From: Bdellovibrionota bacterium
GTDB lineage: Bacteria > Bdellovibrionota_C > UBA2361 > CALJRW01
Reading direction: 5' to 3'
NCBI GenBank assembly: GCA_041740355.1
Contig: JBGSMD010000046.1
Span: 102,546 to 166,545, forward strand
DNA: 64,000 nucleotides
How positions within the stretch are numbered: the first letter of the stretch is position 1; each line of letters starts with the position of its first letter. The notes under the pieces are model-generated. The model was not told where the DNA came from and ran no database searches. It saw nothing but the letters and a program-made list of their open reading frames with translations. The translations under genes and the position numbers were made by a program. Shown here piece after piece: positions 1-64,000 of the stretch.

Positions 1-1
1 A

Positions 2-730
2 CAAGCCCTGGAATTTGCGAAGCAGGCAGGCTTTCAAAATTATAGTTTAGATTTAATGTTTGCTGCGCCAAATCAAAGCTGTAATGATTTAGAAAAAGAT
101 CTGAGTGATTATTTAGAACTAAATCTTCCCCATATTTCATGTTACGAATTAACAATTGAAAAGGGCACTCCGTTTTTTACTGCTAATGAACGTGGAAACC
201 TAAAGATCGTGGACGAGGATCAGAAGTTGCAAATGTTTCAATTAATTAGAGAGCGATTTAAAGAAGCTGGTTACCATCACTATGAGATTAGTAATTTTGG
301 AAAACCTGGAATGGAATCTGTGCATAATCAAAACTATTGGCAGAATAATTCCTATTTAGGGTTTGGTGCTGGGGCACATGGCTGTTGGAGGGGTGGCGAA
401 ACTTCTGTTCGGTATTCTAACCTTGCTGATTATCAGAGTTATATTGATGCTGTAAAAAATGACAAGCCAGTTATTGCTTGGCAGGAGGAGCACGACGCCA
501 AAGCTGTAGCCTTTGATTATATTATGCTAGGTTTAAGAACGAGTAGGGGGGTCGAATTCTCAAAACTTGCAGAATTAGGTATACTCCGTTCGGAAATTAA
601 CTTTCAAAGTTGGCTGAGCAGTTTAATCCAAGATGATTTATTAGAGCTGACTGAAATTGGATTTAGATTGACACTTCGAGGTCAAGAAATTGCGGATAGC
701 GTTACTCAGAGTTTTTCCAAATTATTTTAA
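2..730 (+). CDS. hemW: Radical SAM heme chaperone HemW/HemN-like, 5'-truncated by the window edge
   Basis: Frame is open from base 2 (QALEFAKQAGFQNYSLDLMFAAPNQ). Motifs HISCYELTIEKGT, HYEISNF, HNQNYW and YLGFGAGAHG are typical of the HemW/HemN C-terminal half. Confidence 0.88.
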   Translation, partial: QALEFAKQAGFQNYSLDLMFAAPNQSCNDLEKDLSDYLELNLPHISCYELTIEKGTPFFTANERGNLKIVDEDQKLQMFQLIRERFKEAGYHHYEISNFGKPGMESVHNQNYWQNNSYLGFGAGAHGCWRGGETSVRYSNLADYQSYIDAVKNDKPVIAWQEEHDAKAVAFDYIMLGLRTSRGVEFSKLAELGILRSEINFQSWLSSLIQDDLLELTEIGFRLTLRGQEIADSVTQSFSKLF

Positions 731-741
731 ATAGAGCTGAT

Positions 742-1677
742 ATGTTTCCAAAGAAGATCTTATTAATTATCCCTGTATTAATAATTGCGGGCGGCGCTTA
801 TTATCTAGCACCGAAGTTTATCGGTAAGCCCCCAACCAAAGAATTCGTTCCAAAACATTCACCGGAAGTGAACCATAATTTTCCTGAATTAACAGATTTA
901 CGCGGAAAGGTAGAAACAAACCCAGAGGATGTGGTTGTTTTAGAGCAGTTAGCACAAACCCTAAAAGGGAAAGTAATAGCTACCCGCGATCGTAATTTAG
1001 TTTTTGAATTAATTGATACACTAACAAAGATTTTGAAAGTTGATTCTAAGAATAAATTTGCCCTGCTTGAGCTCGCAAATGTTTCCTTTGAAAGCAAGGT
1101 CTTTGAGAAAGCAGCGGATTATTACCAGCAGTACTTAAATCTTGCCCCCGATGATTTAGAAGTTAGAAGTCGTTATGCCAGTTGCATGATCTTTTTAGAC
1201 AAGCATGATCTGGGCTTACAAGAATTAGAAACTGTTTTACAAAAAGATCCTAATAATTTTTCAGCATTAGCATATAAAGCAATCGCTTTCGCACAAACAA
1301 ATAAAGTTGCCGAGGCGAAGGAAGTAGGAGCTCTGGCTCTTAAAAATGTTCCGGACGAAGAAGGACGAGAGCGTTTTATGGTTTTTTTAAATTCTTTAGA
1401 TCGTCCAATTTCAGATAATGCTTTACTTGATTATTTACAAACCAACGAAATTACCGCAAGTAAGTTTCAAACTTTAAAGAAAGATGGCACTAATTTAGTT
1501 ATTACTTTTAAAGACTTCCCAATGGAGATGATGCCTGAATTTGCTAAGCAAAAATTTATTGGAAGCCTGCGGGAGCAAACTGCTAGAGTTGCTGATTATC
1601 AGGATGTGGAAACAATTGAGATTTTAGACCAGGCGACTAGTAAGAGTATGCTAAAAATTGAGCAGCAGGAAAAATAG
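742..1677 (+). CDS. Membrane-anchored tetratricopeptide-repeat protein
   Basis: N-terminal TM helix followed by TPR-like helix pairs (ALLELANV..AADYYQQYLNLAPDD; LETVLQKDPNNFSAL). Confidence 0.7.
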   Translation: MFPKKILLIIPVLIIAGGAYYLAPKFIGKPPTKEFVPKHSPEVNHNFPELTDLRGKVETNPEDVVVLEQLAQTLKGKVIATRDRNLVFELIDTLTKILKVDSKNKFALLELANVSFESKVFEKAADYYQQYLNLAPDDLEVRSRYASCMIFLDKHDLGLQELETVLQKDPNNFSALAYKAIAFAQTNKVAEAKEVGALALKNVPDEEGRERFMVFLNSLDRPISDNALLDYLQTNEITASKFQTLKKDGTNLVITFKDFPMEMMPEFAKQKFIGSLREQTARVADYQDVETIEILDQATSKSMLKIEQQEK

Positions 1678-1864
1678 AGTAGTTCTCTAGTCTAGATATC
1701 CACTTTCGGCTTAACTGTATGAAATGCTTGGATAATTATCTCTCTAGGAACTTTCAAGCTAGTTTCTTATCCTATCAACAGAGGTTACTTTACAGAATTT
1801 TCGCTATGCTGCCGATTGTTTAGCAACGGCAAAGATCTTGTAAGAAGTGACTTTAGTATACTGA

Positions 1865-4351
1865 ATGAAGAAATATCTCTTATTTCTCCTCCTTATCCCC
1901 CAACTGCTTTTTGCAGCACCTAATGCTGATATAGTTTTTGTTACTCAAGTTCCTAACCCGGATGATTTTGTTACTGTGAATTCGACATTCGGAAATCACA
2001 TGGCGGGGATTGATCAGATCCGTCGTGGAGGGGATTTGTATATTAGGTATAAAGACGGAACATTAAAAAATCTGACTGCGGCTGCTGGGTTCGGAAATGT
2101 TGGTTTTCAAGGAGCGAACTCAATCGCGGTTCGAGATCCTGCCGTGCACTGGAATGGAGACAAAGTTATTTTTAGTATGGTAATTGGATCGGCTGCTAGC
2201 CAGTACCAAGTGAATAGTTACTATTGGCAGATTTATGAAATAACAGGACTTGGGAAAAACCAAACTCCAGTTGTTACTAAAGTTTCCAATCAGCCAAATG
2301 ATTTTAACAATGTAATGCCGATTTACGGCAGTGATGATCAGATAATTTTTGTTTCTGATCGACCAAGAAATGGAGAGCGACATCTTTATCCACAACGTGA
2401 TGAATACGAATCGGCTCCAACCAATACTGGGATTTGGAAGTTAAATCCAGCTACGGGCAGTTTATTTATAATGGATCATGCACCTTCCGGAGATTTTCAT
2501 CCGACCTTAGATAGTTTTGGAAGAATTCTTTTCACACGCTGGGATCACTTGCAAAGAGATCAGCAAGCAGGTGGCTTAACTGATTATGGCGCCTTTAATT
2601 ATTCTTCCGAGGCAAGTAATGCCACTAGGATTAATTCGCAGCATGAATTTTTCCCGGAAGCTAGAAATGAAGCGGAGCGAAATGCTGATGGAACTAGCAA
2701 TCTAAACCTACATCGATTTAATCATTTTTTCCCGTGGATGATCAATCAAGATGGATCGGAGATGGAAACAATTAATCATCTGGGGCGACATGAACTCCAT
2801 GATTATTTCCCCGAGTCCTTTAATGACGATCCGGAGTTAGAAGATTTTTCGGGACAGTCGGAAAGTAGATTTAATTTAAGTCCGATTGAAAACTTTTTTC
2901 AGATTAAAGAAGATCCAACTCAACCAGGAAGGTACTATGGAGTTGATTGTCCAGAGTTCAGTACCCATGCCAGTGGACAAATCGTTAGCTTTGAAGCACC
3001 TCCTAGTAAAAATCCAGATTTAATAAGTGTTAATTATGTTACGCATCGTAGCACGGCGAGTTATACGGATACTCCCTCTGTGGATCATTCTGGGTTATAT
3101 CGTGATCCTGCTAAACTAACTGACGGAAGTCTAGTTAGTGCACATACCTCCGAAACTAGAGAAGACGATAATATTGGTACAGGAAATGCACCAGCATCAC
3201 GCTATGATTATCGAATTAAATCTTTAGCACTTAGTGGGGGATATTTTAAGCCAGCAGAAGTTTTAACCGCAGGAATAGCAAAAAATATTTCTTGGTACAG
3301 TCCTGATGTGATGACAACTTTTAGCGGTAATCTTTGGGAATTACAGCCAGTAGAATTAGTTGCCAGAGCCAAGCCTCCAATGACGCAAACGATTTTGCCT
3401 GCTATTGAAGGGCAAGTTTTTGCAGATGAAAATGTTGCCCTAGAAGAATTTCGTAACTACCTAATTGATCAAGAGCTGGCATTAATTATTGTTCGTAATG
3501 TGACAACTAGAGATAAAGGAGATGAGCAACAGCCGTATAATTTAAAAGTTCCAAATGGTGTGCAGACAGTTGCTAATAGTGGTAAGTCCTATGAAGTTAG
3601 TGAGATGCAAATTTTTCAGGGTGACCAAATTAGAGGTTATGCCAATAATGACGAACCAACTGCAGGTCGACGGGTACTGGCACAACCAATGCGGGATTCA
3701 AATTTAGCTAATTTGATTGGGGAGCAAACTGGCAGTGTTAAAATTTCTGCTGATGGATCCGTCGCGGCAATAGTTCCAGCAAGTCGAGCACTCAGCTGGC
3801 ATTTAACAGATCAAGATAACAAATCAGTAATTAAAGAACGCTACTGGTTAACTTTTCGAGCCGGAGAAATTAGAGTTTGTGGTTCATGCCATGGGGTTAA
3901 TCAATTAGATCAGCAAGGTAATCCACCACCGGAGAATTCACCTGAGGCATTAAGGGAATTGTTAAGTCGTTGGAAGGGGATTCCTTATACCCCACTTGCA
4001 AGATATCAAGTATCAGCACACTCAAAAAGTAAAAAGAAAATTATTGGTAATAAGTTTCGTGCCGGCCACAGAGCTTTTTTAAATATTCTACCGTTAAACT
4101 CTAGTAGTCATAACACTGAGCTAAGTTATCGAGTTACGAGTGGAGAAAAACCTTGTGCTAAGACACGAAATATTAATGTTGCCGAAGAAGTAAAAAGTTT
4201 TGGTAAGTTGATACCAGAAATTACTGGACGATATCCAATAAAATATCAGTTCTTTCTAGGCGAGCGAAAAGTTGGGGAGATTGACCTTGTACTTAAAGGG
4301 CTACGCGGAGCAAAAGAATCTCATCGCCGGATTTGTAAAATCTTGCCTTAA
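1865..4351 (+). CDS. Secreted beta-propeller protein with HzsA (hydrazine synthase alpha)-like middle domain and one c-type heme motif
   Basis: Signal peptide; TolB-like segments (RDPAVHWNGDKVIFSM, IIFVSDRP, GRILFTRWD); DGSVAAIVPA...RAGEIRVCGSCHG containing CxxCH. Confidence 0.65.
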   Translation: MKKYLLFLLLIPQLLFAAPNADIVFVTQVPNPDDFVTVNSTFGNHMAGIDQIRRGGDLYIRYKDGTLKNLTAAAGFGNVGFQGANSIAVRDPAVHWNGDKVIFSMVIGSAASQYQVNSYYWQIYEITGLGKNQTPVVTKVSNQPNDFNNVMPIYGSDDQIIFVSDRPRNGERHLYPQRDEYESAPTNTGIWKLNPATGSLFIMDHAPSGDFHPTLDSFGRILFTRWDHLQRDQQAGGLTDYGAFNYSSEASNATRINSQHEFFPEARNEAERNADGTSNLNLHRFNHFFPWMINQDGSEMETINHLGRHELHDYFPESFNDDPELEDFSGQSESRFNLSPIENFFQIKEDPTQPGRYYGVDCPEFSTHASGQIVSFEAPPSKNPDLISVNYVTHRSTASYTDTPSVDHSGLYRDPAKLTDGSLVSAHTSETREDDNIGTGNAPASRYDYRIKSLALSGGYFKPAEVLTAGIAKNISWYSPDVMTTFSGNLWELQPVELVARAKPPMTQTILPAIEGQVFADENVALEEFRNYLIDQELALIIVRNVTTRDKGDEQQPYNLKVPNGVQTVANSGKSYEVSEMQIFQGDQIRGYANNDEPTAGRRVLAQPMRDSNLANLIGEQTGSVKISADGSVAAIVPASRALSWHLTDQDNKSVIKERYWLTFRAGEIRVCGSCHGVNQLDQQGNPPPENSPEALRELLSRWKGIPYTPLARYQVSAHSKSKKKIIGNKFRAGHRAFLNILPLNSSSHNTELSYRVTSGEKPCAKTRNINVAEEVKSFGKLIPEITGRYPIKYQFFLGERKVGEIDLVLKGLRGAKESHRRICKILP

Positions 4352-4352
4352 A

Positions 4353-5474
4353 TTACTTTTTTAAACTTAGGAATTGAATTTCATTTTGCTCATAAAGTTC
4401 ATGTAGACTTCCGTGCTCTTTTAGAAAATTGATCGTGCTATTCAAGCGCTTTAAGAAATCTGGCCAGTCCGGGCGGACAGCAATTGAAAGGTCATAACCG
4501 GAGGGAAGAGTCTTCTCGGCAAATAATAATTTTACCGAAGCTGGAAAATCACTTTTAATTGAACTAGCAGTAAGCAAATCACAGAAGGCGAAGTGGGCTG
4601 ATCTTTTTAAGCCATTGAGCGTTACTCTTTCCACGATTTCCTCAGTATTGTCGCAGATAATAATATTTTCTGGAAGAATACTCAGAATGTTACGCACAAA
4701 ATCATGGCTGCAACTCTCCGCAAGTACAGCAATCTTGTAGGGATTTTTTTTAATATCCTTTAGGTTTAAAGGTTCGGGTAGTTCTTCGATAAATTTACTT
4801 GGTGCTGTTCTCCAGAAAACACTCATAGGTGAATATCCTAATGGTTCTGAGAAAACGTACTCTCCAATTCTTGTTGCAGTAATATATAAAGGTCCATAAA
4901 TATCTATTCTTCCTGCCTTTAACATCTCTAGTGCTTGCCGGTGATCTACTGGTACGAACTCTAAGTTGGCGTGCATGCTAATTGTGATTAGCTTGAATAA
5001 ATCCTGAAAAACAGGCTCCTTAGCTTTATTCTGAAAACCACTTTGAAGGGAGTTAATCCCAATTCGTAAAGGCATGTTGGGATTAAATTCTGGTAATCCT
5101 TGTGGGCGAATTTCGTCGCGAACAATTTCTCTAATTGCGCCTTGAAAACCACTCATGTCAATTTTGAAATTTATAAAACCGGGAGCTTCATCTTGGCTAT
5201 CTTTAAGTTTAATATTTGGACGGTAAGGCCAGGGGGAGGGCATCTCCGCTAGTTTTAAAATCTCGGCTGGCTTTGATAACTTAAAATTAAAAGCGAGAAG
5301 GAGTAGTACCGGGAGTCCTGGGATGCGGCCATAGTTTTTAACTTGCCCAAGATAGGAAGAAGTCACTCCACAACGGTCTGCTAAATCCCGAAGATTTAGG
5401 TTATTTTCCATTGACCAGAGTTCAAACTGTTCGTTAAAGAAGGATTTAAAGGCCTTAGAGCGTTTTTCTGCCAT
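4353..5474 (-). CDS. XRE-type HTH fused to a family-3 solute-binding-like domain (probable one-component regulator)
   Basis: N-terminal LRDLADRCGVTSSYLGQVKNYGRIP (XRE HTH); C-terminal LKAGRIDI..ITATR..FSEP and LNSTINFLKEHGSLHELY (SBP_bac_3 pattern); no signal peptide. Confidence 0.7.
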   Translation of the reverse strand: MAEKRSKAFKSFFNEQFELWSMENNLNLRDLADRCGVTSSYLGQVKNYGRIPGLPVLLLLAFNFKLSKPAEILKLAEMPSPWPYRPNIKLKDSQDEAPGFINFKIDMSGFQGAIREIVRDEIRPQGLPEFNPNMPLRIGINSLQSGFQNKAKEPVFQDLFKLITISMHANLEFVPVDHRQALEMLKAGRIDIYGPLYITATRIGEYVFSEPLGYSPMSVFWRTAPSKFIEELPEPLNLKDIKKNPYKIAVLAESCSHDFVRNILSILPENIIICDNTEEIVERVTLNGLKRSAHFAFCDLLTASSIKSDFPASVKLLFAEKTLPSGYDLSIAVRPDWPDFLKRLNSTINFLKEHGSLHELYEQNEIQFLSLKK

Positions 5475-5695
5475 AAACTTTGTAATAAAAATTGCAACTA
5501 AGATTCACATTTAATGAAAATGTAGTCCATAAATATTCACAAAGTCATACTTTATCATAGAAATTCAAATTATATAAGTATTTATTAGCATTTGGATTGA
5601 TAAAGTTCATTTTTGATAAAAAGTGACATTACACATAGTTAGGATTAGCGACCATATCTCTTTGTAGCAGATAATCATTTTTACATGGAGTCGAT

Positions 5696-6481
5696 ATGGA
5701 AGTAATAGAAGTAAAAGAAGAAAAGCAAACAAAAGTAGTCAGGGAAGTAGCAAGCTTAGACTTTCAGTCTAGTAAGCTAATTGCTATGGGTTTAAGAGAG
5801 GCCTTTTTCGCCAAGCATTCGATCGAGTTACAACCAGCACTGGAATTACTAAGAAGTTTACCGGAAACTAAGACATTTCATAATTTGGATCATACCCACA
5901 CGGTAGTTGAATCAATCATGATTCTTTGGGCCAAGGAGCACAATGTAGCCTTAAAGGATATTTTAAAAACTGAAAATAAGACTCTTTGTGAGTTATTACT
6001 CGCCGGTGTTTATCATGATACTGGACACTTAGAAGGTGCTAAAGATCACGAGTTACGAGGTGTAACTTTTATGAAAGCAAACCTTGCTAAGTTTTATGAT
6101 GATTCAACTCTAGAAAATATTGCGGGAAGAATCATGGCAACTCGGATGGAATTAACTCCGGAAGGGAAGTTTTGCCAAGTCCCAGCTAGAGATAAATATG
6201 ACGCAATCATTCAGGATGCGGATTTGTCTAATCTTGGGGGGGTCAATTTTAAAAAACAATACGAGGTAAGTTCTGGGTTGTTCCAAGAGATTATTGGGAC
6301 CATTGATGGTGTTAAGTACTATAACTCCGCCGCGTTTATCGATGAACAGATAAAATTTTTCGCTGATCATGAGTATCGCACGGAATCTGGGAAAAAACTT
6401 TTAAATGATGGTAAGGCCAAAAATTTGGCAGGTTTAGAATTAGTAAGCTTAAGAAACATGCTAACGCTAGCTACGATCTAA
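5696..6481 (+). CDS. HD-superfamily metal-dependent phosphohydrolase
   Basis: FHNLDHT, YHDTGH, HELRG and IIQDADLSNLG motifs; SD GGAG upstream. Confidence 0.8.
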   Translation: MEVIEVKEEKQTKVVREVASLDFQSSKLIAMGLREAFFAKHSIELQPALELLRSLPETKTFHNLDHTHTVVESIMILWAKEHNVALKDILKTENKTLCELLLAGVYHDTGHLEGAKDHELRGVTFMKANLAKFYDDSTLENIAGRIMATRMELTPEGKFCQVPARDKYDAIIQDADLSNLGGVNFKKQYEVSSGLFQEIIGTIDGVKYYNSAAFIDEQIKFFADHEYRTESGKKLLNDGKAKNLAGLELVSLRNMLTLATI

Positions 6482-6767
6482 AAAATTTTCAGCTGAGGAG
6501 TTAAGGTTGATAGTTAATTAGACCTAGTGGGCGATTTTGAATACTTTGCTAAGAACTCAATTAAAAAAAGGTATTTGGAATAGCTTGAGTCGTCTTCACA
6601 GTTAATGATCAACAAGCTAAGCATTACTTATCTAGTTTTAACGGCTCAAATCTGAAAGATTAGAATTTGTGCTCGTCGTAAATGCGGTATTCTTTTGAAA
6701 TACTTATTCAAATTTACTATATCATCATGAACTGCTAGAAGTTGAGCACTCTTTTAGTTAGCCAATC

Positions 6768-8348
6768 ATGAAAATAAGTGAACAAATTGCCCGGCGCAGA
6801 ACCTTTGCGATTATTTCGCACCCTGATGCTGGTAAGACAACACTAACAGAAAAATTTCTACTATATGGCGGAGCCGTGCAGCTTGCTGGATCCGTTTCAG
6901 CAAAAAAGAATCAACGAGCTACAGCTTCTGACTGGATGGAGTTAGAAAAGAAACGTGGTATTTCGATTAGCTCTACGGTCTTGCAATTTGAGTATCGTGG
7001 ATATGCCGTAAATTTATTAGATACTCCGGGACACAAAGATTTCTCTGAAGATACTTATCGCGTGCTAACAGCAGTGGATGCTGTAATCATGGTGATTGAT
7101 GCCGGTAAGGGGATTGAAAATCAAACTCGTAAATTATTTGAAATATGTCGTCGGCGACAAATTCCGATTTTCACTTTTATGAATAAGTTAGATCGTCCCG
7201 CTAAAGATCCATTGGAATTGATGGATGAGTTAGAAAGCGTTTTAGGTATTAGTGCCTACGCTGTTAATTGGCCATTAGGAACAGGGAATGATTTTCGCGG
7301 AGTTTATGATCGGATGCGCGGGCAATTTCATTTATTTGAAAGAGTTGCAGGTGGGTCATACCGAGCACCAGAAGCAGTCGCGGATATTAGCGATCCGATA
7401 GTTCGCAAGCATTTAGCTCCAGATGTTTACGAAAGAGTAGTAGAAGAGTTAGAAGTGTTAGAAGGTGCTGGAGCCAGCTTTGATCATCAAGAAGTCTTAA
7501 CAGGAAAACTTACTCCAGTATTTTTTGGAAGTGCCATTAATAATTTTGGGATTCAGTTTTTATTAGATCAGTTTCTTGATTATGCTGCCGAACCAAGAGC
7601 GAGAGAAGGTATTAATGGATTAGTACCAACAGATCATTCAAGTTTTTCAGGATTTGTTTTTAAAATTCAGGCAAACATGGATCCAAAGCATCGCGACCGA
7701 ATTGCATTTATACGTGTTTGTTCAGGTGAGTTTTCTAGAGATATGAGTGTAACTCATACCAGAACTGGTAAAAGTTTAAGGCTTTCCAGTTCTCATAAAC
7801 TCTTTGGTCAAGACCGAGAAACTGTAGAAGAAGCTTTTGCCGGAGATATCATTGGTGTAATTGGCCATTCTGACTTAAGAATTGGAGATACTGTTACACA
7901 AGATCCGACAATTTCCTATCAGGAAATTCCTAGATTTGCCCCTGAGTATTTTGCCTATCTGCATAATAACCAAACTGCTCAGTTTAAAAGATTTCATTTA
8001 GGCTTTGAACAATTACTACAGGAGGGTGTAGTGCAAGCACTCTATCTTCATGGTGGACAGCGGGAACCGATCCTTGCGGCGGTAGGACCACTGCAGTTTG
8101 AAGTTGTGCAGTATCGTTTGGAAAGTGAGTATGGCGCCGTCACTAGAATTGAAATGACTAACTGGAATAGTATTCGTTGGTTACCGAAAGAGTATGCTGA
8201 TAAAATTAGTACTTTGAAAATTCCAATGGAAAGTGTTTTAGCAAAAGATGTTGACGGAAATAATGTAATTCTTTTTCCAGGCGATTGGGCGGAGAGATTA
8301 TTTACATCGCAAAATGTTGATGTCGTTTTATCTAAAGATCCACTCTAA
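6768..8348 (+). CDS. prfC: Peptide chain release factor 3
   Basis: RRRTFAIISHPDAGKTTLTEK, DTPGHKDFSEDTYR, FKIQANMDPKHRDRIAF, AVGPLQFEV. Confidence 0.98.
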   Translation: MKISEQIARRRTFAIISHPDAGKTTLTEKFLLYGGAVQLAGSVSAKKNQRATASDWMELEKKRGISISSTVLQFEYRGYAVNLLDTPGHKDFSEDTYRVLTAVDAVIMVIDAGKGIENQTRKLFEICRRRQIPIFTFMNKLDRPAKDPLELMDELESVLGISAYAVNWPLGTGNDFRGVYDRMRGQFHLFERVAGGSYRAPEAVADISDPIVRKHLAPDVYERVVEELEVLEGAGASFDHQEVLTGKLTPVFFGSAINNFGIQFLLDQFLDYAAEPRAREGINGLVPTDHSSFSGFVFKIQANMDPKHRDRIAFIRVCSGEFSRDMSVTHTRTGKSLRLSSSHKLFGQDRETVEEAFAGDIIGVIGHSDLRIGDTVTQDPTISYQEIPRFAPEYFAYLHNNQTAQFKRFHLGFEQLLQEGVVQALYLHGGQREPILAAVGPLQFEVVQYRLESEYGAVTRIEMTNWNSIRWLPKEYADKISTLKIPMESVLAKDVDGNNVILFPGDWAERLFTSQNVDVVLSKDPL

Positions 8349-8719
8349 CTCAAAATTTTTGCCTCAATAGCGGCATATAACACGGAAACAATTGCAAAAC
8401 TTTTTATCTCATGTCCTTTCTTAAGTATTTTAGCAGTCAGGCAATAGTTTGCTAGTGATTCTTGATTTCTAGTTAAGGTGAATTGGGCATCACGTTTGTT
8501 CAGTACAAAGCCTTCTAACTGATTGCTATCTGGAAATGCTTCATTCTCTTCATTAGGAATTACTCTCCACCTCAAATCTTTTCGTGGAAGTGAGTTTAAT
8601 ACTTCTTGCACTATATGTTTTTGATCTCTGGTTAAACCGACAGCGAAATCAGAGCTTGCTTTAAACCGACTAATTGCTTCTGGATGTCGAAAAAGATTTT
8701 TGGTTTCTTGTGCTTCCAT
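8345..8719 (-). CDS. Hypothetical protein
   Basis: 124-aa ORF with ATG start, convergent with prfC with a 4-bp overlap; no recognisable motif. Confidence 0.55.
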   Translation of the reverse strand: MEAQETKNLFRHPEAISRFKASSDFAVGLTRDQKHIVQEVLNSLPRKDLRWRVIPNEENEAFPDSNQLEGFVLNKRDAQFTLTRNQESLANYCLTAKILKKGHEIKSFAIVSVLYAAIEAKILS

Positions 8720-8955
8720 TACTATGTAATTTCTAAAAGTCCCCTCAGGTAACTTATAAGTTATGAAGTTTAATGGAGTAATGTGACTAGGCTAATCTTT
8801 AACTAGTTGAATATACAGAAAATTATTGTAATACTTAGTAATGAAAAATATTCACTTTAAAAGTGAAACCTGCAATTTGTAGTTAATTAAAAGTAGCAAA
8901 ATATTAGATGAGGAGAAGTAGTTGTTTAGCCTAAAAAATCTGTTACTTTTAATTT

Positions 8956-10953
8956 GTGTCGTTCTCATTAACAGAAAACCTTCCAGTTCTTACCAATGCT
9001 CTTCAGTATAAAGACGCCTTGCCCGCAGCACTACAGCGAGATTTAAATCTCGCCTGTTTTGCAATCGTCTCAATTTTATTTGATGTAGATTTAAAAGCTA
9101 ATCCAGATGAAGCTATTCGTGTTGTTAAGCAGCTAGATTTTAGTAAAGCAAAATTACCAACAATCACCGATCATACATCTCTCGAAATCGTACTTAGTTC
9201 CCTAACAAAGCTTCGCGTAAATCAAGGAACATTTTTGCCCGCTAGTGAAATCATTGCAGAGTTAGTTAATTGTTCTATAGTTCAACGCAAGTTAGATAAG
9301 ATCGAAATACTAGGCGAAAGTTATGGGGTTCTTGAATATTATGGCAGTCAGTTTCCGCTGTTAAATAGAAGTCTGATCATTGATACTCCACTTGGTCGAA
9401 TTAAAAATGTGCTGGAGATTAATTCTAGGTTTAATAAGGCGATTGTAGAAATTATTGAGAGTAGTCCAAATATTAAAGGAAAAGATCGCTTGTGTGTTAT
9501 TGTTGGAGGTCGACCTGTATTATCTGTTGGGACAGTGATTCCTAATGAATTTAAATATATCACCTTTAACTCAGCAGGAATTACAGAAGGGATCTATCAA
9601 TTGGGAGGAGAGGCTTATCTTTTTCAATCAAATAAAACATTAGATCTAGATTTAGAAGGTGATTTTGTTAAAGCTGAGTTTGTAAAAAACACCAGTAGAC
9701 CAACCGGAATTATTGCCACCTCAAAATTTATCTATTTAGTGAATCACGGAGAGTTGCATGACAAAATCTCCATTCAGCATTACTCTGATTTTCAACTTAA
9801 TGTCGCTTTAGTGGAAAGTGAAAAATCACGGCAGGTTGTATTTTGGGGCGTCGTAAAAGCAAAAGAATGGGAGATTCCTTTTTTGAATTACGATCTTAGT
9901 CGTCCTAATTTGAAAGATTTACCACGGGAACCATTAGAAGAAGGTATTCCCAAGGAAGAGAGCGTAGTAATGACGCTGAGTTCAGAACCTGTTTTCTATC
10001 GAGGACAACTATATTTTCAGGCTGAGATAGCAGATAGAGGTACTGCTTTCTGTATTGTCTCACTGGATTCAAATGGAACACCTAGTGTTAATTCAATCTT
10101 TTCTGTAAACAGTTGTGCCGTCGAATCATTTGAGCCGATGGATGATTTTAGTAGATTAGGAAATGCATTGGTTCGAGCTGCAGGAGAAACTTTTTGTTTG
10201 CTCAATGGTAATTTTTACCATCAGTCAAAAGATCTACAGTTTTTAAATGACTTACCTTGTCAGGTGTTGGGCGACTCAAAAGAAGTATTTTCCAAACTAT
10301 TGTTTACCGAGACTGGTTGGAAAATTATTATTGATTCTGAAAATTCCTTTAATCTAAATTCAGTTATTTTTCCTTCAGCTACTGAATCCCCGATTGGCAT
10401 CCATGTTAACTCTAATAATGAGTTGACCTGCTTGACGCAGCCTACTTTGGGAGACGCACTAGTATTATATTGTTCTAATCATCCAATCGGTTTGCTGGAA
10501 GTTGATGATTTTCAAAGCCTGCTTGGTGTTCATTATTATGATAACAAGCACATTTGCTGTTTGTTTAAAGCTAAAGATGCTTATGTCAGTCTGACCTTTG
10601 AGGAGATTGGAGATGATTTATTTCCAAGGAGTTCATTAACCTTAACGGATGCGCAGATAACACCAATGGGATTGATAGGTAACTTGGAATCGAAGGACCC
10701 AATAATGATTATTAATGATCAGACCCTTTCTGGATATCAGTATCAAAGTTACAATACGGTAAGACTGATATCCGGTGGTCGGTTGCACTGTATTCAAACA
10801 GATCGAGGAGTTGTTATCATGACCGATGATCAGCAAGAGAATGAGATTTATCATGATTATCAAATTACTAGGGACCTACAAGCCAATTTAATAATTGCAA
10901 AAAGTGATCCAACCGTTCAAATTAGTTTTCGATTTAATCAGATTCAAAATTAA
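8956..10953 (+). CDS. Hypothetical protein (helical N-terminus, beta-rich remainder)
   Basis: 665-aa uninterrupted ORF with GTG start; no family motif recognised. Confidence 0.7.
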   Translation: MSFSLTENLPVLTNALQYKDALPAALQRDLNLACFAIVSILFDVDLKANPDEAIRVVKQLDFSKAKLPTITDHTSLEIVLSSLTKLRVNQGTFLPASEIIAELVNCSIVQRKLDKIEILGESYGVLEYYGSQFPLLNRSLIIDTPLGRIKNVLEINSRFNKAIVEIIESSPNIKGKDRLCVIVGGRPVLSVGTVIPNEFKYITFNSAGITEGIYQLGGEAYLFQSNKTLDLDLEGDFVKAEFVKNTSRPTGIIATSKFIYLVNHGELHDKISIQHYSDFQLNVALVESEKSRQVVFWGVVKAKEWEIPFLNYDLSRPNLKDLPREPLEEGIPKEESVVMTLSSEPVFYRGQLYFQAEIADRGTAFCIVSLDSNGTPSVNSIFSVNSCAVESFEPMDDFSRLGNALVRAAGETFCLLNGNFYHQSKDLQFLNDLPCQVLGDSKEVFSKLLFTETGWKIIIDSENSFNLNSVIFPSATESPIGIHVNSNNELTCLTQPTLGDALVLYCSNHPIGLLEVDDFQSLLGVHYYDNKHICCLFKAKDAYVSLTFEEIGDDLFPRSSLTLTDAQITPMGLIGNLESKDPIMIINDQTLSGYQYQSYNTVRLISGGRLHCIQTDRGVVIMTDDQQENEIYHDYQITRDLQANLIIAKSDPTVQISFRFNQIQN

Positions 10954-11256
10954 AAAAATTCTCAATATTGTTTTATAATTTACCTCATTAGCAAAAATTT
11001 TATTTTTAGCAGGCAAAAAACTGAGTAACTTAGTTTTTTTATAGTTATATCTATAGTTTAGGTGTTTTATGAAAGTTTAATTGTTGTAATTAATTATAAA
11101 ATTCTTTCTAATCCATTGTGTAAGAAATTTACCTCCTCTATAAGGTAGCATTCAAAAGGCTGAGAGTTTTTAACTTAGTCTTAAAGATAAACTCAGATCT
11201 ACTCTTTTCAGAAGTTAGATCTTGAGCTTACTATAGTTCTTATCATAAGCCTTTGC

Positions 11257-11610
11257 TTGTTAATAAAACTCAGTTTGCATTTAATGCCTTCTATGTGTGG
11301 TTTGTTTCTACGGAAACTTTTTCTGGTACTTCTAGTCTTCTCTGGCTTTGTTCAGGTAGTCAGCGATATTCACAATTCATGTGATAGCTCAATCAATAAA
11401 ACTTTAGAAATTAAAAAGTTAGAATCAAGAGACGATCTTGATGGTTTTCAATCATTGGACTTGCTGAAGTATCTAGCACGTGGCTCCAATTTTGAATTTG
11501 AAATTCAGCAAGTTTTAATTACTACTCTTACAGAACAGCAATATCATCCAATCTTTTCTCAAGAAATAAAGTTTACTTACTCTGGTCGAGCCCCTCCGGT
11601 AGTTGCTTAA
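11257..11610 (+). CDS. Putative ribosome-arrest leader peptide (N-terminal hydrophobic segment, C-terminal RAPP)
   Basis: RKLFLVLLVFSGFVQVVS near the N-terminus; ends YSGRAPPVVA*, with RAPP codons at 11587-11598. True start may be ATG 11284 or 11293. Confidence 0.6.
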   Translation: MLIKLSLHLMPSMCGLFLRKLFLVLLVFSGFVQVVSDIHNSCDSSINKTLEIKKLESRDDLDGFQSLDLLKYLARGSNFEFEIQQVLITTLTEQQYHPIFSQEIKFTYSGRAPPVVA

Positions 11611-11706
11611 TCTCTCATCGAAAAGACTACTTACTTACAAACGGCAGTAGTTTTTAGTTTGACCCAATCGTTCCACAATAAGCAACTTTAACAAACATTC
11701 TGCTAT

Positions 11707-13242
11707 ATGCATTTCCCAAATTTGACCAAGTGTTGCTCACGCGACATGGTGAAAGATCTGAATTCAGGTTTTCTTGTATTTTTAATAACTCTACCATTAT
11801 GTATGGCCATTGCTGTGGCTAGTGGTTGCCCACCAATCTCTGGGATTATCACTTCGATTCTTGGAGGCTTGCTTACAGGCTTAATTGGCGGAGCAAAGTT
11901 ATCCATCAAAGGTGCTCCCGCTGGTTTAATTGTAATTGTTTTAGCAGCCGTTACTGAGCTAGGTGTTAATGGAGATCCACTATCTGGATATCGAGCGGCA
12001 TTAGCAGTGGGTGTAATTGCTGGATTCTTCCAGATTTTACTAGGATACTTTAAGCTTGGAAAGTTTATTGATTATATTCCAGCTGCAGTTGTCCATGGAA
12101 TGATTTCTGCTATTGGACTGATAGTGATGGCCAAACAGATTTATTTCTTGTTGGGGATGAAGGCTGTTGGTAAGTCACCAGTAGAGCTACTCAGTCATCT
12201 TTTTCAAAGTTTACATTTAGCAAATCCCTTGATTGCCATGATTGGACTCGTTAGTTTGGTAATCATGGTTTGTTCCCTACATCCAAAACTTAAAAGATAT
12301 TTCAAATTGCCTGGGGCATTAGTTGTCCTGTTATTTGCAATCGGAGTAAGTTTTGTTTTTCAACTCGGAACTAGTACCTCCTACCAATTCATGGGTACTA
12401 ATTACAAACTAGATGATTCATTTTTAATCCATCTTCCAAATTCACTAATTCAAGGATTAGTTATTCCTGATTGGAGCACTTTAGGAACTTTAACAGCTTG
12501 GAAGTTTATTTTTCTATTTGCTGTCATTGGTTGTATCGAGTCTTTGCTAACAGTTAAAGCTATTAATCAGACTCAAGGTCCAGACGAGCAAGCTAACTTA
12601 AATAAAGATTTGATCTCGATTGGAGTGGTAAATAGTCTCGCTGGAATGATTGGGGGAATTCCGATGATCTCGGAGATCGGTCGTAGTAAAGCAAATATTG
12701 ATTTTGGTGCCACTAGTGCACGGAGTAACCTAATACACGGAGCATTGTTAGTTGTAGCAGTTGTATTTTTTGCAAGCCTTTTAAATCATGTTCCGATCGC
12801 GGCACTAGCAGCAATTTTAATCTTTATTGGATACCGACTTTTCTCGATTACGGAATGGAAGCATTCTTGGCAACAAGGTAAGGCGATATTCGCGGTGTTC
12901 TTTGTAACATTTGCCGTGACAGTTGCTGTTGATTTATTGGCCGGTGTGCTTATAGGTTTTATACTTTATTTAATTTGTGAAAGTTTTAAATGTCATTCTT
13001 TAAAAAGAGTTTTTTCTCCCAAATTTATAATTGAAGTTGAATCTGAGCAGGCAAGGATATCATTTACAGAGGGTTTGATTTTCACCAACTTTCCAAAGGT
13101 AAAAAAAGTAACGGAAAATGCTCTTACTCTTCATCAAACAGTATTAATTGACTGCCAGCAATGTTCGTTTATTGACGACGAATTTATGCAGGAACTTAAT
13201 AATTATGTTGCCGCCACTACTAGAGTGCAAAAATTAAGTTAA
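11707..13242 (+). CDS. SulP/SLC26-family anion transporter, probably bicarbonate
   Basis: DLNSGFLVFLITLPLCMAIAVASG, SIKGAPAGL, IESLLT, GGIPMISEIGRSKANI; short STAS-like C-terminus; adjacent to dabAB. Confidence 0.9.
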   Translation: MHFPNLTKCCSRDMVKDLNSGFLVFLITLPLCMAIAVASGCPPISGIITSILGGLLTGLIGGAKLSIKGAPAGLIVIVLAAVTELGVNGDPLSGYRAALAVGVIAGFFQILLGYFKLGKFIDYIPAAVVHGMISAIGLIVMAKQIYFLLGMKAVGKSPVELLSHLFQSLHLANPLIAMIGLVSLVIMVCSLHPKLKRYFKLPGALVVLLFAIGVSFVFQLGTSTSYQFMGTNYKLDDSFLIHLPNSLIQGLVIPDWSTLGTLTAWKFIFLFAVIGCIESLLTVKAINQTQGPDEQANLNKDLISIGVVNSLAGMIGGIPMISEIGRSKANIDFGATSARSNLIHGALLVVAVVFFASLLNHVPIAALAAILIFIGYRLFSITEWKHSWQQGKAIFAVFFVTFAVTVAVDLLAGVLIGFILYLICESFKCHSLKRVFSPKFIIEVESEQARISFTEGLIFTNFPKVKKVTENALTLHQTVLIDCQQCSFIDDEFMQELNNYVAATTRVQKLS

Positions 13243-13249
13243 GGTTATA

Positions 13250-13299
13250 GCTGGCGATCGCGTTTAACAAAATTGCTAAGTTCAGGCGTGGTCGCTAGC
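13250..13299 (+). promoter_or_regulatory. Intercistronic RNA hairpin between sulP and dabA
   Basis: GCTGGCGATCGCGTTT (13250-13265) pairs with AGGCGTGGTCGCTAGC (13284-13299): 16 pairs, 5 of them G-U. Confidence 0.55.
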
Positions 13300-13324
13300 A
13301 GAGTGAATTGAAAGAGAGTATCTT

Positions 13325-16255
13325 ATGTTAATGCCAATTAACGACGAAATAAAAGTTATTGATTCTGATTCAATTCACTTGATTTTGGAAGAGTTAGCGG
13401 AATTACTTCCGAGTCAAGGACCGATTGATGTCTTTATTCATCATAATACTTTACATGGCCTAGAACATTTAAGTTTTTTTGAAGCAATAGAAACTGGCGC
13501 AAAGATTTTTGATGCTAGGTCGTATCTTGAGGAGAATCAATATCTCGAATTTTATCATGAAAATCGAATTCAATCAGTAGATTTAGATTACATTTTAGAG
13601 AAATTAGAGATTGACTCAAAAAAATTTCCAATCATAAAACGAATCTTACTTAATGTTCCTTTTGCTAAAACCTTTCAGCAAATTAAATGGTTATTAAGGG
13701 AAAGTTTTTTAGAATTACCAGAGGATTCAGAAACATTAGCGGCGGCAGTCAGCTGGATTCAATCTAGCAAGTTGCAGGAGGAAATAAAATTCTTAGAAAA
13801 GATTAATCGTCAATCTGCAACAGGTTTAAGGTCCTTGTTACAGGCTACGATTAGTGAAGGCCAGCGACATGAAATCATTAAAGAAGCGCTTTGGTCTCGA
13901 TGTTTACTTGCCGTTGTAGCTGAGAATATTCTTCCTGACCAAAATGTGGTTGAAAAAAATTCATTAATTATTGAAAAGGTTAATCCCTTTCTAATTAGAT
14001 TTTGTGAGGAGTACTTAGATCTGGGACAAGCAACAGTTGCTATGCCGAATAGAGCCACCGGACTGCTAAACTCTTTTTACAACTTAGTTAAGAGCTCTGA
14101 GATTTATTTACCTGATTGGCTTAGTAGCGTCAGCTGCAGTATTGAGAAATACCAATCACAAAAGCCTGAGGATATTTTATTAGAGATTATCACAAAAAAA
14201 GGTTTAAATTCAGTTGAAGCTAAAGAATTAATTTTCAGTGAAGTCTTAGCACTAAAAGGATGGGCTGGTTTTATTAGTTCAGCGGAACAGAATCCACATT
14301 ACTTGCACCACCTAGCAGGTGAAATAAAACCTAGCTTGATGGAGTTTGTTACACTAAGAATAATATTAGCAGATCTAGCGGAAGTGTTCTGTAGAAAAGA
14401 GTTATCCTTACAGCGCGAAATAGTGGATCGATCAACATTAAATAAATTCGATCACCTTTATCAGCTAGCATATCATTTATATTTAGTAGTGGTTGATGCC
14501 AGAGAAGTTAAAAAATCATTAACAGATTCTTTATATTTAGATCAGATTCTCGCCCAGCTTAATCTAGTTCCCCAATTAAAAAGGCAGAAAATTTGGCATT
14601 TGGCATACGAAGAAAATATTTACCGACGTGCTTTACAAGCGATTCAGTCTTGTGAGCCAGGTGATTCTTCTTCGCCTGAAATTATTGCTCAAATGGTTTT
14701 TTGTTTAGATGATCGGGAAGAGTCAATTAGAAGACATATTGAGAAGCAAAGCTCTAGTATTCAGACATTTGGAACGGCGGGTTTTTTTGGGGTTGATGCA
14801 ATTTATCAGTCAATTAGTGGTGAGCAAGCGCCTTTTTGTCCGATTGTTATTAAGCCAACTCACATAATTCGTCAGAAACCAAAAGAGAGCTCTAATCAGC
14901 GACTGGTTAATCTGCAAAAAAGACAACAAGTAAATCTCCATTTTAATAATTACTTAAGTCGTTTTTCGGGATCTATTTTTCATGGTTGGTTAATGACAAT
15001 CATTGGAATTTTCTCACTTTTCCCAATGCTCTTTAGTATTCTTTTTCCAAGACTGCGTAAGCCTTTTAGTAAGTTCTTTGATTTAGATGGAATGCTAACT
15101 ACTGAATTATCAGATTTGGAAATGGTAATTCCTGTTACTTCCGAGGATCCTTCCGAAATTGCAGGGTATACTGAATTAGAGATGGCTGATCGAGTAGCTA
15201 ATCTTTTGCAAACAATTGGCTTAACAAAAGAGTTTGGTAAATTAATCATTTTTTATGGACATGGTTCTTCTAGTCGTAATAATCCACTTAAGTCGGCATA
15301 TGACTGTGGAGCATGCGGCGGCCGGCCAGGGCGAATGAATGCACGGGCGATTGCCATGATGGTTAATCGGGTTGGCGTGCGAGAACTTTTAAAAAATTAT
15401 CATTCGATCGTGTTGCCGGAAGATACCTTTTGTATTGGTGCTTATCATAATACGTGTAACGATCAGGTACAGTATTACGATCTAGATTTATTGCCTGAGT
15501 CACACATAGTTTTTTTCGCTGGAATAAAAGAGTTAATGAATAAGGCCTGTAAAAGTAATTCTTTGGAGCGATGCCGTCGTTTTGGTCAAGTATCGGTGCA
15601 AACTCCGCTGGCAGCATATCGTGAAGTAAACTCAAGATCACAAACCTTAGCAGAACCTAGACCAGAATACGGGCATGCCGGGAATGCTCTATGTTTTGTT
15701 GGAAAAAGATCGGAGACTAAAAATCTATTTTTTGATCGACGAGCTTTTTTAGTTTCTTATGATTTTCAGGAAGATCCCAAGGCTCAGATATTAACAAACA
15801 TTTTAAAAGCGATTGTTCCTGTTTGTGGAGGAATAAATTTAGAATATTTTTTCTCAGCGCTAGATAATGAAGTTTATGGGGCAGGCTCTAAACTCCCTCA
15901 TAATATTGTTTCTATGTTGGGACTAATGAATGGAACTTGTAGTGATTTAAGAACTGGATTGCCACAGCAAATGATTGAAATCCACGAGCCAGTAAGATTA
16001 TTAATGGTTGTAAGTTGCGAACTTTCACAATTACAGGAGGCAATCCTACAAGATCCTACTGTTACTAGGATGATACATGGGCAATGGATAAGATTAATTT
16101 GCTGGGATCAATCACAGAAACTATTTTTTGATTATGATAGCGACGGGCTTTTTAAAGTAAAATCAGTCGAGCAGATAGCTCTGCCAGTAACAGAGAACTA
16201 TTTAACTAAGATTATTAAGCGCTCTGATAATTTAGACTTTCTTCGAATTAGATAA
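13325..16255 (+). CDS. dabA: DabA/MpsB (DUF2309), beta-carbonic-anhydrase-like subunit of an inorganic carbon pump
   Basis: FIHHNTLH; Zn-ligand motifs FCLDDREES, GHGSSS and DCGACGG; RPEYGHAGN, RRAFLVSYD, INLEYFFS, GSKLPHN, SDLRTGLP, HEPVRL. Confidence 0.93.
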   Translation: MLMPINDEIKVIDSDSIHLILEELAELLPSQGPIDVFIHHNTLHGLEHLSFFEAIETGAKIFDARSYLEENQYLEFYHENRIQSVDLDYILEKLEIDSKKFPIIKRILLNVPFAKTFQQIKWLLRESFLELPEDSETLAAAVSWIQSSKLQEEIKFLEKINRQSATGLRSLLQATISEGQRHEIIKEALWSRCLLAVVAENILPDQNVVEKNSLIIEKVNPFLIRFCEEYLDLGQATVAMPNRATGLLNSFYNLVKSSEIYLPDWLSSVSCSIEKYQSQKPEDILLEIITKKGLNSVEAKELIFSEVLALKGWAGFISSAEQNPHYLHHLAGEIKPSLMEFVTLRIILADLAEVFCRKELSLQREIVDRSTLNKFDHLYQLAYHLYLVVVDAREVKKSLTDSLYLDQILAQLNLVPQLKRQKIWHLAYEENIYRRALQAIQSCEPGDSSSPEIIAQMVFCLDDREESIRRHIEKQSSSIQTFGTAGFFGVDAIYQSISGEQAPFCPIVIKPTHIIRQKPKESSNQRLVNLQKRQQVNLHFNNYLSRFSGSIFHGWLMTIIGIFSLFPMLFSILFPRLRKPFSKFFDLDGMLTTELSDLEMVIPVTSEDPSEIAGYTELEMADRVANLLQTIGLTKEFGKLIIFYGHGSSSRNNPLKSAYDCGACGGRPGRMNARAIAMMVNRVGVRELLKNYHSIVLPEDTFCIGAYHNTCNDQVQYYDLDLLPESHIVFFAGIKELMNKACKSNSLERCRRFGQVSVQTPLAAYREVNSRSQTLAEPRPEYGHAGNALCFVGKRSETKNLFFDRRAFLVSYDFQEDPKAQILTNILKAIVPVCGGINLEYFFSALDNEVYGAGSKLPHNIVSMLGLMNGTCSDLRTGLPQQMIEIHEPVRLLMVVSCELSQLQEAILQDPTVTRMIHGQWIRLICWDQSQKLFFDYDSDGLFKVKSVEQIALPVTENYLTKIIKRSDNLDFLRIR

Positions 16256-16261
16256 TAACAA

Positions 16262-17587
16262 ATGATTAAGTTACTCTCCCAACTAGCAGCTCAAATAATT
16301 TTCATTCTACCTGTAATATCTTTAATAATAATTATTGTAGATCGCCTAGTTCGGCGCAAGGTAAATGAAAAACTAGTCGTTAGCACAATTCTTTACTCAC
16401 AGGCAATGTCTTTTATTGCCTTAAGCTTTATTTGGTTTTATTTTTTAATTGATGGAAGCTCTCCAATAAATTTTTTCAAAGTTGAATTATTAAACTTTGG
16501 AGAGCAATCAATTACTATTAGGTTTTTAATTGATCACTTGTCGTTGCCATTCATCAGCATCAATGTTCTTTTGGGTGCGATTGTTGGAATTTTTGCCTCA
16601 CGATATTTGCATCGAGACTCTGGTTATTTTCGCTTCTTTGTTTTGTATCATTTCTTTCTATTTGGAATGAACTTAATTGTATTGGCAGGAAATTTAACGG
16701 GGGTTTTTATCGGTTGGGAAATTGTAGGATTAACTTCAGCCTTGCTAATTGCCTTCTTTGCCTTTCGTAAACAAACGGTAACAAATTCTCTGCGAGCATT
16801 CTGGGCTTATCGCGTAACTGATACTGGACTGCTGTTAGCTTCCTTAATTGTTTTGAACCTTGGGGCATTAAGTTTTTCTGAACTAAAACTTATTCAACAG
16901 CCAATGATGATTAATTTAATTTTAATCCTTTGTTTGGTTTCAGCGATGGGTAAATCCGCGCAATTCCCTTTTGGTCATTGGTTACCTAAGGCGATGGAAG
17001 GACCTACACCTTCAAGTGCAATTTTCTATGGTGGGTTATCAGTTCATGCTGGAGTTTATTTAATTTTAAGAATTACAGATAGCATTGGACAGCCATTATG
17101 GTTCTCTGTTTTGTTAGTTTTAGTGGGATTAACCACGGTTCTCTATGGTTCGATTTTAGCGAAAATTCAGAGTGATGCCAAAAGCTCGCTGGCTTTTTCA
17201 GCTATGACTCAAGTCGGGATTATCTTTATTGAGCTTGGATTCGGTTGGACGATGATTGTCATTGTCCACTTTGTTGGGCACGCACTTCTGCGAACGTATC
17301 AATTGTTAAATGCCGCATCGTTACTCCACGATCATCAAGCATTTCAACATTCGATTGGTCAATATCAGCCAAAGAAAAACTCTCCTGGAAATACTATTTG
17401 GACAAAGATCTATCCTTATGTTTTCTGGGAAAATTACTCTAGCTTCTCTGACAAATGGAGTGTCTTGAATTTATTAGAAAAGGCTTCTAGTGCACTCAGA
17501 TTTTTTGATTACAAGTGTCACGATATATTGTTTCAATTGTTTGAGAAGACTTATCACTATTTTCTAAGATTTAAAATTAACCGCTAG
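16262..17587 (+). CDS. dabB: DabB/MpsA, NuoL/MrpA-like antiporter subunit
   Basis: SRYLHRDSG, GWEIVG, GKSAQFPFGHWLPKAMEGPTPSSA, HFVGHALLRTYQLL; directly follows dabA. Confidence 0.85.
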   Translation: MIKLLSQLAAQIIFILPVISLIIIIVDRLVRRKVNEKLVVSTILYSQAMSFIALSFIWFYFLIDGSSPINFFKVELLNFGEQSITIRFLIDHLSLPFISINVLLGAIVGIFASRYLHRDSGYFRFFVLYHFFLFGMNLIVLAGNLTGVFIGWEIVGLTSALLIAFFAFRKQTVTNSLRAFWAYRVTDTGLLLASLIVLNLGALSFSELKLIQQPMMINLILILCLVSAMGKSAQFPFGHWLPKAMEGPTPSSAIFYGGLSVHAGVYLILRITDSIGQPLWFSVLLVLVGLTTVLYGSILAKIQSDAKSSLAFSAMTQVGIIFIELGFGWTMIVIVHFVGHALLRTYQLLNAASLLHDHQAFQHSIGQYQPKKNSPGNTIWTKIYPYVFWENYSSFSDKWSVLNLLEKASSALRFFDYKCHDILFQLFEKTYHYFLRFKINR

Positions 17588-17588
17588 C

Positions 17589-18881
17589 ATGAAAACCAAG
17601 AATTTATATTTTATAGCAAGTGTTCTCTTCTTAGGGTTATTTCTTTTACTAATTACCGGATCCAGTACTCGACTTGCTAGCTATCTAGATTCTTCCGTTT
17701 TGCAAGTTTCGACATTGTTCTGTGGGGTGATCTTTAATTTAATGATGACACTTGTTTATTCTGCTTTCGGCCGACGGGTCTTTAAATTTTCATTTTCTGC
17801 TCTTTGGTTTTATTTACAAGTTATAATTAATTTTAGCTTACTAACTAATAGTATGCCGATATTTTTTATTTTAATTGCCTTAGCTTTGGTCGTCCATATT
17901 CGTGTTAGTAAACTTGACGTATTTCAAACAATAAAACATAGCCATCACTTTTTAGTATTTAGTGGTTTCTCTACAATTGCCCTAGTCTTGCTAGCAATCT
18001 TTGCCGGTAATGTCTTTTTTCTTAATGGCATTTATACAATTAGTCAGCTACAGGCCCAAACAGCCGAACTTAATCAATTCACTGTTTTATTAGGTGTTAT
18101 TATTCTAGCATTAATGGTGGGAATCTTTCCTTTCCACTTTTGGGTTAAGCCGATTTTTTTAGCACCGACACGATATGGATTAGCAGCAATCATTCGTTTA
18201 AATATAGGTTTTGTTTTTTGGTGTAAGTTTGGATTCCTAATGAATGCTGCTTTCCAACAATATCCCAAACTTATCTTGCTGATGCTAACTTCAAACTTAG
18301 TATACTCTGCTCTAATACTATTTGGAGAAAGAAAGCTGAGCGGAATTGCGGCCTCACTCTATCAATGGCATGTGCCATTGTTTATTTTAAATGGTGTACT
18401 GGTACAACATGGGGCTGCTATTCATTCGGTGATGGATTTTTTTAATACGTCCATTTGTATCTCAAGCTTAGTGATAATAATTGCCATGCTCCGCGATCGA
18501 ATTGGTCCCGAAAACTTAGATTCAGCTACAGGCCTAGCTATTTCCTTTCCGATATTTGGGCTTTCCTTCTTGTTTTGTGTCTTATCTTTGATCGGCTTCC
18601 CCGGAACTTTAGGGTTTATGAGTATCGAAATTTTATTACACAATCTAAGTCAAGATTATTGGCCAGTTGCTGGTTGCTTTGTACTGGCCTTAGCTTTAAA
18701 TGGTTATTCGTGTTTTAGAATATTTGGAGACTCCTTTTATGGGAATCCGCTACAAATTTATAATAAAATTTTTCAACCAAAACCAAGAGAAAAAATTGCC
18801 TTACTGATCTTGATATTAATTGTATTGGTTAATGGACTTGGACCAGACTTACTGGTTAGAATCTATAATTATGTTATTTAA
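17589..18881 (+). CDS. Second antiporter-like subunit (NuoM/MrpD-like)
   Basis: Multi-TM; GIFPFHFWV and LSLIGFPGTLGFMSIEILL; starts 1 bp after the dabB stop. Confidence 0.75.
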   Translation: MKTKNLYFIASVLFLGLFLLLITGSSTRLASYLDSSVLQVSTLFCGVIFNLMMTLVYSAFGRRVFKFSFSALWFYLQVIINFSLLTNSMPIFFILIALALVVHIRVSKLDVFQTIKHSHHFLVFSGFSTIALVLLAIFAGNVFFLNGIYTISQLQAQTAELNQFTVLLGVIILALMVGIFPFHFWVKPIFLAPTRYGLAAIIRLNIGFVFWCKFGFLMNAAFQQYPKLILLMLTSNLVYSALILFGERKLSGIAASLYQWHVPLFILNGVLVQHGAAIHSVMDFFNTSICISSLVIIIAMLRDRIGPENLDSATGLAISFPIFGLSFLFCVLSLIGFPGTLGFMSIEILLHNLSQDYWPVAGCFVLALALNGYSCFRIFGDSFYGNPLQIYNKIFQPKPREKIALLILILIVLVNGLGPDLLVRIYNYVI

Positions 18882-18917
18882 ACTTTTTAATAGTTATCAA
18901 AGTCTAATTAATTTCTC

Positions 18918-19382
18918 CTAGAACATCAGACTAGAATAAAGTGCCCCAATTACAAAACCAAAGATCAGGTGTGCTACTAAGTAAATAATACTGATCGCGG
19001 GACTGTGATCTCGTACTTCCGAATTGGAAGCTTTTTCGTTAAGGCTATTAAAGATTAAAAACGAAACAACAAAACCATGACCAAAACCAATTGCCGTCGA
19101 AGCTAAAATCGACTGTAATGGTGGTAGCCCTAATTTAGATAGAAGTGCAAAGTAAATAACTCCCAGAAAACTACCAATTAATAGATGAACTGCGAGACTA
19201 GCTAAACCTGAATTGCGATAGCCTTTATCGCTTAGGGCATCACCAATTGCTCGAACTGGAGAAATGTTAAATCCGGAATTTTTCCAAATTAAATGAAAAG
19301 CATAGGTTACTATGCAAGTTATTATTAAACCAGAAACTGTTCCTGCTAACAAAATTTCTGTAAATGGCTTGACTGGATCCAT
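18918..19382 (-). CDS. Four-TM membrane protein with intramembrane histidines
   Basis: Four hydrophobic helices; AVHLLIG, GFGHG, VAHLIFG. Confidence 0.65.
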   Translation of the reverse strand: MDPVKPFTEILLAGTVSGLIITCIVTYAFHLIWKNSGFNISPVRAIGDALSDKGYRNSGLASLAVHLLIGSFLGVIYFALLSKLGLPPLQSILASTAIGFGHGFVVSFLIFNSLNEKASNSEVRDHSPAISIIYLVAHLIFGFVIGALYSSLMF

Positions 19383-19421
19383 AGTCTTATTAAAAACTTA
19401 AAATTACTCCTGGGGAGATTC

Positions 19422-19570
19422 TATAGTGATGACAAAAAATAAATTACGTAAAAAGTATATAGATTAATTTGCTTTCTTGTCATAACTATATAATTTTATT
19501 ATCCCTCCGGGGGATAGAACGCCACAAAAAGTAATTTTCTTACGTAAATTACTTTTTGGACTTTCTATAT
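19422..19570 (+). repeat. 149-bp three-hairpin dispersed repeat, copy 1 (MITE-like or structured RNA)
   Basis: Closely similar to 45168-45316 and to the reverse complement of 60970-61118. Confidence 0.9.
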
Positions 19571-19736
19571 GTAAAACCTTAGCAAAATACTGTTCAATCC
19601 TGAGAGTACTCGACATAGACTAAAGAGAATACAGAAAGATTACATTTTGCAGGCTATATATCGATATGATCTTGATCATGATCGAAGTTATAAGAAGAGA
19701 CAAGATTGGTCTAACTACTTTGGAATGACTAGAATG

Positions 19737-20606
19737 CTATTGGATTTTGGAGTTTTTATTACAAAAACTTATGACATCACTTAATAATTTTGTTTTAGAT
19801 CTAAGCGGGATGGAAAATGCGGCAATTGTTCCTATGTGGTTTAGGGAGTCGTAAAATTTTACTTCTAAGTTAAGCTTATGGAGCGTAGCTTGGGCTTGCA
19901 TGCTGGTAATATTACTAAGTTCGATTACTTCATCATTTCTGCTGTGGATTAGTAAGACCGGAAGGTTGGGATTTTTAAAATACGATGCCGGCATGGCACT
20001 AGAAAGATTTTTTGCAACTGGCGAAAAGACTTCCACATAACTTTGCTTTACAGGGATAAAATCGTAGGCTCCAGATATTCCCACAAAGCCGCGAATTGAT
20101 TCCGTTGGTACGGCAAGTTGCCTCAAATAATCTTCATTTGTTGCTAAAAGGCCAGCAAGGTGAGCTCCTGCCGAATGGCCGATTAGGATAATTCTTTCTG
20201 GGTCACCACCAAATTCCTTGATGTTTTTGAAAACCCAGGAAGTTGCCTGAGCTCCATCTTCTACGAAAGTTGGATATTTAAACTTGGGATATTTTGCATA
20301 GTCTGGAATCACGACCAAGTAATCACTAGAAATAAATGGTTCCGCTACAAATCTGTAGTCATCCTTTGATCCTGTTTCCCAACCACCGCCATAAAAAAAT
20401 ATGATTACTGGTTTTAAATCTTTAGACTTATTTTTAGGTGTGTAAATATTAAGTTTTTGTCGATCTAATTCGGAATAATGGATATCTTTATATACTGTTT
20501 GGCCCTGAGAATAAGCTAAAGCATTGACCGTTAACACTTTAGCTCGAGAGCAAGAGCTAGAAAGAATCAGTAATAAGGTAAGAGCAATTTTTACAGTTCG
20601 CTGCAT
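19737..20606 (-). CDS. Alpha/beta-hydrolase (carboxylesterase), probable lipoprotein
   Basis: FFYGGGW oxyanion motif, GHSAG nucleophile, lipobox-like LSSSC. Confidence 0.88.
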   Translation of the reverse strand: MQRTVKIALTLLLILSSSCSRAKVLTVNALAYSQGQTVYKDIHYSELDRQKLNIYTPKNKSKDLKPVIIFFYGGGWETGSKDDYRFVAEPFISSDYLVVIPDYAKYPKFKYPTFVEDGAQATSWVFKNIKEFGGDPERIILIGHSAGAHLAGLLATNEDYLRQLAVPTESIRGFVGISGAYDFIPVKQSYVEVFSPVAKNLSSAMPASYFKNPNLPVLLIHSRNDEVIELSNITSMQAQATLHKLNLEVKFYDSLNHIGTIAAFSIPLRSKTKLLSDVISFCNKNSKIQ

Positions 20607-20624
20607 TACAGAGTTAAGAACAAA

Positions 20625-21209
20625 CTAAGGTTGAAGACCAAGTAAACGATCTCGAATCATTTTAATTTGGCGTAAGTGAACTTGAAGGTGCATTACGGCA
20701 AAAGTATTCCAGTCTTTTTGATTTAGTTCGCCGACCCAGGGATGAAGATGCTTCTTAGCAACATTTTTTTTAAAATCATTCTGAGCTATTGTGGTTTGAT
20801 AGTTTTGAATATGATCGGTAAACATTTTCAGGGGATCCGCAATTTCGCCCTTAGGTTTAACTCGCGCCGGATCCGCTACAATCTCTGATTTACCATAATC
20901 ATTTAATTGTTTGATGATCGCTAGAAAGCCTTCACCCACAATTGCCAGATGTTCTAGGGTCATTCCCAGTGACCAATTAGTAGAGACTTCTTCTAGTCCA
21001 AAAATTCTTTTGATTTTAACTTTTTGGTTTATTTTATCGGCATCAACAGAATTTACCAAGCGAATAATTATCTTTGTAAGTTTATCGTAGTCATTTCTAG
21101 CAAAAACCAAATCATACTTACTTAAGTAATAAGGTGTAACCAAGTATCTTAGAATAAAATTTTCAGGAAAAGGTAATTGGGCAATCGAGGCAGTATTATT
21201 AATGTTCAT
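20625..21209 (-). CDS. DinB/YfiT-like protein
   Basis: WSLGMTLEHL, HPWVGEL, HLQVHLRQI. Confidence 0.8.
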   Translation of the reverse strand: MNINNTASIAQLPFPENFILRYLVTPYYLSKYDLVFARNDYDKLTKIIIRLVNSVDADKINQKVKIKRIFGLEEVSTNWSLGMTLEHLAIVGEGFLAIIKQLNDYGKSEIVADPARVKPKGEIADPLKMFTDHIQNYQTTIAQNDFKKNVAKKHLHPWVGELNQKDWNTFAVMHLQVHLRQIKMIRDRLLGLQP

Positions 21210-21319
21210 GAAGCATTCGTTAAAAAGATTGAAAAGTCAAAAAGACGTTTTTCTCAAAAATTAGTCTAGCAAATAACTACTCTGCTGACAAAATCTCTGT
21301 TTGATGAGAGAATTAAGAA

Positions 21320-21808
21320 ATGCCATGTCCATTTGCCCCGCTATTATCTATTATTCCAGCACTGCCCTTTCTGCCCTGGATTATTGGGAAGTCAATGGAG
21401 CGGCTTGGGAAAAAAAATAAAATAAAGTTTTTGGTTGGTGAGTCAGCAAGTCAATCTAAAAATCTTGTACAGTTAGAGAATGATCAAGCTTTTTCCTTAG
21501 AGAATCCGCAATCCTGCATTAAGACCCTAGAGTTTTATCAGTCAGGTGCACCATATTTTCGCAAAACTAAAGCGCACCTAGTCCTTCTAGCTAGTGATTC
21601 TAGGAGTGAAACTTTATTGTTCACGAAATTAGAAGATTCTGAAATTGCTAAAAGTCTAACCGCTGTTTTTCTTAAACATCCACTTTCTCGGGTAGTGTTT
21701 AAGGATAACCGTATCATAGTAAAGTTGATTAATCCCGAATGTTACACTCCCGAGGCTCTTGATTTGCTGATTGGCAATCTGAGCTTAGATATTAAAGCTG
21801 TGCTTTGA
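21320..21808 (+). CDS. Hypothetical protein
   Basis: 162-aa ORF with ATG start and an N-terminal hydrophobic segment; overlaps the GMC gene 3' end by 17 bp. Confidence 0.5.
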   Translation: MPCPFAPLLSIIPALPFLPWIIGKSMERLGKKNKIKFLVGESASQSKNLVQLENDQAFSLENPQSCIKTLEFYQSGAPYFRKTKAHLVLLASDSRSETLLFTKLEDSEIAKSLTAVFLKHPLSRVVFKDNRIIVKLINPECYTPEALDLLIGNLSLDIKAVL

Positions 21809-23465
21809 TTTTATCAGCGACTCGAAAGGAATTGGCATAGATTGTCCAAGTATATGGAACGCTACCACCTGTTGGCATAAAGCTAGCATCGGACACGAAT
21901 AAATTACTGGCACTGTAGGCTCGACAATCGGGATCAAGAACATGTTGATCGGGATTATTTCCAAAGCGACATCCGCCAGCTACAAGATTCGGAGGTGGAG
22001 CACCACTAACACTGGAGGAAATATTTTTAAGTTTCATTTCTTCAAGTACCAGTTTTGCTTTGTCTCCCAGATATTTAGCAATTTTTAGATCATGTTGGTG
22101 ATACCCGAGCCGTACTTTTGCAACAGGCGTATTCCACTGATCCTTATTTTGAGTATCGAGGCTAACAAAACAATTATCTGTGGGTAACCAATCATTGAAA
22201 ACTTCAAAGTTTAGTTGTCTCTCGCTAGCAAAACCCTTTTTTAGTCTTTCCTGAAGTGACTGTCCCCAGATTAACTTTTCACCATCCCATTTTAAACTAT
22301 TTGCCCGACGAATTGGGTTGGCATGATCAAACAGAAAATCAATTAATCCACCTTTGACTCGCCCTCCTAATGATTGTTCATTAAAAATATACCAATCTTG
22401 TAGTGAGCGGTTAACAAATAGTCCCGGAGCTTTGAGACGATATGCAATTTCTTCTGGATAATCAGAGTAGTCTATCGTTCCATTGCCAGTTGCGCCGGCG
22501 GAGAAGATTAAGTTCTTACCAACTTGGCCATTATGATTAGCCAAACCATTTGGATGCTTGCTACCTGTCGACATTAATAATATGCGACTAGTTTCAATTG
22601 CTTGGCAAGCAACGACAAATATTTTGGCAGTTACTTCTTGGGATAAACCTTCGCGGTTGTAATATTTAACTTTAGTAACATTGCCTTGCGGGTTACTTTC
22701 TAAATGATAAACAAAAGAGTGGGGACGAATTTCACAGCTTCCAGTTTTGAGAGCTAAATCTAGCAGTGCGGCCCTAGCACTTCCTTTCGCTCCACTATTA
22801 CAACCATAGCTCCCACAAAAATTTGAGTAGTAACAACTGCTACGTTCGTTATGAGGAGTAGAGAGAATTGCCCGAGCCACTGGAATTGAATGGAAATTTA
22901 AATTTTTGCAGGCAGCATCAATTAATTCTACTACTTGATTTTCTTGTAGTGGTGGAAAAGGAAAATCTTTAGTTGATCTTGGTTCTTGAAAGGGATGATT
23001 AATAACTCGACCAGAAATGCCAACTATTTGTTCCACCTTAGTGTAATATGGTTCTAAGTCTTGATAAGTAATTGGCCAGTCTGAGATATTTGCGCCTTCG
23101 ATTGGTCCAAATTCAGAAAGCAAATGAAAATCTTCTGGCTTTAGCCGATGGAAGTACCCACTCATAAAATTAGATGATCCGCCAACACAGTTTCCATTCC
23201 AGAAATTTCGACCAGATTCTGTTGTACTTTCTGATTCCCAAGAATTAACTTTGCCAGTTTCAAGTACATGATACTCCTTCTTTAAACTTGGAGTGTAAAC
23301 ATCTCTACGAACAGCAACTAGTTCATCTTTAGAAAAATCTTTTTCTTTAAACCAAGGACCTTTTTCTAGAACTAGTACAGAATGTCCAGCGCTTGCTAGT
23401 TCTAAAGCAATGGGAGAGCCACCGGCACCAGAGCCGATGATACATACATCATAATCAGTAATCAT
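21792..23465 (-). CDS. GMC-family FAD oxidoreductase (gluconate-2-dehydrogenase flavoprotein-like)
   Basis: DVCIIGSGAGG, VLEKG, VGGSS, DWPITYQDLEPYY, CYYSNFCGSYGC Cys cluster, NLFVSDASFMPTGG. Confidence 0.9.
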   Translation of the reverse strand: MITDYDVCIIGSGAGGSPIALELASAGHSVLVLEKGPWFKEKDFSKDELVAVRRDVYTPSLKKEYHVLETGKVNSWESESTTESGRNFWNGNCVGGSSNFMSGYFHRLKPEDFHLLSEFGPIEGANISDWPITYQDLEPYYTKVEQIVGISGRVINHPFQEPRSTKDFPFPPLQENQVVELIDAACKNLNFHSIPVARAILSTPHNERSSCYYSNFCGSYGCNSGAKGSARAALLDLALKTGSCEIRPHSFVYHLESNPQGNVTKVKYYNREGLSQEVTAKIFVVACQAIETSRILLMSTGSKHPNGLANHNGQVGKNLIFSAGATGNGTIDYSDYPEEIAYRLKAPGLFVNRSLQDWYIFNEQSLGGRVKGGLIDFLFDHANPIRRANSLKWDGEKLIWGQSLQERLKKGFASERQLNFEVFNDWLPTDNCFVSLDTQNKDQWNTPVAKVRLGYHQHDLKIAKYLGDKAKLVLEEMKLKNISSSVSGAPPPNLVAGGCRFGNNPDQHVLDPDCRAYSASNLFVSDASFMPTGGSVPYTWTIYANSFRVADKIKAQL

Positions 23466-24112
23466 ACTTTCAAGATTTTAGGGTAGGCATTAAGCTCGTT
23501 GGGACGGGGATATCCTGGTTGGATTCCTAACCACTCCCAGCCAATTGAGTTGGGATTACCACCATAGAGGGGATCGCTAAGTAAGGCCTCAAAAATATAT
23601 TTTAACATTGCCGACAACCAATTTTCACCCCAGCTTTTTTGAGTAATAATTTGAAATATTTCTTCACGCTTTTCTTGATCTAGTTGATAGAAATTAAGCT
23701 GAAAATTTTCTTGACTTGTGTCGTTGATCCAATTAGCTCCTTTAATTAGGAATTCACGGTCATCCAAGTCAATTTGTTGATCATGTAAAACAAATTGTAA
23801 AAATTCCAAGGCATTAATTTGTTCAGCATCAAGATTATTTTTTGTCTCTGGAAAAAGGTGATTTTGCGTAGCACGAAGATTCCTAAGTTGTAGATCATTA
23901 ACGGGAGATGATAACCCCGTCTCTTGGTAGAAATATGTTAAACAGCCACTCAAACTGAGGCATCCGGTAGTCGCAAGTAAGCCTTTTAAAAAGGAGCGAC
24001 GATCGATTAGGCCTTCGGCAAAATTTACCAAGAGAGTCTTTTTATCTGTCACTTTCTTTGGAATTAAATTTTTTAAATATGAAATAATCGAGGCTAAATT
24101 TTCCTGGACCAC
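23462..24112 (-). CDS. Gluconate-2-dehydrogenase subunit 3-like Tat-exported partner
   Basis: Twin-arginine DRRSFLKG; C-terminal SDPLYGGN..GWEWLG..PG. True start is probably GTG 24052 or TTG 24031. Confidence 0.85.
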   Translation of the reverse strand: MVQENLASIISYLKNLIPKKVTDKKTLLVNFAEGLIDRRSFLKGLLATTGCLSLSGCLTYFYQETGLSSPVNDLQLRNLRATQNHLFPETKNNLDAEQINALEFLQFVLHDQQIDLDDREFLIKGANWINDTSQENFQLNFYQLDQEKREEIFQIITQKSWGENWLSAMLKYIFEALLSDPLYGGNPNSIGWEWLGIQPGYPRPNELNAYPKILKV

Positions 24113-24482
24113 TAATTATTAAGCTAACTAGCATGATTATATAATATAAGGGGATTTCGAAGCCATTTTTGCCCGCTTCGAATCCATGCTCTAAGTGTAC
24201 TGTAAAAATGGCGACTAGCATTACAAAAATTAATGGAAATGAGATTAGGCGTGTTGCTAAGCCTAAAGTTAAAAGGATTACACCAGTTATTTCAGTAATC
24301 GTTGCTAAGTAGGCATTCAGTAGTGGCAAGGGAATATTCATACTACTAAACCATTCAGCAATCGCGGAAATGTTTTTTACTTTAGCTAGTGCTGGGGAAA
24401 AAAATCCATAAGCTAGAATTAATCGAAAGAATAGCGGTGGTAGATCTTTTAATTTTGTTAGAAGGTTTAAGATCAAAGACAT
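24042..24482 (-). CDS. DoxX-family membrane protein (HvfX-like)
   Basis: KDLPPLFFRLILAYGF, LGLATR, VHLEHGF, NGFEIPLYY, GPGKFSLD. Start placed at ATG 24482 because the upstream ATG 24518 lies inside a hairpin. Confidence 0.88.
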   Translation of the reverse strand: MSLILNLLTKLKDLPPLFFRLILAYGFFSPALAKVKNISAIAEWFSSMNIPLPLLNAYLATITEITGVILLTLGLATRLISFPLIFVMLVAIFTVHLEHGFEAGKNGFEIPLYYIIMLVSLIISGPGKFSLDYFIFKKFNSKESDR

Positions 24483-24499
24483 AGATTGTTTATTGGTAA

Positions 24500-24556
24500 G
24501 TATAAAGAAAGACGACATTCATTCGTTCTTTTAATCGAAGCATTCTGAATGTCGTC
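24500..24556 (-). terminator. Hairpin plus U-rich tract downstream of the peptide gene (partial terminator or mRNA stabiliser)
   Basis: Perfect 11-bp inverted repeat GACGACATTCA (24511-24521) / TGAATGTCGTC (24546-24556), followed on the minus strand by TTTCTTTATA. The loop is long (24 nt). Confidence 0.55.
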
Positions 24557-24587
24557 GGGTGTTGAATTAAAAAATTAACTCAATCTT

Positions 24588-24830
24588 TTATCCACATTTG
24601 CCAGTACCACATTTAGCTTCTTTATCTTTTCCATCATCACATTTTTTTGTTTCTTCTTCTTTACCACCATCGCATTTTCCAGTTTCTTCTTCTTTCCCAC
24701 CATCGCATTTCGTTGTGTCATCAGCTTGAGTAGTTTGAAGATCGTTTGATGGTGTTAATGGAGCAGCACTTAATGAGCTGATACTTATAAATGTTGCGAT
24801 CAAAGCAAGTAATAGTGTTTTCTTAATCAT
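24588..24830 (-). CDS. Secreted Cys-repeat peptide, HvfA/oxazolin (EGKCG-type) RiPP-precursor-like
   Basis: Sec signal peptide, then KCDGGKEEETG-KCDGGKEEETK-KCDDGKDKEA-KCGTG-KCG (5 Cys); 33-bp tandem DNA repeat; next to DoxX. Confidence 0.75.
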   Translation of the reverse strand: MIKKTLLLALIATFISISSLSAAPLTPSNDLQTTQADDTTKCDGGKEEETGKCDGGKEEETKKCDDGKDKEAKCGTGKCG

Positions 24831-24915
24831 TATATTTCTCCGAGAATATTATATATATAGTTGTTAAAGTTTTAAGGAGTTAGAATGAAAATGCCATTCA
24901 ATAATCCTTAGTGCA

Positions 24916-24953
24916 TAAGTTAGTGATAGCATATTACAATTTATTACAGATTT
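24916..24953 (-). promoter_or_regulatory. Putative ECF-sigma promoter of the peptide/DoxX/GMC operon
   Basis: AAATCTGTAA-N17-TCACTAACTTA on the minus strand; both boxes and the spacing recur exactly at 25544-25581. Confidence 0.7.
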
Positions 24954-24999
24954 TTTTAATAATTTAGATTGATTCTCGCATCTTGCCCTAAAGCTATAG

Positions 25000-25015
25000 A
25001 GTAACTATAGTTACT
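25000..25015. promoter_or_regulatory. Perfect 16-bp palindrome in the divergent promoter region (candidate operator)
   Basis: AGTAACTATAGTTACT is its own reverse complement. Confidence 0.35.
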
Positions 25016-25056
25016 TTTGTTAACTCATTGTTTTTAATCAATATTAATATTCTGCT

Positions 25057-25647
25057 GTGAGCAAAAAATTAAATCAGATACCTCTAAATTCTTTATCAGA
25101 GGCGATAGCTAATAAAGAAACAGAGGTAATCGAACTGCTAGTACAAGAGTACACGCTTTGCCTGATGAAAGCTGGATTGGGGTTAGGCTTTTCAGTGGAT
25201 CAGGCGGAAGACTTAGTGCAAAGTGTTTGGATAGTTTTCTTTGGGCAGCCTGAGAAATTCGAACAAAGATCGCAGCTTAAGACTTATCTCTTTGGTATTT
25301 TATATAATAAAGCTCGAGAGTTACGCCGGGCTAATCAAAAAAATATTCCCGAAGATCGGATTGAAGACTTGCTAAATGAATGTTTTAATTCCAAAGGGCA
25401 TTGGTCTACTCATTTAGTCAGTCCTGATAAGATGCTCGAGTCTGTCGAGACTATTAGTTTCATAGAAAAGTGCCTTAGTAATTTACCAACATCGCAGCGC
25501 TTGGCATTTTATCTTCGTGAAATCGAAGAATATTCAAGTCAAGAAATCTGTAAGATTTTAGACGTTTCAATCACTAACTTAGGTGTGCTTTTATTTAGGG
25601 CAAAAGCAGGACTACGATACTGCTTGGAATTTAAAATTAAGACATAG
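25057..25647 (+). CDS. ECF RNA polymerase sigma-70 factor
   Basis: Region 2 AEDLVQ..FEQRSQLKTYLFGILYNK; region 4 LPTSQRLAFYLREIEEYSSQEICKILDVSITNLGVLLFRAK. Confidence 0.93.
   Translation: MSKKLNQIPLNSLSEAIANKETEVIELLVQEYTLCLMKAGLGLGFSVDQAEDLVQSVWIVFFGQPEKFEQRSQLKTYLFGILYNKARELRRANQKNIPEDRIEDLLNECFNSKGHWSTHLVSPDKMLESVETISFIEKCLSNLPTSQRLAFYLREIEEYSSQEICKILDVSITNLGVLLFRAKAGLRYCLEFKIKT
25544..25581 (+). promoter_or_regulatory. Putative intragenic ECF promoter upstream of the anti-sigma gene
   Basis: AAATCTGTAA-N17-TCACTAACTTA inside the sigma region-4 coding sequence, ending about 70 bp before the anti-sigma ATG. Confidence 0.6.
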
Positions 25648-25652
25648 TCACG

Positions 25653-25883
25653 ATGCGTTCTTGTAGAGAAATTATTAGAATAGTTGATCAGCAGACAGAG
25701 CTAAGTTTTCTTCAAAGGTTAGAGGTGCGCTTTCATCTGATAATTTGTCGCCGCTGTCTACTCTTTGCTAAGCATCTTAGGATTATCAAGAAAAGCTATC
25801 GTCGGCTTCTTAATAGTCGGATTGTTAAGATTGAGCAGCTAAAAGATTTAGAGCAGAGGATTATTAAAGATTTGAAGAGCTAA
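25653..25883 (+). CDS. Zinc-finger (ZAS/zf-HC2) anti-sigma factor, cytoplasmic
   Basis: MRSCRE...HLIICRRC (HxxxCxxC), directly after the sigma gene; no TM segment. Confidence 0.88.
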   Translation: MRSCREIIRIVDQQTELSFLQRLEVRFHLIICRRCLLFAKHLRIIKKSYRRLLNSRIVKIEQLKDLEQRIIKDLKS

Positions 25884-25885
25884 TT

Positions 25886-27808
25886 TCACTTTTCTGAAAA
25901 GTATATTTTTATTTCATCTTCTGAATTATCGTTGTTAAAGGAGATAAATGGAACGGGATCTTTCAGTAAATAAATTGGCGTAATTTTTACACAAGGTTCT
26001 GTTCGTAGTCCCTCGATATAATGAAATTTAGTGATAATTTCTCCTGATGATAATTCAGATAAATTAATTTGATTGATCGCATAATCAACTTTTCCTTGGC
26101 CTTTTATAAACCAGCTTGGGGCAACTTTAGTTTTGAAAATTGAGTATAGCTCTGAAGCAAAAATACTGGTCGAATCGATGAACGGTTCAAGTCGTACTTT
26201 GGTAATCAAATTAGTGGTTGCAATATGTGTGATGTTATAAAGATTTAAGTAGTTTTCAAAGTTACTATCTGGCAAATAAGGAATTTCTTGAAACGCAGTT
26301 AAATCATCCCCTTGATAAAAAATCTGGAAGTTGTTTTTGGTATGGCTAGACTTAGCCTCTTCGCCAATTTGAGCAATATTACTAGTGGCATTAATTATTG
26401 CCGGTAGATGAAAGGTAAGCTTGTCAGCGGTTTCCATTAATAGCCTACCATCCCTAGGAAGTTCTTTGGAAATAAAGTCTACTAAGTGTTGTTCTTCAGG
26501 TAATAAAATATTGAAGAATTTTTTATCCTTAGTTAGTGAGAAGAAATTAGAATAAGGAACTGTTTTATAGGGGGTCGATTGAGGGATACTATAAGTTGAT
26601 TCAGAGTATTTATAAACAAACCCAGAAATAATTAGCCCCAGGTAGAAGGTCATCTTTACAAATCTATTTGTTTTCTGACTAAGCTGTAAGGCCGAAAAAA
26701 TTAACACTACGATCCAAGCAGGGAGGATAAATCTTGTTGCTTGAATTTTATTTTCAAGGGTGAAAATGTCTGCAAACGAAGCAATTGTAATTAAATAAGC
26801 TAACCAATAAAGTAACAATTTTTTATGGCAAAAGGATTTTTGTAGGTTATTTTGCAGATACATTGCTCCCAAAAGCATTAGGCTACTACGAATTATTGCA
26901 CTTAAAATATTGAAGGGATCTAGCCTCATTATTCCAAATAGTTCGTGGAAGATTCCTAAGTGATTGCTTCTTAAATAGTCTGCTCCGACGTACCAATCTT
27001 TAGTTTCAATCCAGAGTGCAAATAAGTTGTAATTGGCAAATATACAAGTTAAGAAAGTGAACGATAAGCCAAGTAAGTGTGCTCGTTTTTTTTGCCAAAT
27101 TAAATTTAAAGTAATCAGTAATATGGGAAATGCCAGAAGGATCAATGAGGCAATGTGTAATTGGATAACTAGTACAAGTAATATTGTGAAAAGTAAGTAG
27201 CTTCTTTTTTTTGAGATTAAGGTCCAACGGTGGAGTACCAGCACTATATAAATGGAGATAAAGCTAGATGCCTCAAAGGTTAGAAGAGCACCATTTTGAA
27301 TTCCAGGAGTGTTAGGTAAATGAAAACCATAAACGGTGGCAAGTAAAATGAGTGCTGGGATATAAACTTTAGAATTATTGTAGAGTATTTTGCAAATTGG
27401 AATTAATAAGAGTGGTGGTAGGATAATTAGCGACAATTCTAAATATAGAAGTGTTTCTTCTACGGAGAAAATAGGTTTTAAATAATAACAAATTTTGGTT
27501 AATAGTATGCACCCGATACTTAGGGTCGGGCTAATTATTCGACCAGCCCCCATATAGGGATCGTATCCAAGGAGCTGACCATTTTCCTCAAGTACTTTTA
27601 CGCCTCGCAATACCCACAAATAGTAACTACTTAGATCAATATTCAATAGTGGAAACTTACTATTTAGATCGACACCGAAGAGTAGTTCGTGAATTTTAAT
27701 CAGATAAAGGCTGATAGCTAGAATTAGGTATATTACCCAAGTCAGTTTCTTATTACCCCCAAAATATTTAAGAGCATAGGTGGTCAGATTATTTCGAATA
27801 TTAATCAT
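25886..27808 (-). CDS. Polytopic membrane protein, GT-C glycosyltransferase-like
   Basis: About 11-13 TM helices, first-loop GYDPYMGAG, soluble C-terminal domain (DGRLLME, YLNLYNITHI). Confidence 0.55.
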   Translation of the reverse strand: MINIRNNLTTYALKYFGGNKKLTWVIYLILAISLYLIKIHELLFGVDLNSKFPLLNIDLSSYYLWVLRGVKVLEENGQLLGYDPYMGAGRIISPTLSIGCILLTKICYYLKPIFSVEETLLYLELSLIILPPLLLIPICKILYNNSKVYIPALILLATVYGFHLPNTPGIQNGALLTFEASSFISIYIVLVLHRWTLISKKRSYLLFTILLVLVIQLHIASLILLAFPILLITLNLIWQKKRAHLLGLSFTFLTCIFANYNLFALWIETKDWYVGADYLRSNHLGIFHELFGIMRLDPFNILSAIIRSSLMLLGAMYLQNNLQKSFCHKKLLLYWLAYLITIASFADIFTLENKIQATRFILPAWIVVLIFSALQLSQKTNRFVKMTFYLGLIISGFVYKYSESTYSIPQSTPYKTVPYSNFFSLTKDKKFFNILLPEEQHLVDFISKELPRDGRLLMETADKLTFHLPAIINATSNIAQIGEEAKSSHTKNNFQIFYQGDDLTAFQEIPYLPDSNFENYLNLYNITHIATTNLITKVRLEPFIDSTSIFASELYSIFKTKVAPSWFIKGQGKVDYAINQINLSELSSGEIITKFHYIEGLRTEPCVKITPIYLLKDPVPFISFNNDNSEDEIKIYFSEK

Positions 27809-28108
27809 TATTAACTTGAACGGAAGATATGCTTGAACCCTAATATTTTCGAGTAGAGCATTTTACTAATTATAATTTCTTAAAGTTATTAAAATATTAA
27901 GTAGCAAAATGGACCAGCTTGTTATTATTCAGGTGTTTTAAATCATTCTTAAAGGATTAGATTTCTACAAGTAGCATAAATCAATAATTTCTCCCAAGCC
28001 AAATTGTAGTTGCAAGCTTGGTTATCCTTGTAATCTCATACCCATTATATTACTATATAAAATACCTATAATCAGGGATGTTTTCATATCCCCTTGTGAA
28101 TTATTCAA

Positions 28109-28669
28109 ATGAAGATTTCTAGAAAAAAAGGATTCACACTTATTGAGCTACTCACGACCATAGCAATTGTTGGAATCTTGGCGTCCATTTCCCTTGCTAT
28201 GTATAATAGTTATCGTGAAGTAGTTTACGATCTTGAATCTGAGCTTATCAGTGATGGAATTAAGAAAGCTTTGTTTAGCTTAACGGGCTTAGTTGATCAG
28301 ATGCCAACAAATGATGGAGGTAATACAACGCAAGTCGTGGGCGATAAGAGCTTCAATGGTAATAGTGTAAATTATACTTTAACTGGAGTTGGAGATCGGG
28401 ATGCAAAGGTTAGGCAAGTTTTAAATTCTGCTATTTGGCCTATTGTTGCCAAGCCCTATATTTCTATTTTTTTTATCTATCAACCTTCCGGCGATATTAC
28501 GCTAATCGATGTTCGTAATTGCAAGGGATCGGCGAGTAGTAGTGTTAGCATGTCCGGAGATGTAACAAATTCAAGATCGGGTTATTCATATTACCGAAAT
28601 GGTACAGTCGAAACTTCTCAAAAAGCTTCCGGTGCTTCCATAGCTTACTGTCAAGCACAGGGGTTTTAG
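28109..28669 (+). CDS. Type IV pilin-like protein
   Basis: Prepilin motif KKG|FTLIELL followed by a hydrophobic helix; C-terminal Cys pair. Confidence 0.88.
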   Translation: MKISRKKGFTLIELLTTIAIVGILASISLAMYNSYREVVYDLESELISDGIKKALFSLTGLVDQMPTNDGGNTTQVVGDKSFNGNSVNYTLTGVGDRDAKVRQVLNSAIWPIVAKPYISIFFIYQPSGDITLIDVRNCKGSASSSVSMSGDVTNSRSGYSYYRNGTVETSQKASGASIAYCQAQGF

Positions 28670-28671
28670 TG

Positions 28672-31230
28672 CTATTTGTTTTTAATTTGATCGGCTCTTA
28701 AGCTAAGTAAGTTCACGGCATCTTCTAAGGTTACTTCTTCAGGTGACTTATCTTTTGGAACTGAAGCATTTAACTTTCCATCAGTAACATAAGGTCCATA
28801 CTTACCATTTTTGATTTGTATTTTTTTATTACTTACAGGATGTGCGCCTAATTCTTTGAGAACACTAGCAACTGTTTGTCGACCCCGAGTTTTTGGAGTT
28901 CTTAGAATTTCAATAGCTTCGTCTAAACTGACTGTAACCGGAGAGTGATTAGCTAAGTTTAAACTGCGAGTCTCTGTTCCAGCTTTTAAGTATGGTCCAA
29001 AGCGACCATTGGCGGCAACAATTTCTTCGTTGTTATCAGGAAAAGTTCCAATCTTACGAGGCAAACTTAAAAGTCCAATGGCGTTATCTAAGGTAAGTTC
29101 TGCCGGAACTTGGTTTGTTAATAGTGAAGCCATCTTCGGTTTCGGATAGTCTTCTGTTTTTTCACCTAATTGAACATAAGGTCCGTAACGACCAGTTTTT
29201 AGAAAAACGGGTAAACCTGAATCAGGCTCTATTCCCAGAGACTCCGGTCCACGCTCGGCGGTAGCAATTAACTCTAAGGCTCTTTCCATTGTTAACTCAT
29301 CAGGAGCTAATTCTTCCGGAAGGGCGGCGCGAGTTTCGCCATTAGTTAAGAATGGTCCATAGCGTCCGATACGAACTTCTAATTTAACTCCATTGGTGTC
29401 ATGGCCAATCTCAAGTCCACAGACAATTCTTGGGTCAATTGTTTCTTCCCCTTTTTCAACTAAGGCTTTTAATCCTAAGTGGCCATTGCCATGGTAGAAA
29501 TTTGTGAGGTAAGTTAAACGATTACTTTTACCTAATGAGATTTCATCTAGATCGTCTTCTAGCTGGGCAGTAAAAGAATAATCAACTAAGTTTGTAAAAT
29601 AATTTTCCAACAATCCAACTAATGCTTGAGCTAGAAAACTTGGAACTAAAGCAGTTCCTTTTTTAAAAGCATAAGTTCTAGTTAGTACTAGATTCACAAC
29701 ACTTGCCCAAGTACTTGGACGTCCAATACCACGTTTTTCTAATTCTTTGATTAAACTACCTTCTGTGTATCTAGCAGGAGACTGAGTTTTATGCTCAAAA
29801 GTATCAAGTTTTTTTGTACTAAGTTGTTCGGCAACTTTAACTACTGGTAAGATTTTTTCCTGATCGGCAATTTCTGCTTCGGGATCATCACTGCCTTCAA
29901 CGTAAGCTCTTAGGAATCCTGGAAAAGTGATAGTTTTACCGGAAGCTTTAAAAAGAGCATCGCCAAGTTTAACACTAACTGATTGTCTGTCGCCTTCGGC
30001 ATCCTTCATTTGGCAAGCAAGCATCCGTTTCCAAATCATTTCATAAAGTTTGAACTCGTCTTCTCCCAAGGCCTTTTTAACATCTTGAGGATCAGCAAAG
30101 TTTGAGCCGGCGGGACGTATTGCTTCGTGAGCTTCCTGAGCATTTTTAACTTTAGTTTTGTATTCGCGAGGTGCCGTTGGTAAATATTCTTTACCAAATT
30201 CACTGGCTATGATTTTTCTGGCACCATCAATTGCTTCCGCAGATAAACTCGTAGAATCAGTTCTCATGTAAGTAATGTAACCATTCTCGTACAAAGTTTG
30301 CGCCAGTCGCATTGTGCGTTGCGCAGAAAACCTTAGTTTACGGTTAGCTTCCTGTTGAATAGTGCTAGTTGTAAATGGAGCGTAAGGTTTAGAAGTGTAA
30401 GGTTTGGTATCAACTTCACTAACTTCAGCAGTTTGTTTTTTTAATTCTACTTTTAATTTATCTGATTCTGCAGCATCTAATAAAAGAACTTTAGAGTTAG
30501 CTGCTAATTTACCATTGCCGGCATCAAAATCTTTCCCACTGGCAATTCGCTGACCTTTAAAGCTAAAAAGTTCAGCATCAAATTCTTGTTTGTCTTTAGC
30601 GAAAGTAGCTTTTAGATCCCAGTATGTTCCACTGCGGAAACTAATTCTTTCCCTTTCTCTCTCGACTAATAATCTTAAAACTACACTCTGGACTCGACCG
30701 GCACTAAGTCGCGGCGCCATTTTCTTCCAAAGTAGGGGGCTAACAGTGTATCCATAGAGACGATCCACTACTCGTCGAGTTTCTTGTGCTTCGACAAGAT
30801 GCATATCAACATCTCTTGGGGAATTAATAGCTGCTTGAATGGCGTCTTTGGTAATCTCGTGGAAAACCATCCGTTTAACAGGAACTTTAGGTTTAAGAAC
30901 CTCAAGTAGGTGCCAGCTGATTGATTCTCCCTCGCGGTCTTCATCCGTTGCTAGGTAAATTTCATCCGCGTTCTTAAGTAGGTCTTTTAATTCTTTAACG
31001 CGCTTCTTTTTTTCAGAGGAAACAATGTATAAGGGCTCGAAATCCTTATCTATATTGATGCCAAGTCGTGCCCAAGGCTCTTTTTTAACACTGGCCGGAA
31101 TCTCCTTAGCGCTATCTGGTAAGTCTCTGATGTGCCCATAAGAAGAGCAGACATCATAGCCTTTCCCCAGAAATTTACTGATAGTTTTAGCTTTGGTTGG
31201 AGATTCTACAATTATAAGTTTCTTGGACAT
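28672..31230 (-). CDS. topA: DNA topoisomerase I with C-terminal repeats
   Basis: LIIVESPTKAKTI, ATDEDREGE, SAGRVQS, ITYMRTDS, AQEAHEAIRP, repeated GRYGPY motifs. Confidence 0.98.
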   Translation of the reverse strand: MSKKLIIVESPTKAKTISKFLGKGYDVCSSYGHIRDLPDSAKEIPASVKKEPWARLGINIDKDFEPLYIVSSEKKKRVKELKDLLKNADEIYLATDEDREGESISWHLLEVLKPKVPVKRMVFHEITKDAIQAAINSPRDVDMHLVEAQETRRVVDRLYGYTVSPLLWKKMAPRLSAGRVQSVVLRLLVERERERISFRSGTYWDLKATFAKDKQEFDAELFSFKGQRIASGKDFDAGNGKLAANSKVLLLDAAESDKLKVELKKQTAEVSEVDTKPYTSKPYAPFTTSTIQQEANRKLRFSAQRTMRLAQTLYENGYITYMRTDSTSLSAEAIDGARKIIASEFGKEYLPTAPREYKTKVKNAQEAHEAIRPAGSNFADPQDVKKALGEDEFKLYEMIWKRMLACQMKDAEGDRQSVSVKLGDALFKASGKTITFPGFLRAYVEGSDDPEAEIADQEKILPVVKVAEQLSTKKLDTFEHKTQSPARYTEGSLIKELEKRGIGRPSTWASVVNLVLTRTYAFKKGTALVPSFLAQALVGLLENYFTNLVDYSFTAQLEDDLDEISLGKSNRLTYLTNFYHGNGHLGLKALVEKGEETIDPRIVCGLEIGHDTNGVKLEVRIGRYGPFLTNGETRAALPEELAPDELTMERALELIATAERGPESLGIEPDSGLPVFLKTGRYGPYVQLGEKTEDYPKPKMASLLTNQVPAELTLDNAIGLLSLPRKIGTFPDNNEEIVAANGRFGPYLKAGTETRSLNLANHSPVTVSLDEAIEILRTPKTRGRQTVASVLKELGAHPVSNKKIQIKNGKYGPYVTDGKLNASVPKDKSPEEVTLEDAVNLLSLRADQIKNK

Positions 31231-31474
31231 AAGGCTAGGATCTATATCACGAATTCAAGATTATTCAATAAACTAAAAAAATGAGTATTTTAAAGCTATT
31301 CTTGGGAGTTAATGAATTGTTCAGAGCCTAGATCGGAAAAAACAAAATTTAGTTTCCCTAAAACTGTAATTATTCCTGAATTTTTGCTACAAAAGGAGAG
31401 TCCGATAAGTAATCTTATCGCAGACCTATATATACTGTATAAATCTTTCAACAGGTTTCAGGACCAAGCAAATT

Positions 31475-31918
31475 ATGAAATTTAAAATAATATCCTTAGG
31501 AGCTCTTTTCCTAGCCTTTTTTGGTTTGTTAATAGTCCAAGGATTTAATGATGGAACTTCTTCTGTATATTTACCTTCAGAGTTAATGGCTAAAACCCAA
31601 GAGATGAAGAGGGTACGGGTTGCTGGTCGAGTAGCAGAAGGGGATGTTAATTATCAAGTTCAGCCACTATTTAAGCTTGATTTTCAAATTAAAGATCCTG
31701 ATGGAAAAAGTGCGGTAATTTTGCCTGTTTCCTATGCTGGGATTAAACCCGACATGTTTGCAGTAGGTCGAGATGTGATTATTGACGGTCAATATGTAAA
31801 TGGTGTTTTAATAGCGCAGCAATTATTAACTCAATGCCCATCTAAGTATGAACCACCTAAGCCAAAAGAAGCTGGTACTGCGACTTCTTCTCCTCTAACC
31901 CAAGCACAACAATATTAG
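31475..31918 (+). CDS. ccmE: Heme chaperone CcmE, Cys (CxxxY) variant
   Basis: N-terminal TM; YAGIKPDMF; LLTQCPSKY. Confidence 0.9.
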   Translation: MKFKIISLGALFLAFFGLLIVQGFNDGTSSVYLPSELMAKTQEMKRVRVAGRVAEGDVNYQVQPLFKLDFQIKDPDGKSAVILPVSYAGIKPDMFAVGRDVIIDGQYVNGVLIAQQLLTQCPSKYEPPKPKEAGTATSSPLTQAQQY

Positions 31919-31920
31919 TA

Positions 31921-33879
31921 ATGAATATTCTAGGACAAATTTTACTTTTCTCGGCATGGGCCTTAGCGCTACTTTGTTTTTTAGCAGGTGGTTTTTTTGG
32001 ATTCAAGCAAAATTATCAGAACAATACCTTACTACGAATGGGAACCATTTTGGTGGGGATCGTGGGCTTAGCATCTTTAGTGGTTCTTGGTGATTTATTC
32101 TTAACTGATGATTACACTAACCAGTATGTCTGGCAGCACTCTAACGCCGAGATGCCAAGTATCTATAAAATCACTGCAATTTGGGGAGGAATGGATGGGT
32201 CGATGTTACTTTGGGCTGTCCTAATTACTTTTTTCTCAGCAATGGTTGGACTTACTTCTTCTAATTATTCTCCACAGCTAATTCCCTATTTAGTTTGTGT
32301 TTTAAATTCTTCTGGTTTGTTTTTCTTAACAGTAGTTCTTTATTTCACAAATCCATTTAGATTTTTACAGGCTGGATTTATTCCCACTGTTGGTAATGGG
32401 CTTAATCCCTTGCTTCAAAATCCTTACATGGCAATTCACCCCCCAACGCTATATTTAGGTTTTACTGCTTTTGCTGTGCCTTATGCTTTTGCTTTAGCAA
32501 GTTTGCTAAGTGGCAAAATGGATAAAGAGTGGATTAAATATAGTTGTCGTTGGACATTAATCGCTTGGGGGTTTTTAACAGCAGGTATTACTCTTGGTGG
32601 TCATTGGGCATACTTAGAATTAGGTTGGGGCGGATTTTGGGCATGGGATCCCGTAGAAAATTCTTCATTTTTGCCTTGGTTGTTTGGCACAGCATATTTA
32701 CACTCCGTTATAGTTCAGGAAAAAAGAGGATTACTAAAAGTATGGAATGTATTTTTAATCACTGGAACTTACGGTTTAACAGTTTTTGGAACATTCTTAA
32801 CTCGCTCTGGAATCGTACAAAGCGTTCACTCCTTTGCTAAGACAAACATTGGACCAATCTTTTTAATATACCTAGGTCTTTTGCTTGCTGTCGCTGTTGT
32901 CTTAGTTATCTGGCGGCGTAAGGAATTACAACCTGAGAAGAAATTAGAAAGTATTTTTTCAAGAGAAGTTGTTTTTTTAATTAACAATTTAATCTTTGTC
33001 AGTATATGTTTCGCGACTTTTTGGGGAGTGATGTTCCCTGTGTTCTCCGAAGCATTAACTGGAACTAAACAAGCTATTGGCATTCCTTTTTTTAATGCGA
33101 TAAATGTTCCTTTGTTCCTTTTGATGATGTTTTTTATGGCACTGGGACCTTTGGTTGCTTGGAAAAAAGGAAATATTAAAAATTTTATTAGACAAGCACA
33201 ATTACCAATTATCTCAGCATTAGTACTGGCCATTATTCTTACTTGGGCGGGAGTGCCTAGCCCAACTGCGATATTGTCATACTCCCTATCACTTTTAATT
33301 ATCATGGCAATTATTAGTGAATATCACAAAACGGGTCGGCAATTTCAAAAATCAAAAAACACTAGTTATGTTCAAGGTGTGGCAACAGGATGGGCGGCTC
33401 ATCGTCGCAAGTCGGCCGGCTATTTGGTGCATATTGGCGTTGCTGTAGTTGCTATTGGGATTACTGCTTCGATGTCGGGAAAGATTGAGAAAGAATTTAG
33501 TTTGGCAATCGGAGAAAGTTTTCAGGTAGGTGGTTATCAATTAGAGCTTAATGAGCTAAAGGAAATCGACAACTCGAATTTTATTGGATTAAAGGGGATC
33601 GTAACGGCATATCGATCAGGAATGAAGTTACATGCAACTCTGCACCCTGAGCTTCGCCGCTATAAAAGAAATGGTGAAAGTACCACAGAAGTAGCTTTGA
33701 AAATGAGTTTAAAGAATGACCTCTACTTAATTCTAGCTGGTCTTAATGAAGCAGGAGATCGTGCTAGTTTTAAAGTTTACATTAATCCCTTGCAAGTTTG
33801 GCTGTGGTTTGGTGTACTGATTATGCTTTTTGGCACCTTAATAATCATTACCGATAAGAAACTAGCAATTAATGACTGA
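31921..33879 (+). CDS. ccmF: Cytochrome c heme lyase CcmF
   Basis: GLNPLLQ, IHPPTLYLG, WGGFWAWDPVEN, LTRSGIVQSVHSF. Confidence 0.96.
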   Translation: MNILGQILLFSAWALALLCFLAGGFFGFKQNYQNNTLLRMGTILVGIVGLASLVVLGDLFLTDDYTNQYVWQHSNAEMPSIYKITAIWGGMDGSMLLWAVLITFFSAMVGLTSSNYSPQLIPYLVCVLNSSGLFFLTVVLYFTNPFRFLQAGFIPTVGNGLNPLLQNPYMAIHPPTLYLGFTAFAVPYAFALASLLSGKMDKEWIKYSCRWTLIAWGFLTAGITLGGHWAYLELGWGGFWAWDPVENSSFLPWLFGTAYLHSVIVQEKRGLLKVWNVFLITGTYGLTVFGTFLTRSGIVQSVHSFAKTNIGPIFLIYLGLLLAVAVVLVIWRRKELQPEKKLESIFSREVVFLINNLIFVSICFATFWGVMFPVFSEALTGTKQAIGIPFFNAINVPLFLLMMFFMALGPLVAWKKGNIKNFIRQAQLPIISALVLAIILTWAGVPSPTAILSYSLSLLIIMAIISEYHKTGRQFQKSKNTSYVQGVATGWAAHRRKSAGYLVHIGVAVVAIGITASMSGKIEKEFSLAIGESFQVGGYQLELNELKEIDNSNFIGLKGIVTAYRSGMKLHATLHPELRRYKRNGESTTEVALKMSLKNDLYLILAGLNEAGDRASFKVYINPLQVWLWFGVLIMLFGTLIIITDKKLAIND

Positions 33880-34552
33880 ACAATTAATTCACTGCAGGAA
33901 TCTTGGCTATCAAATTGATCAGCATAAAATTCTTAATAATATTAATTACGAAATTCCAGTTGGAAAGTTCCAGATTATCCTCGGAGCAAATGGTGTTGGA
34001 AAAACGACACTATTAAAAGTCCTGGCCGGATTGCTCACAAAGACATCTGGGCAAGTCGAAAAACAAACAGACTTAGTTACTTCTTATCTTGGACATCAGT
34101 CACAACTGTACATGGATTTGAGTGTGCGACAGAATCTTAATTTCATAAGTGAATTTTTTGAAATAACTTTTAAGCAAGACGAATTGTTGCGTAAATGGGG
34201 ATTGTTAGATCAGGCAAAGTTACGACTGCGACACTTGTCTCAAGGTCAACTTAAACGACTTTCCTTGTTAGTAGCTTTAGAGATGAAAGCAAATCTTTAC
34301 ATACTTGATGAGCCCAGTAGCAATTTAGATCGGCTTGGTAAAGATTTGTTAGCGCAGGAAATAGCAAGGCTTAACAAGAATCCTAACATTAGTCTGATAA
34401 TAATTACTCATGAGCTGGGAGAGTATTTTGAGTTAGCTGATCAAATTTACTATCTGTCAGCAGATAGTTTTCAAATGATTTACAATAAATCAGCTGGTTT
34501 TCAGGAGCTTAGTGTGATTAATAATTTATATCTAAATCTTTTAAGATCATGA
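33872..34552 (+). CDS. ccmA: Heme-export ABC ATPase CcmA
   Basis: Walker A GANGVGKTT, YLGH, LSQGQ, LDEP; ccm context. Confidence 0.85.
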   Translation: MTEQLIHCRNLGYQIDQHKILNNINYEIPVGKFQIILGANGVGKTTLLKVLAGLLTKTSGQVEKQTDLVTSYLGHQSQLYMDLSVRQNLNFISEFFEITFKQDELLRKWGLLDQAKLRLRHLSQGQLKRLSLLVALEMKANLYILDEPSSNLDRLGKDLLAQEIARLNKNPNISLIIITHELGEYFELADQIYYLSADSFQMIYNKSAGFQELSVINNLYLNLLRS

Positions 34553-35226
34553 AACAGGTTCTAGCCTTAATTAAAAAGGATTGGCTGTTATTAATTAACA
34601 ACCCTAAGGATTTAATCCTGCATCTTTTACTTTCATTTATGCTGACAGTGATGATTGCCTTTGGAATTAATAGCTATATCCTTGATCGCAATATTTACCC
34701 CGAGCTAAGCTTAATATTCACAATGGTTGTGTTTGTTCTAACGGGAAGCATTCTGCTTAGTAAAAACTTGGAGGCGGAGATTGAGCAAGGGTCATTAAAT
34801 AATTTTATTGTAAGAAAAGTAGATTTAAGCCTGCTCTATTTATCAAAAGTGATTGTAAATTTCTTAACTTTAACTTTAGGCTTACTATTAAGCTTCTTGA
34901 TTCTTAGCTTATTGTTAAGTGTAACATTCATCAATCAGGCACATTTTTTATTATTGATAGCTTTGCTGGTTAGCTTTGCATACTCTGCCTTGTCAACTCT
35001 ACTTTCCGCGCTAACTTGTGGCTCAAAGTACCAAGCGCTATTGTTGCCATTGCTTTTAATCCCCTTAGTCTTTCCGATTTTTTTTGCTGGAATGGAATTA
35101 ACTTTTAATTTAATTCTAAACCAAGAATTCAGTTTTTTGAATAATTGGTTCACACTTTTATGTTTTTTAAATATTTTATACCTAGTTCTAGGTATAAATT
35201 TATATAGTGCTGCCCTAAAAAGCTAG
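34549..35226 (+). CDS. ccmB: Heme-export permease CcmB
   Basis: Six TMs; EIEQGSL and LLPLLLIPLVFP; 4-bp overlap with ccmA. Confidence 0.85.
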   Translation: MKQVLALIKKDWLLLINNPKDLILHLLLSFMLTVMIAFGINSYILDRNIYPELSLIFTMVVFVLTGSILLSKNLEAEIEQGSLNNFIVRKVDLSLLYLSKVIVNFLTLTLGLLLSFLILSLLLSVTFINQAHFLLLIALLVSFAYSALSTLLSALTCGSKYQALLLPLLLIPLVFPIFFAGMELTFNLILNQEFSFLNNWFTLLCFLNILYLVLGINLYSAALKS

Positions 35227-35243
35227 AGCTTTAGCTGAAAGCC

Positions 35244-36767
35244 TTAGAACTTCTCTTTCCATTGGATTCGGTAAACATCCTGACGTCGATCCAATAGATT
35301 TTTCACGCTACCATTGTTATGTAAGTCTTTAAGTAAGGTTAAATCAAGATCAGCAATGATCATTGATTCTGTATTGGGAGTTGCCTCGGCAATAATTGCG
35401 TCCGTTGGAAAAGCGAAATCGGAAGGTGAAAAAACTGCGGATGAGGCATAGTTAATATCCATGTTGGCAACTTTTGGAATATTACCAACACATCCGGCGA
35501 TTGCCACATAGCACTCGTTCTCAATGGCTCTAGCTTGAGAGCAATTTCTAACTCTTAGATAGCCATTTTTTGTATCTGTTTGAAAAGGTACAAAAATAAT
35601 TTGAACTCCTTGTTCCGCTAAAATCCGACTCAGCTCGGGAAATTCGATGTCATAACAAATCTGAATGGCGATTCGCCCAGCATCCGTATCAAAAACTGGA
35701 ATTGAATTTCCACCAACCATTCCCCAAGCCGATTTTTCCGAAGGAGTAATGTGAATTTTACGATAACTAGCAACTCGTCCATCGCGTCGACACAGATAAG
35801 AAACATTATAAAGTTTGCCACGTTCCACAAGTGGAAGTGTGCCAGTAATAATATTTACATTATAGCTAATTGCTAGTTCCGACATCTTCTCTTTGAATCT
35901 TGGGGTGTATGTCGCTAGCTTTCGAATCGCCTCGGCGTCATTTAGATGGTTATACTTGGCCATTAAGGGAGTATTGAAAAACTCGGGAAAGAGCAGAAAA
36001 TCTGATTTGTAGGAAGCAACTGCATCAGTAAAGAATTCAATTTGATCGAATATTTCCTGAATATCGTTAATCGGTCTAACCTGCCATTGCACTATTCCTA
36101 AACGAATTTTAGATTTAATTGTGAATAGGTTGGAATCTTGAGATTCATAATCTTGATTCTCCCATTTAAGTAGAACCGCTGTTCCGGCTGACTGGCGATC
36201 TTCTGGTAAATAGTTTTTAAGAACTTTTACAGGAATAAAACCATTGGAAAGTTGAAAGTTAAGAACGGTATCTTTTAGTTCTTTATTATTTACTTTATCT
36301 ACATAATCAAAAACAGACATTTGACTAGCATAAGGTTCGTAGTTTGGAATTCTTCCACCGAACATTATACTTTTTAAGTTATTCTGTTTACAAAGTTTTC
36401 TTCTCGCTTCGTAAAGCCGATGACCTAAGCGTAAATTACGATAATTAGGATGAACAAAAACTTCAATTCCGTAAAGCACATCTCCGTAATCGTTATGGCT
36501 ATCAAGTCTTTCGTTGTTAGTTATCTGGCGATAGGTGTGATCATCAGAAAATTCAGAATAATTAACAATTAGAGAAAGTGCTACGGCGATAGTCTTGCCC
36601 TCATAGTCAATACAAAGTTGCCCTTCAGGAAAGTCACGAAGTAAGCGGCGAATTGCTTTCTCTGTCCAAAAAGTTGTTCCTGAACTTCGGTAGGATTCTT
36701 TCCAAGACTCTTTCAAAGCAGTAAAATCAGCAACAGTAAGATTTCGTAGGGTAATTTTTAATGACAT
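35244..36767 (-). CDS. GNAT acetyltransferase / carbon-nitrogen hydrolase fusion
   Basis: FPEGQLC, VHPNYRNLRLG (GNAT); LFPEFF, YRKIHITP, ICYDIEFPE (nitrilase E-K-C triad). Confidence 0.92.
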   Translation of the reverse strand: MSLKITLRNLTVADFTALKESWKESYRSSGTTFWTEKAIRRLLRDFPEGQLCIDYEGKTIAVALSLIVNYSEFSDDHTYRQITNNERLDSHNDYGDVLYGIEVFVHPNYRNLRLGHRLYEARRKLCKQNNLKSIMFGGRIPNYEPYASQMSVFDYVDKVNNKELKDTVLNFQLSNGFIPVKVLKNYLPEDRQSAGTAVLLKWENQDYESQDSNLFTIKSKIRLGIVQWQVRPINDIQEIFDQIEFFTDAVASYKSDFLLFPEFFNTPLMAKYNHLNDAEAIRKLATYTPRFKEKMSELAISYNVNIITGTLPLVERGKLYNVSYLCRRDGRVASYRKIHITPSEKSAWGMVGGNSIPVFDTDAGRIAIQICYDIEFPELSRILAEQGVQIIFVPFQTDTKNGYLRVRNCSQARAIENECYVAIAGCVGNIPKVANMDINYASSAVFSPSDFAFPTDAIIAEATPNTESMIIADLDLTLLKDLHNNGSVKNLLDRRQDVYRIQWKEKF

Positions 36768-36840
36768 GCAAAAGTAGCATACATCAAAGATGCTAGTACT
36801 TCAAAGTCTAACTTCAAAAGCCCATTAGCATACTCCCTTT

Positions 36841-36879
36841 GCATCCTGTTGCGCGAAAGCTTCGGCAGACAAGAAATGC
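36841..36879 (-). repeat. REP-like GC-rich palindrome
   Basis: Reverse complement contains CTTGTCTGCCGAAGCTTTCGCG, similar to CTTGTCCGCCGTAGCTTTAGCG at 59683. Confidence 0.5.
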
Positions 36880-36935
36880 GCCGATAGTTTTTATGAGACT
36901 TATACGATTAAAGAGGCAATGAGCTAAATAATGAG

Positions 36936-39437
36936 TTAATTAAAATCTTGCTGGGTAACTCCAATAATATCTCTTTTTCCGGTATAAATTTTGCTTGAGT
37001 CAAGGATGTAATATTCTACGCGAATAATTGAGCCATCTTTAACTTCAATTTCAAATTTCTTATCAAGCTCATTTAATAGTCTAGCATTCTTAAGTTGTAG
37101 GGGCTTTGTTTCTTCACGCTCTGATAGTTCAATCAGATCTTCTAGGCAATAGTCTCCTAGGTCTGCTAAATTGTTCTCATCAATTCTTCCTGCCTTAGCT
37201 CCACTACTACGAACTTTTGAGGCAAAGCGCGATCGGGTCAAAGCTTTTTTGATTGCTAGTTCAACAGCTTCTGAAATCCCTTTTATTAGTCCTTCCTTAA
37301 ACCCTTTGGCAGCACTCTCGGCGAGCTTGCTCATGAACTCGGAAGAGCTAATGCCAGCAGCTTTAGCAATTGCCTCAAAAGATTCTTTAAATGCTAAATT
37401 GCTGATCATTGCCGAGGCAAGACTTTTCTCAAAACTCTTTAAGAAATGCTTGGTAGCATTTTCTTCTACTTCTTTAGCAATATGTTTACTTGCTTCGGAA
37501 GTCAAAATTTCAACTATTTCTTTTTTGGTGGCATTGCTGCGGAATAGTCCTGAAGCAGTATGTGTCATTGCTTTGGCTTGAGCTTTAGAGATTCCATTTT
37601 CAATTAATTGCTTGGTTAAATCTTTGCTTCCATGCTGCAGTTGGCTAAATAGCATTTCAGCACTTTCTGTTAATGCTTTAGAAAGCCCAGACTTTTCAAT
37701 AATCTCTCTACCGGCAATTTGTCCTAATTCCGCAGCGCGAATGCCAACATTTTTAACAATAATCTCAGCTGTGTCTTTAGTGATTTCTGCGGAGCTTGTC
37801 TTCGCAATGATCTCGATCGTTTCTTTTGCTAGTGTTTCACCAGCTTCACGGGAAGCTTTTTCTGTAGCTTCCTCTAGAACAGTCTTTGGAACTTTACTGA
37901 GAGCAGTCTCGGCCAGTTCCTTTCCGAAAGCCTTAAAGGCATGCTTACCAACTCGTTCAATACCTTCACTTAAACTTAATCGACCTGTAGCTACTAGTGC
38001 GACTGTGCCACTCGCTGCACCAAGTGTGGACACTGTAGCAATAATACTACTAGCTGAGGCAACGGCAAATGCTAAGTGCATCACTGCTTGCCCAGCTTCT
38101 AATGCTGCTTCTAGATTTCTTCCTTGTCCATAAAGGATTAATGCTTTACTGCCATGTTTAAGAGTATAGTAACAGTCAGCTAAACCTGTAATTTCACAGA
38201 CACATTTTAAGCCTCCAATTACTCCATCCTTAACTGCTATTAAATTATTTTTTAAATTTTCATTAGCATATGCAAATCCCCCACCTGGCCTTACAAGATC
38301 GATACAATATTGATAAGGAGCTTTAACAGCACACCAGGCACCATTAATTAATTGAGAAAGCCCCATCGAGCTAGACATTTGTTTTACGAATTTCCAAGTT
38401 CCTTCGAGTGCTCCAATCGGATCTGTAATAATATTTACGATAGCCGTGCCAACTTGTTTCAATACCCAGAGCGTGGCTTTACCCGTGCCTTCTAAAACTT
38501 TTAGATAAAAGTTTGGATCACTTAAGGCCTCACCACAGTTGGAAAGCATCGTCCAGCTAGTCTCTTTAATTTTATCCCAGTCTAGGTTGGCTACTAACTT
38601 GCATGCACCACTTACGAGTTTGGTGATTCCTTTGCAGACAGCAGTGCTTGTATCTACAATTCCAATAGTTAAATCTTTTAGTGTATTTAATTTTTCGGAA
38701 ACCCAGCCTGTTGCTTGGTAATATTTTTGTTTGATCCAACTCATTTCACCATAGAGTTTATCGCGCTCCGCTACATAAGCACGAAGAAACTCCTCTTGAA
38801 TTTGATTCACTAAAGTTTGATCGGAATTAATTAAACTTGTAATTTTTTGGAGTTTTGTTTGAAATTCTTCTGTGGTGATAATTTGATTTGGATTTACTTG
38901 AAAGTGTTCTCTGGCGCTTTGCACAGCTAGCAGTGTTGTTGTTTTAAAAGCTGTTTCTTTTCTACTAATAAGAACTTCCCGTTCTCGCTGTTGTTCAGCA
39001 AGAAGTAGATCAAACTGTTTACTTGCAATATCTGAGGGATCTCTTAAAGCATTACCACCAGAATTAATTACCAAATCTCCAGTCTTGCTTCGTCCTTCTA
39101 GGTTTTTAAAAGTTTCTCGCTCTTCATTTACAATCGATGATTTACTGACAGTTAGGCCAGAAGTTTGAGAAGTTTTATCTTCGCTGGAATCCAATTCAGT
39201 TAAAGAAGTATCGGGGGTGCTCCTAAAATTATTTAACTCTTTTAATCCGGATTCTCGAAGTTTCTTCTTGCGAATACTCGCAAATGGATTTTGAGCGGCA
39301 GTGAAGTCATTTCGAGTTCGTTCTTCGGTATGGGTAGTTTTACTTGCCTTGGTCTCAGTTTGGGTAGGAGAGCTAGAATTATTGCTAGACGTTTCTGCCG
39401 GCTTGTTAGGTGATAATTGTAGATCGGCTTTGCTCAT
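36936..39437 (-). CDS. Hypothetical helical protein with S/T-rich N-terminus and a central Ala/Gly-rich hydrophobic segment
   Basis: 833-aa ORF; no family recognised. Confidence 0.75.
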   Translation of the reverse strand: MSKADLQLSPNKPAETSSNNSSSPTQTETKASKTTHTEERTRNDFTAAQNPFASIRKKKLRESGLKELNNFRSTPDTSLTELDSSEDKTSQTSGLTVSKSSIVNEERETFKNLEGRSKTGDLVINSGGNALRDPSDIASKQFDLLLAEQQREREVLISRKETAFKTTTLLAVQSAREHFQVNPNQIITTEEFQTKLQKITSLINSDQTLVNQIQEEFLRAYVAERDKLYGEMSWIKQKYYQATGWVSEKLNTLKDLTIGIVDTSTAVCKGITKLVSGACKLVANLDWDKIKETSWTMLSNCGEALSDPNFYLKVLEGTGKATLWVLKQVGTAIVNIITDPIGALEGTWKFVKQMSSSMGLSQLINGAWCAVKAPYQYCIDLVRPGGGFAYANENLKNNLIAVKDGVIGGLKCVCEITGLADCYYTLKHGSKALILYGQGRNLEAALEAGQAVMHLAFAVASASSIIATVSTLGAASGTVALVATGRLSLSEGIERVGKHAFKAFGKELAETALSKVPKTVLEEATEKASREAGETLAKETIEIIAKTSSAEITKDTAEIIVKNVGIRAAELGQIAGREIIEKSGLSKALTESAEMLFSQLQHGSKDLTKQLIENGISKAQAKAMTHTASGLFRSNATKKEIVEILTSEASKHIAKEVEENATKHFLKSFEKSLASAMISNLAFKESFEAIAKAAGISSSEFMSKLAESAAKGFKEGLIKGISEAVELAIKKALTRSRFASKVRSSGAKAGRIDENNLADLGDYCLEDLIELSEREETKPLQLKNARLLNELDKKFEIEVKDGSIIRVEYYILDSSKIYTGKRDIIGVTQQDFN

Positions 39438-39792
39438 AGAATTAAATTACTGACCAATACTAGTTCACATCGCTCTTTATTAGGGTACTGCTTCAATCTC
39501 TAAAATAATCATTATAGTCAGTAAAAATAAGTACTTATGACTATAGATTTATTATCTGAGATACTAATTTCTACAATAAGTAATTTTAAAAATATCGAGT
39601 CAGCAGGATAAGGGTCACATTCTTATGTCTGTTAGTATCCAATTCCTATTTTTACTCAGACTAGTAAAAAGTGCCTGCCCTTGGTATACAGTAGGACTGT
39701 TACTCTAACTATAGAACCAACAGACCTTATCCTACCCTCGTACTGTTGGATAAGGTAAATTGTCGACTTGGATTTAAAGTCTGAGGACAGAA

Positions 39793-40485
39793 TTGATTAG
39801 TACCAGATTTCTAATGAACCAAATTCAAAAAATTGAAAAACTACTTAATCGTTGGGAGCCGATACTGTGGATCTTATCTCTGCTAATGATTGTTGTGGCA
39901 AACTACTTAATCTTCATGGTTGTGCCTAACGAAAGAACAATGGGTGCAGTACAGCGAATTCTCTATTTTCATGTTGGGAGTGCCATCGCTTGTTATTTAG
40001 CGTTTGCTTTAGTCTTTATTTCTAGCGTTTTATATCTTGTTAAGAAAAACCATTTTTTTGATGCTTTAAATGTTTCGGCAGGTGAAGTCGGGTTTTTATT
40101 TTGCTCAATAGTGTTAGCAACAGGAATGATTTGGGGTAAGGCTAGTTGGGGTACTTGGTTTCAAATGGAACCTCGACTGATTACATTTCTTTTTCTTTGG
40201 ATGATTTTCCTGGCTTTTAATATCCTCAGAGCTTTTGATGATAAATTAACTAAAGCAAATCACTCTGCTGTTTTAGGAATAGTGGGAGCAATTACAGTTC
40301 CGATAATGGTGTATTCTATTAAATTGTTACCAGCATCTAAGCAGCTTCATCCCGAAGTAATTGAGAAAGCGGGTTTGCCACCGGTGATGTTATACACCAT
40401 GTGTTTTTCAATCCTAACTGTAATTGTTTTACAGTTCTTATTAATTTCAATGCGGTTTAGAATAGAACTTAGGAGTAAAAATTAA
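39793..40485 (+). CDS. ccmC: Heme exporter CcmC
   Basis: QRILYFHVG, GMIWGKASWGTWFQMEPRL (WWD-like domain), QLHP; ATG start probably 39814. Confidence 0.9.
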   Translation: MISTRFLMNQIQKIEKLLNRWEPILWILSLLMIVVANYLIFMVVPNERTMGAVQRILYFHVGSAIACYLAFALVFISSVLYLVKKNHFFDALNVSAGEVGFLFCSIVLATGMIWGKASWGTWFQMEPRLITFLFLWMIFLAFNILRAFDDKLTKANHSAVLGIVGAITVPIMVYSIKLLPASKQLHPEVIEKAGLPPVMLYTMCFSILTVIVLQFLLISMRFRIELRSKN

Positions 40486-40486
40486 A

Positions 40487-40636
40487 ATGGAAAACCCTGA
40501 TACCTTTCAAGCACTTTTTTGGGGATATAGCGTAATCTGGTTATTGATTGCTTCTTATCTGCTAATTCTTAGAAAAAAAATTAATAATCTTCAACCGCCC
40601 GTTAATAAAGAAAAATCAAATGACTTGGAAAATTAA
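40487..40636 (+). CDS. ccmD: CcmD-like small membrane protein (not in ORF track)
   Basis: Hand translation MENPDTFQALFWGYSVIWLLIASYLLILRKKINNLQPPVNKEKSNDLEN*: one TM with Y..IW then a basic patch; 1 bp after the ccmC stop. Confidence 0.72.
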   Translation: MENPDTFQALFWGYSVIWLLIASYLLILRKKINNLQPPVNKEKSNDLEN

Positions 40637-41282
40637 GAATGCTGAGTTTTTAATCTCAGCGGCAAATACTGTGCAGTTGCCAGTTGATCAACTTCCGGAG
40701 TTCGCGATAATTGGTCGCTCCAATGCTGGGAAATCAACCCTGCTAAATCGTATTTGTGGGAGAAGAGCACTGGCTCGAGTAAGCTCTCGCCCAGGGAAAA
40801 CTCAGCAAATTAATCTTTACTTGGTGACCCTTAGTAATGGTGTTGAAGATCGACAGATTTATATTAGCGATCTTCCTGGTTATGGCTATGCCAAGGTCTC
40901 AAAATCACTGCGATTAAATATTGCCAAGTTAGTAGTTAAGTATTTTGAGGAAAGAGAGCAACTAAAACTTGTCTTTTTGCTTTCAGATATTAAAAGAAAT
41001 GCCGATCAAACCGATGTTGATTTGCGTAACTTTGTTTATAATACGGAAACTTCAGTACAGGTCGTTTTAACTAAAGCTGACAAAGTAAATCAAAAAGAAA
41101 AAGCGGCTTCGGTGAAATTTAATTCCAGTAAGTTTGGCTTAGAGCCTGGGGATTTGATTTTTTCTTCCATGGATAAAGATCCAGTCGATATTTTTAAGCG
41201 GATTGCACTTGCTTTGGAATCTGAGACAGCATGGGACGCTACGACCAAGACTTCCTTTGTTAAGCCAATTCTAAGTAAATAA
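40620..41282 (+). CDS. engB: Ribosome biogenesis GTPase EngB (YihA/YsxC)
   Basis: GRSNAGKSTL, SSRPGKT, DLPGYGYAKVS, TKADK. Confidence 0.96.
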   Translation: MTWKIKNAEFLISAANTVQLPVDQLPEFAIIGRSNAGKSTLLNRICGRRALARVSSRPGKTQQINLYLVTLSNGVEDRQIYISDLPGYGYAKVSKSLRLNIAKLVVKYFEEREQLKLVFLLSDIKRNADQTDVDLRNFVYNTETSVQVVLTKADKVNQKEKAASVKFNSSKFGLEPGDLIFSSMDKDPVDIFKRIALALESETAWDATTKTSFVKPILSK

Positions 41283-41543
41283 TTTAAAAAAATATAAAAT
41301 TGTTAACACTGCTAAGGTTGCTCTAATTGAGTTAATTAAAGATTTTTTATAAATTCTTTTAGCTTTGGTTGCGGGCGTAACTTCCTGATAGGAAATACTA
41401 ATCATAATCTCATTTTCAAATTGCTTTAAGAAAATAAAAATTTGAACTAGTAGAGCAAAAGCTAATATTGAATAAACAAGTTCTGGGAGATTATAGAGAA
41501 AGTAGTAGCAACTAAATGAAATGCTTTGAATTAAGCTTGTCAT
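41271..41543 (-). CDS. Small two-TM hypothetical protein
   Basis: 90-aa ORF with two hydrophobic stretches. Confidence 0.45.
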   Translation of the reverse strand: MTSLIQSISFSCYYFLYNLPELVYSILAFALLVQIFIFLKQFENEIMISISYQEVTPATKAKRIYKKSLINSIRATLAVLTILYFFKLFT

Positions 41544-41671
41544 AAAACCTATTTAAAAAATACCTGAACCTTTAATCTGAGCAGTCGAATAAACAAAAAA
41601 CTAACTTATTAGACTCTTAATAAATATTATGAAGGATTTTGCTGACTAGTGACATTGCGGCAAAGCGAGGG

Positions 41672-43153
41672 TTATTCGTGCCAATTTTGAACTTTTGCAA
41701 CGGCTTTCCTCCAAAGCTTGCGATGCTCGGAAAGATTATTTTGGTTGATTTTCGGTGAAAACTTAATCGGGGGCTCTGCTAATATTGAATCCTTAAAAGG
41801 GTTAAATAAATTTGCCCCATAACCAGCAATTAAAAAAGCTCCGTAAGCAGTTGTTTCGCAACTCGCATTAACTAGAATTGTTGTTTGAGTTAGGTTGGCT
41901 AGAATTTGGTTAAAGAGATTATTTTTAATCATACCACCATCAATCTTTATTGCCTGAGAATTTTTTAATTCGGAAATTGCTAAAAGATCGGCAACTTGAT
42001 CAGCCACAGCTTCTAATGAAGCGTACGCAATTTCAGATCTAGAAGTATCCGCTGATATTCCAAACATTGCCCCACAGGCCTTGGGATCCCAGATTGGTGC
42101 GCCTAGTCCCGAGAATGCTGGAATAATAACTAATCCCTTACTGCTATCTGATTGTAAGGCTAATTGCTCAACTTGATCGGCAGAAGAAATTATTTGTAAT
42201 TTATCTCTTAGCCACTTAATTAAAGATCCAGCAATAAAAATACTTCCTTCTAGGGCATATGTAGTTTCTAGTTTGTCTGCTATTTTTAATTGCCAAGCGA
42301 TTGTTGAGAGCAGTCCATGATCCGAATAGCGTAATTTATTACCAGTGTTTTTTAAGAGAAAGGCTCCTGTTCCAAAGGTACACTTTAAATCATTATTGTG
42401 AACTCCCTGATGTCCTAATAAGGAGCTTTGCTGATCGCCGAGGACTCCCGTAATCGGAGCATCTAAGCCTAATAGCTTGGTTCTTCCAAAATTAGAATTA
42501 GATGGCAGGACTTGGCAAAGACTAGACTGCTTTACTTCAAAGTGCCCGAGGAGCTCTGCGTCCCACTTAAGACTTTCAATGTTGTAGAGCATAGTACGCG
42601 AAGCATTGCTAGCATCGGTTAGAAAATGAGGGTCTGAATCTTTGGTTAGTTGATAAATTAACCAAGAATCAACTGTTCCAAAGATACATTGGTCCTCTTT
42701 GTAAGCTGCTTGAACTTTCGGATTGTTTTGAATCAGCCAACGAATCTTAGTGGCAGAGAAATAAGGATCAATTGTGAGTCCTGTTTTTAGTTTGATCTTT
42801 TCAACCCATGAGGTTGATTTTAATTCTGAGCAATAATTAGCGGTTCGCTTGCATTGCCAAACAATTGCTGGCACAAGGGGTTCTCCTGTTATCTTATTCC
42901 AGGCAATAATGGTTTCTCTTTGATTAGTGATTCCTATAGCGAGAACCTTGCTTGGATCGATTTCGCAGAGCACATCTTTTAGAGATTGAAGTTGCGTGCT
43001 CCAAATTTCTAGTGGATCTTGTTCGACCCAATTTGGTTTGGGGTGAGATATTGAATACTCATAAGCAGAACTTGCAATTACCTTTCCTGACAAATCATAT
43101 AGTAATGATCTGGAAGAAGTAGTACCCTGATCTAAAGCTAGAATGTAGTTCAT
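41672..43153 (-). CDS. glpK: Glycerol kinase
   Basis: LDQGTTSSR, GITNQRET, DPYFSATK, SNASRT, GDQQ, YALEGS. Confidence 0.96.
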   Translation of the reverse strand: MNYILALDQGTTSSRSLLYDLSGKVIASSAYEYSISHPKPNWVEQDPLEIWSTQLQSLKDVLCEIDPSKVLAIGITNQRETIIAWNKITGEPLVPAIVWQCKRTANYCSELKSTSWVEKIKLKTGLTIDPYFSATKIRWLIQNNPKVQAAYKEDQCIFGTVDSWLIYQLTKDSDPHFLTDASNASRTMLYNIESLKWDAELLGHFEVKQSSLCQVLPSNSNFGRTKLLGLDAPITGVLGDQQSSLLGHQGVHNNDLKCTFGTGAFLLKNTGNKLRYSDHGLLSTIAWQLKIADKLETTYALEGSIFIAGSLIKWLRDKLQIISSADQVEQLALQSDSSKGLVIIPAFSGLGAPIWDPKACGAMFGISADTSRSEIAYASLEAVADQVADLLAISELKNSQAIKIDGGMIKNNLFNQILANLTQTTILVNASCETTAYGAFLIAGYGANLFNPFKDSILAEPPIKFSPKINQNNLSEHRKLWRKAVAKVQNWHE

Positions 43154-43162
43154 ACAGTTATT

Positions 43163-44644
43163 ATGATACCAGTAAAAAGATCAGAAATCATTAATCAAAT
43201 TAACTCCGGGGATGTTTTTGATTTACTAATTATTGGGGGTGGAATTCACGGAGCAGTAACTGCACGCTTAGCAAGTCAGTATGGGTTGAAAACTGCTCTG
43301 CTTGAAAAATCTGATTATGCTTCAGGCACATCCAGTCGAAGTTCTAAGATGGCTCATGGAGGTCTTCGGTATTTAGAATTATTTGATTTTGAACAGGTAT
43401 TAGAAGGCGTTAAGGCTCGAGAAAAACTTTATCAAGATTTTCCAGGACAAGTGGTGCCGCATCCCTTTTATATTCCAGTTTATAAAAAGGATTGGTTTTT
43501 TAAATTTAAGCTTGGGCTAGGGTTAAAACTTTATGACTTTTTTAATCGCAGTAAGACGCATCGTCATTACTGGGTTAATTCCAAGGAACTTGCTGAAAGC
43601 TTGCCGGAATTAAAGTCACAAAATTTAATGGGATGTTACTGCTATTATGATGGGCTGATGTGTGATTATCGTTTAGTTATTGATAATATTACCGCAGCTA
43701 GAAAAAATGCGTCATGTCTAAATTATGCTGAAGTTAAATCTATTAAACAACAAAATGATTTTGTAGAAATTACCTTTCTTGATACTTACAAGGGAGTTGA
43801 ATATCAGCTAAAAGCTAAAACAATCATAAATACCTCCGGCAATAAAGTTGATGATTTTGGTAAAAATCAAGATGTAACTTTAAAATTTAGCCGAGGTTCC
43901 CATTTGTTATTTAATCGCACGTGGAATGGTCCGGCGCTTTTTTTGCCACTTGCTGGTAAAGCACGCTATTATTTTGTCTGGCCGCACTTTGCAGGCACTT
44001 TAGTTGGAACTACAGAGAGAGAGATCGATTTCTTGGTCGATGATCCGAAACCAAGTGCGGATGAAATTTCAGAAATCATAGAACGCTTAAAAAAAGACTT
44101 GCCGAATACTGACCTTAATGAAAACACTTTACACTATTCCTTTGCCGGCATTCGAGCGCTGCCAGTAAAACAAGGTGAAAATAAAAACACTGCACAAATT
44201 TCAAGGAAGCATCATTGGATTCAAAGTGATCGAGTCATTTCATTGTATGGTGGTAAGTATACAACCAGCGAGTGGACAGCCAGTGAGGGTTTGAAGTTAG
44301 CATTAATAAAATTAGAGAATTTCTCGGCGCAAGAATTTAAAAAACTTGGACAGATGGAAGCCCCAAGTGCTAATTTAATGAATGTCAGACAGCAATATCT
44401 TGCTAACAAAAGATTACAGTTCAATTTACCTCGCGCCAGTGAAGTTTTTGTAGATTATAAAACACAAACTATTCTAGCAGGCGAGTGCTTACAAGGTGAG
44501 ATTGAAAATGCCTTTCTCTATGAACAAGCAATGACTCTTGAGGATTTTATGTTTAGAAGATCGGGGATAGGCTATTTAAATAACTCTGATAAGATTTTAG
44601 CAGAGTTAAAGCCCGAGATTGATAAATTCATAACTAAAATCTAG
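43163..44644 (+). CDS. glpD: FAD-dependent glycerol-3-phosphate dehydrogenase
   Basis: DLLIIGGGIHG, DYASGTSSRSSKMAHGGLRYL, RGSHL, GTTE, GGKYTT. Confidence 0.92.
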   Translation: MIPVKRSEIINQINSGDVFDLLIIGGGIHGAVTARLASQYGLKTALLEKSDYASGTSSRSSKMAHGGLRYLELFDFEQVLEGVKAREKLYQDFPGQVVPHPFYIPVYKKDWFFKFKLGLGLKLYDFFNRSKTHRHYWVNSKELAESLPELKSQNLMGCYCYYDGLMCDYRLVIDNITAARKNASCLNYAEVKSIKQQNDFVEITFLDTYKGVEYQLKAKTIINTSGNKVDDFGKNQDVTLKFSRGSHLLFNRTWNGPALFLPLAGKARYYFVWPHFAGTLVGTTEREIDFLVDDPKPSADEISEIIERLKKDLPNTDLNENTLHYSFAGIRALPVKQGENKNTAQISRKHHWIQSDRVISLYGGKYTTSEWTASEGLKLALIKLENFSAQEFKKLGQMEAPSANLMNVRQQYLANKRLQFNLPRASEVFVDYKTQTILAGECLQGEIENAFLYEQAMTLEDFMFRRSGIGYLNNSDKILAELKPEIDKFITKI

Positions 44645-44817
44645 TTATTTTATGCGTTTAGCTATTAAAATTTACCTTAACTTCTAATTTTATTAGTCGA
44701 TATCAATATAGCGGATATATACTAAGCGACTACTTGGGGCAAATGCCGCGCCATGTGATTTCATTTATGATTGTTGCACTTAGACGTTATCCTATGTTTT
44801 TAAATTAATTAATTAGC

Positions 44818-45063
44818 ATGTTACCATCACCAGAACCAAAACAAGTAAACTCAAGAATCGATTTAGCTAACGAACAAACAGGATTAAAGATTCATCCAAA
44901 TTTTTATATTGGAGCAGCATTTGCATTAACAGCAATCCTTTCATTTGATGTGGGGAAGTCAGTTGGAATTAAAGAGGGTAAGGCTATGCTACCTGAGCCA
45001 ACTTATGTGGAGCTTCCATCCCCTGAAAAATTGGATTTAAAATCTATTCCTATAAAGGATTGA
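44818..45063 (+). CDS. Small single-TM hypothetical protein
   Basis: 81 aa with a central hydrophobic helix; LPSPE occurs twice and LPEP once. Confidence 0.5.
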   Translation: MLPSPEPKQVNSRIDLANEQTGLKIHPNFYIGAAFALTAILSFDVGKSVGIKEGKAMLPEPTYVELPSPEKLDLKSIPIKD

Positions 45064-45167
45064 GCGAGTCTTTAAGCAGAAATACTCTGATTAGGAATAA
45101 AGTTTTTCACACATAGAGAGGACATCGTCTAATCTTTTGGTTCCCCATATATATTTAATCCGCCTTA

Positions 45168-45316
45168 TATAGTGATGACAAAAAATAAATTACTTAAAAA
45201 TTTAATAGATCAATTTGTTTTTTTGTCATAACTATATGATTTTATTATCCCACCGGGGGATAGAAAGCCCCAAAAAGTAATTTCCTTACGTAAATTACTT
45301 TTTGGACTTTCTATAT
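45168..45316 (+). repeat. 149-bp three-hairpin dispersed repeat, copy 2
   Basis: Same orientation as and closely similar to 19422-19570. Confidence 0.9.
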
Positions 45317-45474
45317 TAGTAAAGTTTTAAGCGCTTAAGTCTCCTTATTAAAATAGATTGCAATTTATAAGCCCAGTAAGTATATTCTACACTTCTTAAA
45401 ATATTGAATTTTCCTGAGATTTGTGTTGGGAAATTTCCGTCTAGTAGCTAGTTTTATTCATTTACTGAGGTCAC

Positions 45475-48246
45475 ATGACTTATAGATTTTTACTCGCCTT
45501 ACTCGTTCCAACTTTACTAATTAACTCCTTCGCTTTTGCCGCTCCAGTCAAATCTTTAGGTGATTTAAATAAGCTTAAGTCAATGCAGAGTCTCCCTTTT
45601 AATGTTCAATCAGGATCGAAGATATTTTTTACCAGAACGACAGAGACTGAAGGTTCAGAACTATGGGTAACAGATGGTACGGCCGGGGGTACAGTATTGG
45701 TTAAGGATATTGAGCCTGGGGCAGATGGATCAGATCCATTGGGTTTTACCCCAACAAAAATTGGACTTACTTCTGGGGTATATTTTTTTGCCACTACAGC
45801 TGTTCATGGACGTGAATTATGGATCTCAGATGGGACTCCAGCAGGTACAAAATTAGTTAAAGATATTTATCCCGGCAATGGATCTTCCTTAACTAATTCT
45901 CTGATTAGTGGAAGTACCTTTGTAGCAATCCCTGATACACAGTATGCATTCTTTGCCGCTAATGATGGCGTTAATGGTGAAGAGCTATGGACTACTGATG
46001 GGACTACTCTAGGTACAAAAATGGTTGCGGATATTGATCCAGGATCTGCTTCTTCCTCACCGTCGGAACTAAGATACCTTCCGATTAGTCCGTTCTTACC
46101 ATATATATATTTTTCAGCAGACAACGGGACAGACGGTAGAGAGCCTTATGCCGCCAACGGCACTTCGGCACTCATGATACATGATTTAAATGCAGGATCT
46201 GCCTCTTCAAATCCGATGGATATCCATCTTACCGACAACTCGATTGTTTTTGCTGCAAATGAAATTACATCAGGTAGGGAATTATGGTCGACAGATTTAG
46301 CAACACCGACGCTATTAGCGGATGCTGTCCCAGGTTCTGATAGTAGTTATACTTCAAATTTAATGCAGCTTTCCAGTAGTCAAATTTTATATAGTAGCCT
46401 TGCTAGTATTTTAGATGTGTATAACTCTAAATTGATGACAACTAACGGAACTCCGGCTGGTACAACAACGCTAGCAAACTTAGATTGTCTCCCTGGTGGA
46501 ATATTATCTTTAATTACTGAAAGTACTTTGAAGACTTCTAAAATAATTAATGGGAAGGCCGTTTTTTCTTGTTACAATTTTTTAAGCACACTTTCAAGTC
46601 TTTGGGTCTCAGATGGAACTGCACCTAATACAAAAATCCTAGAAGACTTCTTATTCTCTCCGAGTGATTTTTATGGTACCGATTTCACTCTTTTGCAGGG
46701 CAACAACAAGATCATCTTAATGGCCAATGATGGTCAAGGCGGAATGGAGCCTTGGTCAACTGATGGTACGACAGAAGGAACGAGCTTACTAGTAAATCTA
46801 AACCCAGGAGAAGCTAGCTCTATAGATCCTACCTTCGCATTTCTAAGTAGTATCGGTAATCAGCTAAATAAATCTGCAAGTATTTTTCCAGCAACTATTG
46901 GAACAGAAAGAAAAGTTTATTACTCAGATGGAAGTGTTGCAAATACTCGAGAGATTTTTGATGATAGTGGAGTGAATACGATTGATAGTTATCCGGAAAA
47001 CTTTTTTGCGTTGGGCAAAAAGGTGCTGTTCTCAGCAAATGATACAAAAAAGGGAGTTGAGTTATTTGAGACAAATGGCAAACCTGCGGGAACTAAATTA
47101 CTAAAGAACATTTTTAAAGCTGGAAATTCGAGTCCTGAAAATTTTGAGAAGCTTAATGAAACTACAGGCTTGTTCGTTGCTACTAGTCAAGGTGCGGGGC
47201 GAGAGCTTTGGAGGACTGATGGTAAAAAATCAGGAACAAAGCTTGTGAAGAATATTAAAGCTGGAAAGGATGGTAGTAATCCTGAAATTTTTAAAGGCAA
47301 ACTTAGAAAGAAAATGTTTTTTCAGGCTAATAATGGTCTTATCGGAGACGAACTTTGGGTTACAGAAGGAACTAAAAGGTCTACTAAATTACTTAAAGAT
47401 ATTAATGTTGGAACAGAAGGAACTTACATTAATGAATTAGTATTACTTAGAAATAAAGCTATTTTCTCAGCGGAAGATGCCACTAATGGTGAGGAGTTAT
47501 GGGTTAGTAATGGCAGAACGGCAGGTACCGTATTGCTAAAGGATATTGAAGTAACTGGAGGTAGTAACCCATCGGAGTTGACTGTAGTTGGGGATAAAGT
47601 TTTCTTTACAGCATATACAAATGCTAACGGAACAGAGCTGTGGGTTACAGATGGAACTTTAGCTGGAACGGCCTTAGTTAAAGACATTGTTGTTGGTGCG
47701 GGCTCATCAAATCTTGTAGATCTGACAGCAGTGGGGAATAACTTATTCTTTGTCGCTAATGATGGTGTCAACGGTTCTGAATTATGGCGAAGTGATGGAA
47801 CTAGCGCTGGAACATTTATGGTGGAAGATATTTATGTTGGTGCTACTAGTTCAAACCCTTCATATCTAACCGCAATCTCCCCAACTCAAGTTGCTTTTGC
47901 CGCACAAGACGTTGCGGGTGGTATTGAGTTGTGGATTGCAACAGCTGACTTAGGTTCTGCAAGCTTGGTAAAAGATATTAGTATTGGCGCACCAAGCTCA
48001 AGCCCTAGATATCTTTATGCGGTACCAGGGAAAAATAAAATTGTTTTTTCGGCTACTACACCAACCGAAGGAGAGGAGTTGTGGTTATCTGATGGAACTT
48101 TAACTGGAACATCCTTGTTAGCTGATATTGAAGTCGGCTCCGAAAGCAGTTATCCATTTGGTTTTCTTGCCAAAGGAAGAAAATTATATTTTACAGCTGC
48201 TACAGAAGCTACAGGCAATGAACCTTATACGATTAAATTACCTTAA
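45475..48246 (+). CDS. Secreted ELWxxDGT-repeat beta-propeller protein
   Basis: Signal peptide; numerous G.ELW.(S/T)DGT..GT.LVKDI..G..SS.P repeats. Confidence 0.93.
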   Translation: MTYRFLLALLVPTLLINSFAFAAPVKSLGDLNKLKSMQSLPFNVQSGSKIFFTRTTETEGSELWVTDGTAGGTVLVKDIEPGADGSDPLGFTPTKIGLTSGVYFFATTAVHGRELWISDGTPAGTKLVKDIYPGNGSSLTNSLISGSTFVAIPDTQYAFFAANDGVNGEELWTTDGTTLGTKMVADIDPGSASSSPSELRYLPISPFLPYIYFSADNGTDGREPYAANGTSALMIHDLNAGSASSNPMDIHLTDNSIVFAANEITSGRELWSTDLATPTLLADAVPGSDSSYTSNLMQLSSSQILYSSLASILDVYNSKLMTTNGTPAGTTTLANLDCLPGGILSLITESTLKTSKIINGKAVFSCYNFLSTLSSLWVSDGTAPNTKILEDFLFSPSDFYGTDFTLLQGNNKIILMANDGQGGMEPWSTDGTTEGTSLLVNLNPGEASSIDPTFAFLSSIGNQLNKSASIFPATIGTERKVYYSDGSVANTREIFDDSGVNTIDSYPENFFALGKKVLFSANDTKKGVELFETNGKPAGTKLLKNIFKAGNSSPENFEKLNETTGLFVATSQGAGRELWRTDGKKSGTKLVKNIKAGKDGSNPEIFKGKLRKKMFFQANNGLIGDELWVTEGTKRSTKLLKDINVGTEGTYINELVLLRNKAIFSAEDATNGEELWVSNGRTAGTVLLKDIEVTGGSNPSELTVVGDKVFFTAYTNANGTELWVTDGTLAGTALVKDIVVGAGSSNLVDLTAVGNNLFFVANDGVNGSELWRSDGTSAGTFMVEDIYVGATSSNPSYLTAISPTQVAFAAQDVAGGIELWIATADLGSASLVKDISIGAPSSSPRYLYAVPGKNKIVFSATTPTEGEELWLSDGTLTGTSLLADIEVGSESSYPFGFLAKGRKLYFTAATEATGNEPYTIKLP

Positions 48247-48258
48247 CAATATAAATTA

Positions 48259-48607
48259 CTCCCTTTAGACACACCGCTTTTCATTTTTGAAAAAAAATGA
48301 AAAGAAAGGTGTTCCGAAGGGGGGGCGAGTGTAGCGAGTACTGGCGAGCAAAATCCGGTCAGCTTGTCCGCCCTATAGTAAACCAAAAAAAGGATTTCCG
48401 AAAAATAGACTAACTAGGACGAATGTTGGTTTTTATATTTTTTACACTGAAGTAATTTCAGGATCTAAGTTTATAGATAAACCTTTGGCTTAACTCTGTT
48501 TTTTCAAGTTGGGTTTACTTTTTGTCTTTTGGCTCCCGCTGGTCGCTTCTATAGTCATGATGTGTTTTATAATTTCCTATCGGAAATTATTTATTGGGAT
48601 GACTATA
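48259..48607. other. Multi-stem structured intergenic tract, partly similar to the 149-bp repeat
   Basis: Long hairpin 48259-48325 (CTTTTCATTTTT-GAAA-AAAAATGAAAAG core); AGTAAACC/GGTTTACT long-range pair; terminal hairpin TATAGTCAT...TAATTTCC-TATC-GGAAATTA...ATGACTATA. Confidence 0.5.
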
Positions 48608-48712
48608 AATAGCACCACGAATCCCTAAGTAAGTCAGCGGTGAGTATTGGTTCTGTCTTTTGCAGCGTGACTTCCCTAGCGCCAAGTTCCACAAAATTCA
48701 TTTACGAAGGGT

Positions 48713-49600
48713 TTATAATAGGGGACGTTTAGGTGTGAATATTTGATCGGGGAATTCTTCTCTTAGTAATTCAATCTCTGCTCTTGATAATTTAATTTTT
48801 AAGGCACCAAGATTCTCTTTTAAGTGAACTGGGTTGCTACATTTAAAAATAGTGCCAACATTATCTTGAGCAATTAACCAAGCTAAGGCAATCTGCGCTG
48901 GTGTTGCCGAGTGTTCTTTAGCAATTTGTACTAACACGCCCGATTCGTTTTGACTGAGTGCTCCAAGTGCTAATGGTCGCCAAGCAATTAGGGCGACATC
49001 GTTCTCTTGGCAATACTTCAAGACTCCACGCGCTTCTGCTTCTCTAACTTGCAAACTATATTGAACTTGATTAACAACAATTTTATTATTGGAATAACTT
49101 TGTGCTTCAGCTAATCTTTCTGGTGAAAAATTACTGACACCGATATTTCTAATTAGACCTTGCTCGAGTAGTCTATCTAAGGCCATCATAGTTTCAGCAA
49201 TTGGAATATCGAGGCTTGGTCCGTGAAGTAGATATAAATCTAGGTAGGTTGTTCCCAGTCTTTTGAGTGATCCTTCAGCCGATGCAAGTAATTTCTCGAA
49301 ACTGGCATTAACTGGAAGAACTTTGCTTGTTAAGAATATTTTTTCTCTTGGAAAATCGACAATCGCCTGGCCTACTAATTCTTCAGTGTGCCCTGATCCA
49401 TAAAATTCTGCTAAGTCTAGATGTTTTAATCCTTGACTAAAGGCATGTTGGAGGGATTTGATCTGGTCCAAGTCATTAGTGCGATCTGCTTCTGCCAGAC
49501 CTCCAATCCCCCAAGTGCCAAGGCCAATCTTAGGAATCTCAAAACCTGATTTCAAGCGAAGGTTTGGAATAGTAGGGTTTAATATTGGTGAGAATGTCAT
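48713..49600 (-). CDS. Aldo/keto reductase
   Basis: IGLGTW, DLAEFYG, SLKRLGTTYLDLYLLH, IGVSNF, NQVQYSL, AQIALAWL. Confidence 0.95.
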   Translation of the reverse strand: MTFSPILNPTIPNLRLKSGFEIPKIGLGTWGIGGLAEADRTNDLDQIKSLQHAFSQGLKHLDLAEFYGSGHTEELVGQAIVDFPREKIFLTSKVLPVNASFEKLLASAEGSLKRLGTTYLDLYLLHGPSLDIPIAETMMALDRLLEQGLIRNIGVSNFSPERLAEAQSYSNNKIVVNQVQYSLQVREAEARGVLKYCQENDVALIAWRPLALGALSQNESGVLVQIAKEHSATPAQIALAWLIAQDNVGTIFKCSNPVHLKENLGALKIKLSRAEIELLREEFPDQIFTPKRPLL

Positions 49601-49706
49601 TATCTAAGATTGTAGCAGGAAAATTTTCTTAGGAAATAGCATCTTACTTTAGGCATTTCTAGCTTGGACTATTTTATCTATTATATTTTGCTACAATAAT
49701 ACCATT

Positions 49707-52109
49707 ATGACATCTACGAGTATGCCTATAGCCATTTCTAGGAAATTTGAGGTGAATTCTCTGGTTCCACAACGATTACCCTTTGCAAATATTGAGCCAA
49801 CTGGATTTCACATTGCCTTTCAAGCTAATCCAGACGAACGTATTCAGGCAATTCGAGATGTTACCAATTCAAATCTTAGTTTTGCTGGCAGAGTTAATCA
49901 GGAGCTTGCTAGACTATCTCCATACTATCAAGCCGTTGGCCAGTGGGCAAATTATGAACGCCGTAGTTTTGTTTTAGCTGAGCATTTAGGAATGTCTGAG
50001 CTAGATTTCAAAAAACATTTAGGTAAACATAATCACATTACAACAGAAGCTTTTCGTGAGCTATGTGGAATGGCAACGGCTAAAGGTGTTGATGTCGGGG
50101 AAATCCTTGGGCTTTTTAAAGAAATTAAAGCAATCCAACCGAAGGCCTATGCTCGTCAGCGAATGCTCATGATGCGAACGCTGATGAATTCCACTCCAAT
50201 TATTGTAGCAGATTTGCTAGAAGGAAAAATTTCGGGGAATTATGGTTTTGGTGATCTAACAAAAACTCAAGTTTTTAACGGTAAGGCTCAGATTGGCAAC
50301 TTACAAATTAGTGCTACCGCCTCACCACGATTATTTAAAACTGAAGGGGATAAGAATTCTGGTTATGTTTTTAGATTCTGCGTTGGCAAGTGTTTGTTTG
50401 ATACCTTTGAAGAGGATCACCCCCTTTATATGTTAGATAATAAAGTTGTTGAGAGTTTAAGTGCTTGGCATCAGGCACGTTCTCCGGGAGAGCCGCTGAG
50501 TGCGAATCCTTTGTTACAATCAATGGTTTATTTACTAACTGTTCCAACTCATGATTGGGGACATTCTTGGCTGCTTTATGATCTAGGTGCGAGAACTGAA
50601 GAGTTTCAAAAATGGGGGAATAGTATTTATAACGTCGAGCATACCGTCGCCAATAAGTTATTAATTAATTATGAGTTAATAACTGCTTCGATGCATAATT
50701 ACACATGGAGAATGTTGTTTGATGCGAATCCTAGTTTAAAAGACTCGATCGCTAATGAATTAACAGCCTATCATGCTTACGTAAAAGATTTTTCTGAGTT
50801 TGTTAAAACTACTTATGGTCCAGAGCGAGCATTTCAAGAAGAAAATTACTTAATGTATGTAGCACTATCAACCTTACCTTGTGTCTTAGATCGTAGTGAG
50901 CCTGTCCTTTCAAGATTGCGAGCAGAGTATCCAATTGTACAAGAACAGACCGATCGTATTTTGGGGGATTTTTTTAAGATATTATCTTCAAATGAAGATG
51001 GAGTCCCTTCTAGTGGAAAGTCGGGAGACTTTGTCGGAACTGGTGAGTATGTTTCCATGTATCCATTACAGAGTGAGATGGAAGCTAGACTGCTAGAAGA
51101 AAGAAAGCGAGCATTGATTAATAGTAATGGAACAGTCCGAGCTGAGTATTTACATGCTTTTAGAGCTTTACCAGAATCAATTGTCAAGCAGTTTCCTAGT
51201 GAGATTCCAGATCTTACTGTACTACCTACATTAGTCAGTTTAATGGAAACTTTCAAAACTAATGTTGCAGACTTGCCAGATGCTAAAGAAATTTTTACTA
51301 AGTTTGTTCGGAGTATTGTTGTTGCTGAAAGTGGGCACTTCTTTTTTAGATTAGAACGACAAGATATTGACTATGAGAATCTCCAGATTTGTTTGCAAGA
51401 CAAGCGGGTGATGTTAGTCGAAGTTCCAGAAGGGGAAGAAGTTGATCTGCGAACGCGAATCATGACGAGTCTTAAGGAAGAAGTAACTAAGCAAAGAACT
51501 AAAGCTACAGATCAGGATGTCATTGCTTTTAATGTGCAAAGTCCAGATCACGCTAAGATTATCTTGGATGCTGGTGAAGGTTTAGCTGGGACTGAGAAAA
51601 TACAGCGAATGATCGCTGTTGCTAAAGATTTAGCATTACTTTCTTCAATTGAAGGTGCGCAGGATATCTACCCCCTTCGATTGTCAGTGGCTAAAGATTT
51701 ATATAAATTTCAAAAGGATGGATATTACGAATCTCTAAATCGCGAAAGACTTGCCTGTTCAACAGTTGGTCCATTAGAGTTGAGTTTACATGATGGAAGT
51801 CAGCAAAAGACTTTAGCTGGAGCATTGGTATACTTAGAGAATAAAGATGCACTAAGCAGGAAGAATCAAGATAAAGATCCAGACATTCATGGAATTGAAC
51901 AAGGTGTCTTTGATCAAACATATCTTTCTACCGCCGACTCTTTAGTTCCATTTACATTACGACAAAATTCAACTCTTTCCTGTGGTTCAAATTGTGAACT
52001 AGTCACGAAAGCCTTACATCAAGCACTAACAACTCTGCGTGAAATTAACCTTCAAATTGATCATGGCGAATCGGCATCATTGGCCAGCGGTCTTTTCGGT
52101 CGGCAGTAA
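49707..52109 (+). CDS. Hypothetical 800-aa protein with HDWGH motif and a PGDYG-like C-terminal region
   Basis: Long ORF; PTHDWGHSW followed by NYEL; C-terminal DIYPLRLSVAKDLY and DIHGIEQGVFDQTY. Confidence 0.7.
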   Translation: MTSTSMPIAISRKFEVNSLVPQRLPFANIEPTGFHIAFQANPDERIQAIRDVTNSNLSFAGRVNQELARLSPYYQAVGQWANYERRSFVLAEHLGMSELDFKKHLGKHNHITTEAFRELCGMATAKGVDVGEILGLFKEIKAIQPKAYARQRMLMMRTLMNSTPIIVADLLEGKISGNYGFGDLTKTQVFNGKAQIGNLQISATASPRLFKTEGDKNSGYVFRFCVGKCLFDTFEEDHPLYMLDNKVVESLSAWHQARSPGEPLSANPLLQSMVYLLTVPTHDWGHSWLLYDLGARTEEFQKWGNSIYNVEHTVANKLLINYELITASMHNYTWRMLFDANPSLKDSIANELTAYHAYVKDFSEFVKTTYGPERAFQEENYLMYVALSTLPCVLDRSEPVLSRLRAEYPIVQEQTDRILGDFFKILSSNEDGVPSSGKSGDFVGTGEYVSMYPLQSEMEARLLEERKRALINSNGTVRAEYLHAFRALPESIVKQFPSEIPDLTVLPTLVSLMETFKTNVADLPDAKEIFTKFVRSIVVAESGHFFFRLERQDIDYENLQICLQDKRVMLVEVPEGEEVDLRTRIMTSLKEEVTKQRTKATDQDVIAFNVQSPDHAKIILDAGEGLAGTEKIQRMIAVAKDLALLSSIEGAQDIYPLRLSVAKDLYKFQKDGYYESLNRERLACSTVGPLELSLHDGSQQKTLAGALVYLENKDALSRKNQDKDPDIHGIEQGVFDQTYLSTADSLVPFTLRQNSTLSCGSNCELVTKALHQALTTLREINLQIDHGESASLASGLFGRQ

Positions 52110-52269
52110 TTAATTTGGTTCTTGCAATCGCAACATTTAACCACTTCCAGCTACTCAACTCTAAAAATTAACAGATAGCTAAGGTTTTATTGTTAATAAT
52201 TATATTCATTTCTTAATTAGTCTAAAAATCATTATCTTTCAAATATAGCCAATATTTGGAGGAGAAAAG

Positions 52270-52917
52270 ATGAAAGTACTACTGTTAGTTGATATTCAAA
52301 ATGATTTTTGCCCAGGTGGAAATTTAGCAGTTGCAGAAGGAGATCAAATTGTCGCCATTGCAAATCAGTTAATCAGTTCTGATTTATACGATCTAATTAT
52401 TGCAAGCAAAGATTGGCATCCAAGTAATCATTCCAGTTTTCTTTCTAATAGCTCAACTGGCATATGGCCAGACCATTGTATTCAAGGAACTATCGGGGCG
52501 GAATTCCACCCAGATTTAAATACTAAAAAAATTGATCAAATAATTCTTAAAGGCACCAAAGTAGAAATTGATAGTTACAGTGCCTTTTTTGATAACCAAA
52601 AACTAAATCAAACAGAACTAGATTCATATTTAAAAGCAGTTGCTAAGAGATTACAAATTTCCCCGCGAGATATTGAAATTTCAGTTTGTGGATTAGCACT
52701 TGATTATTGTGTGAAGGCATCTGCAATTGATGCTGTGGAGCTTGGGTATAAGACTGAGCTGGTTCTAGACGCAACTAGAGCTGTGAACATTAGTCCCAAT
52801 GATGATTTAAAAGCGCTTCGCGAGTTAAAGGCAAAGGGTGTGGAGATTGTTGAAAGTAGAGGAATCTTGGCCGGTATCCAGAGAGAGCAAGTTCAAGCAA
52901 TTAACTTAGAAGCATAG
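52270..52917 (+). CDS. pncA: Nicotinamidase/pyrazinamidase
   Basis: VDIQNDFCPGGNL, KDWHP, WPDHC, KG..DSYSAF, GLALDYCV; strong SD GGAGGAG. Confidence 0.96.
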   Translation: MKVLLLVDIQNDFCPGGNLAVAEGDQIVAIANQLISSDLYDLIIASKDWHPSNHSSFLSNSSTGIWPDHCIQGTIGAEFHPDLNTKKIDQIILKGTKVEIDSYSAFFDNQKLNQTELDSYLKAVAKRLQISPRDIEISVCGLALDYCVKASAIDAVELGYKTELVLDATRAVNISPNDDLKALRELKAKGVEIVESRGILAGIQREQVQAINLEA

Positions 52918-52943
52918 TCGATTAATTTTAAACGGAGAATTAT

Positions 52944-54500
52944 ATGTTAGCAGCAGAATTATTACCAAAAGCAGCAGTCCAAGAGGTAAAACAGGAAGTC
53001 ATTGCAGAACAAATTTCAGTTCCTAAAGAATGGCAGTTAACTAAAAAGCATGATCAGCGTAGCTATTTAGTTAATGGAGAAATTCGAAGTTGGTTTGGAG
53101 GGCAAGAGAAAGTTTATTCTCCTTTAACTTCCAATAAAGAGCAAAATTTAATTGGTTCTTATCCTCTATTAACAGCTAAAGAATCATTGGAAATACTTGG
53201 AGCAGCAAAGGAGGCTTATGGCAAAGGCTTGGGTGCTTGGCCCAGCGCAACTGAGGAACAAAGAATTTCAGCGACTGAGATTTTTCTAGATGAACTTAAA
53301 AAGTCTAAGCAGGAAATTGTAAAGCTAATTGTTTGGGAGATTGGAAAGTCTGTTCCTGATGCCACTAAGGAATTTGATCGAACAGTTCAGTATGTTGAAG
53401 AAACAATTTCTTACCTCAGAGCTACCGCCAATAAAACAGAAACTGTTGGTGGTATGGATGTCACTTACAAAAGAGAAGCAATTGGAACTGTGCTTTGCAT
53501 GGGCCCATTTAATTATCCTTTAAACGAAACCTTAACAACAGTCCTGCCAGCCTTACTAACTGGAAATAGCGTGATTCTAAAACCAGCTAAACAAGGAGTG
53601 TTACTTTACGAACCAATTGCTAAAGCATTTCAAAAAGCATTCCCGGCTGGAACAATTAATTTAATTTATGGAGATGGGCCAGAAGTTATTACTCCGCTGA
53701 TGAAGTCTGGAGATATTGATGCGTTAGTATTTATCGGGAGTACAAAAGTTGCTGACATTCTTAGTAAACAACACCCAGCACCGCATAGACTAAAAATGGT
53801 TTTAGGACTTGGAGCTAAGAATCCTGCAATTGTTACAGAGAATGCTGATTTAGTAGAAGCCGTTGATGCGGTGATTAAAGGATCACTTAGTTTCAATGGG
53901 CAAAGATGCACTGCTCTTAAAAATATTTTTGTACATCAATCTGTTTATCCTAATTTTGCCAAGTTATTAGCTTACAAGATTGATCAATTACAAGCTGGAG
54001 AACCATGGGAGGAAGGGGTTTTTATTACTCCAGTAGCTGAGCCAAACAAGGCTGAGTCGATGAATGATTTTGTAGCTGATGCTGTTTCAAAAGGAGCTAA
54101 GATTTTAACCGAAAATGGTGGGGCTAGTGATAATAATATTTTTCGTCCAGTTCTGCTAGGAGATGTTAATTCTAGCATGAAGATATTTCATGAAGAACAG
54201 TTTGGTCCAGTTGTTCCACTAATTCCTTATCAGGATACAAGCGAAATATTACAGTCTCTAGCTGATTCACCTTTTGGCCAACAGGCAAGTATTTTTAGCA
54301 AAGATGAAAGCCAAATTGGTCAGCTTGCAAGCTCGCTGGTTAGACTAACAGCTCGTGTAAATATTAATCAGGTTTGTGAGCGAGGACCAGATTACTTGCC
54401 ATTCTCTGGAAGAAAGAGTTCAGCAATGGGAACAATCTCAATCCCGGATGCAATTAAAGAATTCTCGCTAGAAACTTTAATAGTGAGAAAGGCTGCTTAG
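52944..54500 (+). CDS. gapN: Non-phosphorylating NADP-dependent glyceraldehyde-3-phosphate dehydrogenase (ALDH superfamily)
   Basis: LCMGPFNYPLNET, FIGST, LGLGAKNP, SFNGQRCTA, EEQFGPV, RGPD..PFSGRKSSA. Confidence 0.8.
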   Translation: MLAAELLPKAAVQEVKQEVIAEQISVPKEWQLTKKHDQRSYLVNGEIRSWFGGQEKVYSPLTSNKEQNLIGSYPLLTAKESLEILGAAKEAYGKGLGAWPSATEEQRISATEIFLDELKKSKQEIVKLIVWEIGKSVPDATKEFDRTVQYVEETISYLRATANKTETVGGMDVTYKREAIGTVLCMGPFNYPLNETLTTVLPALLTGNSVILKPAKQGVLLYEPIAKAFQKAFPAGTINLIYGDGPEVITPLMKSGDIDALVFIGSTKVADILSKQHPAPHRLKMVLGLGAKNPAIVTENADLVEAVDAVIKGSLSFNGQRCTALKNIFVHQSVYPNFAKLLAYKIDQLQAGEPWEEGVFITPVAEPNKAESMNDFVADAVSKGAKILTENGGASDNNIFRPVLLGDVNSSMKIFHEEQFGPVVPLIPYQDTSEILQSLADSPFGQQASIFSKDESQIGQLASSLVRLTARVNINQVCERGPDYLPFSGRKSSAMGTISIPDAIKEFSLETLIVRKAA

Positions 54501-55469
54501 ATGAACACGCAAGTTCTAGATAGTGATACTAAGTTATTTAGTGAGATTAGAAGAAAAGCTCACTCCATTGAGCCACAGAAAATTCAGCTAGATGAGATCC
54601 TAGTTGTTAGCAAAGAATCAAAGCTCGAGTATGACGAAAGGCGTTTAAAAATTAGTCGTGGAGAGATTCTTGCGCAGTATCAAGAGCAGGGGCTTAGTGT
54701 AGAACGAATTCTTGGTAGTCATCAGAGACAACAAGAAAGTCTAGTTAGTTTAGCTCGGATTCTATCCAAAGATCAGATCATTAATCGCAATGATCTTAGT
54801 TATGAAAAAATTAATCAAGCAAAATTAGTAATTGCACTTGGAGGAGATAATCACTTTCAGTATGTAGCACAATTTATGGAAAAAGGGTTTTTGGTAGGAG
54901 TTAATTCTGATCCACAACTTAGTGAAGGAGCACTAACTTATTACAACAGTGATCAATTTGAACAAATCCTTAAGGCGGCCATTGCAGGTGAATATTTAAT
55001 TGAGGAATGGACCAGGTTAGAAGCTAAGCTTTCTGATGGCAGAAAGATTCGCTGTAGTGGTGATTTCTTTATCGGAGAACTTGAACGACCAAACATGTCC
55101 CGACATCTTTTAGAGTATCAAGGAACAGTAGAAGAACAGAAGGGTTCCGGCTTATTAATTACAACTGGAGCAAATTCTACCGGCTGGTATCACTCCGAAA
55201 ATTCATTTGTATATCCTGAAGGTCATATCTTTTCAAAAACTAGTCAATCAGCTGCTTTTGTTCTGACTTCTCCTTATCGAGGAAAAATTGTTAGTGCCAA
55301 AATGATTTTTGGAGAAATTAAACAAGGTGAAAAAATAACGGTTACTTCTTTAAATGATTCAGCAGGAGTTATCTCCGCTGATTCCTTAGTAAAGATTGAT
55401 CTCAAAATGGGCACAAAGCTAGAAATCAGCATAGCTGAACAGCCACTTAAAATTTTAATTTTAACCTGA
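54501..55469 (+). CDS. NAD kinase (NADK2-like subtype)
   Basis: ALGGDNHF, GVNSDP..SEGAL, QKGSGLLITTGANSTGW; ATG immediately after the gapN stop. Confidence 0.85.
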   Translation: MNTQVLDSDTKLFSEIRRKAHSIEPQKIQLDEILVVSKESKLEYDERRLKISRGEILAQYQEQGLSVERILGSHQRQQESLVSLARILSKDQIINRNDLSYEKINQAKLVIALGGDNHFQYVAQFMEKGFLVGVNSDPQLSEGALTYYNSDQFEQILKAAIAGEYLIEEWTRLEAKLSDGRKIRCSGDFFIGELERPNMSRHLLEYQGTVEEQKGSGLLITTGANSTGWYHSENSFVYPEGHIFSKTSQSAAFVLTSPYRGKIVSAKMIFGEIKQGEKITVTSLNDSAGVISADSLVKIDLKMGTKLEISIAEQPLKILILT

Positions 55470-55679
55470 GTTTTGGATATGCCAGCTATTACGAAAGTCT
55501 AATTGCTTGAAATTGCGTCGTAAAGGAAAAATTTCAGTCTCGCTGATGTGCTACATCAGCTGCGAATAAAATGTTTCCTTATACTTAGCAATTTACACTT
55601 ATTGAAATAGGAAGCTTATTTCAATAAATTCAAGCACTTCGACTTTCTCATTACGCTTTCATATTCAAAACTCAGGTTT

Positions 55680-57476
55680 ATGGAGGAAATAGCAATGTCA
55701 GTACTGGGAGATGAAGTCGATGTTATGTTGGAAATTACTAATCGGACTGTGCCGGAGAATACTAGTTTGCCAGCTCCAACTACAACGAAGGATATTGCCG
55801 GAGTTGGTGCTAAGTTAATAAAGGGCATCAACTTAAAAGTTACCATGGCTCAGATTACAACCGACCCTGGTTGCTTTGAGGCAAATACCAAAAAGATTAT
55901 TGATCAAATTGGAATAGCCAGAGATGCAGGATCTAACTTAATTGTTTTTCCTGAATTAGTTTTGCCTGGTTATGCTCATTTAGATTTGGTGAAGAACCCA
56001 GACTTTGTCCAGTTAAACCTTGATCATCTACAACAGATTTGTAAACAGTGTCACGGTATTACTGCTTTAGTTGGTTTTATTGAGCCTGATTCAGATAAGA
56101 TCGGACCAGATGGCACTCAAATTCTTTATAACTCCGTTGCTGTAATTCAAAACGGCGAAGTAGTCGAAGTTATCCGTAAACAATTACTCCCTACATACGA
56201 TATTTTTGATGAAAAAAGATATTACACTCCTGGTGGAACTTCTAAGTTAGTAGAGATTGATGGAGTCAAGGTTGGAGTTGGAGTTTGTGAAGATCTTTGG
56301 GATAAGGGATATGAGACAAAAGTTTATCAAGGATTAATAGATCAAGGAGCAGAACTCCTAGTTAATCTCTCAGCCTCACCTTTTGAGCCGGGTAAAGTCC
56401 AAAAACGTGCGGAACTAATCGAGCATCTTTTGCAAGATCGGGAAATTCCTTTTCTTTATAATAATCTAGTCGGAGCTTTTGATTCTTATCATGGGGAAAT
56501 CCCATTTGATGGGCAGAGCATTGCTAGAGGAAGTAATGGAAAATATTATCAAACAGGACAATTCGGCAAAGAAGAATCATATCAAGTTGATTTAAGTAAA
56601 CCGGCAAGTCTTGTACTTGAGCCAGCTCAAGAAATACATGAAGTGTTTGATGCTTTAGTTTTAGGAACTAGAGAATATTTCCGCAGATCGGGAATGAAGC
56701 ATGCCTACATTCCTGTTAGTGGTGGGATTGATTCAGCAGTCGGATTAATAATTGCAACAGAAGCGCTAGGTGCTGAGAATGTAACTGCAGTCACCATGCC
56801 TTCACATGTAACTTCAGATGAAACTTTGGATGATGCCATAACCTTAGCCAATAATTTAGGAGTAAAAATCGATGTGCGTCCAATTGCTCAACTCTATCAA
56901 GATTGGCTCACGGGTTTTCGTGAAGCAAACGGACACGAGCCAGAAAATTTAACAAAACAAAATGTTCAGGCAAGATTTCGTGGAATCATTATCATGGAAT
57001 ACACTAATGAAGATCGAACTGGCTTAGTAATAAGTTGTGGAAATAAAACAGAAACTGCTCTTGGGTACTGCACTATGTATGGAGATATGTGTGGTGGACT
57101 TGCTGTGATTAGCGATCTTAATAAGCTAAGAGTTTACGAGGTAGCTAAGTTTTATAATTTATTAAAGCGAAAGGAAATTGTTCCAGAGACAACTATTGTT
57201 CGTTTACCATCAGCAGAATTAGAAGTTGGTCAAACTGACGTACAAAATCTGCCTGCTGATTATGATGTTTTATCTCCATTAGTTGATGATATTATCGATC
57301 GTCAATTAACCAGAGGAGAACTTCATCAAAAATATCAGCCAGAGGTAGTAGACGGAACTCTACGTTTAATTAAGATTAATGAATTTAAACGTCGGCAAGC
57401 AGCACCTGGAATTCGAGTGACACCCAAAGCTTTTGGTTTTGGTCGCAGAATTCCGATTAGTCATGGGATGTATTAA
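55680..57476 (+). CDS. nadE: Glutamine-dependent NAD+ synthetase
   Basis: Nitrilase domain (VFPEL, KQLLPTYDIFDEKRY, VCEDLW); synthetase SGGIDSAV, QNVQAR, GNKTE..LGYCTMYGD, PSAEL, NEFKRRQA. Start probably ATG 55695 after GGAGGA. Confidence 0.96.
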   Translation: MEEIAMSVLGDEVDVMLEITNRTVPENTSLPAPTTTKDIAGVGAKLIKGINLKVTMAQITTDPGCFEANTKKIIDQIGIARDAGSNLIVFPELVLPGYAHLDLVKNPDFVQLNLDHLQQICKQCHGITALVGFIEPDSDKIGPDGTQILYNSVAVIQNGEVVEVIRKQLLPTYDIFDEKRYYTPGGTSKLVEIDGVKVGVGVCEDLWDKGYETKVYQGLIDQGAELLVNLSASPFEPGKVQKRAELIEHLLQDREIPFLYNNLVGAFDSYHGEIPFDGQSIARGSNGKYYQTGQFGKEESYQVDLSKPASLVLEPAQEIHEVFDALVLGTREYFRRSGMKHAYIPVSGGIDSAVGLIIATEALGAENVTAVTMPSHVTSDETLDDAITLANNLGVKIDVRPIAQLYQDWLTGFREANGHEPENLTKQNVQARFRGIIIMEYTNEDRTGLVISCGNKTETALGYCTMYGDMCGGLAVISDLNKLRVYEVAKFYNLLKRKEIVPETTIVRLPSAELEVGQTDVQNLPADYDVLSPLVDDIIDRQLTRGELHQKYQPEVVDGTLRLIKINEFKRRQAAPGIRVTPKAFGFGRRIPISHGMY

Positions 57477-58261
57477 TGTTAATTCTATTACTCACAACTT
57501 TAATCTGGGCGGCATTTGATGCTTATCGCAAGATGCTAGGAAAGATTTTTTCTATTCCTAGTATCTTGTTTTACACATTTTTGAGTCAGACAATTGTCTT
57601 TGCATTCCTATTCCAATCACTTGAGTGGCCACTTAATTACTTACCTTTATTAATTGCTTCTGGTCTAGTTCAGGCCCTGGGAAGTTATTATTTTATTTTA
57701 GCTCTGACAAACAATCGTTTCTCAGATGTTATTCCGCTATTAGGGCTCTCACCATTTATTACTGTCCTTACTGATTTTTGTTTTGGCATCTCACCAAGCT
57801 CAAATTTTTTAGTTGGAATGTTATTAATTGTTCTGGGAATGATTTTGCTAGTTCGTAAAAAATCTTTTCCAATGATTTATGCTGCTGTTTTTTGGGGAAT
57901 AGGAGTGGCTCTAGATCATCAAGCATTAAAATATATTCCTTTGGCGACTCATGGACTATTAATCTCAATAATTATTCTAACTATGATTAGCCTAGTATTT
58001 TTCAGAGAAATAACTGGCACTTTTAGTTTTAAGTTTAGCAAAGAAATTTTAATTATTTTTAGTTTAGGTTCAATTGCTTACTTAGCAGAATTATATTGCT
58101 TGCAAACATTTACCTCCGGGTACTTTGCGGTTTTAAATAAAGGAATCTGTTTTTTAATTAGCATGTTGATTGGAGCGTTTGTCTTTAAGGAAAGAATTTA
58201 TCGAACGCAAGCATTCTCAGTGATCAGTATTTGTTTGGGAACATTAGTTATTGCTAGTTAA
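57476..58261 (+). CDS. EamA/DMT-family transporter
   Basis: About 10 TMs in two repeats, FVFKER motif; TAATG overlap with the nadE stop. Confidence 0.8.
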   Translation: MLILLLTTLIWAAFDAYRKMLGKIFSIPSILFYTFLSQTIVFAFLFQSLEWPLNYLPLLIASGLVQALGSYYFILALTNNRFSDVIPLLGLSPFITVLTDFCFGISPSSNFLVGMLLIVLGMILLVRKKSFPMIYAAVFWGIGVALDHQALKYIPLATHGLLISIIILTMISLVFFREITGTFSFKFSKEILIIFSLGSIAYLAELYCLQTFTSGYFAVLNKGICFLISMLIGAFVFKERIYRTQAFSVISICLGTLVIAS

Positions 58262-58609
58262 ATTATTAAGTTTGATCTTTCTAAGTATATTGGAACGAGT
58301 GCTCTTAATAATTGCATAGTTCTTATTTAAGAGAGGAAGTTGTGATAAGTTGTAAAAACTCAAATATGTCGAGTAGAATTGTTAGTTCGTTTTCCACTGT
58401 TAACTCACTAAAATCATTCAGGATAATTCCGTTTTCAAGCTCTCTCCAATTACAATTTAGATTATCATTTCAAAAGATAATCCTAAGTAATTACAGCCTA
58501 CTAACCGAGATCTTACCCCAAGAATTAAATTTATTAAGAATTAATCAATTGTCTTTGAATGGGAATAATTTGTTTCCTTTAAATTCAGTTTTCAATAACT
58601 AAATATTTT

Positions 58610-59593
58610 ATGGGACCTGAACTACCAAAGGGAGCCTTAACACTTGAAGATCTAACGGGTGCTAGTTTTACTAGTGGTGGTCGAGAGTTGCCGTCAGATA
58701 CTAACATCAATTTTACAGGCTCAAATGGAGCGACAGTTACGGCACCTGGATTTAAAGGACAGGTTTCATTGCGTCAGTTCTTAACTTCTAGAGATGCGAT
58801 GGAGTTAGTATGGAAAAATGAAACCGAGCGTTCTGAAAAATTAATTTTTGAATTTGCACAGAGAGGAGTTCCGGAGCAAGTAATTAGATGGACTGGTTGG
58901 TCAGCACGCATTGGCGAGTTTCAAGAAAAACTACCAGAAGTTTTAAATGCCTTTGTTGGCGTAAAGGGTTTTCATATGTTTGGTGGAACTCAGGTTCACG
59001 ATCTAGAAACTGGAAAAGTGAGAGCAACTATCTGCGATCTGCCTTTAGCCTTAAAGCGAAACGATCAAGATTTAATTTTAATTGGTATTATACCTAAAGT
59101 AGATCTTTCTACGCGCTATGTCCAAGATATCGGCTTATTACTAGAAGTAAAAGATCATTCATCACCTGAATTAAAAGATGGACATTTTACGCGGATAAAT
59201 CCAGATCTTAATATTGGTATTTTGATGCAACCAGATACCAATGGAAAATTCACCTGGCTTGATGAAGCTAGAGAAAGCTTAAGGCTTTGTGCCAATTTAG
59301 CTCAAAAATCATGGAAAACAAATTTAGTAGTTTTTGGCGGCACTGTTTCCACCCAAGCCTTTAGTCTTTGGACTGTAGAGCAGGAAGTTGTGGATTGGAG
59401 TATCGCTGCTAGGAAAGACGAAAAGGATCAAACTAGAATTATCCTAATCAAAGGTAGTGGCGGTGTCGCCGACAAATTTGCAAATGACGCGAAATGGCTG
59501 AGTGAGAATCCTTGTGCTGTTGTGGTGGACCTTGACCAGAAGTCAATTCGCGATGCAATTAACAAGCTAGGTTTAGTCACTGACTGGACATAG
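58610..59593 (+). CDS. SLOG-superfamily protein (TRPM/LSDAT-like, divergent)
   Basis: IRWTG, MFGGT, LIGIIP, VVFGG and ILIKGSGGVADKFA occur in the LSDAT motif order. Confidence 0.6.
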   Translation: MGPELPKGALTLEDLTGASFTSGGRELPSDTNINFTGSNGATVTAPGFKGQVSLRQFLTSRDAMELVWKNETERSEKLIFEFAQRGVPEQVIRWTGWSARIGEFQEKLPEVLNAFVGVKGFHMFGGTQVHDLETGKVRATICDLPLALKRNDQDLILIGIIPKVDLSTRYVQDIGLLLEVKDHSSPELKDGHFTRINPDLNIGILMQPDTNGKFTWLDEARESLRLCANLAQKSWKTNLVVFGGTVSTQAFSLWTVEQEVVDWSIAARKDEKDQTRIILIKGSGGVADKFANDAKWLSENPCAVVVDLDQKSIRDAINKLGLVTDWT

Positions 59594-59667
59594 CAATGTG
59601 AGCCCTCAAATTAGATAAGTTAAATTATTAACGATCTATTTGGGGATCTCTAATCATGTTTTAAGCT

Positions 59668-59728
59668 ATGCAAACTTGGATACTTGTCCGCCGTAGCTTT
59701 AGCGAAGGTGGGAAACCAAGATTTGCAT
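59668..59728 (+). repeat. REP-like GC-rich palindrome within a longer hairpin
   Basis: ATGCAAACTTGG...CCGCCGTAGCTTTAGCGAAGGTGG...CCAAGATTTGCAT. Confidence 0.55.
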
Positions 59729-59771
59729 TAGCCGTAATGACTCTATTCAATTTACTTATGTAAATTACTTT

Positions 59772-60782
59772 TTGTCATTACTTTTAAAAAGGAAAAAAAT
59801 GAGCGCAGGAATGGATAGTGGACCAAAGGTTTTAGAAGGTTTAGCAGCAGGTGCTTTGGGAGCATTACCAAAACCACCAACGGTCTTTCAGCTTCCTCCA
59901 GACTCTGAATTGGCGTTTGCAGATATTGTTAAAAGACCCTTGGTAATTCCGAGACTTGAAAAGCATTCGTATCTTGATGTTGTAAGTCCTTCTGACTATG
60001 CCGCAGCTACTGATGCCTTGCTTACTCTAGGAAAACAAGCACCCGCAAATGTTATTATTCGATTTGCTGGTGGGTGTAAGGGGTTTGAGCCAAAGGATGT
60101 TGATGAGCTAATGAAGTTTTTACTCAAAGGATTTGTGTCATCAGATGGTTTAAGACACTTCCAAGGGTCTGTTGGCTCTGGTGGAACGCAAGACTTTAAC
60201 AAAGATGGGATTGAATCTGTCATGATCACACAAGTTCCGATTGTCTTTGCTAAAATTTTTGATGCTGTTGCCTGGGGCTCTACTCCACAAACTCATCGAT
60301 TGAGAATTAGTGAAGAAGGAGGTGTGCTTGTTTCAAAGTATGGCGCGCAGTTAGATGCCAGGGGACATTTAAATATTGTTACTCATGAAAGTGCCTATGG
60401 AAATCAAGGTTGGAATGGTGATGTTCGTTGGTACTTGAGTGCAATGGCGAAAATGATCAACGAAGGGCACAAGGGCGGTGTTCCTGTTGTAAATGGTGGT
60501 GATGTTACTTTGGATGAAGCTTTGTTGGCTCTCAGTTTGAAGATTCCAGTTATTCTTGTTGATGGAACAGGAAGAGCAGCGGAGCAGTTAGTTAAAGCTT
60601 CACAGGATGGTCAAATTAGAGAGCTATACAACAACGATACCTTAGCGCGAGGGACGTTACGTTCTACAGATCCAATTCCAACACAAGCGGATCTAGATCG
60701 ACTATTGAGTATTGTTCATATTAAGGATCCTGCTGGCTTATCTGTTGTGACAGACAGATTAGGACTGTTAACGGCGGCATAG
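59772..60782 (+). CDS. SLOG-superfamily protein (TRPM/LSDAT-like)
   Basis: IIRFAGGC, GSGGT, VVNGGDVTLDEALLALSLKIPVILVDGTGRAAEQL. Start probably ATG 59799. Confidence 0.75.
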   Translation: MSLLLKRKKMSAGMDSGPKVLEGLAAGALGALPKPPTVFQLPPDSELAFADIVKRPLVIPRLEKHSYLDVVSPSDYAAATDALLTLGKQAPANVIIRFAGGCKGFEPKDVDELMKFLLKGFVSSDGLRHFQGSVGSGGTQDFNKDGIESVMITQVPIVFAKIFDAVAWGSTPQTHRLRISEEGGVLVSKYGAQLDARGHLNIVTHESAYGNQGWNGDVRWYLSAMAKMINEGHKGGVPVVNGGDVTLDEALLALSLKIPVILVDGTGRAAEQLVKASQDGQIRELYNNDTLARGTLRSTDPIPTQADLDRLLSIVHIKDPAGLSVVTDRLGLLTAA

Positions 60783-60842
60783 CAGTTTCCAAATGTCATC
60801 TTTTAGAAAACGTAGATAGTACTGAGACTCTCACTAGGGTCT

Positions 60843-60888
60843 GGTGGAGGTTGAGATTTTCAGCCTCCACCTAATAGCTTTTATTTTA
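60843..60888 (+). terminator. Intrinsic terminator after the SLOG pair
   Basis: GGTGGAGGTTGA-GATTT-TCAGCCTCCACC hairpin followed by a T-rich tract. Confidence 0.65.
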
Positions 60889-60969
60889 TCATGTTAAGAA
60901 ATCCTAATTTGATCAAAGAACGAAATATTAAAAAACTTCTGTTACACGTCCATAATATCGCTTGGTTCA

Positions 60970-61118
60970 ATATAGAAAGTCCCAAAAGTAATTTACGTAA
61001 GGAAATTACTTTTGGGAGCTTTATATCCCCCGGAGGGATAATAAAATCATATAGTTATTTCAAAAAAACAACTTGTTCAATTCAAATTATACGTAATTTA
61101 TTTTTTGGAATAACTATA
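60970..61118 (-). repeat. 149-bp three-hairpin dispersed repeat, copy 3 (inverted)
   Basis: Reverse complement aligns end to end with copies 1 and 2. Confidence 0.9.
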
Positions 61119-61203
61119 AATAAAGTTGTGTGGCACAGGATTGAAATTGAATTGAATGCTACTCAATACTTGTATTAATACTGAGAAGGCCTAAATTGAA
61201 AAT

Positions 61204-61419
61204 ATGAAAATCAAAGTAGCTATTAAAACTAATGCCAAGCAAGAAGTTGTTCAGGAGTTAGAGGATGGGAGTTTTCTCGTTAAGGTGAATGCCAGTCCTG
61301 TGGAAGGTAAAGCAAATAAGCGTGCCATTGAATTATTAGCAGACTATTTCGATCGACCCAAAACTTCAATTGCTCTTGTCGGTGGTCAAAAAAGTAAAAA
61401 TAAGATTTTCGAAATTTGA
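61204..61419 (+). CDS. DUF167 (YggU/UPF0235) protein
   Basis: VKVNASPVEGKANK..LADYF..GQKSKNK. Confidence 0.9.
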   Translation: MKIKVAIKTNAKQEVVQELEDGSFLVKVNASPVEGKANKRAIELLADYFDRPKTSIALVGGQKSKNKIFEI

Positions 61420-61722
61420 AGATTGAAATTATTTTTCGTCAGGCGTTAGGCTATCAATAAGCTTTTCACTAATATCCCCCGAGATGATCCGAACGTGTTC
61501 CTGAATGCCCATCATTAATCTCGTCTCTAAGCCCGCATTGACAGGAGATATCTCAATTCCAAATCTTAATAAATCTGCTTGTCGGCAAAGGTCTCTAACC
61601 TAAATTTATTTTTTCTTGATTGCTAAGCAAAATTTATTTTATTTATATTCCCTAAAAGTAATTCTAGCGTTTGATTAACAGAAATAATGAAAATTTTTAC
61701 TACTTCTAAGTAGTTAATAGGT

Positions 61723-62727
61723 CTATGATTTTTTCAGTGAAATGTTATGATTGTTTTTTAAATAATCTTGGTGTGGAAAAAGATCAAATTTTAGATCCTT
61801 AAATTTCGGAATTGCTTTGATGCTCTGAATTTGATTGCCAAAGTTACTGTAAATCTTTTGTGTTAAATTCATAACTTGTTCGGCAAGCTCAACTTCCACG
61901 TTAAACTCATAGTCCCAGTTTCCTAAGCATTCATAAAAAGCTGTAATTGTTTGCTCGCCCTGTGCAAATTCTAGTAATTGTTGACGAAGGCTGGCATCAA
62001 TTCCTTTAGCGAATAATAATAATTTGTAAGATTGCAGGCCGAACTTCTCCGAAGCTACGCTATAAACATAACCAGAGATGACTCCTTTTTCTTCCATTTT
62101 CTTAATGCGCAATTCAAAAGTCGAAAGTGGAACATCAAGTTCGGCTGCCATTTGCCTCCTAGAAGCGCTTCCGGCACGAGCCATGATCGATAGGATTTTT
62201 TCATCAAGTTGATCGATCGTAATACTATTAGCAATTTTTTCAATGCTGAGCTTTTGATCTTTTTTAAAGTTAGATCCTAAATATTTTCTAGGTAAGAAAG
62301 TGGCAGAGAATTGAGCAGATATAGTTTTCTGAAAAAAAACATTACCAGTTTTTTTTGTCATCGAGTAAAGAAGTTCATGGACATCATGAATGCTCTTGGC
62401 GCAAATCCCTAAACAGTATTGATACTCCGATCCCATTTCAGCAACCCATAAGATTTCTGAAGTTGCTTGTAATTCTTTCATTAAAGATTGTTTAGTCTTG
62501 GCACTTTCCGACATGATTGAAAAGAAAATGTTGTACATCGTGTACCCCAAGGCAGTGACATTGATAAAGGGCATCATTTGAATAATTTGCTTGTCTTCCA
62601 GGGATTTTAATGAATAACGAATTGAGTGTTCGCGAAGTTTGGTGGCTTTACGAATTTTTTCAATTGGAAGATCTGCTTGTAGCTCGACACATTGCAATAC
62701 CCGACGATCTTTATCTGATAGTTTCAT
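61723..62727 (-). CDS. Tandem-domain Lrp/AsnC-family transcriptional regulator
   Basis: Two wHTH + RAM units (LSDKDRRVL.. / IDQLDEKIL..RIKKMEEKGVISGY..LGNWDYEF). Confidence 0.85.
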   Translation of the reverse strand: MKLSDKDRRVLQCVELQADLPIEKIRKATKLREHSIRYSLKSLEDKQIIQMMPFINVTALGYTMYNIFFSIMSESAKTKQSLMKELQATSEILWVAEMGSEYQYCLGICAKSIHDVHELLYSMTKKTGNVFFQKTISAQFSATFLPRKYLGSNFKKDQKLSIEKIANSITIDQLDEKILSIMARAGSASRRQMAAELDVPLSTFELRIKKMEEKGVISGYVYSVASEKFGLQSYKLLLFAKGIDASLRQQLLEFAQGEQTITAFYECLGNWDYEFNVEVELAEQVMNLTQKIYSNFGNQIQSIKAIPKFKDLKFDLFPHQDYLKNNHNISLKKS

Positions 62728-62837
62728 ATTTATTATAAATTAGCATGTAAACTGTTAATTCTAACAATTAATAGCATAGTTTTATTAAAATTGCCAAACT
62801 CTAAATTAAGTTAACGGACTTGATTTGGAGAATAAAT

Positions 62838-64000
62838 ATGGAAGCAGGAAAAGAAGGGATTGGAAATAACGGATTAGCTGGGGCATCTTTTACACCGGTA
62901 ATAGAAAAGGCTGTGGTGCAAATTCCAGTTCATAGTCGAGAGGCAATTGAGCTCTATAAGAAACACTTGCCGCTCACACATGAAATGTATGCCGATAAAT
63001 ATTTTTTAAGAACTGCCGAGATTTTAAAAGCTGAAGGATTAAATCCCTGGGTTAAGGCTCAGGTCTTTGTACGACAAGGACCAGGAGAGGTTGCTGGAGT
63101 TCACGAAGCAATTGCCGTCATTGAGAATTATAGCAAGCTCAGAGAACATGGTGGAGTAATAAAAGCTGTTGCCGAAGGTTCCACTTACAAAGCTAAAGAT
63201 GCCTTAATTACTTTAGAGGGTCCAATTCAGGATATGGTTGAACTTGAGACAATGTACCTAGGAGTTTTAACAAAGCAAATTACAAAAGTTAATGATGGAG
63301 TTGGGCAAGTAGATTTAAAGCAGGCCGAAGAGCGCATGAGAAAAGTAGTGGAAGCAGCAGGGGGTCGCCCCGTATCATATTTTGGTGCCAGACATTGGCA
63401 TTACGGAGAGGACAGAGCTATTAGTTATGCGGCGCACTTAGCTGGAGCAAAAAGTTGTTCCACTGATTTTGGAGCATCTGCTTTTGATAGTTTAGGTGTT
63501 GGAACAATCCCTCATGCTTTAGAAAACATCTATGCTTGGAAATATGGAAAAGTGAATGCTGTAGTAGAAGCAACAAAAGCATTTGATCGAGTAATTGATC
63601 CAGCAGTGCCAAGAATTGCCCTAATTGATTATAACAATAAAGAGATTACTGATTCTATTGCAGTAGCCAAAGCACTTGGTAATAGATTAGAAGCAGTACG
63701 TGTTGATACTTGTGGTGAGAATGTGGCGCAAGGAGGCCTTACCGGACCGGACGATCCAGCAGCACAAGCTTGGAGAGCAAAGGGTTTAAAGCTTCCGGCA
63801 AAATCAGATCCGGATGCTAAGTATTGGTATGGAACAGGAGTTACGGTCACTGGCGTATACGCTTTACGAACAGCACTTGATGCAGCAGGCTATACTAATG
63901 TTAAGATTATTTTGACTAGTGGCTTTGGATCTGTAGATAAAGTGAATGCCTTTGTAAAAGCGGAAGAAGCTTTAAAAGTGAGACTTTTCGATAGCTTAGG
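62838..64000 (+). CDS. pncB: Nicotinate phosphoribosyltransferase (archaeal/NadC-like type), 3'-truncated; not in ORF track
   Basis: Hand translation from ATG 62838 (SD GGAG): YADKYFLRT, ELETMYLG, FGARHWH, GTIPHAL, ALIDYNN, AVRVDT, VKIILTSGF. Frame stays open to the window end. Confidence 0.85.
   Translation, partial: MEAGKEGIGNNGLAGASFTPVIEKAVVQIPVHSREAIELYKKHLPLTHEMYADKYFLRTAEILKAEGLNPWVKAQVFVRQGPGEVAGVHEAIAVIENYSKLREHGGVIKAVAEGSTYKAKDALITLEGPIQDMVELETMYLGVLTKQITKVNDGVGQVDLKQAEERMRKVVEAAGGRPVSYFGARHWHYGEDRAISYAAHLAGAKSCSTDFGASAFDSLGVGTIPHALENIYAWKYGKVNAVVEATKAFDRVIDPAVPRIALIDYNNKEITDSIAVAKALGNRLEAVRVDTCGENVAQGGLTGPDDPAAQAWRAKGLKLPAKSDPDAKYWYGTGVTVTGVYALRTALDAAGYTNVKIILTSGFGSVDKVNAFVKAEEALKVRLFDSL

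Follow-up and report, generated by a model that had tools for sequence, protein, structure and literature searches.

A putative RAPP arrest-peptide leader upstream of the sulP-dabAB genes in a Bdellovibrionota bacterium

A short open reading frame (ORF) ending in the residues R-A-P-P plus three more is located directly upstream of predicted anion and inorganic-carbon uptake genes (sulP-dabA-dabB) in a 64,000-nucleotide stretch of DNA from a Bdellovibrionota bacterium (hereafter the window, to which all coordinates refer; all features are on the + strand). Candidate stalling leaders that resemble it stand before this operon in numerous unrelated bacteria, a pattern suggestive of a switch for carbon-uptake genes that has yet to be described. 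Based on sequence comparisons, we assign a probability of roughly 0.7 to the reading that this ORF encodes an arrest-peptide leader of the RAPP class that would act in cis on the sulP-dabAB operon. DAB complexes, which occur across bacteria, have recently been recognised as energy-coupled pumps that hydrate CO2. The first-pass annotation of this DNA knew of no description of arrest-peptide control of DAB/SulP, and the literature searched yielded no report that links DabA or DAB2 to arrest peptides or ribosome stalling.

The leader gene and its operon

Three start codons are available to the ORF, at 11257 (TTG), 11284 (ATG) and 11293 (ATG), giving products of 117, 108 and 105 amino acids, respectively. 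The orthologue in a second genome of the same genus (G001), where the same leader-sulP arrangement is present, begins at the equivalent MCGLF, and on this basis we prefer the 105-residue version (11293 to 11610), whose ATG is common to both genomes. The protein ends with YSGRAPPVVA. Its R, A, P and P codons occupy 11587-11589, 11590-11592, 11593-11595 and 11596-11598, and three codons separate RAPP from the stop codon at 11608-11610. The ATG of sulP follows on the same strand at 11707, after a spacer of 96 nucleotides. The sequence therefore bears out the initial description of an ORF of ~105 to 117 residues, hydrophobic at its N-terminus, with RAPP three codons before the stop and 96 nucleotides upstream of sulP-dabA-dabB. 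The most hydrophobic 17-residue window covers residues 4-20 (11302 to 11352; mean Kyte-Doolittle value 2.18), and R7 and K8 precede the hydrophobic segment. Judged from hydropathy alone, this stretch fits a signal or anchor. Cysteines occur only at positions 2 and 30, and there is no CXXC motif. The nearest named language-model clusters, which serve as a lead only, are SecM_small (0.93) and DUF2946 domain-containing (0.92). Upstream, a promoter-like box (TTGTGT, 17 nucleotides, TATAAG; 11117 to 11145) was recognized by eye both here and before the G001 leader, and may serve as a promoter; a consensus scan for promoters missed it.

The downstream genes encode a SulP-family anion transporter of unassigned substrate (sulP, 11707 to 13242; PF00916, 6.7e-57), DabA (13325 to 16255; PF10070, 4.4e-200), DabB (16262 to 17587; Proton_antipo_M, PF00361, 1.8e-38, and also Proton_antipo_N) and a second antiporter-like membrane subunit (dabB2, 17589 to 18881; Proton_antipo_M, 5e-07, with weak NuoM/MrpD-like matches). 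DabA thus adjoins a NuoL/MrpA-like DabB, as expected for a DAB pump. The order sulP-dabA-dabB is kept in relatives, and a second dabB-like match follows dabB in many related loci. The SulP protein matches the DauA, sulP and BicA models, each below its curated cut-off, and its score against the BicA model (134 bits, cut-off 880) does not assign it to the BicA type of bicarbonate transporter. Shine-Dalgarno use is low in this genome (4-mer core before 16% of 1,524 long ORFs versus 12% background), and sulP carries no Shine-Dalgarno site.

Codon comparison with the G001 orthologue indicates that the leader ORF is a real coding gene. The pN/pS ratio over the whole ORF is 0.47. Codons 1-59, of which 13 differ synonymously and 8 non-synonymously, give 0.19, and codons 60-97, with 31 non-synonymous changes, 2 synonymous ones and 5 codons unchanged, give 0.80. 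Within codons 25-59, 23 are identical, 9 differ synonymously and 3 non-synonymously, and codons 98-105 carry four synonymous changes that leave G-R-A-P-P intact. The first-pass annotation had tied its interpretation to the presence of RAPP in homologous leaders, and R[AG]PP is retained 2-3 residues before the stop in all three homologues found among 5.77 billion proteins (endings of RAPP plus three residues or RGPP plus two). An alignment of these homologues has 43 invariant columns out of 59 over residues 1-59, versus 4 of 39 over residues 60-98. The boundary between conserved and variable parts lies ~42 residues from the proline predicted to occupy the P site, which is roughly one exit-tunnel length.

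The leader is otherwise narrowly distributed. A homologue occurs in 1 of 40 related genomes, and a profile search of 1.84 billion representatives returned the leader's own cluster and one spurious match, with nothing beyond the genus. The spurious match (P0004) is a 1,194-residue tandem-repeat protein with 31 residues matched. No Pfam family (searched at E up to 0.01 and up to 1) or NCBIfam family was detected. Three DNA contig sets of one study, compared with the stretch, show no variant letters, and thus provide no additional natural alleles. The narrow distribution and the absence of a family might be explained if the ORF had arisen by chance in an AT-rich spacer and is no gene. This explanation is contradicted by the pN/pS value and synonymous differences over the first 59 codons, and by a reading frame that is open through 105 codons in three copies diverged to 61-68% identity; we consider it extremely improbable.

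The motif is also rare in this organism. Among 10,826 ORFs of at least 40 amino acids in the whole 3.27-Mb genome, the leader is the only one with R[AG]PP within six residues of its end. Long ORFs contain the motif once versus 7.2 times expected (878,140 residues; Poisson 0.006), and motifs of the RAPP type are depleted elsewhere in this proteome. RAPP and RGPP have been described as the most context-independent arrest cores and as depleted from proteomes (PMC12992588).

Recurrence of leaders before sulP-dabA

C-terminal R[AG]PP motifs before sulP-dabA recur in at least seven phyla. At least 13 further loci have, immediately before sulP-dabA, an unrelated ORF with a transmembrane or signal segment whose product ends in R[AG]PP plus 2-4 residues. 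In a scan anchored on DabA, 23 of the 77 loci listed have the start of sulP directly upstream of dabA, and seven of these 23 carry such a leader adjoining sulP; an eighth DabA-anchored locus has RGPP further inside its ORF. In a scan anchored on SulP, leaders occur in 7 of 33 loci with dabA downstream versus 0 of 47 without it (Fisher 0.0013 for the 80 loci listed, among which kin are not independent). As controls in the latter scan, A[AG]PP was encountered once on the same strand, R[AG]PP once on the opposite strand, and A[AG]PP not at all on the opposite strand.

The position of the motif is similarly constrained in these other leaders. R[AG]PP lies 2-4 residues from the stop in all 16 leaders compared, each of which also has a 17-residue window with a mean hydropathy of at least 1.74. 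RGPP is kept in 19 of 19 database homologues of other leaders and, in 18, lies 2-4 residues from the C-terminus. The gaps between leader and sulP range from 54 to 217 nucleotides. When leaders of the window's own genus were aligned with seven other leaders by hhalign, the probability was 1%, and what recurs is therefore an architecture rather than a demonstrable family.

On a SulP tree of 109 rows, the presence or absence of a leader requires at least eight changes. One clade of 13 rows, nine with leaders, mixes Actinomycetota, Myxococcota, Spirochaetota, Planctomycetota and Alphaproteobacteria. Culturable carriers of a sulP-dabA leader include Actinokineospora, Saccharothrix and Actinosynnema. 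The arrangement is not universal: 14 of 18 sulP loci of the same order have a different conserved upstream element instead, and 8 of the 16 sulP-dabA loci from outside the order that were listed in the first scan have neither leader nor RGPP. In one relative (G086, locus L051), a 160-residue ORF ending in RSPP lies 242 nucleotides before sulP. This ORF is possibly a weak variant of the leader; replacement of Ala by Ser is reported to be partly permissive in ApdA and ApdP (PMC12992588).

Taken together, motif conservation amid synonymous changes, near-neutral drift of the tunnel-length stretch, depletion from the proteome and recurrence strongly support the core of the first-pass proposal, in which the ORF is a RAPP arrest-peptide leader positioned to regulate sulP-dabAB. 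The hairpin opening that the proposal derived from the stall is only partly supported.

Stall geometry and possible outputs

In the mechanism that we propose, the ~105-residue leader peptide would be targeted to Sec and synthesized from the first cistron of a presumed sulP-dabA-dabB-dabB2 transcript. Three codons before the stop, the C-terminal RAPP would stall the ribosome that is translating it, leaving peptidyl-RAP-tRNA on 11593-11595 and Pro-tRNA on 11596-11598. The time for which the ribosome stays stalled would set operon expression, the direction of this effect being part of the model. Stall length would in turn depend on the fate of the conserved N-terminal 59 residues, which would already be outside the ribosome and engaged in export, such that pulling on the chain, presumably by Sec and in response to a putative signal, would release the arrest. 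The segment formed by residues 25-59 (11365 to 11469) is predicted to have left the ribosome by the time arrest occurs, and the fast-evolving residues 60-97 (11470 to 11583) are predicted to fill the exit tunnel.

The register follows the stalled state described for RAPP arrest (PMC10951233, PMC12992588), in which the P site holds the first Pro codon; 11596-11598 would then be in the A site. With an assumed footprint of -14 to +16 around the P site, the ribosome would occupy 11579-11609 and cover, under its leading edge, the sequence AGTTGCTTA at 11601-11609. This segment is the exact reverse complement of TAAGCAACT at 11679-11687, which ends 19 nucleotides before the sulP ATG, as the first-pass annotation had noted (~20 nucleotides). 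The second hairpin that it placed inside this pairing is likewise present (11621 to 11655; 11621-11631 with 11646-11655, one G-U pair). Both helices are contained in the minimum-free-energy fold (z = -2.5, with 4 of 200 shuffles folding as well), and a longer piece gives z = -1.6; these scores are modest. The 3' arm is part of a box (11677 to 11695) common to both orthologous spacers, in which one C/T difference is matched by a G/A difference in the complementary arm of each genome. Among 347 windows in the small ORF and spacer, the 23 that pair best with the box are exactly those that contain 11601-11609, and 6 of 300 shuffled footprints pair as well as the stall footprint.

These findings are consistent with an output in which the stalled ribosome dissolves the helix 11601-11609/11679-11687, as its occupancy of 11579-11609 would entail. 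Left intact, the helix would hold the conserved box, which lies immediately 5' of the region where sulP translation would begin; the organism appears to initiate without Shine-Dalgarno pairing. We favour this output tentatively, at somewhat less than even odds. The sulP start region (-14 to +3) is predicted to be mostly unpaired both in the free RNA (0.77) and with a stalled ribosome (0.66), and the helix thus does not mask the start codon. Of the earlier claim that a stalled ribosome would cover the 5' arm and open the downstream region, the first part agrees with the footprint and the second finds weak support in the predicted folds. The earlier hairpin mechanism fares similarly: the helix exists, but its detailed pairing and the inner hairpin are not conserved in G001. 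The orthologous region lacks the inner hairpin, its box-pairing arm sits 5' of the R codon, and pairing of its stall window with the box is poor (-3.0 kcal/mol, a strength reached by 177 of 305 windows and 124 of 300 shuffles). When 15 leaders are compared, direct pairing between stall window and ribosome-binding site ranks in the top ~12% of controls for four, and pairing between the stall window and the 45 nucleotides before sulP beats 95% of shuffles in two or three. Pairing of the stall site with the region before sulP is therefore above chance in a minority of other leaders.

Other RNA features were also considered. A scan of 10800-12000 for terminators yielded none, and a role for the inner hairpin as an intrinsic terminator is unsupported. 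An anti-RBS role for the CCUCC of the Pro codons was likewise rejected, as there is no Shine-Dalgarno partner and the duplex between stall window and ribosome-binding site is ordinary (24 of 55 controls as strong). In Rfam searches, none of 18 upstream regions from relatives matched a family at E up to 0.1, and 10800-12000 gave chance-level matches only (a snoRNA model at 25.8 bits, gathering threshold 48, and a viral pseudoknot at E = 4).

By analogy with the CruR leader, in which RAPP is required to keep Rho from terminating transcription ahead of the following gene (PMC9426467), the stalled ribosome might instead act on transcription. A ribosome held before the stop codon would shield the C-rich, G-poor spacer (11611 to 11706) from Rho and allow transcription to continue into sulP-dabAB; on release of the arrest it would terminate, Rho would load and the transcript would end in the spacer, with the helix being incidental or secondary. 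Both leaders have RAPP three residues before the end and a long spacer. The C/G ratio of 2.09 here, versus 0.86 for the whole window, makes this spacer a candidate Rho loading region, C exceeds G in 14 of 15 leader spacers, and a rho gene is present in the genome. A sulP start that is open in both predicted states also argues against control by masking. However, neither a rut site nor a termination point is identifiable by sequence, the G001 spacer is just 54 nucleotides long, and Rho shielding would leave the 9-bp helix and the conserved box without a role, even though the best partner of the box lies exactly under the stalled ribosome. We regard Rho shielding as a serious rival to helix opening, if a somewhat unlikely one. 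A negative action of the arrest, in which sulP would be translated mainly by ribosomes that complete the leader and re-initiate, is very unlikely. In that case the helix would bring the leader stop near the sulP start, and expression would need release of the arrest, that is, good export or an energised membrane, a logic that suits a pump driven by proton-motive force (PMC13144422). The largely Shine-Dalgarno-independent initiation of this genome and of sulP would accommodate such a route, as would the helix, which puts the stop codon at 11608-11610 beside 11679, about 20-28 nucleotides from the ATG. The gaps of 54-217 nucleotides are nevertheless long for re-initiation, and the known RAPP leaders consulted act positively (PMC9426467).

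It is also conceivable that there is no regulatory stall, and that the product of the ORF is a small accessory protein of SulP/DAB, exported or anchored in the membrane, in which RAPP is tolerated or serves the mature protein. The clear purifying selection on residues 25-59 is what a functional mature protein would show, and the leader gene always accompanies transporter genes. This view does not readily accommodate a motif that is the shared feature of otherwise unalignable leaders, that keeps its distance of 2-4 residues from the stop in 18 of 19 homologues as well as all 16 leaders, and that is depleted elsewhere in the proteome. RAPP/RGPP is moreover a context-independent arrest core that is not relieved by EF-P (PMC12992588), and the 38 residues before the motif drift almost neutrally, unlike a folded domain. 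We consider a purely accessory role quite unlikely; the roles of accessory protein and arrest leader are nonetheless compatible rather than exclusive.

The first-pass annotation suggested that the stall might tie expression of the carbon pump to export, membrane energisation or CO2/pH status. An acidic patch at residues 43-51 (LESRDDLDG; 11419 to 11445) is centred 54 residues before the P-site proline, and 12 of 16 leaders have their most acidic 9-residue window centred at a distance of 42-54 residues from this proline (median 49.5). In arrest-peptide force experiments, five consecutive aspartates in a nascent chain experience a pull through SecYEG that depends on membrane potential when the chain is ~50 residues long (bioRxiv 10.1101/310698), and CO2 hydration by DabAB depends on membrane potential or proton-motive force (PMC13144422). 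The leaders might thus sense membrane voltage or periplasmic pH co-translationally on behalf of a voltage-driven pump, with stall duration reporting membrane potential or protonation of the patch and so tuning DabAB synthesis, and the sensor-plus-pump cassette might have spread horizontally through at least five phyla. We offer this proposal as an unlikely but specific one.

Relation to known arrest leaders and implications

SecM of Escherichia coli is an exported leader with a RAGP motif upstream of secA, and its arrest alters an mRNA helix before the next gene. The sulP leader would resemble SecM in this arrangement, which is the model behind the hairpin idea. Unlike SecM, the leader described here carries RAPP rather than RAGP with a long upstream arrest sequence, has no Pfam SecM match, and has a helix that covers neither a Shine-Dalgarno site nor a start codon. 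ApdA (Actinomycetota) and ApdP (Alphaproteobacteria) are reportedly RAPP arrest peptides encoded upstream of secDF. The sulP leader has no sequence similarity to them, and its downstream genes are not protein-localisation machinery. With no Sec or YidC component among SulP, DabA and DabB, it also differs from the Sec/YidC monitoring substrates as a group (SecM, MifM, VemP, ApdA, ApdP and ApcA).

CruR (Bp2923, DUF2946) of Bordetella pertussis precedes the TonB-dependent transporter gene bfrG and, as here, combines a long spacer with a non-Sec transporter target (PMC9426467). Its RAPP lies three residues before the end, with a sensor motif 45 residues upstream of it and a 162-bp spacer (PMC9426467). 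Each of the two has a conserved candidate sensor element ~45 residues before RAPP, a CXXC in CruR and, in the present leader, an acidic stretch that is conserved and lies 42-54 residues from the P-site proline. The CruR target is copper-related rather than a set of anion and inorganic-carbon uptake genes, and its output is Rho-dependent, whereas a role of Rho is only a candidate here. A match to DUF2946 (PF11162) is absent from the leader at E up to 1. In Rhodobacter capsulatus, stalling during synthesis of the exported protein CutF, encoded upstream of cutO, links a periplasmic signal to downstream translation (bioRxiv 10.1101/2022.11.11.516240, 10.1101/2025.02.05.636593). CutF senses copper, and its likeness to the sulP leader, at the level of description, would be that of a stalled exported peptide before a regulated gene.

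The broader class to which the leader belongs was reported in 2025 as upstream ORFs that encode small secretory or membrane proteins with RAPP/RGPP, located before genes with no role in protein localisation; seven of these ORFs are from Streptomyces lividans (PMC12992588). Like ApdA, ApdP, CruR and the S. lividans ORFs of the RAPP/RGPP class, the leader has R[AG]PP near its stop, an N-terminal transmembrane or signal segment, a co-directional position before sulP and a motif kept amid variable neighbours. The downstream classes in the main text of that report comprise TonB receptors, YcnI, PCu(A)C, PepSY, DsbA/thioredoxin, sec genes and sigma factors; SulP, DabA and bicarbonate do not occur in the main text. 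Its supplementary file 6 contains at least 15 occurrences of a SulP family inorganic anion transporter as downstream gene, and DabA, DUF2309 and inorganic carbon were not found in the supplementary files examined. We read the target as new; the principle of RAPP/RGPP upstream ORFs before diverse genes is known.

If our reading is correct, the leader would represent the first cis-regulatory mechanism for sulP-dabAB operons, in at least seven phyla, and the culturable carriers would make the decision of cells to produce the DAB pump directly testable. The arrest-peptide field would gain inorganic-carbon or anion uptake as a target class and, beyond the metal-binding CXXC of CruR, a candidate sensor in the form of an acidic patch at tunnel-exit distance.

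The leader ORF and its conservation

The first-pass annotation placed a RAPP-ending ORF 96 nt before sulP-dabA-dabB, and this description is borne out by the coordinates, the ORF ending and Pfam matches. The leader ORF lies on the + strand, starts at 11257 (TTG), 11284 (ATG) or 11293 (ATG), and ends at 11610 with ...YSGRAPPVVA. Its RAPP codons (R, 11587-11589; A, 11590-11592; P, 11593-11595; P, 11596-11598) are followed by three codons and the stop (11608-11610), and sulP begins on the same strand at 11707 (Pfam SulP, 6.7e-57). Downstream are dabA (Pfam DabA, 4.4e-200), dabB (Pfam DabB, 1.8e-38) and a second, more divergent antiporter-like (NuoM/MrpD-like) gene at 17589-18881 (Pfam, 5e-07). 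Because many DabA loci of other phyla hold a second dabB-like match at this same position, the arrangement suggests that a three-subunit form of the pump may exist. Neither Pfam nor NCBIfam has a family matching the leader ORF. On the same strand, a 665-aa ORF (8956-10953) that has no Pfam match lies upstream; it also adjoins the leader in a genome of the same genus (G001).

RAPP and RGPP are described as the most context-independent arrest cores; EF-P gives no relief, and the motifs are under-represented in proteomes and over-represented towards the C-termini of small secretory or membrane proteins encoded before genes of diverse function (PMC12992588). Within the window's own genome (G000; 3.27-Mb assembly, 36% G+C), no ORF but the leader, among 10,826 of 40 aa or more, carries R[AG]PP (RAPP or RGPP) within 6 residues of its end. 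ORFs of at least 150 aa (878,140 residues) contain a single R[AG]PP where 7.2 would be expected (Poisson 0.006); the comparison motifs A[AG]PP and K[AG]PP occur 5 and 7 times against 12.9 and 12.1 expected.

Among 40 relatives, only G001 has a leader match above chance: the same ORF, 61% identical, lies directly before its own sulP with a spacer of 54 nt. A search of 5.77 billion proteins yielded one further homologue (68% identical). Homologous leaders retain the motif on which the annotation's reading turned, since all three copies end in R[AG]PP plus 2-3 residues (GRAPPVVA, GRAPPATA and ERGPPVA). Comparison with G001 reveals 13 synonymous and 8 non-synonymous codon differences in codons 1-59 (pN/pS 0.19) and nearly neutral change in codons 60-97 (pN/pS 0.80). 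Codons 98-105 carry four synonymous changes with G-R-A-P-P unchanged; the motif is thus conserved as protein sequence.

When all three copies are aligned, residues 1-59 have 43 invariant columns of 59 and residues 60-98 have 4 of 39. The boundary between conserved and free-running sequence falls ~42 residues before the P-site proline, which is about where a nascent chain exits the ribosome. This is the pattern expected of a leader that has its sensor outside the ribosome and whose arrest requires little more than the RAPP core.

Recurrence of R[AG]PP leaders at sulP-dabA loci

The annotation had proposed examining ORFs upstream of sulP and dabA for C-terminal R(A/G/S)PP, and such endings proved recurrent. 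A DabA profile scan (one genome per species) gave at least 77 loci. Among the 77 listed, sulP starts directly upstream of dabA in 23, seven of them from the window's order. Seven of the other 16 carry, beside sulP, an ORF with a hydrophobic N-terminus that ends in R[AG]PP plus 2-4 residues (Actinokineospora, Saccharothrix, Actinosynnema, and MAGs of Myxococcales, Bryobacterales, Spirochaetaceae and 'Deltaproteobacteria'). An eighth, from Streptosporangium, has RGPP in a frame that continues past the motif. This frame (S. saharense, L089, ~2236-2877) keeps ...VARGPPVRRGR... like its actinobacterial relatives and, with no stop thereafter, extends ~40 codons further to overlap the beginning of sulP. 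It could represent a decayed leader or a read-through form. A Planctomycetota locus without sulP has an ORF ending in RAPPNC 340 nt before dabA. For ORFs of 30-300 aa in the 77 listed loci, the operon strand has 10 cases of R[AG]PP among the final 12 residues and the other strand two; for control A[AG]PP the numbers are three and six, respectively. Two of the ten operon-strand endings, downstream of dabA in GC-rich DNA, look spurious.

A SulP profile scan (at least 80 loci) found such a leader in 7 of 33 listed loci with dabA downstream versus 0 of 47 without (Fisher 0.0013, with related loci not independent); one of the seven is a contig already in the DabA scan. Control counts among these listed loci were one A[AG]PP ending and, on the opposite strand, one R[AG]PP and no A[AG]PP. 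Taken together, at least 13 different loci from outside the window's genus carry such a leader, spread over Actinomycetota, Myxococcota, Acidobacteriota, Planctomycetota, Spirochaetota and Alphaproteobacteria, to which the window adds Bdellovibrionota. Seven of these leaders, used as protein queries, returned 19 homologues (three being the query loci's own proteins); RGPP is kept in 19/19 and lies within 2-4 residues of the end in 18/19. None of the other leaders has a Pfam or NCBIfam family, and their homology to the window's leader is not demonstrable by hhalign (probability 1%).

A FastTree phylogeny of 109 SulP proteins requires at least eight changes of leader state, and a clade of 13 rows with nine leaders mixes five phyla, which indicates horizontal spread of the leader-bearing cassette. 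The window's SulP forms a long, unplaced branch. SulPs of the cross-phylum clade are 61-67% identical to one another and share a His/Arg-rich C-terminal tail (AHPH..RRR; L071, L091, L098, L128, L133 and L145), a tail absent from the window's SulP. At one locus in the leader-bearing clade (L131), the ORF preceding sulP (2031-2657) combines a signal-like segment with a pronounced acidic patch and lacks R[AG]PP; it may be a leader that lost its motif.

The window belongs to an uncultured order of Bdellovibrionota, in which 36 of 91 genomes have DabA, mostly arranged as sulP-dabA-dabB. In 14 of the 18 order loci examined with a sulP start (L052, L054, L055 and L058-L068; e.g. L060, 1354-1476), what precedes the operon in place of a leader ORF is another, strongly conserved element of ~100 nt. 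Flanked by a TTGACTA box and a TAGGAG ribosome-binding site, it has two helices whose arms are invariant and whose loops vary. It matched no Rfam family (E up to 0.1), and 0 of 19 pairs covary. We regard it as a candidate for a new cis-regulatory RNA or operator of the same operon. In another family of the order (genome G086), locus L051 holds, 242 nt before sulP, a 160-aa ORF (186-668) that has two hydrophobic segments and the ending GRSPPRISE. RSPP is reported to be partly arrest-competent, the Ala-to-Ser change being partly permissive (PMC12992588).

Possible output and signal

The annotation also noted two pairings, and both exist: 11601-11609 (5' arm) and 11679-11687 (3' arm) are exact complements, and the inner hairpin (11621-11631/11646-11655) pairs with one G-U. 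Both helices occur in the minimum-energy structure (-30.6 kcal/mol, z -2.5, 4/200 shuffles as good; z -1.6 for a longer piece). A ribosome stalled at RAPP would cover the 5' arm and open the helix next to the sulP initiation region. If the first Pro codon occupies the P site, a footprint of -14 to +16 spans 11579-11609 and so covers the whole 5' arm. The 3' arm sits in a 19-nt box (11677-11695), which is better conserved than any other part of the two orthologous spacers. Of 347 windows in leader and spacer, the 23 pairing best with this box are exactly those holding 11601-11609, and 6/300 shuffled footprints pair as well.

Several observations count against simple unmasking. The sulP start (-14 to +3) is predicted to be mostly single-stranded whether free (0.77) or stalled (0.66), and Shine-Dalgarno use in G000 is barely above background (a 4-mer core in -20 to -4 for 16% of 1,524 long ORFs versus 12% at random positions). 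G001 lacks the inner hairpin, and its arm for pairing with the box is located immediately 5' to the R codon, where the footprint covers it only in part. Stall site-RBS pairing stands out in 4 of 15 leaders, and pairing with the 45 nt before sulP exceeds 95% of shuffles in two or three of 15. The proposed hairpin-opening is partly supported: arm coverage and box pairing fit it, and a start predicted to be open in both states and the hairpin's absence from G001 do not. Given an arrest leader, we regard helix opening as a tentative account of its output, at somewhat under even odds. By analogy with CruR, where the arrest stops Rho from terminating transcription ahead of the following gene (PMC9426467), the stalled ribosome might instead shield the spacer from Rho, and some observations favour this: the spacer C/G ratio is 2.09 versus 0.86 for the window, C exceeds G in 14 of 15 leader spacers, and the genome has a rho gene. 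On the same premise we consider such shielding somewhat less likely than helix opening. Coupling of termination to re-initiation, with an effect of opposite sign, would be very unlikely. G000 is essentially Shine-Dalgarno-free, its upstream regions being A-rich instead.

Leader residues 25-59 are strongly conserved and include an acidic stretch. In 12 of 16 leaders (from few independent lineages), the centre of the most acidic 9-residue window is 42-54 residues away from the P-site Pro; in the other four it is at 61, 70, 86 and 87, and the median is 49.5. This distance equals the CXXC-RAPP spacing of CruR, where RAPP lies three residues before the end, CXXC is 45 residues upstream with conserved spacing, and the spacer is 162 bp (PMC9426467). 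It likewise equals the nascent-chain length, ~50, at which a run of five aspartates experiences a membrane-potential-dependent pull through SecYEG (bioRxiv 10.1101/310698), and for DAB2 a dependence on membrane potential or proton-motive force has been described (PMC13144422). From these matches in position and composition, we propose as a long shot that the leader might report voltage or pH for a voltage-driven pump.

A probable arrest leader of a known class

SulP, DabA and bicarbonate are absent from the main text of PMC12992588; one of its supplementary tables lists SulP as the downstream gene at least 15 times, and the portion of its supplement examined makes no mention of DabA, DUF2309 or inorganic carbon. 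Our literature search found no paper joining ribosome stalling to DabA, DAB2 or inorganic carbon. Comparison gives the arrest-leader reading good support and extends it further than the first-pass annotation could have known. We put the probability that a RAPP-class arrest leader acts in cis on sulP-dabAB at roughly 0.7-0.75. The leader, which falls outside Pfam and NCBIfam families, would belong to the already published RAPP/RGPP class; what is new is its target.

Follow-up and report, generated by a model that had tools for sequence, protein, structure and literature searches.

A Lys-Cys repeat peptide operon with a GMC-family dehydrogenase pair in the place of MNIO in a Bdellovibrionota bacterium

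The window, a stretch of 64,000 nucleotides from a Bdellovibrionota bacterium, carries on its minus strand an operon encoding an exported Cys-repeat peptide, a DoxX membrane protein and the gamma and alpha subunits of a GMC-family dehydrogenase, with ECF sigma and anti-sigma genes on the opposite strand (Table 1).

Table 1. Genes and sequence elements of the peptide locus, in window positions
Feature	Position	Strand	Basis
Alpha subunit, GMC-family FAD flavoprotein, 557 aa	21792-23465	(-)	Pfam GMC_oxred_N/C
Gamma ("hitchhiker") subunit	23462-24112	(-)	PF13618 (Gluconate_2-dh3), 52.9 bits; TAT_signal
HvfX-type DoxX membrane protein	24042-24518	(-)	Pfam DoxX, 66.2 bits; 158 aa longest ORF
Two hairpins, peptide gene/doxX spacer	24505-24583	(-)	RNA fold -24.8 kcal/mol, z -5.1
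Exported Cys-repeat peptide, 80 aa	24588-24830	(-)	ORF list and sequence
Sigma-70-like promoter match TTAAAA-16-TATAAT (10/12)	24848-24875	(-)	Consensus match only
Candidate ECF-type promoter TGTAATAA-N15-CACTAA	24920-24948	(-)	~90 nt upstream of peptide ATG
ECF sigma factor, 196 aa	25057-25647	(+)	Sigma70_r2 and r4_2
Small soluble ZAS-type anti-sigma factor, 76 aa	25653-25883	(+)	H-x3-C-x2-C, as HLIICRRC

The preliminary description had placed a secreted five-Cys peptide on the minus strand; the ORF was found there with its cysteines as described (KCDGG twice, KCDDG, KCGTG and KCG). Its ATG is preceded by GGAG, and the product starts with a signal peptide of the SPase-I/Sec type followed by the core TKCDGGKEEETGKCDGGKEEETKKCDDGKDKEAKCGTGKCG. 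The peptide is not a chance ORF, since no other of the genome's 19,077 ORFs has as many as three KC[GDE] motifs, a congeneric genome retains it with identical Cys number and spacing, and dN between the two species is 0.19 at saturated dS. All parts of the locus are under purifying selection between these species (dN/dS 0.05-0.17 where computable). The KCD repeat had been called unusual, and the NCBIfam HvfA models indeed miss the window peptide; KCG and KCE variants fill the equivalent position in other loci.

DoxX, also named in the preliminary description, was confirmed by its Pfam score and by the NCBIfam HvfX model NF050144 (127.7 bits, cut-off 80); Pfam DoxD gives 31 bits. With the DoxX from a canonical hvfA-MNIO-DUF2063-doxX operon, carried by another genome in the bacterium's order, it shares 57% identity; translation probably starts at ATG 24482. 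In the spacer behind the peptide gene, the second hairpin (24511-24556) is followed by UUUCUU, and the equivalent spacer of the same-genus genome also folds (z -4.0). A simple terminator scan left the spacer hairpins unflagged; they are a probable partial terminator or attenuator 3′ of the peptide gene.

The two remaining genes of the operon are those described earlier, a Tat-signal subunit matching PF13618 and a GMC flavoprotein matching both Pfam GMC domains, and the stop/start overlaps reported for doxX, gamma and alpha are present: alpha and gamma share 4 nt (ATGA), and gamma and doxX 71 nt with the longest gamma ORF or 11 nt with GTG 24052, the likely gamma start. The gamma subunit (aligned with 69 orthologs) carries the twin-arginine motif DRRSFLK and the lipobox LSGC and is a predicted lipoprotein. 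Alpha has no signal peptide. Its best solved relatives are the alpha subunit of the Burkholderia cepacia gamma-alpha-beta FAD-glucose dehydrogenase (BcGDH; 6a2u, the best PDB match, E 1.8e-42) and Gluconobacter fructose dehydrogenase (7w2j). Residue conservation was assessed over 69-76 orthologs, with residue roles taken from PMC6719666. Alpha Cys211, Cys217 and Cys222 align with the 3Fe-4S cysteines of electron-transfer dehydrogenases, including 6a2u and 7w2j, and are predicted to form a 3Fe-4S triad. As in direct-electron-transfer FAD dehydrogenases, the Tat signal is on gamma and serves an alpha that has none of its own. Unlike them, the window has no cytochrome c beta subunit (no ORF with CxxCH within 17 kb of the locus), its gamma is a predicted lipoprotein, and the neighbours encode Cys proteins rather than sugar metabolism. 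The active sites also differ: in the alignment, alpha has Leu494 (invariant across orthologs) and Pro537 where the relatives have catalytic His476 and Asn519, Phe100 at the covalent-FAD His105 and Tyr at the inter-subunit Cys213.

The sigma and anti-sigma genes lie opposite the operon, as had been reported, and the anti-sigma factor has the HxxxCxxC motif. Both score under the model cut-offs (ECF sigma, TIGR02943, 104 bits; anti-sigma, NF052368, 39 bits, cut-off 50), and both have paralogs at a second DoxX locus on contig C64 of the same genome (60% and 49% identical, respectively), where TlpA-like, thioredoxin and CcdA genes and the common promoter motif are also found. The ECF-type motif lies upstream of the same-genus peptide gene and the paralogous doxX as well; strict matches in the genome number 3 vs 0.4 expected. 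Sigma-70-like sites in the region are no commoner than in shuffles.

MNIO is the iron enzyme that normally modifies peptides of the copper-binding HvfA type. MNIO (DUF692) and DUF2063 genes had been reported missing from the window, and their absence extends to the whole 97.27%-complete genome, in which neither PF05114 nor PF09836 found a match and the MNIO and DUF2063 proteins of a relative, used as tblastn queries, returned nothing. With the window alpha protein, 80 loci were fetched. At 16 of these (Bacteroidota, Campylobacterota and the window lineage), orthologous gamma/alpha genes lie beside KCG-, KCD- or KCE-repeat peptide genes; the order peptide-DoxX-gamma-alpha is identical in one Campylobacterota genome, and a sister genus has a KCG peptide beside gamma/alpha and no DoxX. 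Of 11 linked peptides scanned, from 10 loci, nine exceed the domain cut-off for NCBIfam HvfA, and a P-type ATPase gene with heavy-metal-binding domains lies directly 5′ of the peptide gene at two Campylobacterota loci. The GMC tree requires only about two changes of peptide label, the related genomes not being independent. Given the lack of MNIO and DUF2063 in the genome and the conserved linkage of the GMC pair to these peptides across further genomes and phyla, the claim that a GMC dehydrogenase stands in MNIO's place holds as a recurrent architecture, and the swap recurs in several bacterial phyla. This part of the earlier interpretation stands; the electron-transfer or new-chemistry role attached to it remains inferential.

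In gammaproteobacteria, the upstream position of the peptide is taken by WCxWC thioredoxins (cDsbD/DsbH type; 20 loci), ResA/TlpA-like proteins (four loci) or bufferin-type DUF2282 precursors (four loci), with ScsC-like proteins and DoxX downstream in loci with these partners. At 39 of the 80 loci no Cys-protein neighbour was found, and in about 12 of the 39, from Chromatiales, alpha sits amid unrelated genes. Because of the gammaproteobacterial thioredoxin-like partners and the loci without a Cys partner, alpha/gamma is not dedicated to KCG peptides.

The dehydrogenase pair beside peptides and MNIO have a nearly exclusive distribution. PF05114 scored above cut-off in none of the 16 genomes with peptide-gamma/alpha loci (completeness unstated). 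In the window's order, where MNIO occurs in 37 of 91 genomes and the alpha ortholog patchily in 6, PF05114 matched 0/6 genomes with the ortholog vs 37/85 without. These figures, and the canonical operon within the order, would suit a decaying remnant, in which hvfB and hvfC were lost and a non-functional peptide gene adjoins an acquired dehydrogenase operon by chance. We consider this very improbable, as signal peptide, Cys number and spacing are kept between species with saturated synonymous sites, the sister genus retains its peptide beside gamma/alpha, and the same arrangement occurs in two other phyla.

Among 301 sampled Campylobacterota genomes (completeness unstated), NF050137 detected peptides in 15. 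Seven have an adjacent MNIO, and one of the seven has an alpha ortholog; in the remaining eight, MNIO is missing and the ortholog is always present, against a base rate of 38/301. Fisher p is 0.0014, uncorrected for kinship. In five of the eight MNIO-less genomes the peptide lies within 1.6 kb of the ortholog, and in three it was found at a large distance from the enzyme or on a different contig. A sample of 400 Bacteroidota (completeness unstated) added four peptide-bearing genomes, all with adjacent MNIO and none with the alpha ortholog.

The pair could instead be only a co-regulated neighbour, peptide and DoxX forming a self-sufficient stress module and alpha/gamma a separate periplasmic dehydrogenase for sugars, alcohols, aldehydes or sulfur compounds in the same stress regulon or island. 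The partnerless loci fit this reading, as do the varied position and orientation of the peptide relative to the enzyme, the occurrence of the genome's ECF-type motif upstream of other redox genes, and the 29 of 38 alpha-positive Campylobacterota without an NF050137 match, at least one of which (G044) is a false negative. Mere co-regulation does not, however, predict an enzyme in one of seven MNIO-type peptide genomes, near the base rate of 38/301, but in eight of eight MNIO-less ones. In the window and in another phylum, moreover, doxX, gamma and alpha are translationally coupled downstream of the peptide gene, and only periplasmic Cys proteins occupy the partner position; we regard mere co-regulation as rather unlikely.

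With moderate confidence, we take the locus to be an MNIO-independent variant of the HvfA/oxazolin-bufferin envelope stress system in which the dehydrogenase is the redox partner of the peptide. An ECF sigma/ZAS anti-sigma switch would drive the single operon, the first gene yielding excess Sec-exported peptide with five Lys-Cys sites and read-through of the hairpins yielding HvfX-type DoxX and a Tat-exported, lipid-anchored flavin/3Fe-4S dehydrogenase, whose gamma subunit would carry alpha out. The unmodified peptide, with plain cysteine thiol(ate)s, could act as a periplasmic copper/thiol buffer, and the dehydrogenase, as its dedicated partner, may exchange electrons with its Cys pairs, or with copper on them, through a surface Fe-S cluster, DoxX replacing the absent cytochrome c subunit as a link to the quinone pool. 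The direction that we prefer is one in which the enzyme would maintain or restore the reduced, metal-binding state of the peptide, although we know of no 3Fe-4S flavoenzyme that reduces disulfides. An MNIO-modified peptide would have no need of such redox service, whereas a maturase-less one would need redox support, because unmodified HvfA was isolated with all cysteines in disulfides and bound Cu(I) only weakly (PMC11252979). MNIO modification proceeds without DoxX (PMC11626156).

The dehydrogenase might alternatively perform new chemistry, itself modifying the cysteines of the exported peptide, for example through two dehydrogenation steps that require no O2 and yield a thiooxazole-like or thioaldehyde-derived group, with electrons leaving via the 3Fe-4S cluster and DoxX. 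Functionally, the enzyme would correspond to the MNIO/DUF2063 pair, which works in the cytoplasm and depends on O2. Peptide and DoxX families are common to both architectures and only the enzyme pair is swapped (peptide-MNIO-DUF2063-DoxX vs peptide-DoxX-gamma-alpha), and the near-exclusive distribution points the same way. The invariant Leu in place of the catalytic His of sugar oxidisers suggests a non-alcohol substrate, a frameshifted, truncated MNIO remnant lies between a DUF2282 gene and TlpA-gamma-alpha in one gammaproteobacterial locus, and record titles place many carriers in sulfidic or low-oxygen environments. We nevertheless hold this improbable: the orthologous gammaproteobacterial enzyme adjoins thioredoxin-fold and TlpA-like proteins rather than repeat peptides, an arrangement more in keeping with a general role in thiol redox than with a maturase specific to one motif; the residue that follows Cys may be G, D or E in linked peptides; a recognition (RRE-like) partner is absent; and to our knowledge no GMC enzyme acts on a peptide cysteine.

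Compared with the oxazolin operon hvfX-hvfA-hvfB-hvfC of nontypeable Haemophilus influenzae and the Buf_EGKCG clusters (PMC12452194), the window shares a Sec-exported Lys-Cys-Gly repeat peptide, a DoxX above the HvfX cut-off and a nearby stress sigma/anti-sigma pair, and a relative in its order has the canonical four-gene form; it differs in lacking MNIO and DUF2063, in the periplasmic gamma/alpha dehydrogenase 3′ of DoxX and in its mostly KCD repeats. Table 3 of PMC12452194 counts 67 MNIO-less genomes among 2583 with EGKCG peptides, and a term search of the paper gave no occurrence of "dehydrogenase" or "GMC". The bufferins of Caulobacter vibrioides (bufABCD; PMC11626156) are likewise exported Cys peptides for copper stress under ECF sigma control, with DoxX as a dispensable fourth gene; their function needs BufB (MNIO) and BufC, both absent from the window genome. 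Membrane proteins of the DoxX/DoxD fold also operate together with enzymes of thiol or sulfur redox chemistry in the DoxX-SseA-SodA membrane complex of Mycobacterium tuberculosis and in the DoxDA thiosulfate:quinone oxidoreductase (as cited in PMC11252979), but the partner enzymes differ and a quinone/thiol role of the window DoxX is a prediction.

The cDsbD, TlpA/ResA and ScsC pathways, fed by DsbD/ScsB/CcdA, serve copper or haem-site cysteines. The gammaproteobacterial proteins at the peptide's position belong to these families, but the alpha/gamma loci lack a DsbD-type membrane reductase and have the flavoenzyme in its expected place, where it may supply electrons.

The operon comprised four minus-strand genes in a row, encoding a Cys peptide, DoxX, a small Tat-signal subunit (gamma) and a GMC flavoprotein (alpha), and ended with alpha (coordinates of all features are collected in the table). 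The overlapping stop and start codons attributed to the DoxX, gamma and flavoprotein genes in the preliminary description were confirmed: alpha and gamma overlap by ATGA, and gamma, which probably starts at a GTG at 24052, overlaps the doxX stop by 11 nt (71 nt if the longest gamma ORF is taken). At the N-terminus of gamma the twin-arginine sequence is followed by a lipobox (LSGC), and in alpha the FAD motif lies right at the N-terminus without a signal peptide. RNA folding predicted a stable hairpin (z = -5.1), with UUUCUU after it, in the interval separating the peptide gene from doxX, and an equivalent structure (z = -4.0) in a genome of the same genus. The hairpin, which a simple terminator scan did not flag, would fit a higher transcript level for the peptide than for the enzymes. 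The 76-aa protein encoded beside the ECF sigma gene carries the motif of ZAS (zinc-binding) anti-sigma factors. Of the two proteins flanking the operon (640 aa and 162 aa), neither had a Pfam or NCBIfam match and both occupy the same position in the same-genus genome, where the DinB_2/DUF1569 gene two genes downstream of the operon is also syntenic. The DinB_2/DUF1569 superfamily includes thiol S-transferases.

Features of the operon, its surroundings and the other loci discussed (positions are those of the window unless a contig or fetched locus is named)
Feature	Position	Strand	Annotation or context
Cys peptide, 80 aa	24588-24830	minus	hydrophobic signal peptide, then core TKCDGGKEEETGKCDGGKEEETKKCDDGKDKEAKCGTGKCG
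DoxX, HvfX family	24042-24518	minus	Pfam DoxX, 66 bits; NCBIfam NF050144, 127.7 bits (cut-off 80)
Gamma subunit	23462-24112	minus	PF13618 Gluconate_2-dh3, 52.9 bits; TAT_signal; DRRSFLK
Alpha, GMC flavoprotein, 557 aa	21792-23465	minus	Pfam GMC_oxred_N/C
ECF sigma factor	25057-25647	plus	Pfam and NCBIfam scans
Candidate ZAS anti-sigma factor, 76 aa		plus	HLIICRRC (H-x3-C-x2-C); NF052368, 39 bits (under the cut-off of 50)
Candidate promoter	24920-24948		TGTAATAA-N15-CACTWA
Multi-pass membrane protein, 640 aa	25886-27808	minus	operon flank
Protein of 162 aa	21320-21808	plus	operon flank
DinB_2/DUF1569 protein	20625-21209	minus	downstream of operon
Second ECF/ZAS locus	C64 (L021), 5064-8857		outside the window
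Third promoter-motif match	C64 (L021), about 13396-13424	minus	upstream of DUF3047 gene
DUF3047 gene	C64 (L021), 12639-13388
MNIO-like ORF, at least 239 aa	L106, 1-717	minus	same-genus genome, end of contig C30
DUF2282, MNIO-like stretch, TlpA-like, gamma, alpha	L082, 3572-7704		uncultured gammaproteobacterium
EGKCE lipoprotein peptide	L094, 4969-5340		Bacteroidota
EGKCE lipoprotein peptide	L105, 4952-5338		Bacteroidota
Two gamma/alpha pairs	L069, 1-7680		uncultured Thiotrichaceae
Second secreted Cys-rich peptide, 85 aa	C63, 123685-123942 (L118, 5686-5943)	minus	10 Cys

The window peptide contains five KC sites (KCD three times, KCG twice) after a hydrophobic N-terminus ending SLSA/AP, and so has the Sec signal and the repeated Lys-Cys-small-residue pattern of the HvfA family. 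It gave no match to NF050137 or NF050188 even at E up to 10 (cut-off 19.5 bits, for KCGExKCG twice), nor to any family in the Pfam and NCBIfam scans at the same E, and its likeness to the HvfA motif is confined to the C-terminal KCGTGKCG; peptides at the same position in other phyla scored 27.5-43 bits, above the HvfA cut-off. Among the 19,077 ORFs of at least 30 aa in the genome, it was the sole one with at least three KC[GDE] sites. Synteny with the same-genus genome is complete across the locus (sigma, anti-sigma, peptide, DoxX, gamma, alpha), and the peptide core has five Cys in both species, spaced 10, 10, 8, 4 in the relative and 10, 10, 9, 4 in the window. Between these two species dS was saturated or near 2, dN was 0.13-0.24 (0.19 for the peptide), and dN/dS was 0.05-0.17 for the four genes where it was computable. 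Together these observations indicate that the peptide gene is real and maintained.

The current view of oxazolin- and bufferin-type peptides is that they are copper binders made by the MNIO maturase (DUF692/PF05114). The absence of DUF692 and DUF2063 genes that had been claimed for the window was found to extend to the whole genome (74 contigs, 97.27% complete): PF05114 gave zero matches, PF09836 (DUF2063) gave zero matches in a search that divergent "PME-type 2" partners (PMC12452194) fall outside, and tblastn with the MNIO and DUF2063 proteins of a relative returned nothing. The genome thus lacks both the MNIO and the DUF2063 partner of hvf/buf-type RiPP clusters. In the same-genus genome, an ORF running off a contig edge (L106) had PF05114 as its sole Pfam match, scoring 24 bits where the cut-off is 25, and could be a divergent MNIO-fold protein in that sister species; it was rejected as a hidden maturase, having no homolog in the window's genome.

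The best solved relative of alpha is the FAD-glucose dehydrogenase of Burkholderia cepacia (BcGDH, 6a2u), in which a surface 3Fe-4S cluster held by Cys212, Cys218 and Cys222 passes FAD electrons to a cytochrome c subunit, catalysis is probably by the pair His476 and Asn519, FAD is covalently attached to His105 and Cys213 forms a bond to gamma (PMC6719666). In the HMMER alignment the cluster residues pair with Cys211, Cys217 and Cys222 of alpha, which are invariant in 69 orthologs, His476 aligns with Leu494 (conserved at 97% or more), Asn519 with Pro537 at a variable position, His105 with Phe100 and Cys213 with Tyr212. Alpha has a GMC fold with an FAD-binding GxGxxG and a predicted 3Fe-4S Cys triad, gamma supplies a twin-arginine signal for the predicted export of alpha, and alpha appears to lack the catalytic pair (His/Asn or His/His) known from GMC oxidoreductases acting on alcohols and sugars. 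His456, which is invariant among the orthologs, might substitute for the missing catalytic His. No CxxCH ORF was found between 4351 and 55680 of the window, leaving the pair without a multi-haem cytochrome c beta subunit there. Compared with direct-electron-transfer FAD dehydrogenases (BcGDH, FDH, gluconate 2-DH), the window pair shares the Cys triad and the Tat gamma but lacks the cytochrome c beta subunit and the catalytic His/Asn pair. Judged from its sequence, alpha is an electron-transferring dehydrogenase of the 6a2u architecture, in a subfamily without the canonical base or a cytochrome c gene.

Relatives of alpha were collected by a scan of one genome per species (353 relatives), and the best 80 of the 353 loci were kept and analyzed by ORF calling, clustering of neighbors and annotation of cluster representatives; peptides were called with our own rules (at least three [KRGEDAS]C[GD] or at least two KC[GDE]) and a 29-position HMM. 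Among these best 80 loci, alpha identity outside the genus was 53-64%, the hosts were Gammaproteobacteria, Bacteroidota, Campylobacterota and a few others, and gamma lay 5′ of alpha almost everywhere. The pairing of a KC-repeat peptide with the GMC enzyme recurred in other genomes: repeat KCG/KCD/KCE peptides with a signal peptide or lipoprotein signal were present in 16/80 loci (L026, L040, L042, L043, L045, L047, L048, L049, L054, L061, L067, L073, L083, L087, L094 and L105). Other neighbors were periplasmic WCxWC thioredoxins (20/80; best NCBIfam matches to the DsbD C-terminal domain, TsoB and DsbH), DoxX (13/80), ScsC/DsbA-like proteins (6/80), ResA/TlpA-like proteins (4/80), DUF2282, the bufferin-1 precursor family (4/80), and ECF sigma genes of one gene cluster (9/80, or 6/80 by BLAST with the window sigma factor). 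The HvfA domain cut-off was passed by 9 of the 11 peptides scanned (10 loci), and the HvfX cut-off by two of three DoxX proteins scanned (L061 and L067; that of Sedimenticola, L074, failed with 54.5 bits). No MNIO was found within 6 kb in any of the 80 loci, apart from a stretch in L082 where tblastn similarity covered MNIO residues about 6-210 only, split across two frames, and where no DUF2063 was found. This stretch looks like a truncated, frameshifted remnant; L082 may be a fossil of the loss of the maturase in the presence of the dehydrogenase, or may instead reflect a misassembly.

In a FastTree phylogeny of 76 alpha sequences, peptide-linked forms fell in Campylobacterota, Bacteroidota and the window's lineage, and forms linked to thioredoxin, TlpA or DUF2282 fell in Gammaproteobacteria, so that the partner label tracks phylogeny and few changes are needed. 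Judging by record titles, the thioredoxin and TlpA-like forms have cultured carriers (Thalassotalea, Aliikangiella, Thiomicrorhabdus), and the loci of the peptide form come from metagenome assemblies. None of the listed Cys partners was present in 39/80 loci, several of them short contigs, and in about 12 Chromatiales loci among the 39 the pair has sugar-nucleotide genes on one side and ParA/CHAD genes on the other. Such pairs without a Cys neighbor, which are many, together with the varying position of the peptide, favor simple co-regulation of peptide and gamma/alpha; this is a serious rival to a functional link, although we would put it on the doubtful side. Set against it are the distribution of the enzyme relative to MNIO and the recurrence, in another phylum, of coupled doxX, gamma and alpha genes behind the peptide gene.

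Within the window's order, the alpha ortholog was present in 6/91 genomes and MNIO above cut-off in 37/91, with none in the six that have the ortholog. In the sister genus, gamma and alpha follow a gene for a KCG lipoprotein peptide; the row contains no DoxX and none was found in that genome, which makes the link between peptide and enzyme independent of DoxX. A canonical operon of EGKCG peptide, MNIO, DUF2063 and DoxX occurs in another family of the order, its DoxX being 57% identical to that of the window. PF05114 was above cut-off in 0/16 genomes with peptide- or DoxX-linked alpha loci; completeness figures cover the window's own order. Two further, partial samples were searched with NF050137, a search that has false negatives (the peptide of genome G044 scored 31.9 bits alone yet was missed in the genome search). 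In Bacteroidota (400 genomes plus the center genome, a Lutibacter), matches were found in five genomes: in the four new ones MNIO lies 100-400 bp from the peptide and the alpha ortholog is absent, leaving only GMC paralogs of 28-33% identity, and in the Lutibacter the alpha ortholog lies ~2 kb from the peptide and there is no MNIO. In Campylobacterota, 15/301 genomes had matches. MNIO directly adjoins the peptide in 7 of the 15, one of which also has an alpha ortholog, on another contig; the other eight are without MNIO, and every one of them carries the ortholog (within 1.6 kb of the peptide in five, ~750-800 kb away in two, on another contig in one), against a base rate of 38/301 sampled Campylobacterota. 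G047, one of these eight, was also among the genomes recovered earlier by the alpha scan. Fisher's exact test (8/0 versus 1/6) gave p = 0.0014, and p = 1.2e-4 with the four Bacteroidota added, values that ignore kinship and so overstate the case.

MNIO-type loci have the order peptide-MNIO-DUF2063, with DoxX in 5/7 Campylobacterota and 3/3 Bacteroidota, and a Campylobacterota locus of the dehydrogenase type (L122) has the window's order, peptide-DoxX-gamma-alpha. The KCGAGKCG repeat is common to peptides of both types. A lipobox-like motif before a Cys was read by eye at the N-terminus of ~14/24 enzyme-adjacent peptides versus 0/11 MNIO-type peptides; the window peptide itself has none. In the DoxX tree the two types are interleaved within each phylum, with weak branch support, and the context label requires five changes, no fewer than shuffled labels. 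In two Campylobacterota loci (L119 and L120) the peptide gene is directly 3′ of a gene for a P-type ATPase with heavy-metal-binding (HMBD) domains; the row consists of the ATPase, a KCG lipoprotein with a conserved central Cys-containing domain, a beta-CASP metallo-beta-lactamase, alpha, gamma and a GltS-like FMN protein, which lies between gamma and DoxX in one locus and after gamma in the other. L119 additionally has DoxX, an HD-domain protein, a Lactamase_B protein and a second KCG peptide. These two loci are a larger conserved island around the dehydrogenase. A third dehydrogenase-type genome has an AcrB-like pump fragment followed by the peptide and a thioredoxin-7 protein. That one enzyme pair is cleanly exchanged for the other, and that alpha lacks the canonical catalytic His, would suit a gamma/alpha that is a true maturase performing new peptide chemistry after export; the thioredoxin-type partners of gamma/alpha elsewhere speak against this, and we judge it unlikely.

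The candidate promoter lies ~90 nt upstream of the peptide ATG. Its motif also precedes the same-genus peptide gene and, at a distance of 29 nt, a paralogous doxX carried by contig C64 of the window's genome; the strict motif had three matches in the genome versus 0.4 expected from shuffles. The doxX on C64 belongs to a second locus in which an ECF/ZAS pair (60% and 49% identical to that of the window) is divergent from DoxX (70-75% identical) and a secreted AhpC/TSA-family (TlpA-like) protein, with a periplasmic thioredoxin, a DsbD_2/CcdA-like membrane protein and a DUF2784 gene as neighbors; this module has neither peptide nor dehydrogenase. The shared motif and this thiol-redox paralog would place the window operon in a thiol/envelope stress regulon. 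The third match lies ~36 nt before a DUF3047 gene, downstream of which are DedA/VTT, pyridine nucleotide-disulfide oxidoreductase, glycosyltransferase and phosphorylase-family genes; the genes of this row may also belong to the same ECF regulon.

HvfA made without its maturase was isolated with all eight Cys in disulfides and bound 2-3 Cu(I), but not tightly enough for competition with BCA, the modified form having the high-affinity sites (PMC11252979). DoxX is described as dispensable for bufferin modification and function, its role being unexplained (PMC11626156, PMC11252979). Genomes with a precursor and no MNIO are rare, unexplained exceptions in the published survey (67/2583 EGKCG genomes), which offers no partner for them (PMC12452194). 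A literature search that covered only a minority of subscription journals found no paper connecting enzymes of the GMC or gluconate-2-DH type with EGKCG, bufferin or DoxX systems.

From the linkage of peptide and dehydrogenase, the absence of MNIO and the thioredoxin-type proteins found in the peptide's place elsewhere, a Cys-servicing enzyme is in our view the best explanation, about as likely as not. Gamma/alpha would service periplasmic cysteines: electrons would pass between its surface Fe-S cluster and Cys pairs, or the copper complexes of these, and DoxX would stand in for the missing cytochrome as the connection to the quinone pool. Reductive maintenance of thiols would be the preferred direction, because the gammaproteobacterial partners belong to reductive-branch families and the unmodified peptide would otherwise oxidize. 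We know of no precedent for electron exchange between such an enzyme and peptide Cys. A more far-reaching reading, which we hold to be less likely than not, is that gamma/alpha, with DoxX as a membrane wire, is a previously unrecognized periplasmic enzyme that acts directly on protein or peptide Cys, either as an O2-independent post-export maturase of HvfA-like peptides or as a DsbD-independent electron source or sink for thiol proteins (repeat peptides, cDsbD-like thioredoxins, TlpA-like proteins and ScsC). The MNIO-less exceptions are non-random here: in three lineages they occur together with one conserved periplasmic flavin/iron-sulfur dehydrogenase that tends to be missing from genomes with MNIO, a pattern that points to a second way of making such Cys peptides or keeping them functional. 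DoxX (HvfX/BufD) gains a candidate role as the membrane partner of a cytochrome-less dehydrogenase; if the pair is indeed a maturase or a thiol electron source or sink, this would be the first function for the DoxX of copper-peptide clusters. A large uncharacterized GMC subfamily without the canonical catalytic His likewise gains candidate partners in repeat peptides, WCxWC thioredoxins and TlpA-like proteins.

Several additional loci were recorded. Lipoprotein peptides with 8-11 EGKCE repeats are encoded immediately 5′ of gamma/alpha in two Bacteroidota (L094 and L105); this variant, with Glu rather than Gly after Cys, falls outside the HvfA domain model, and the HvfA models gave no match for L094 and 19.3 bits on the full-length model for L105 (cut-off 95). 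L069 holds two gamma/alpha pairs in one locus, one after a WCxWC thioredoxin and the other after a DUF2282 gene with a divergent ECF sigma/DUF3379 pair upstream. The window's genome encodes, on contig C63, a second secreted Cys-rich peptide (CNCGEKC and ECECKKC types) that has no Pfam match and lies beside peptidase and ABC-transporter-like genes.
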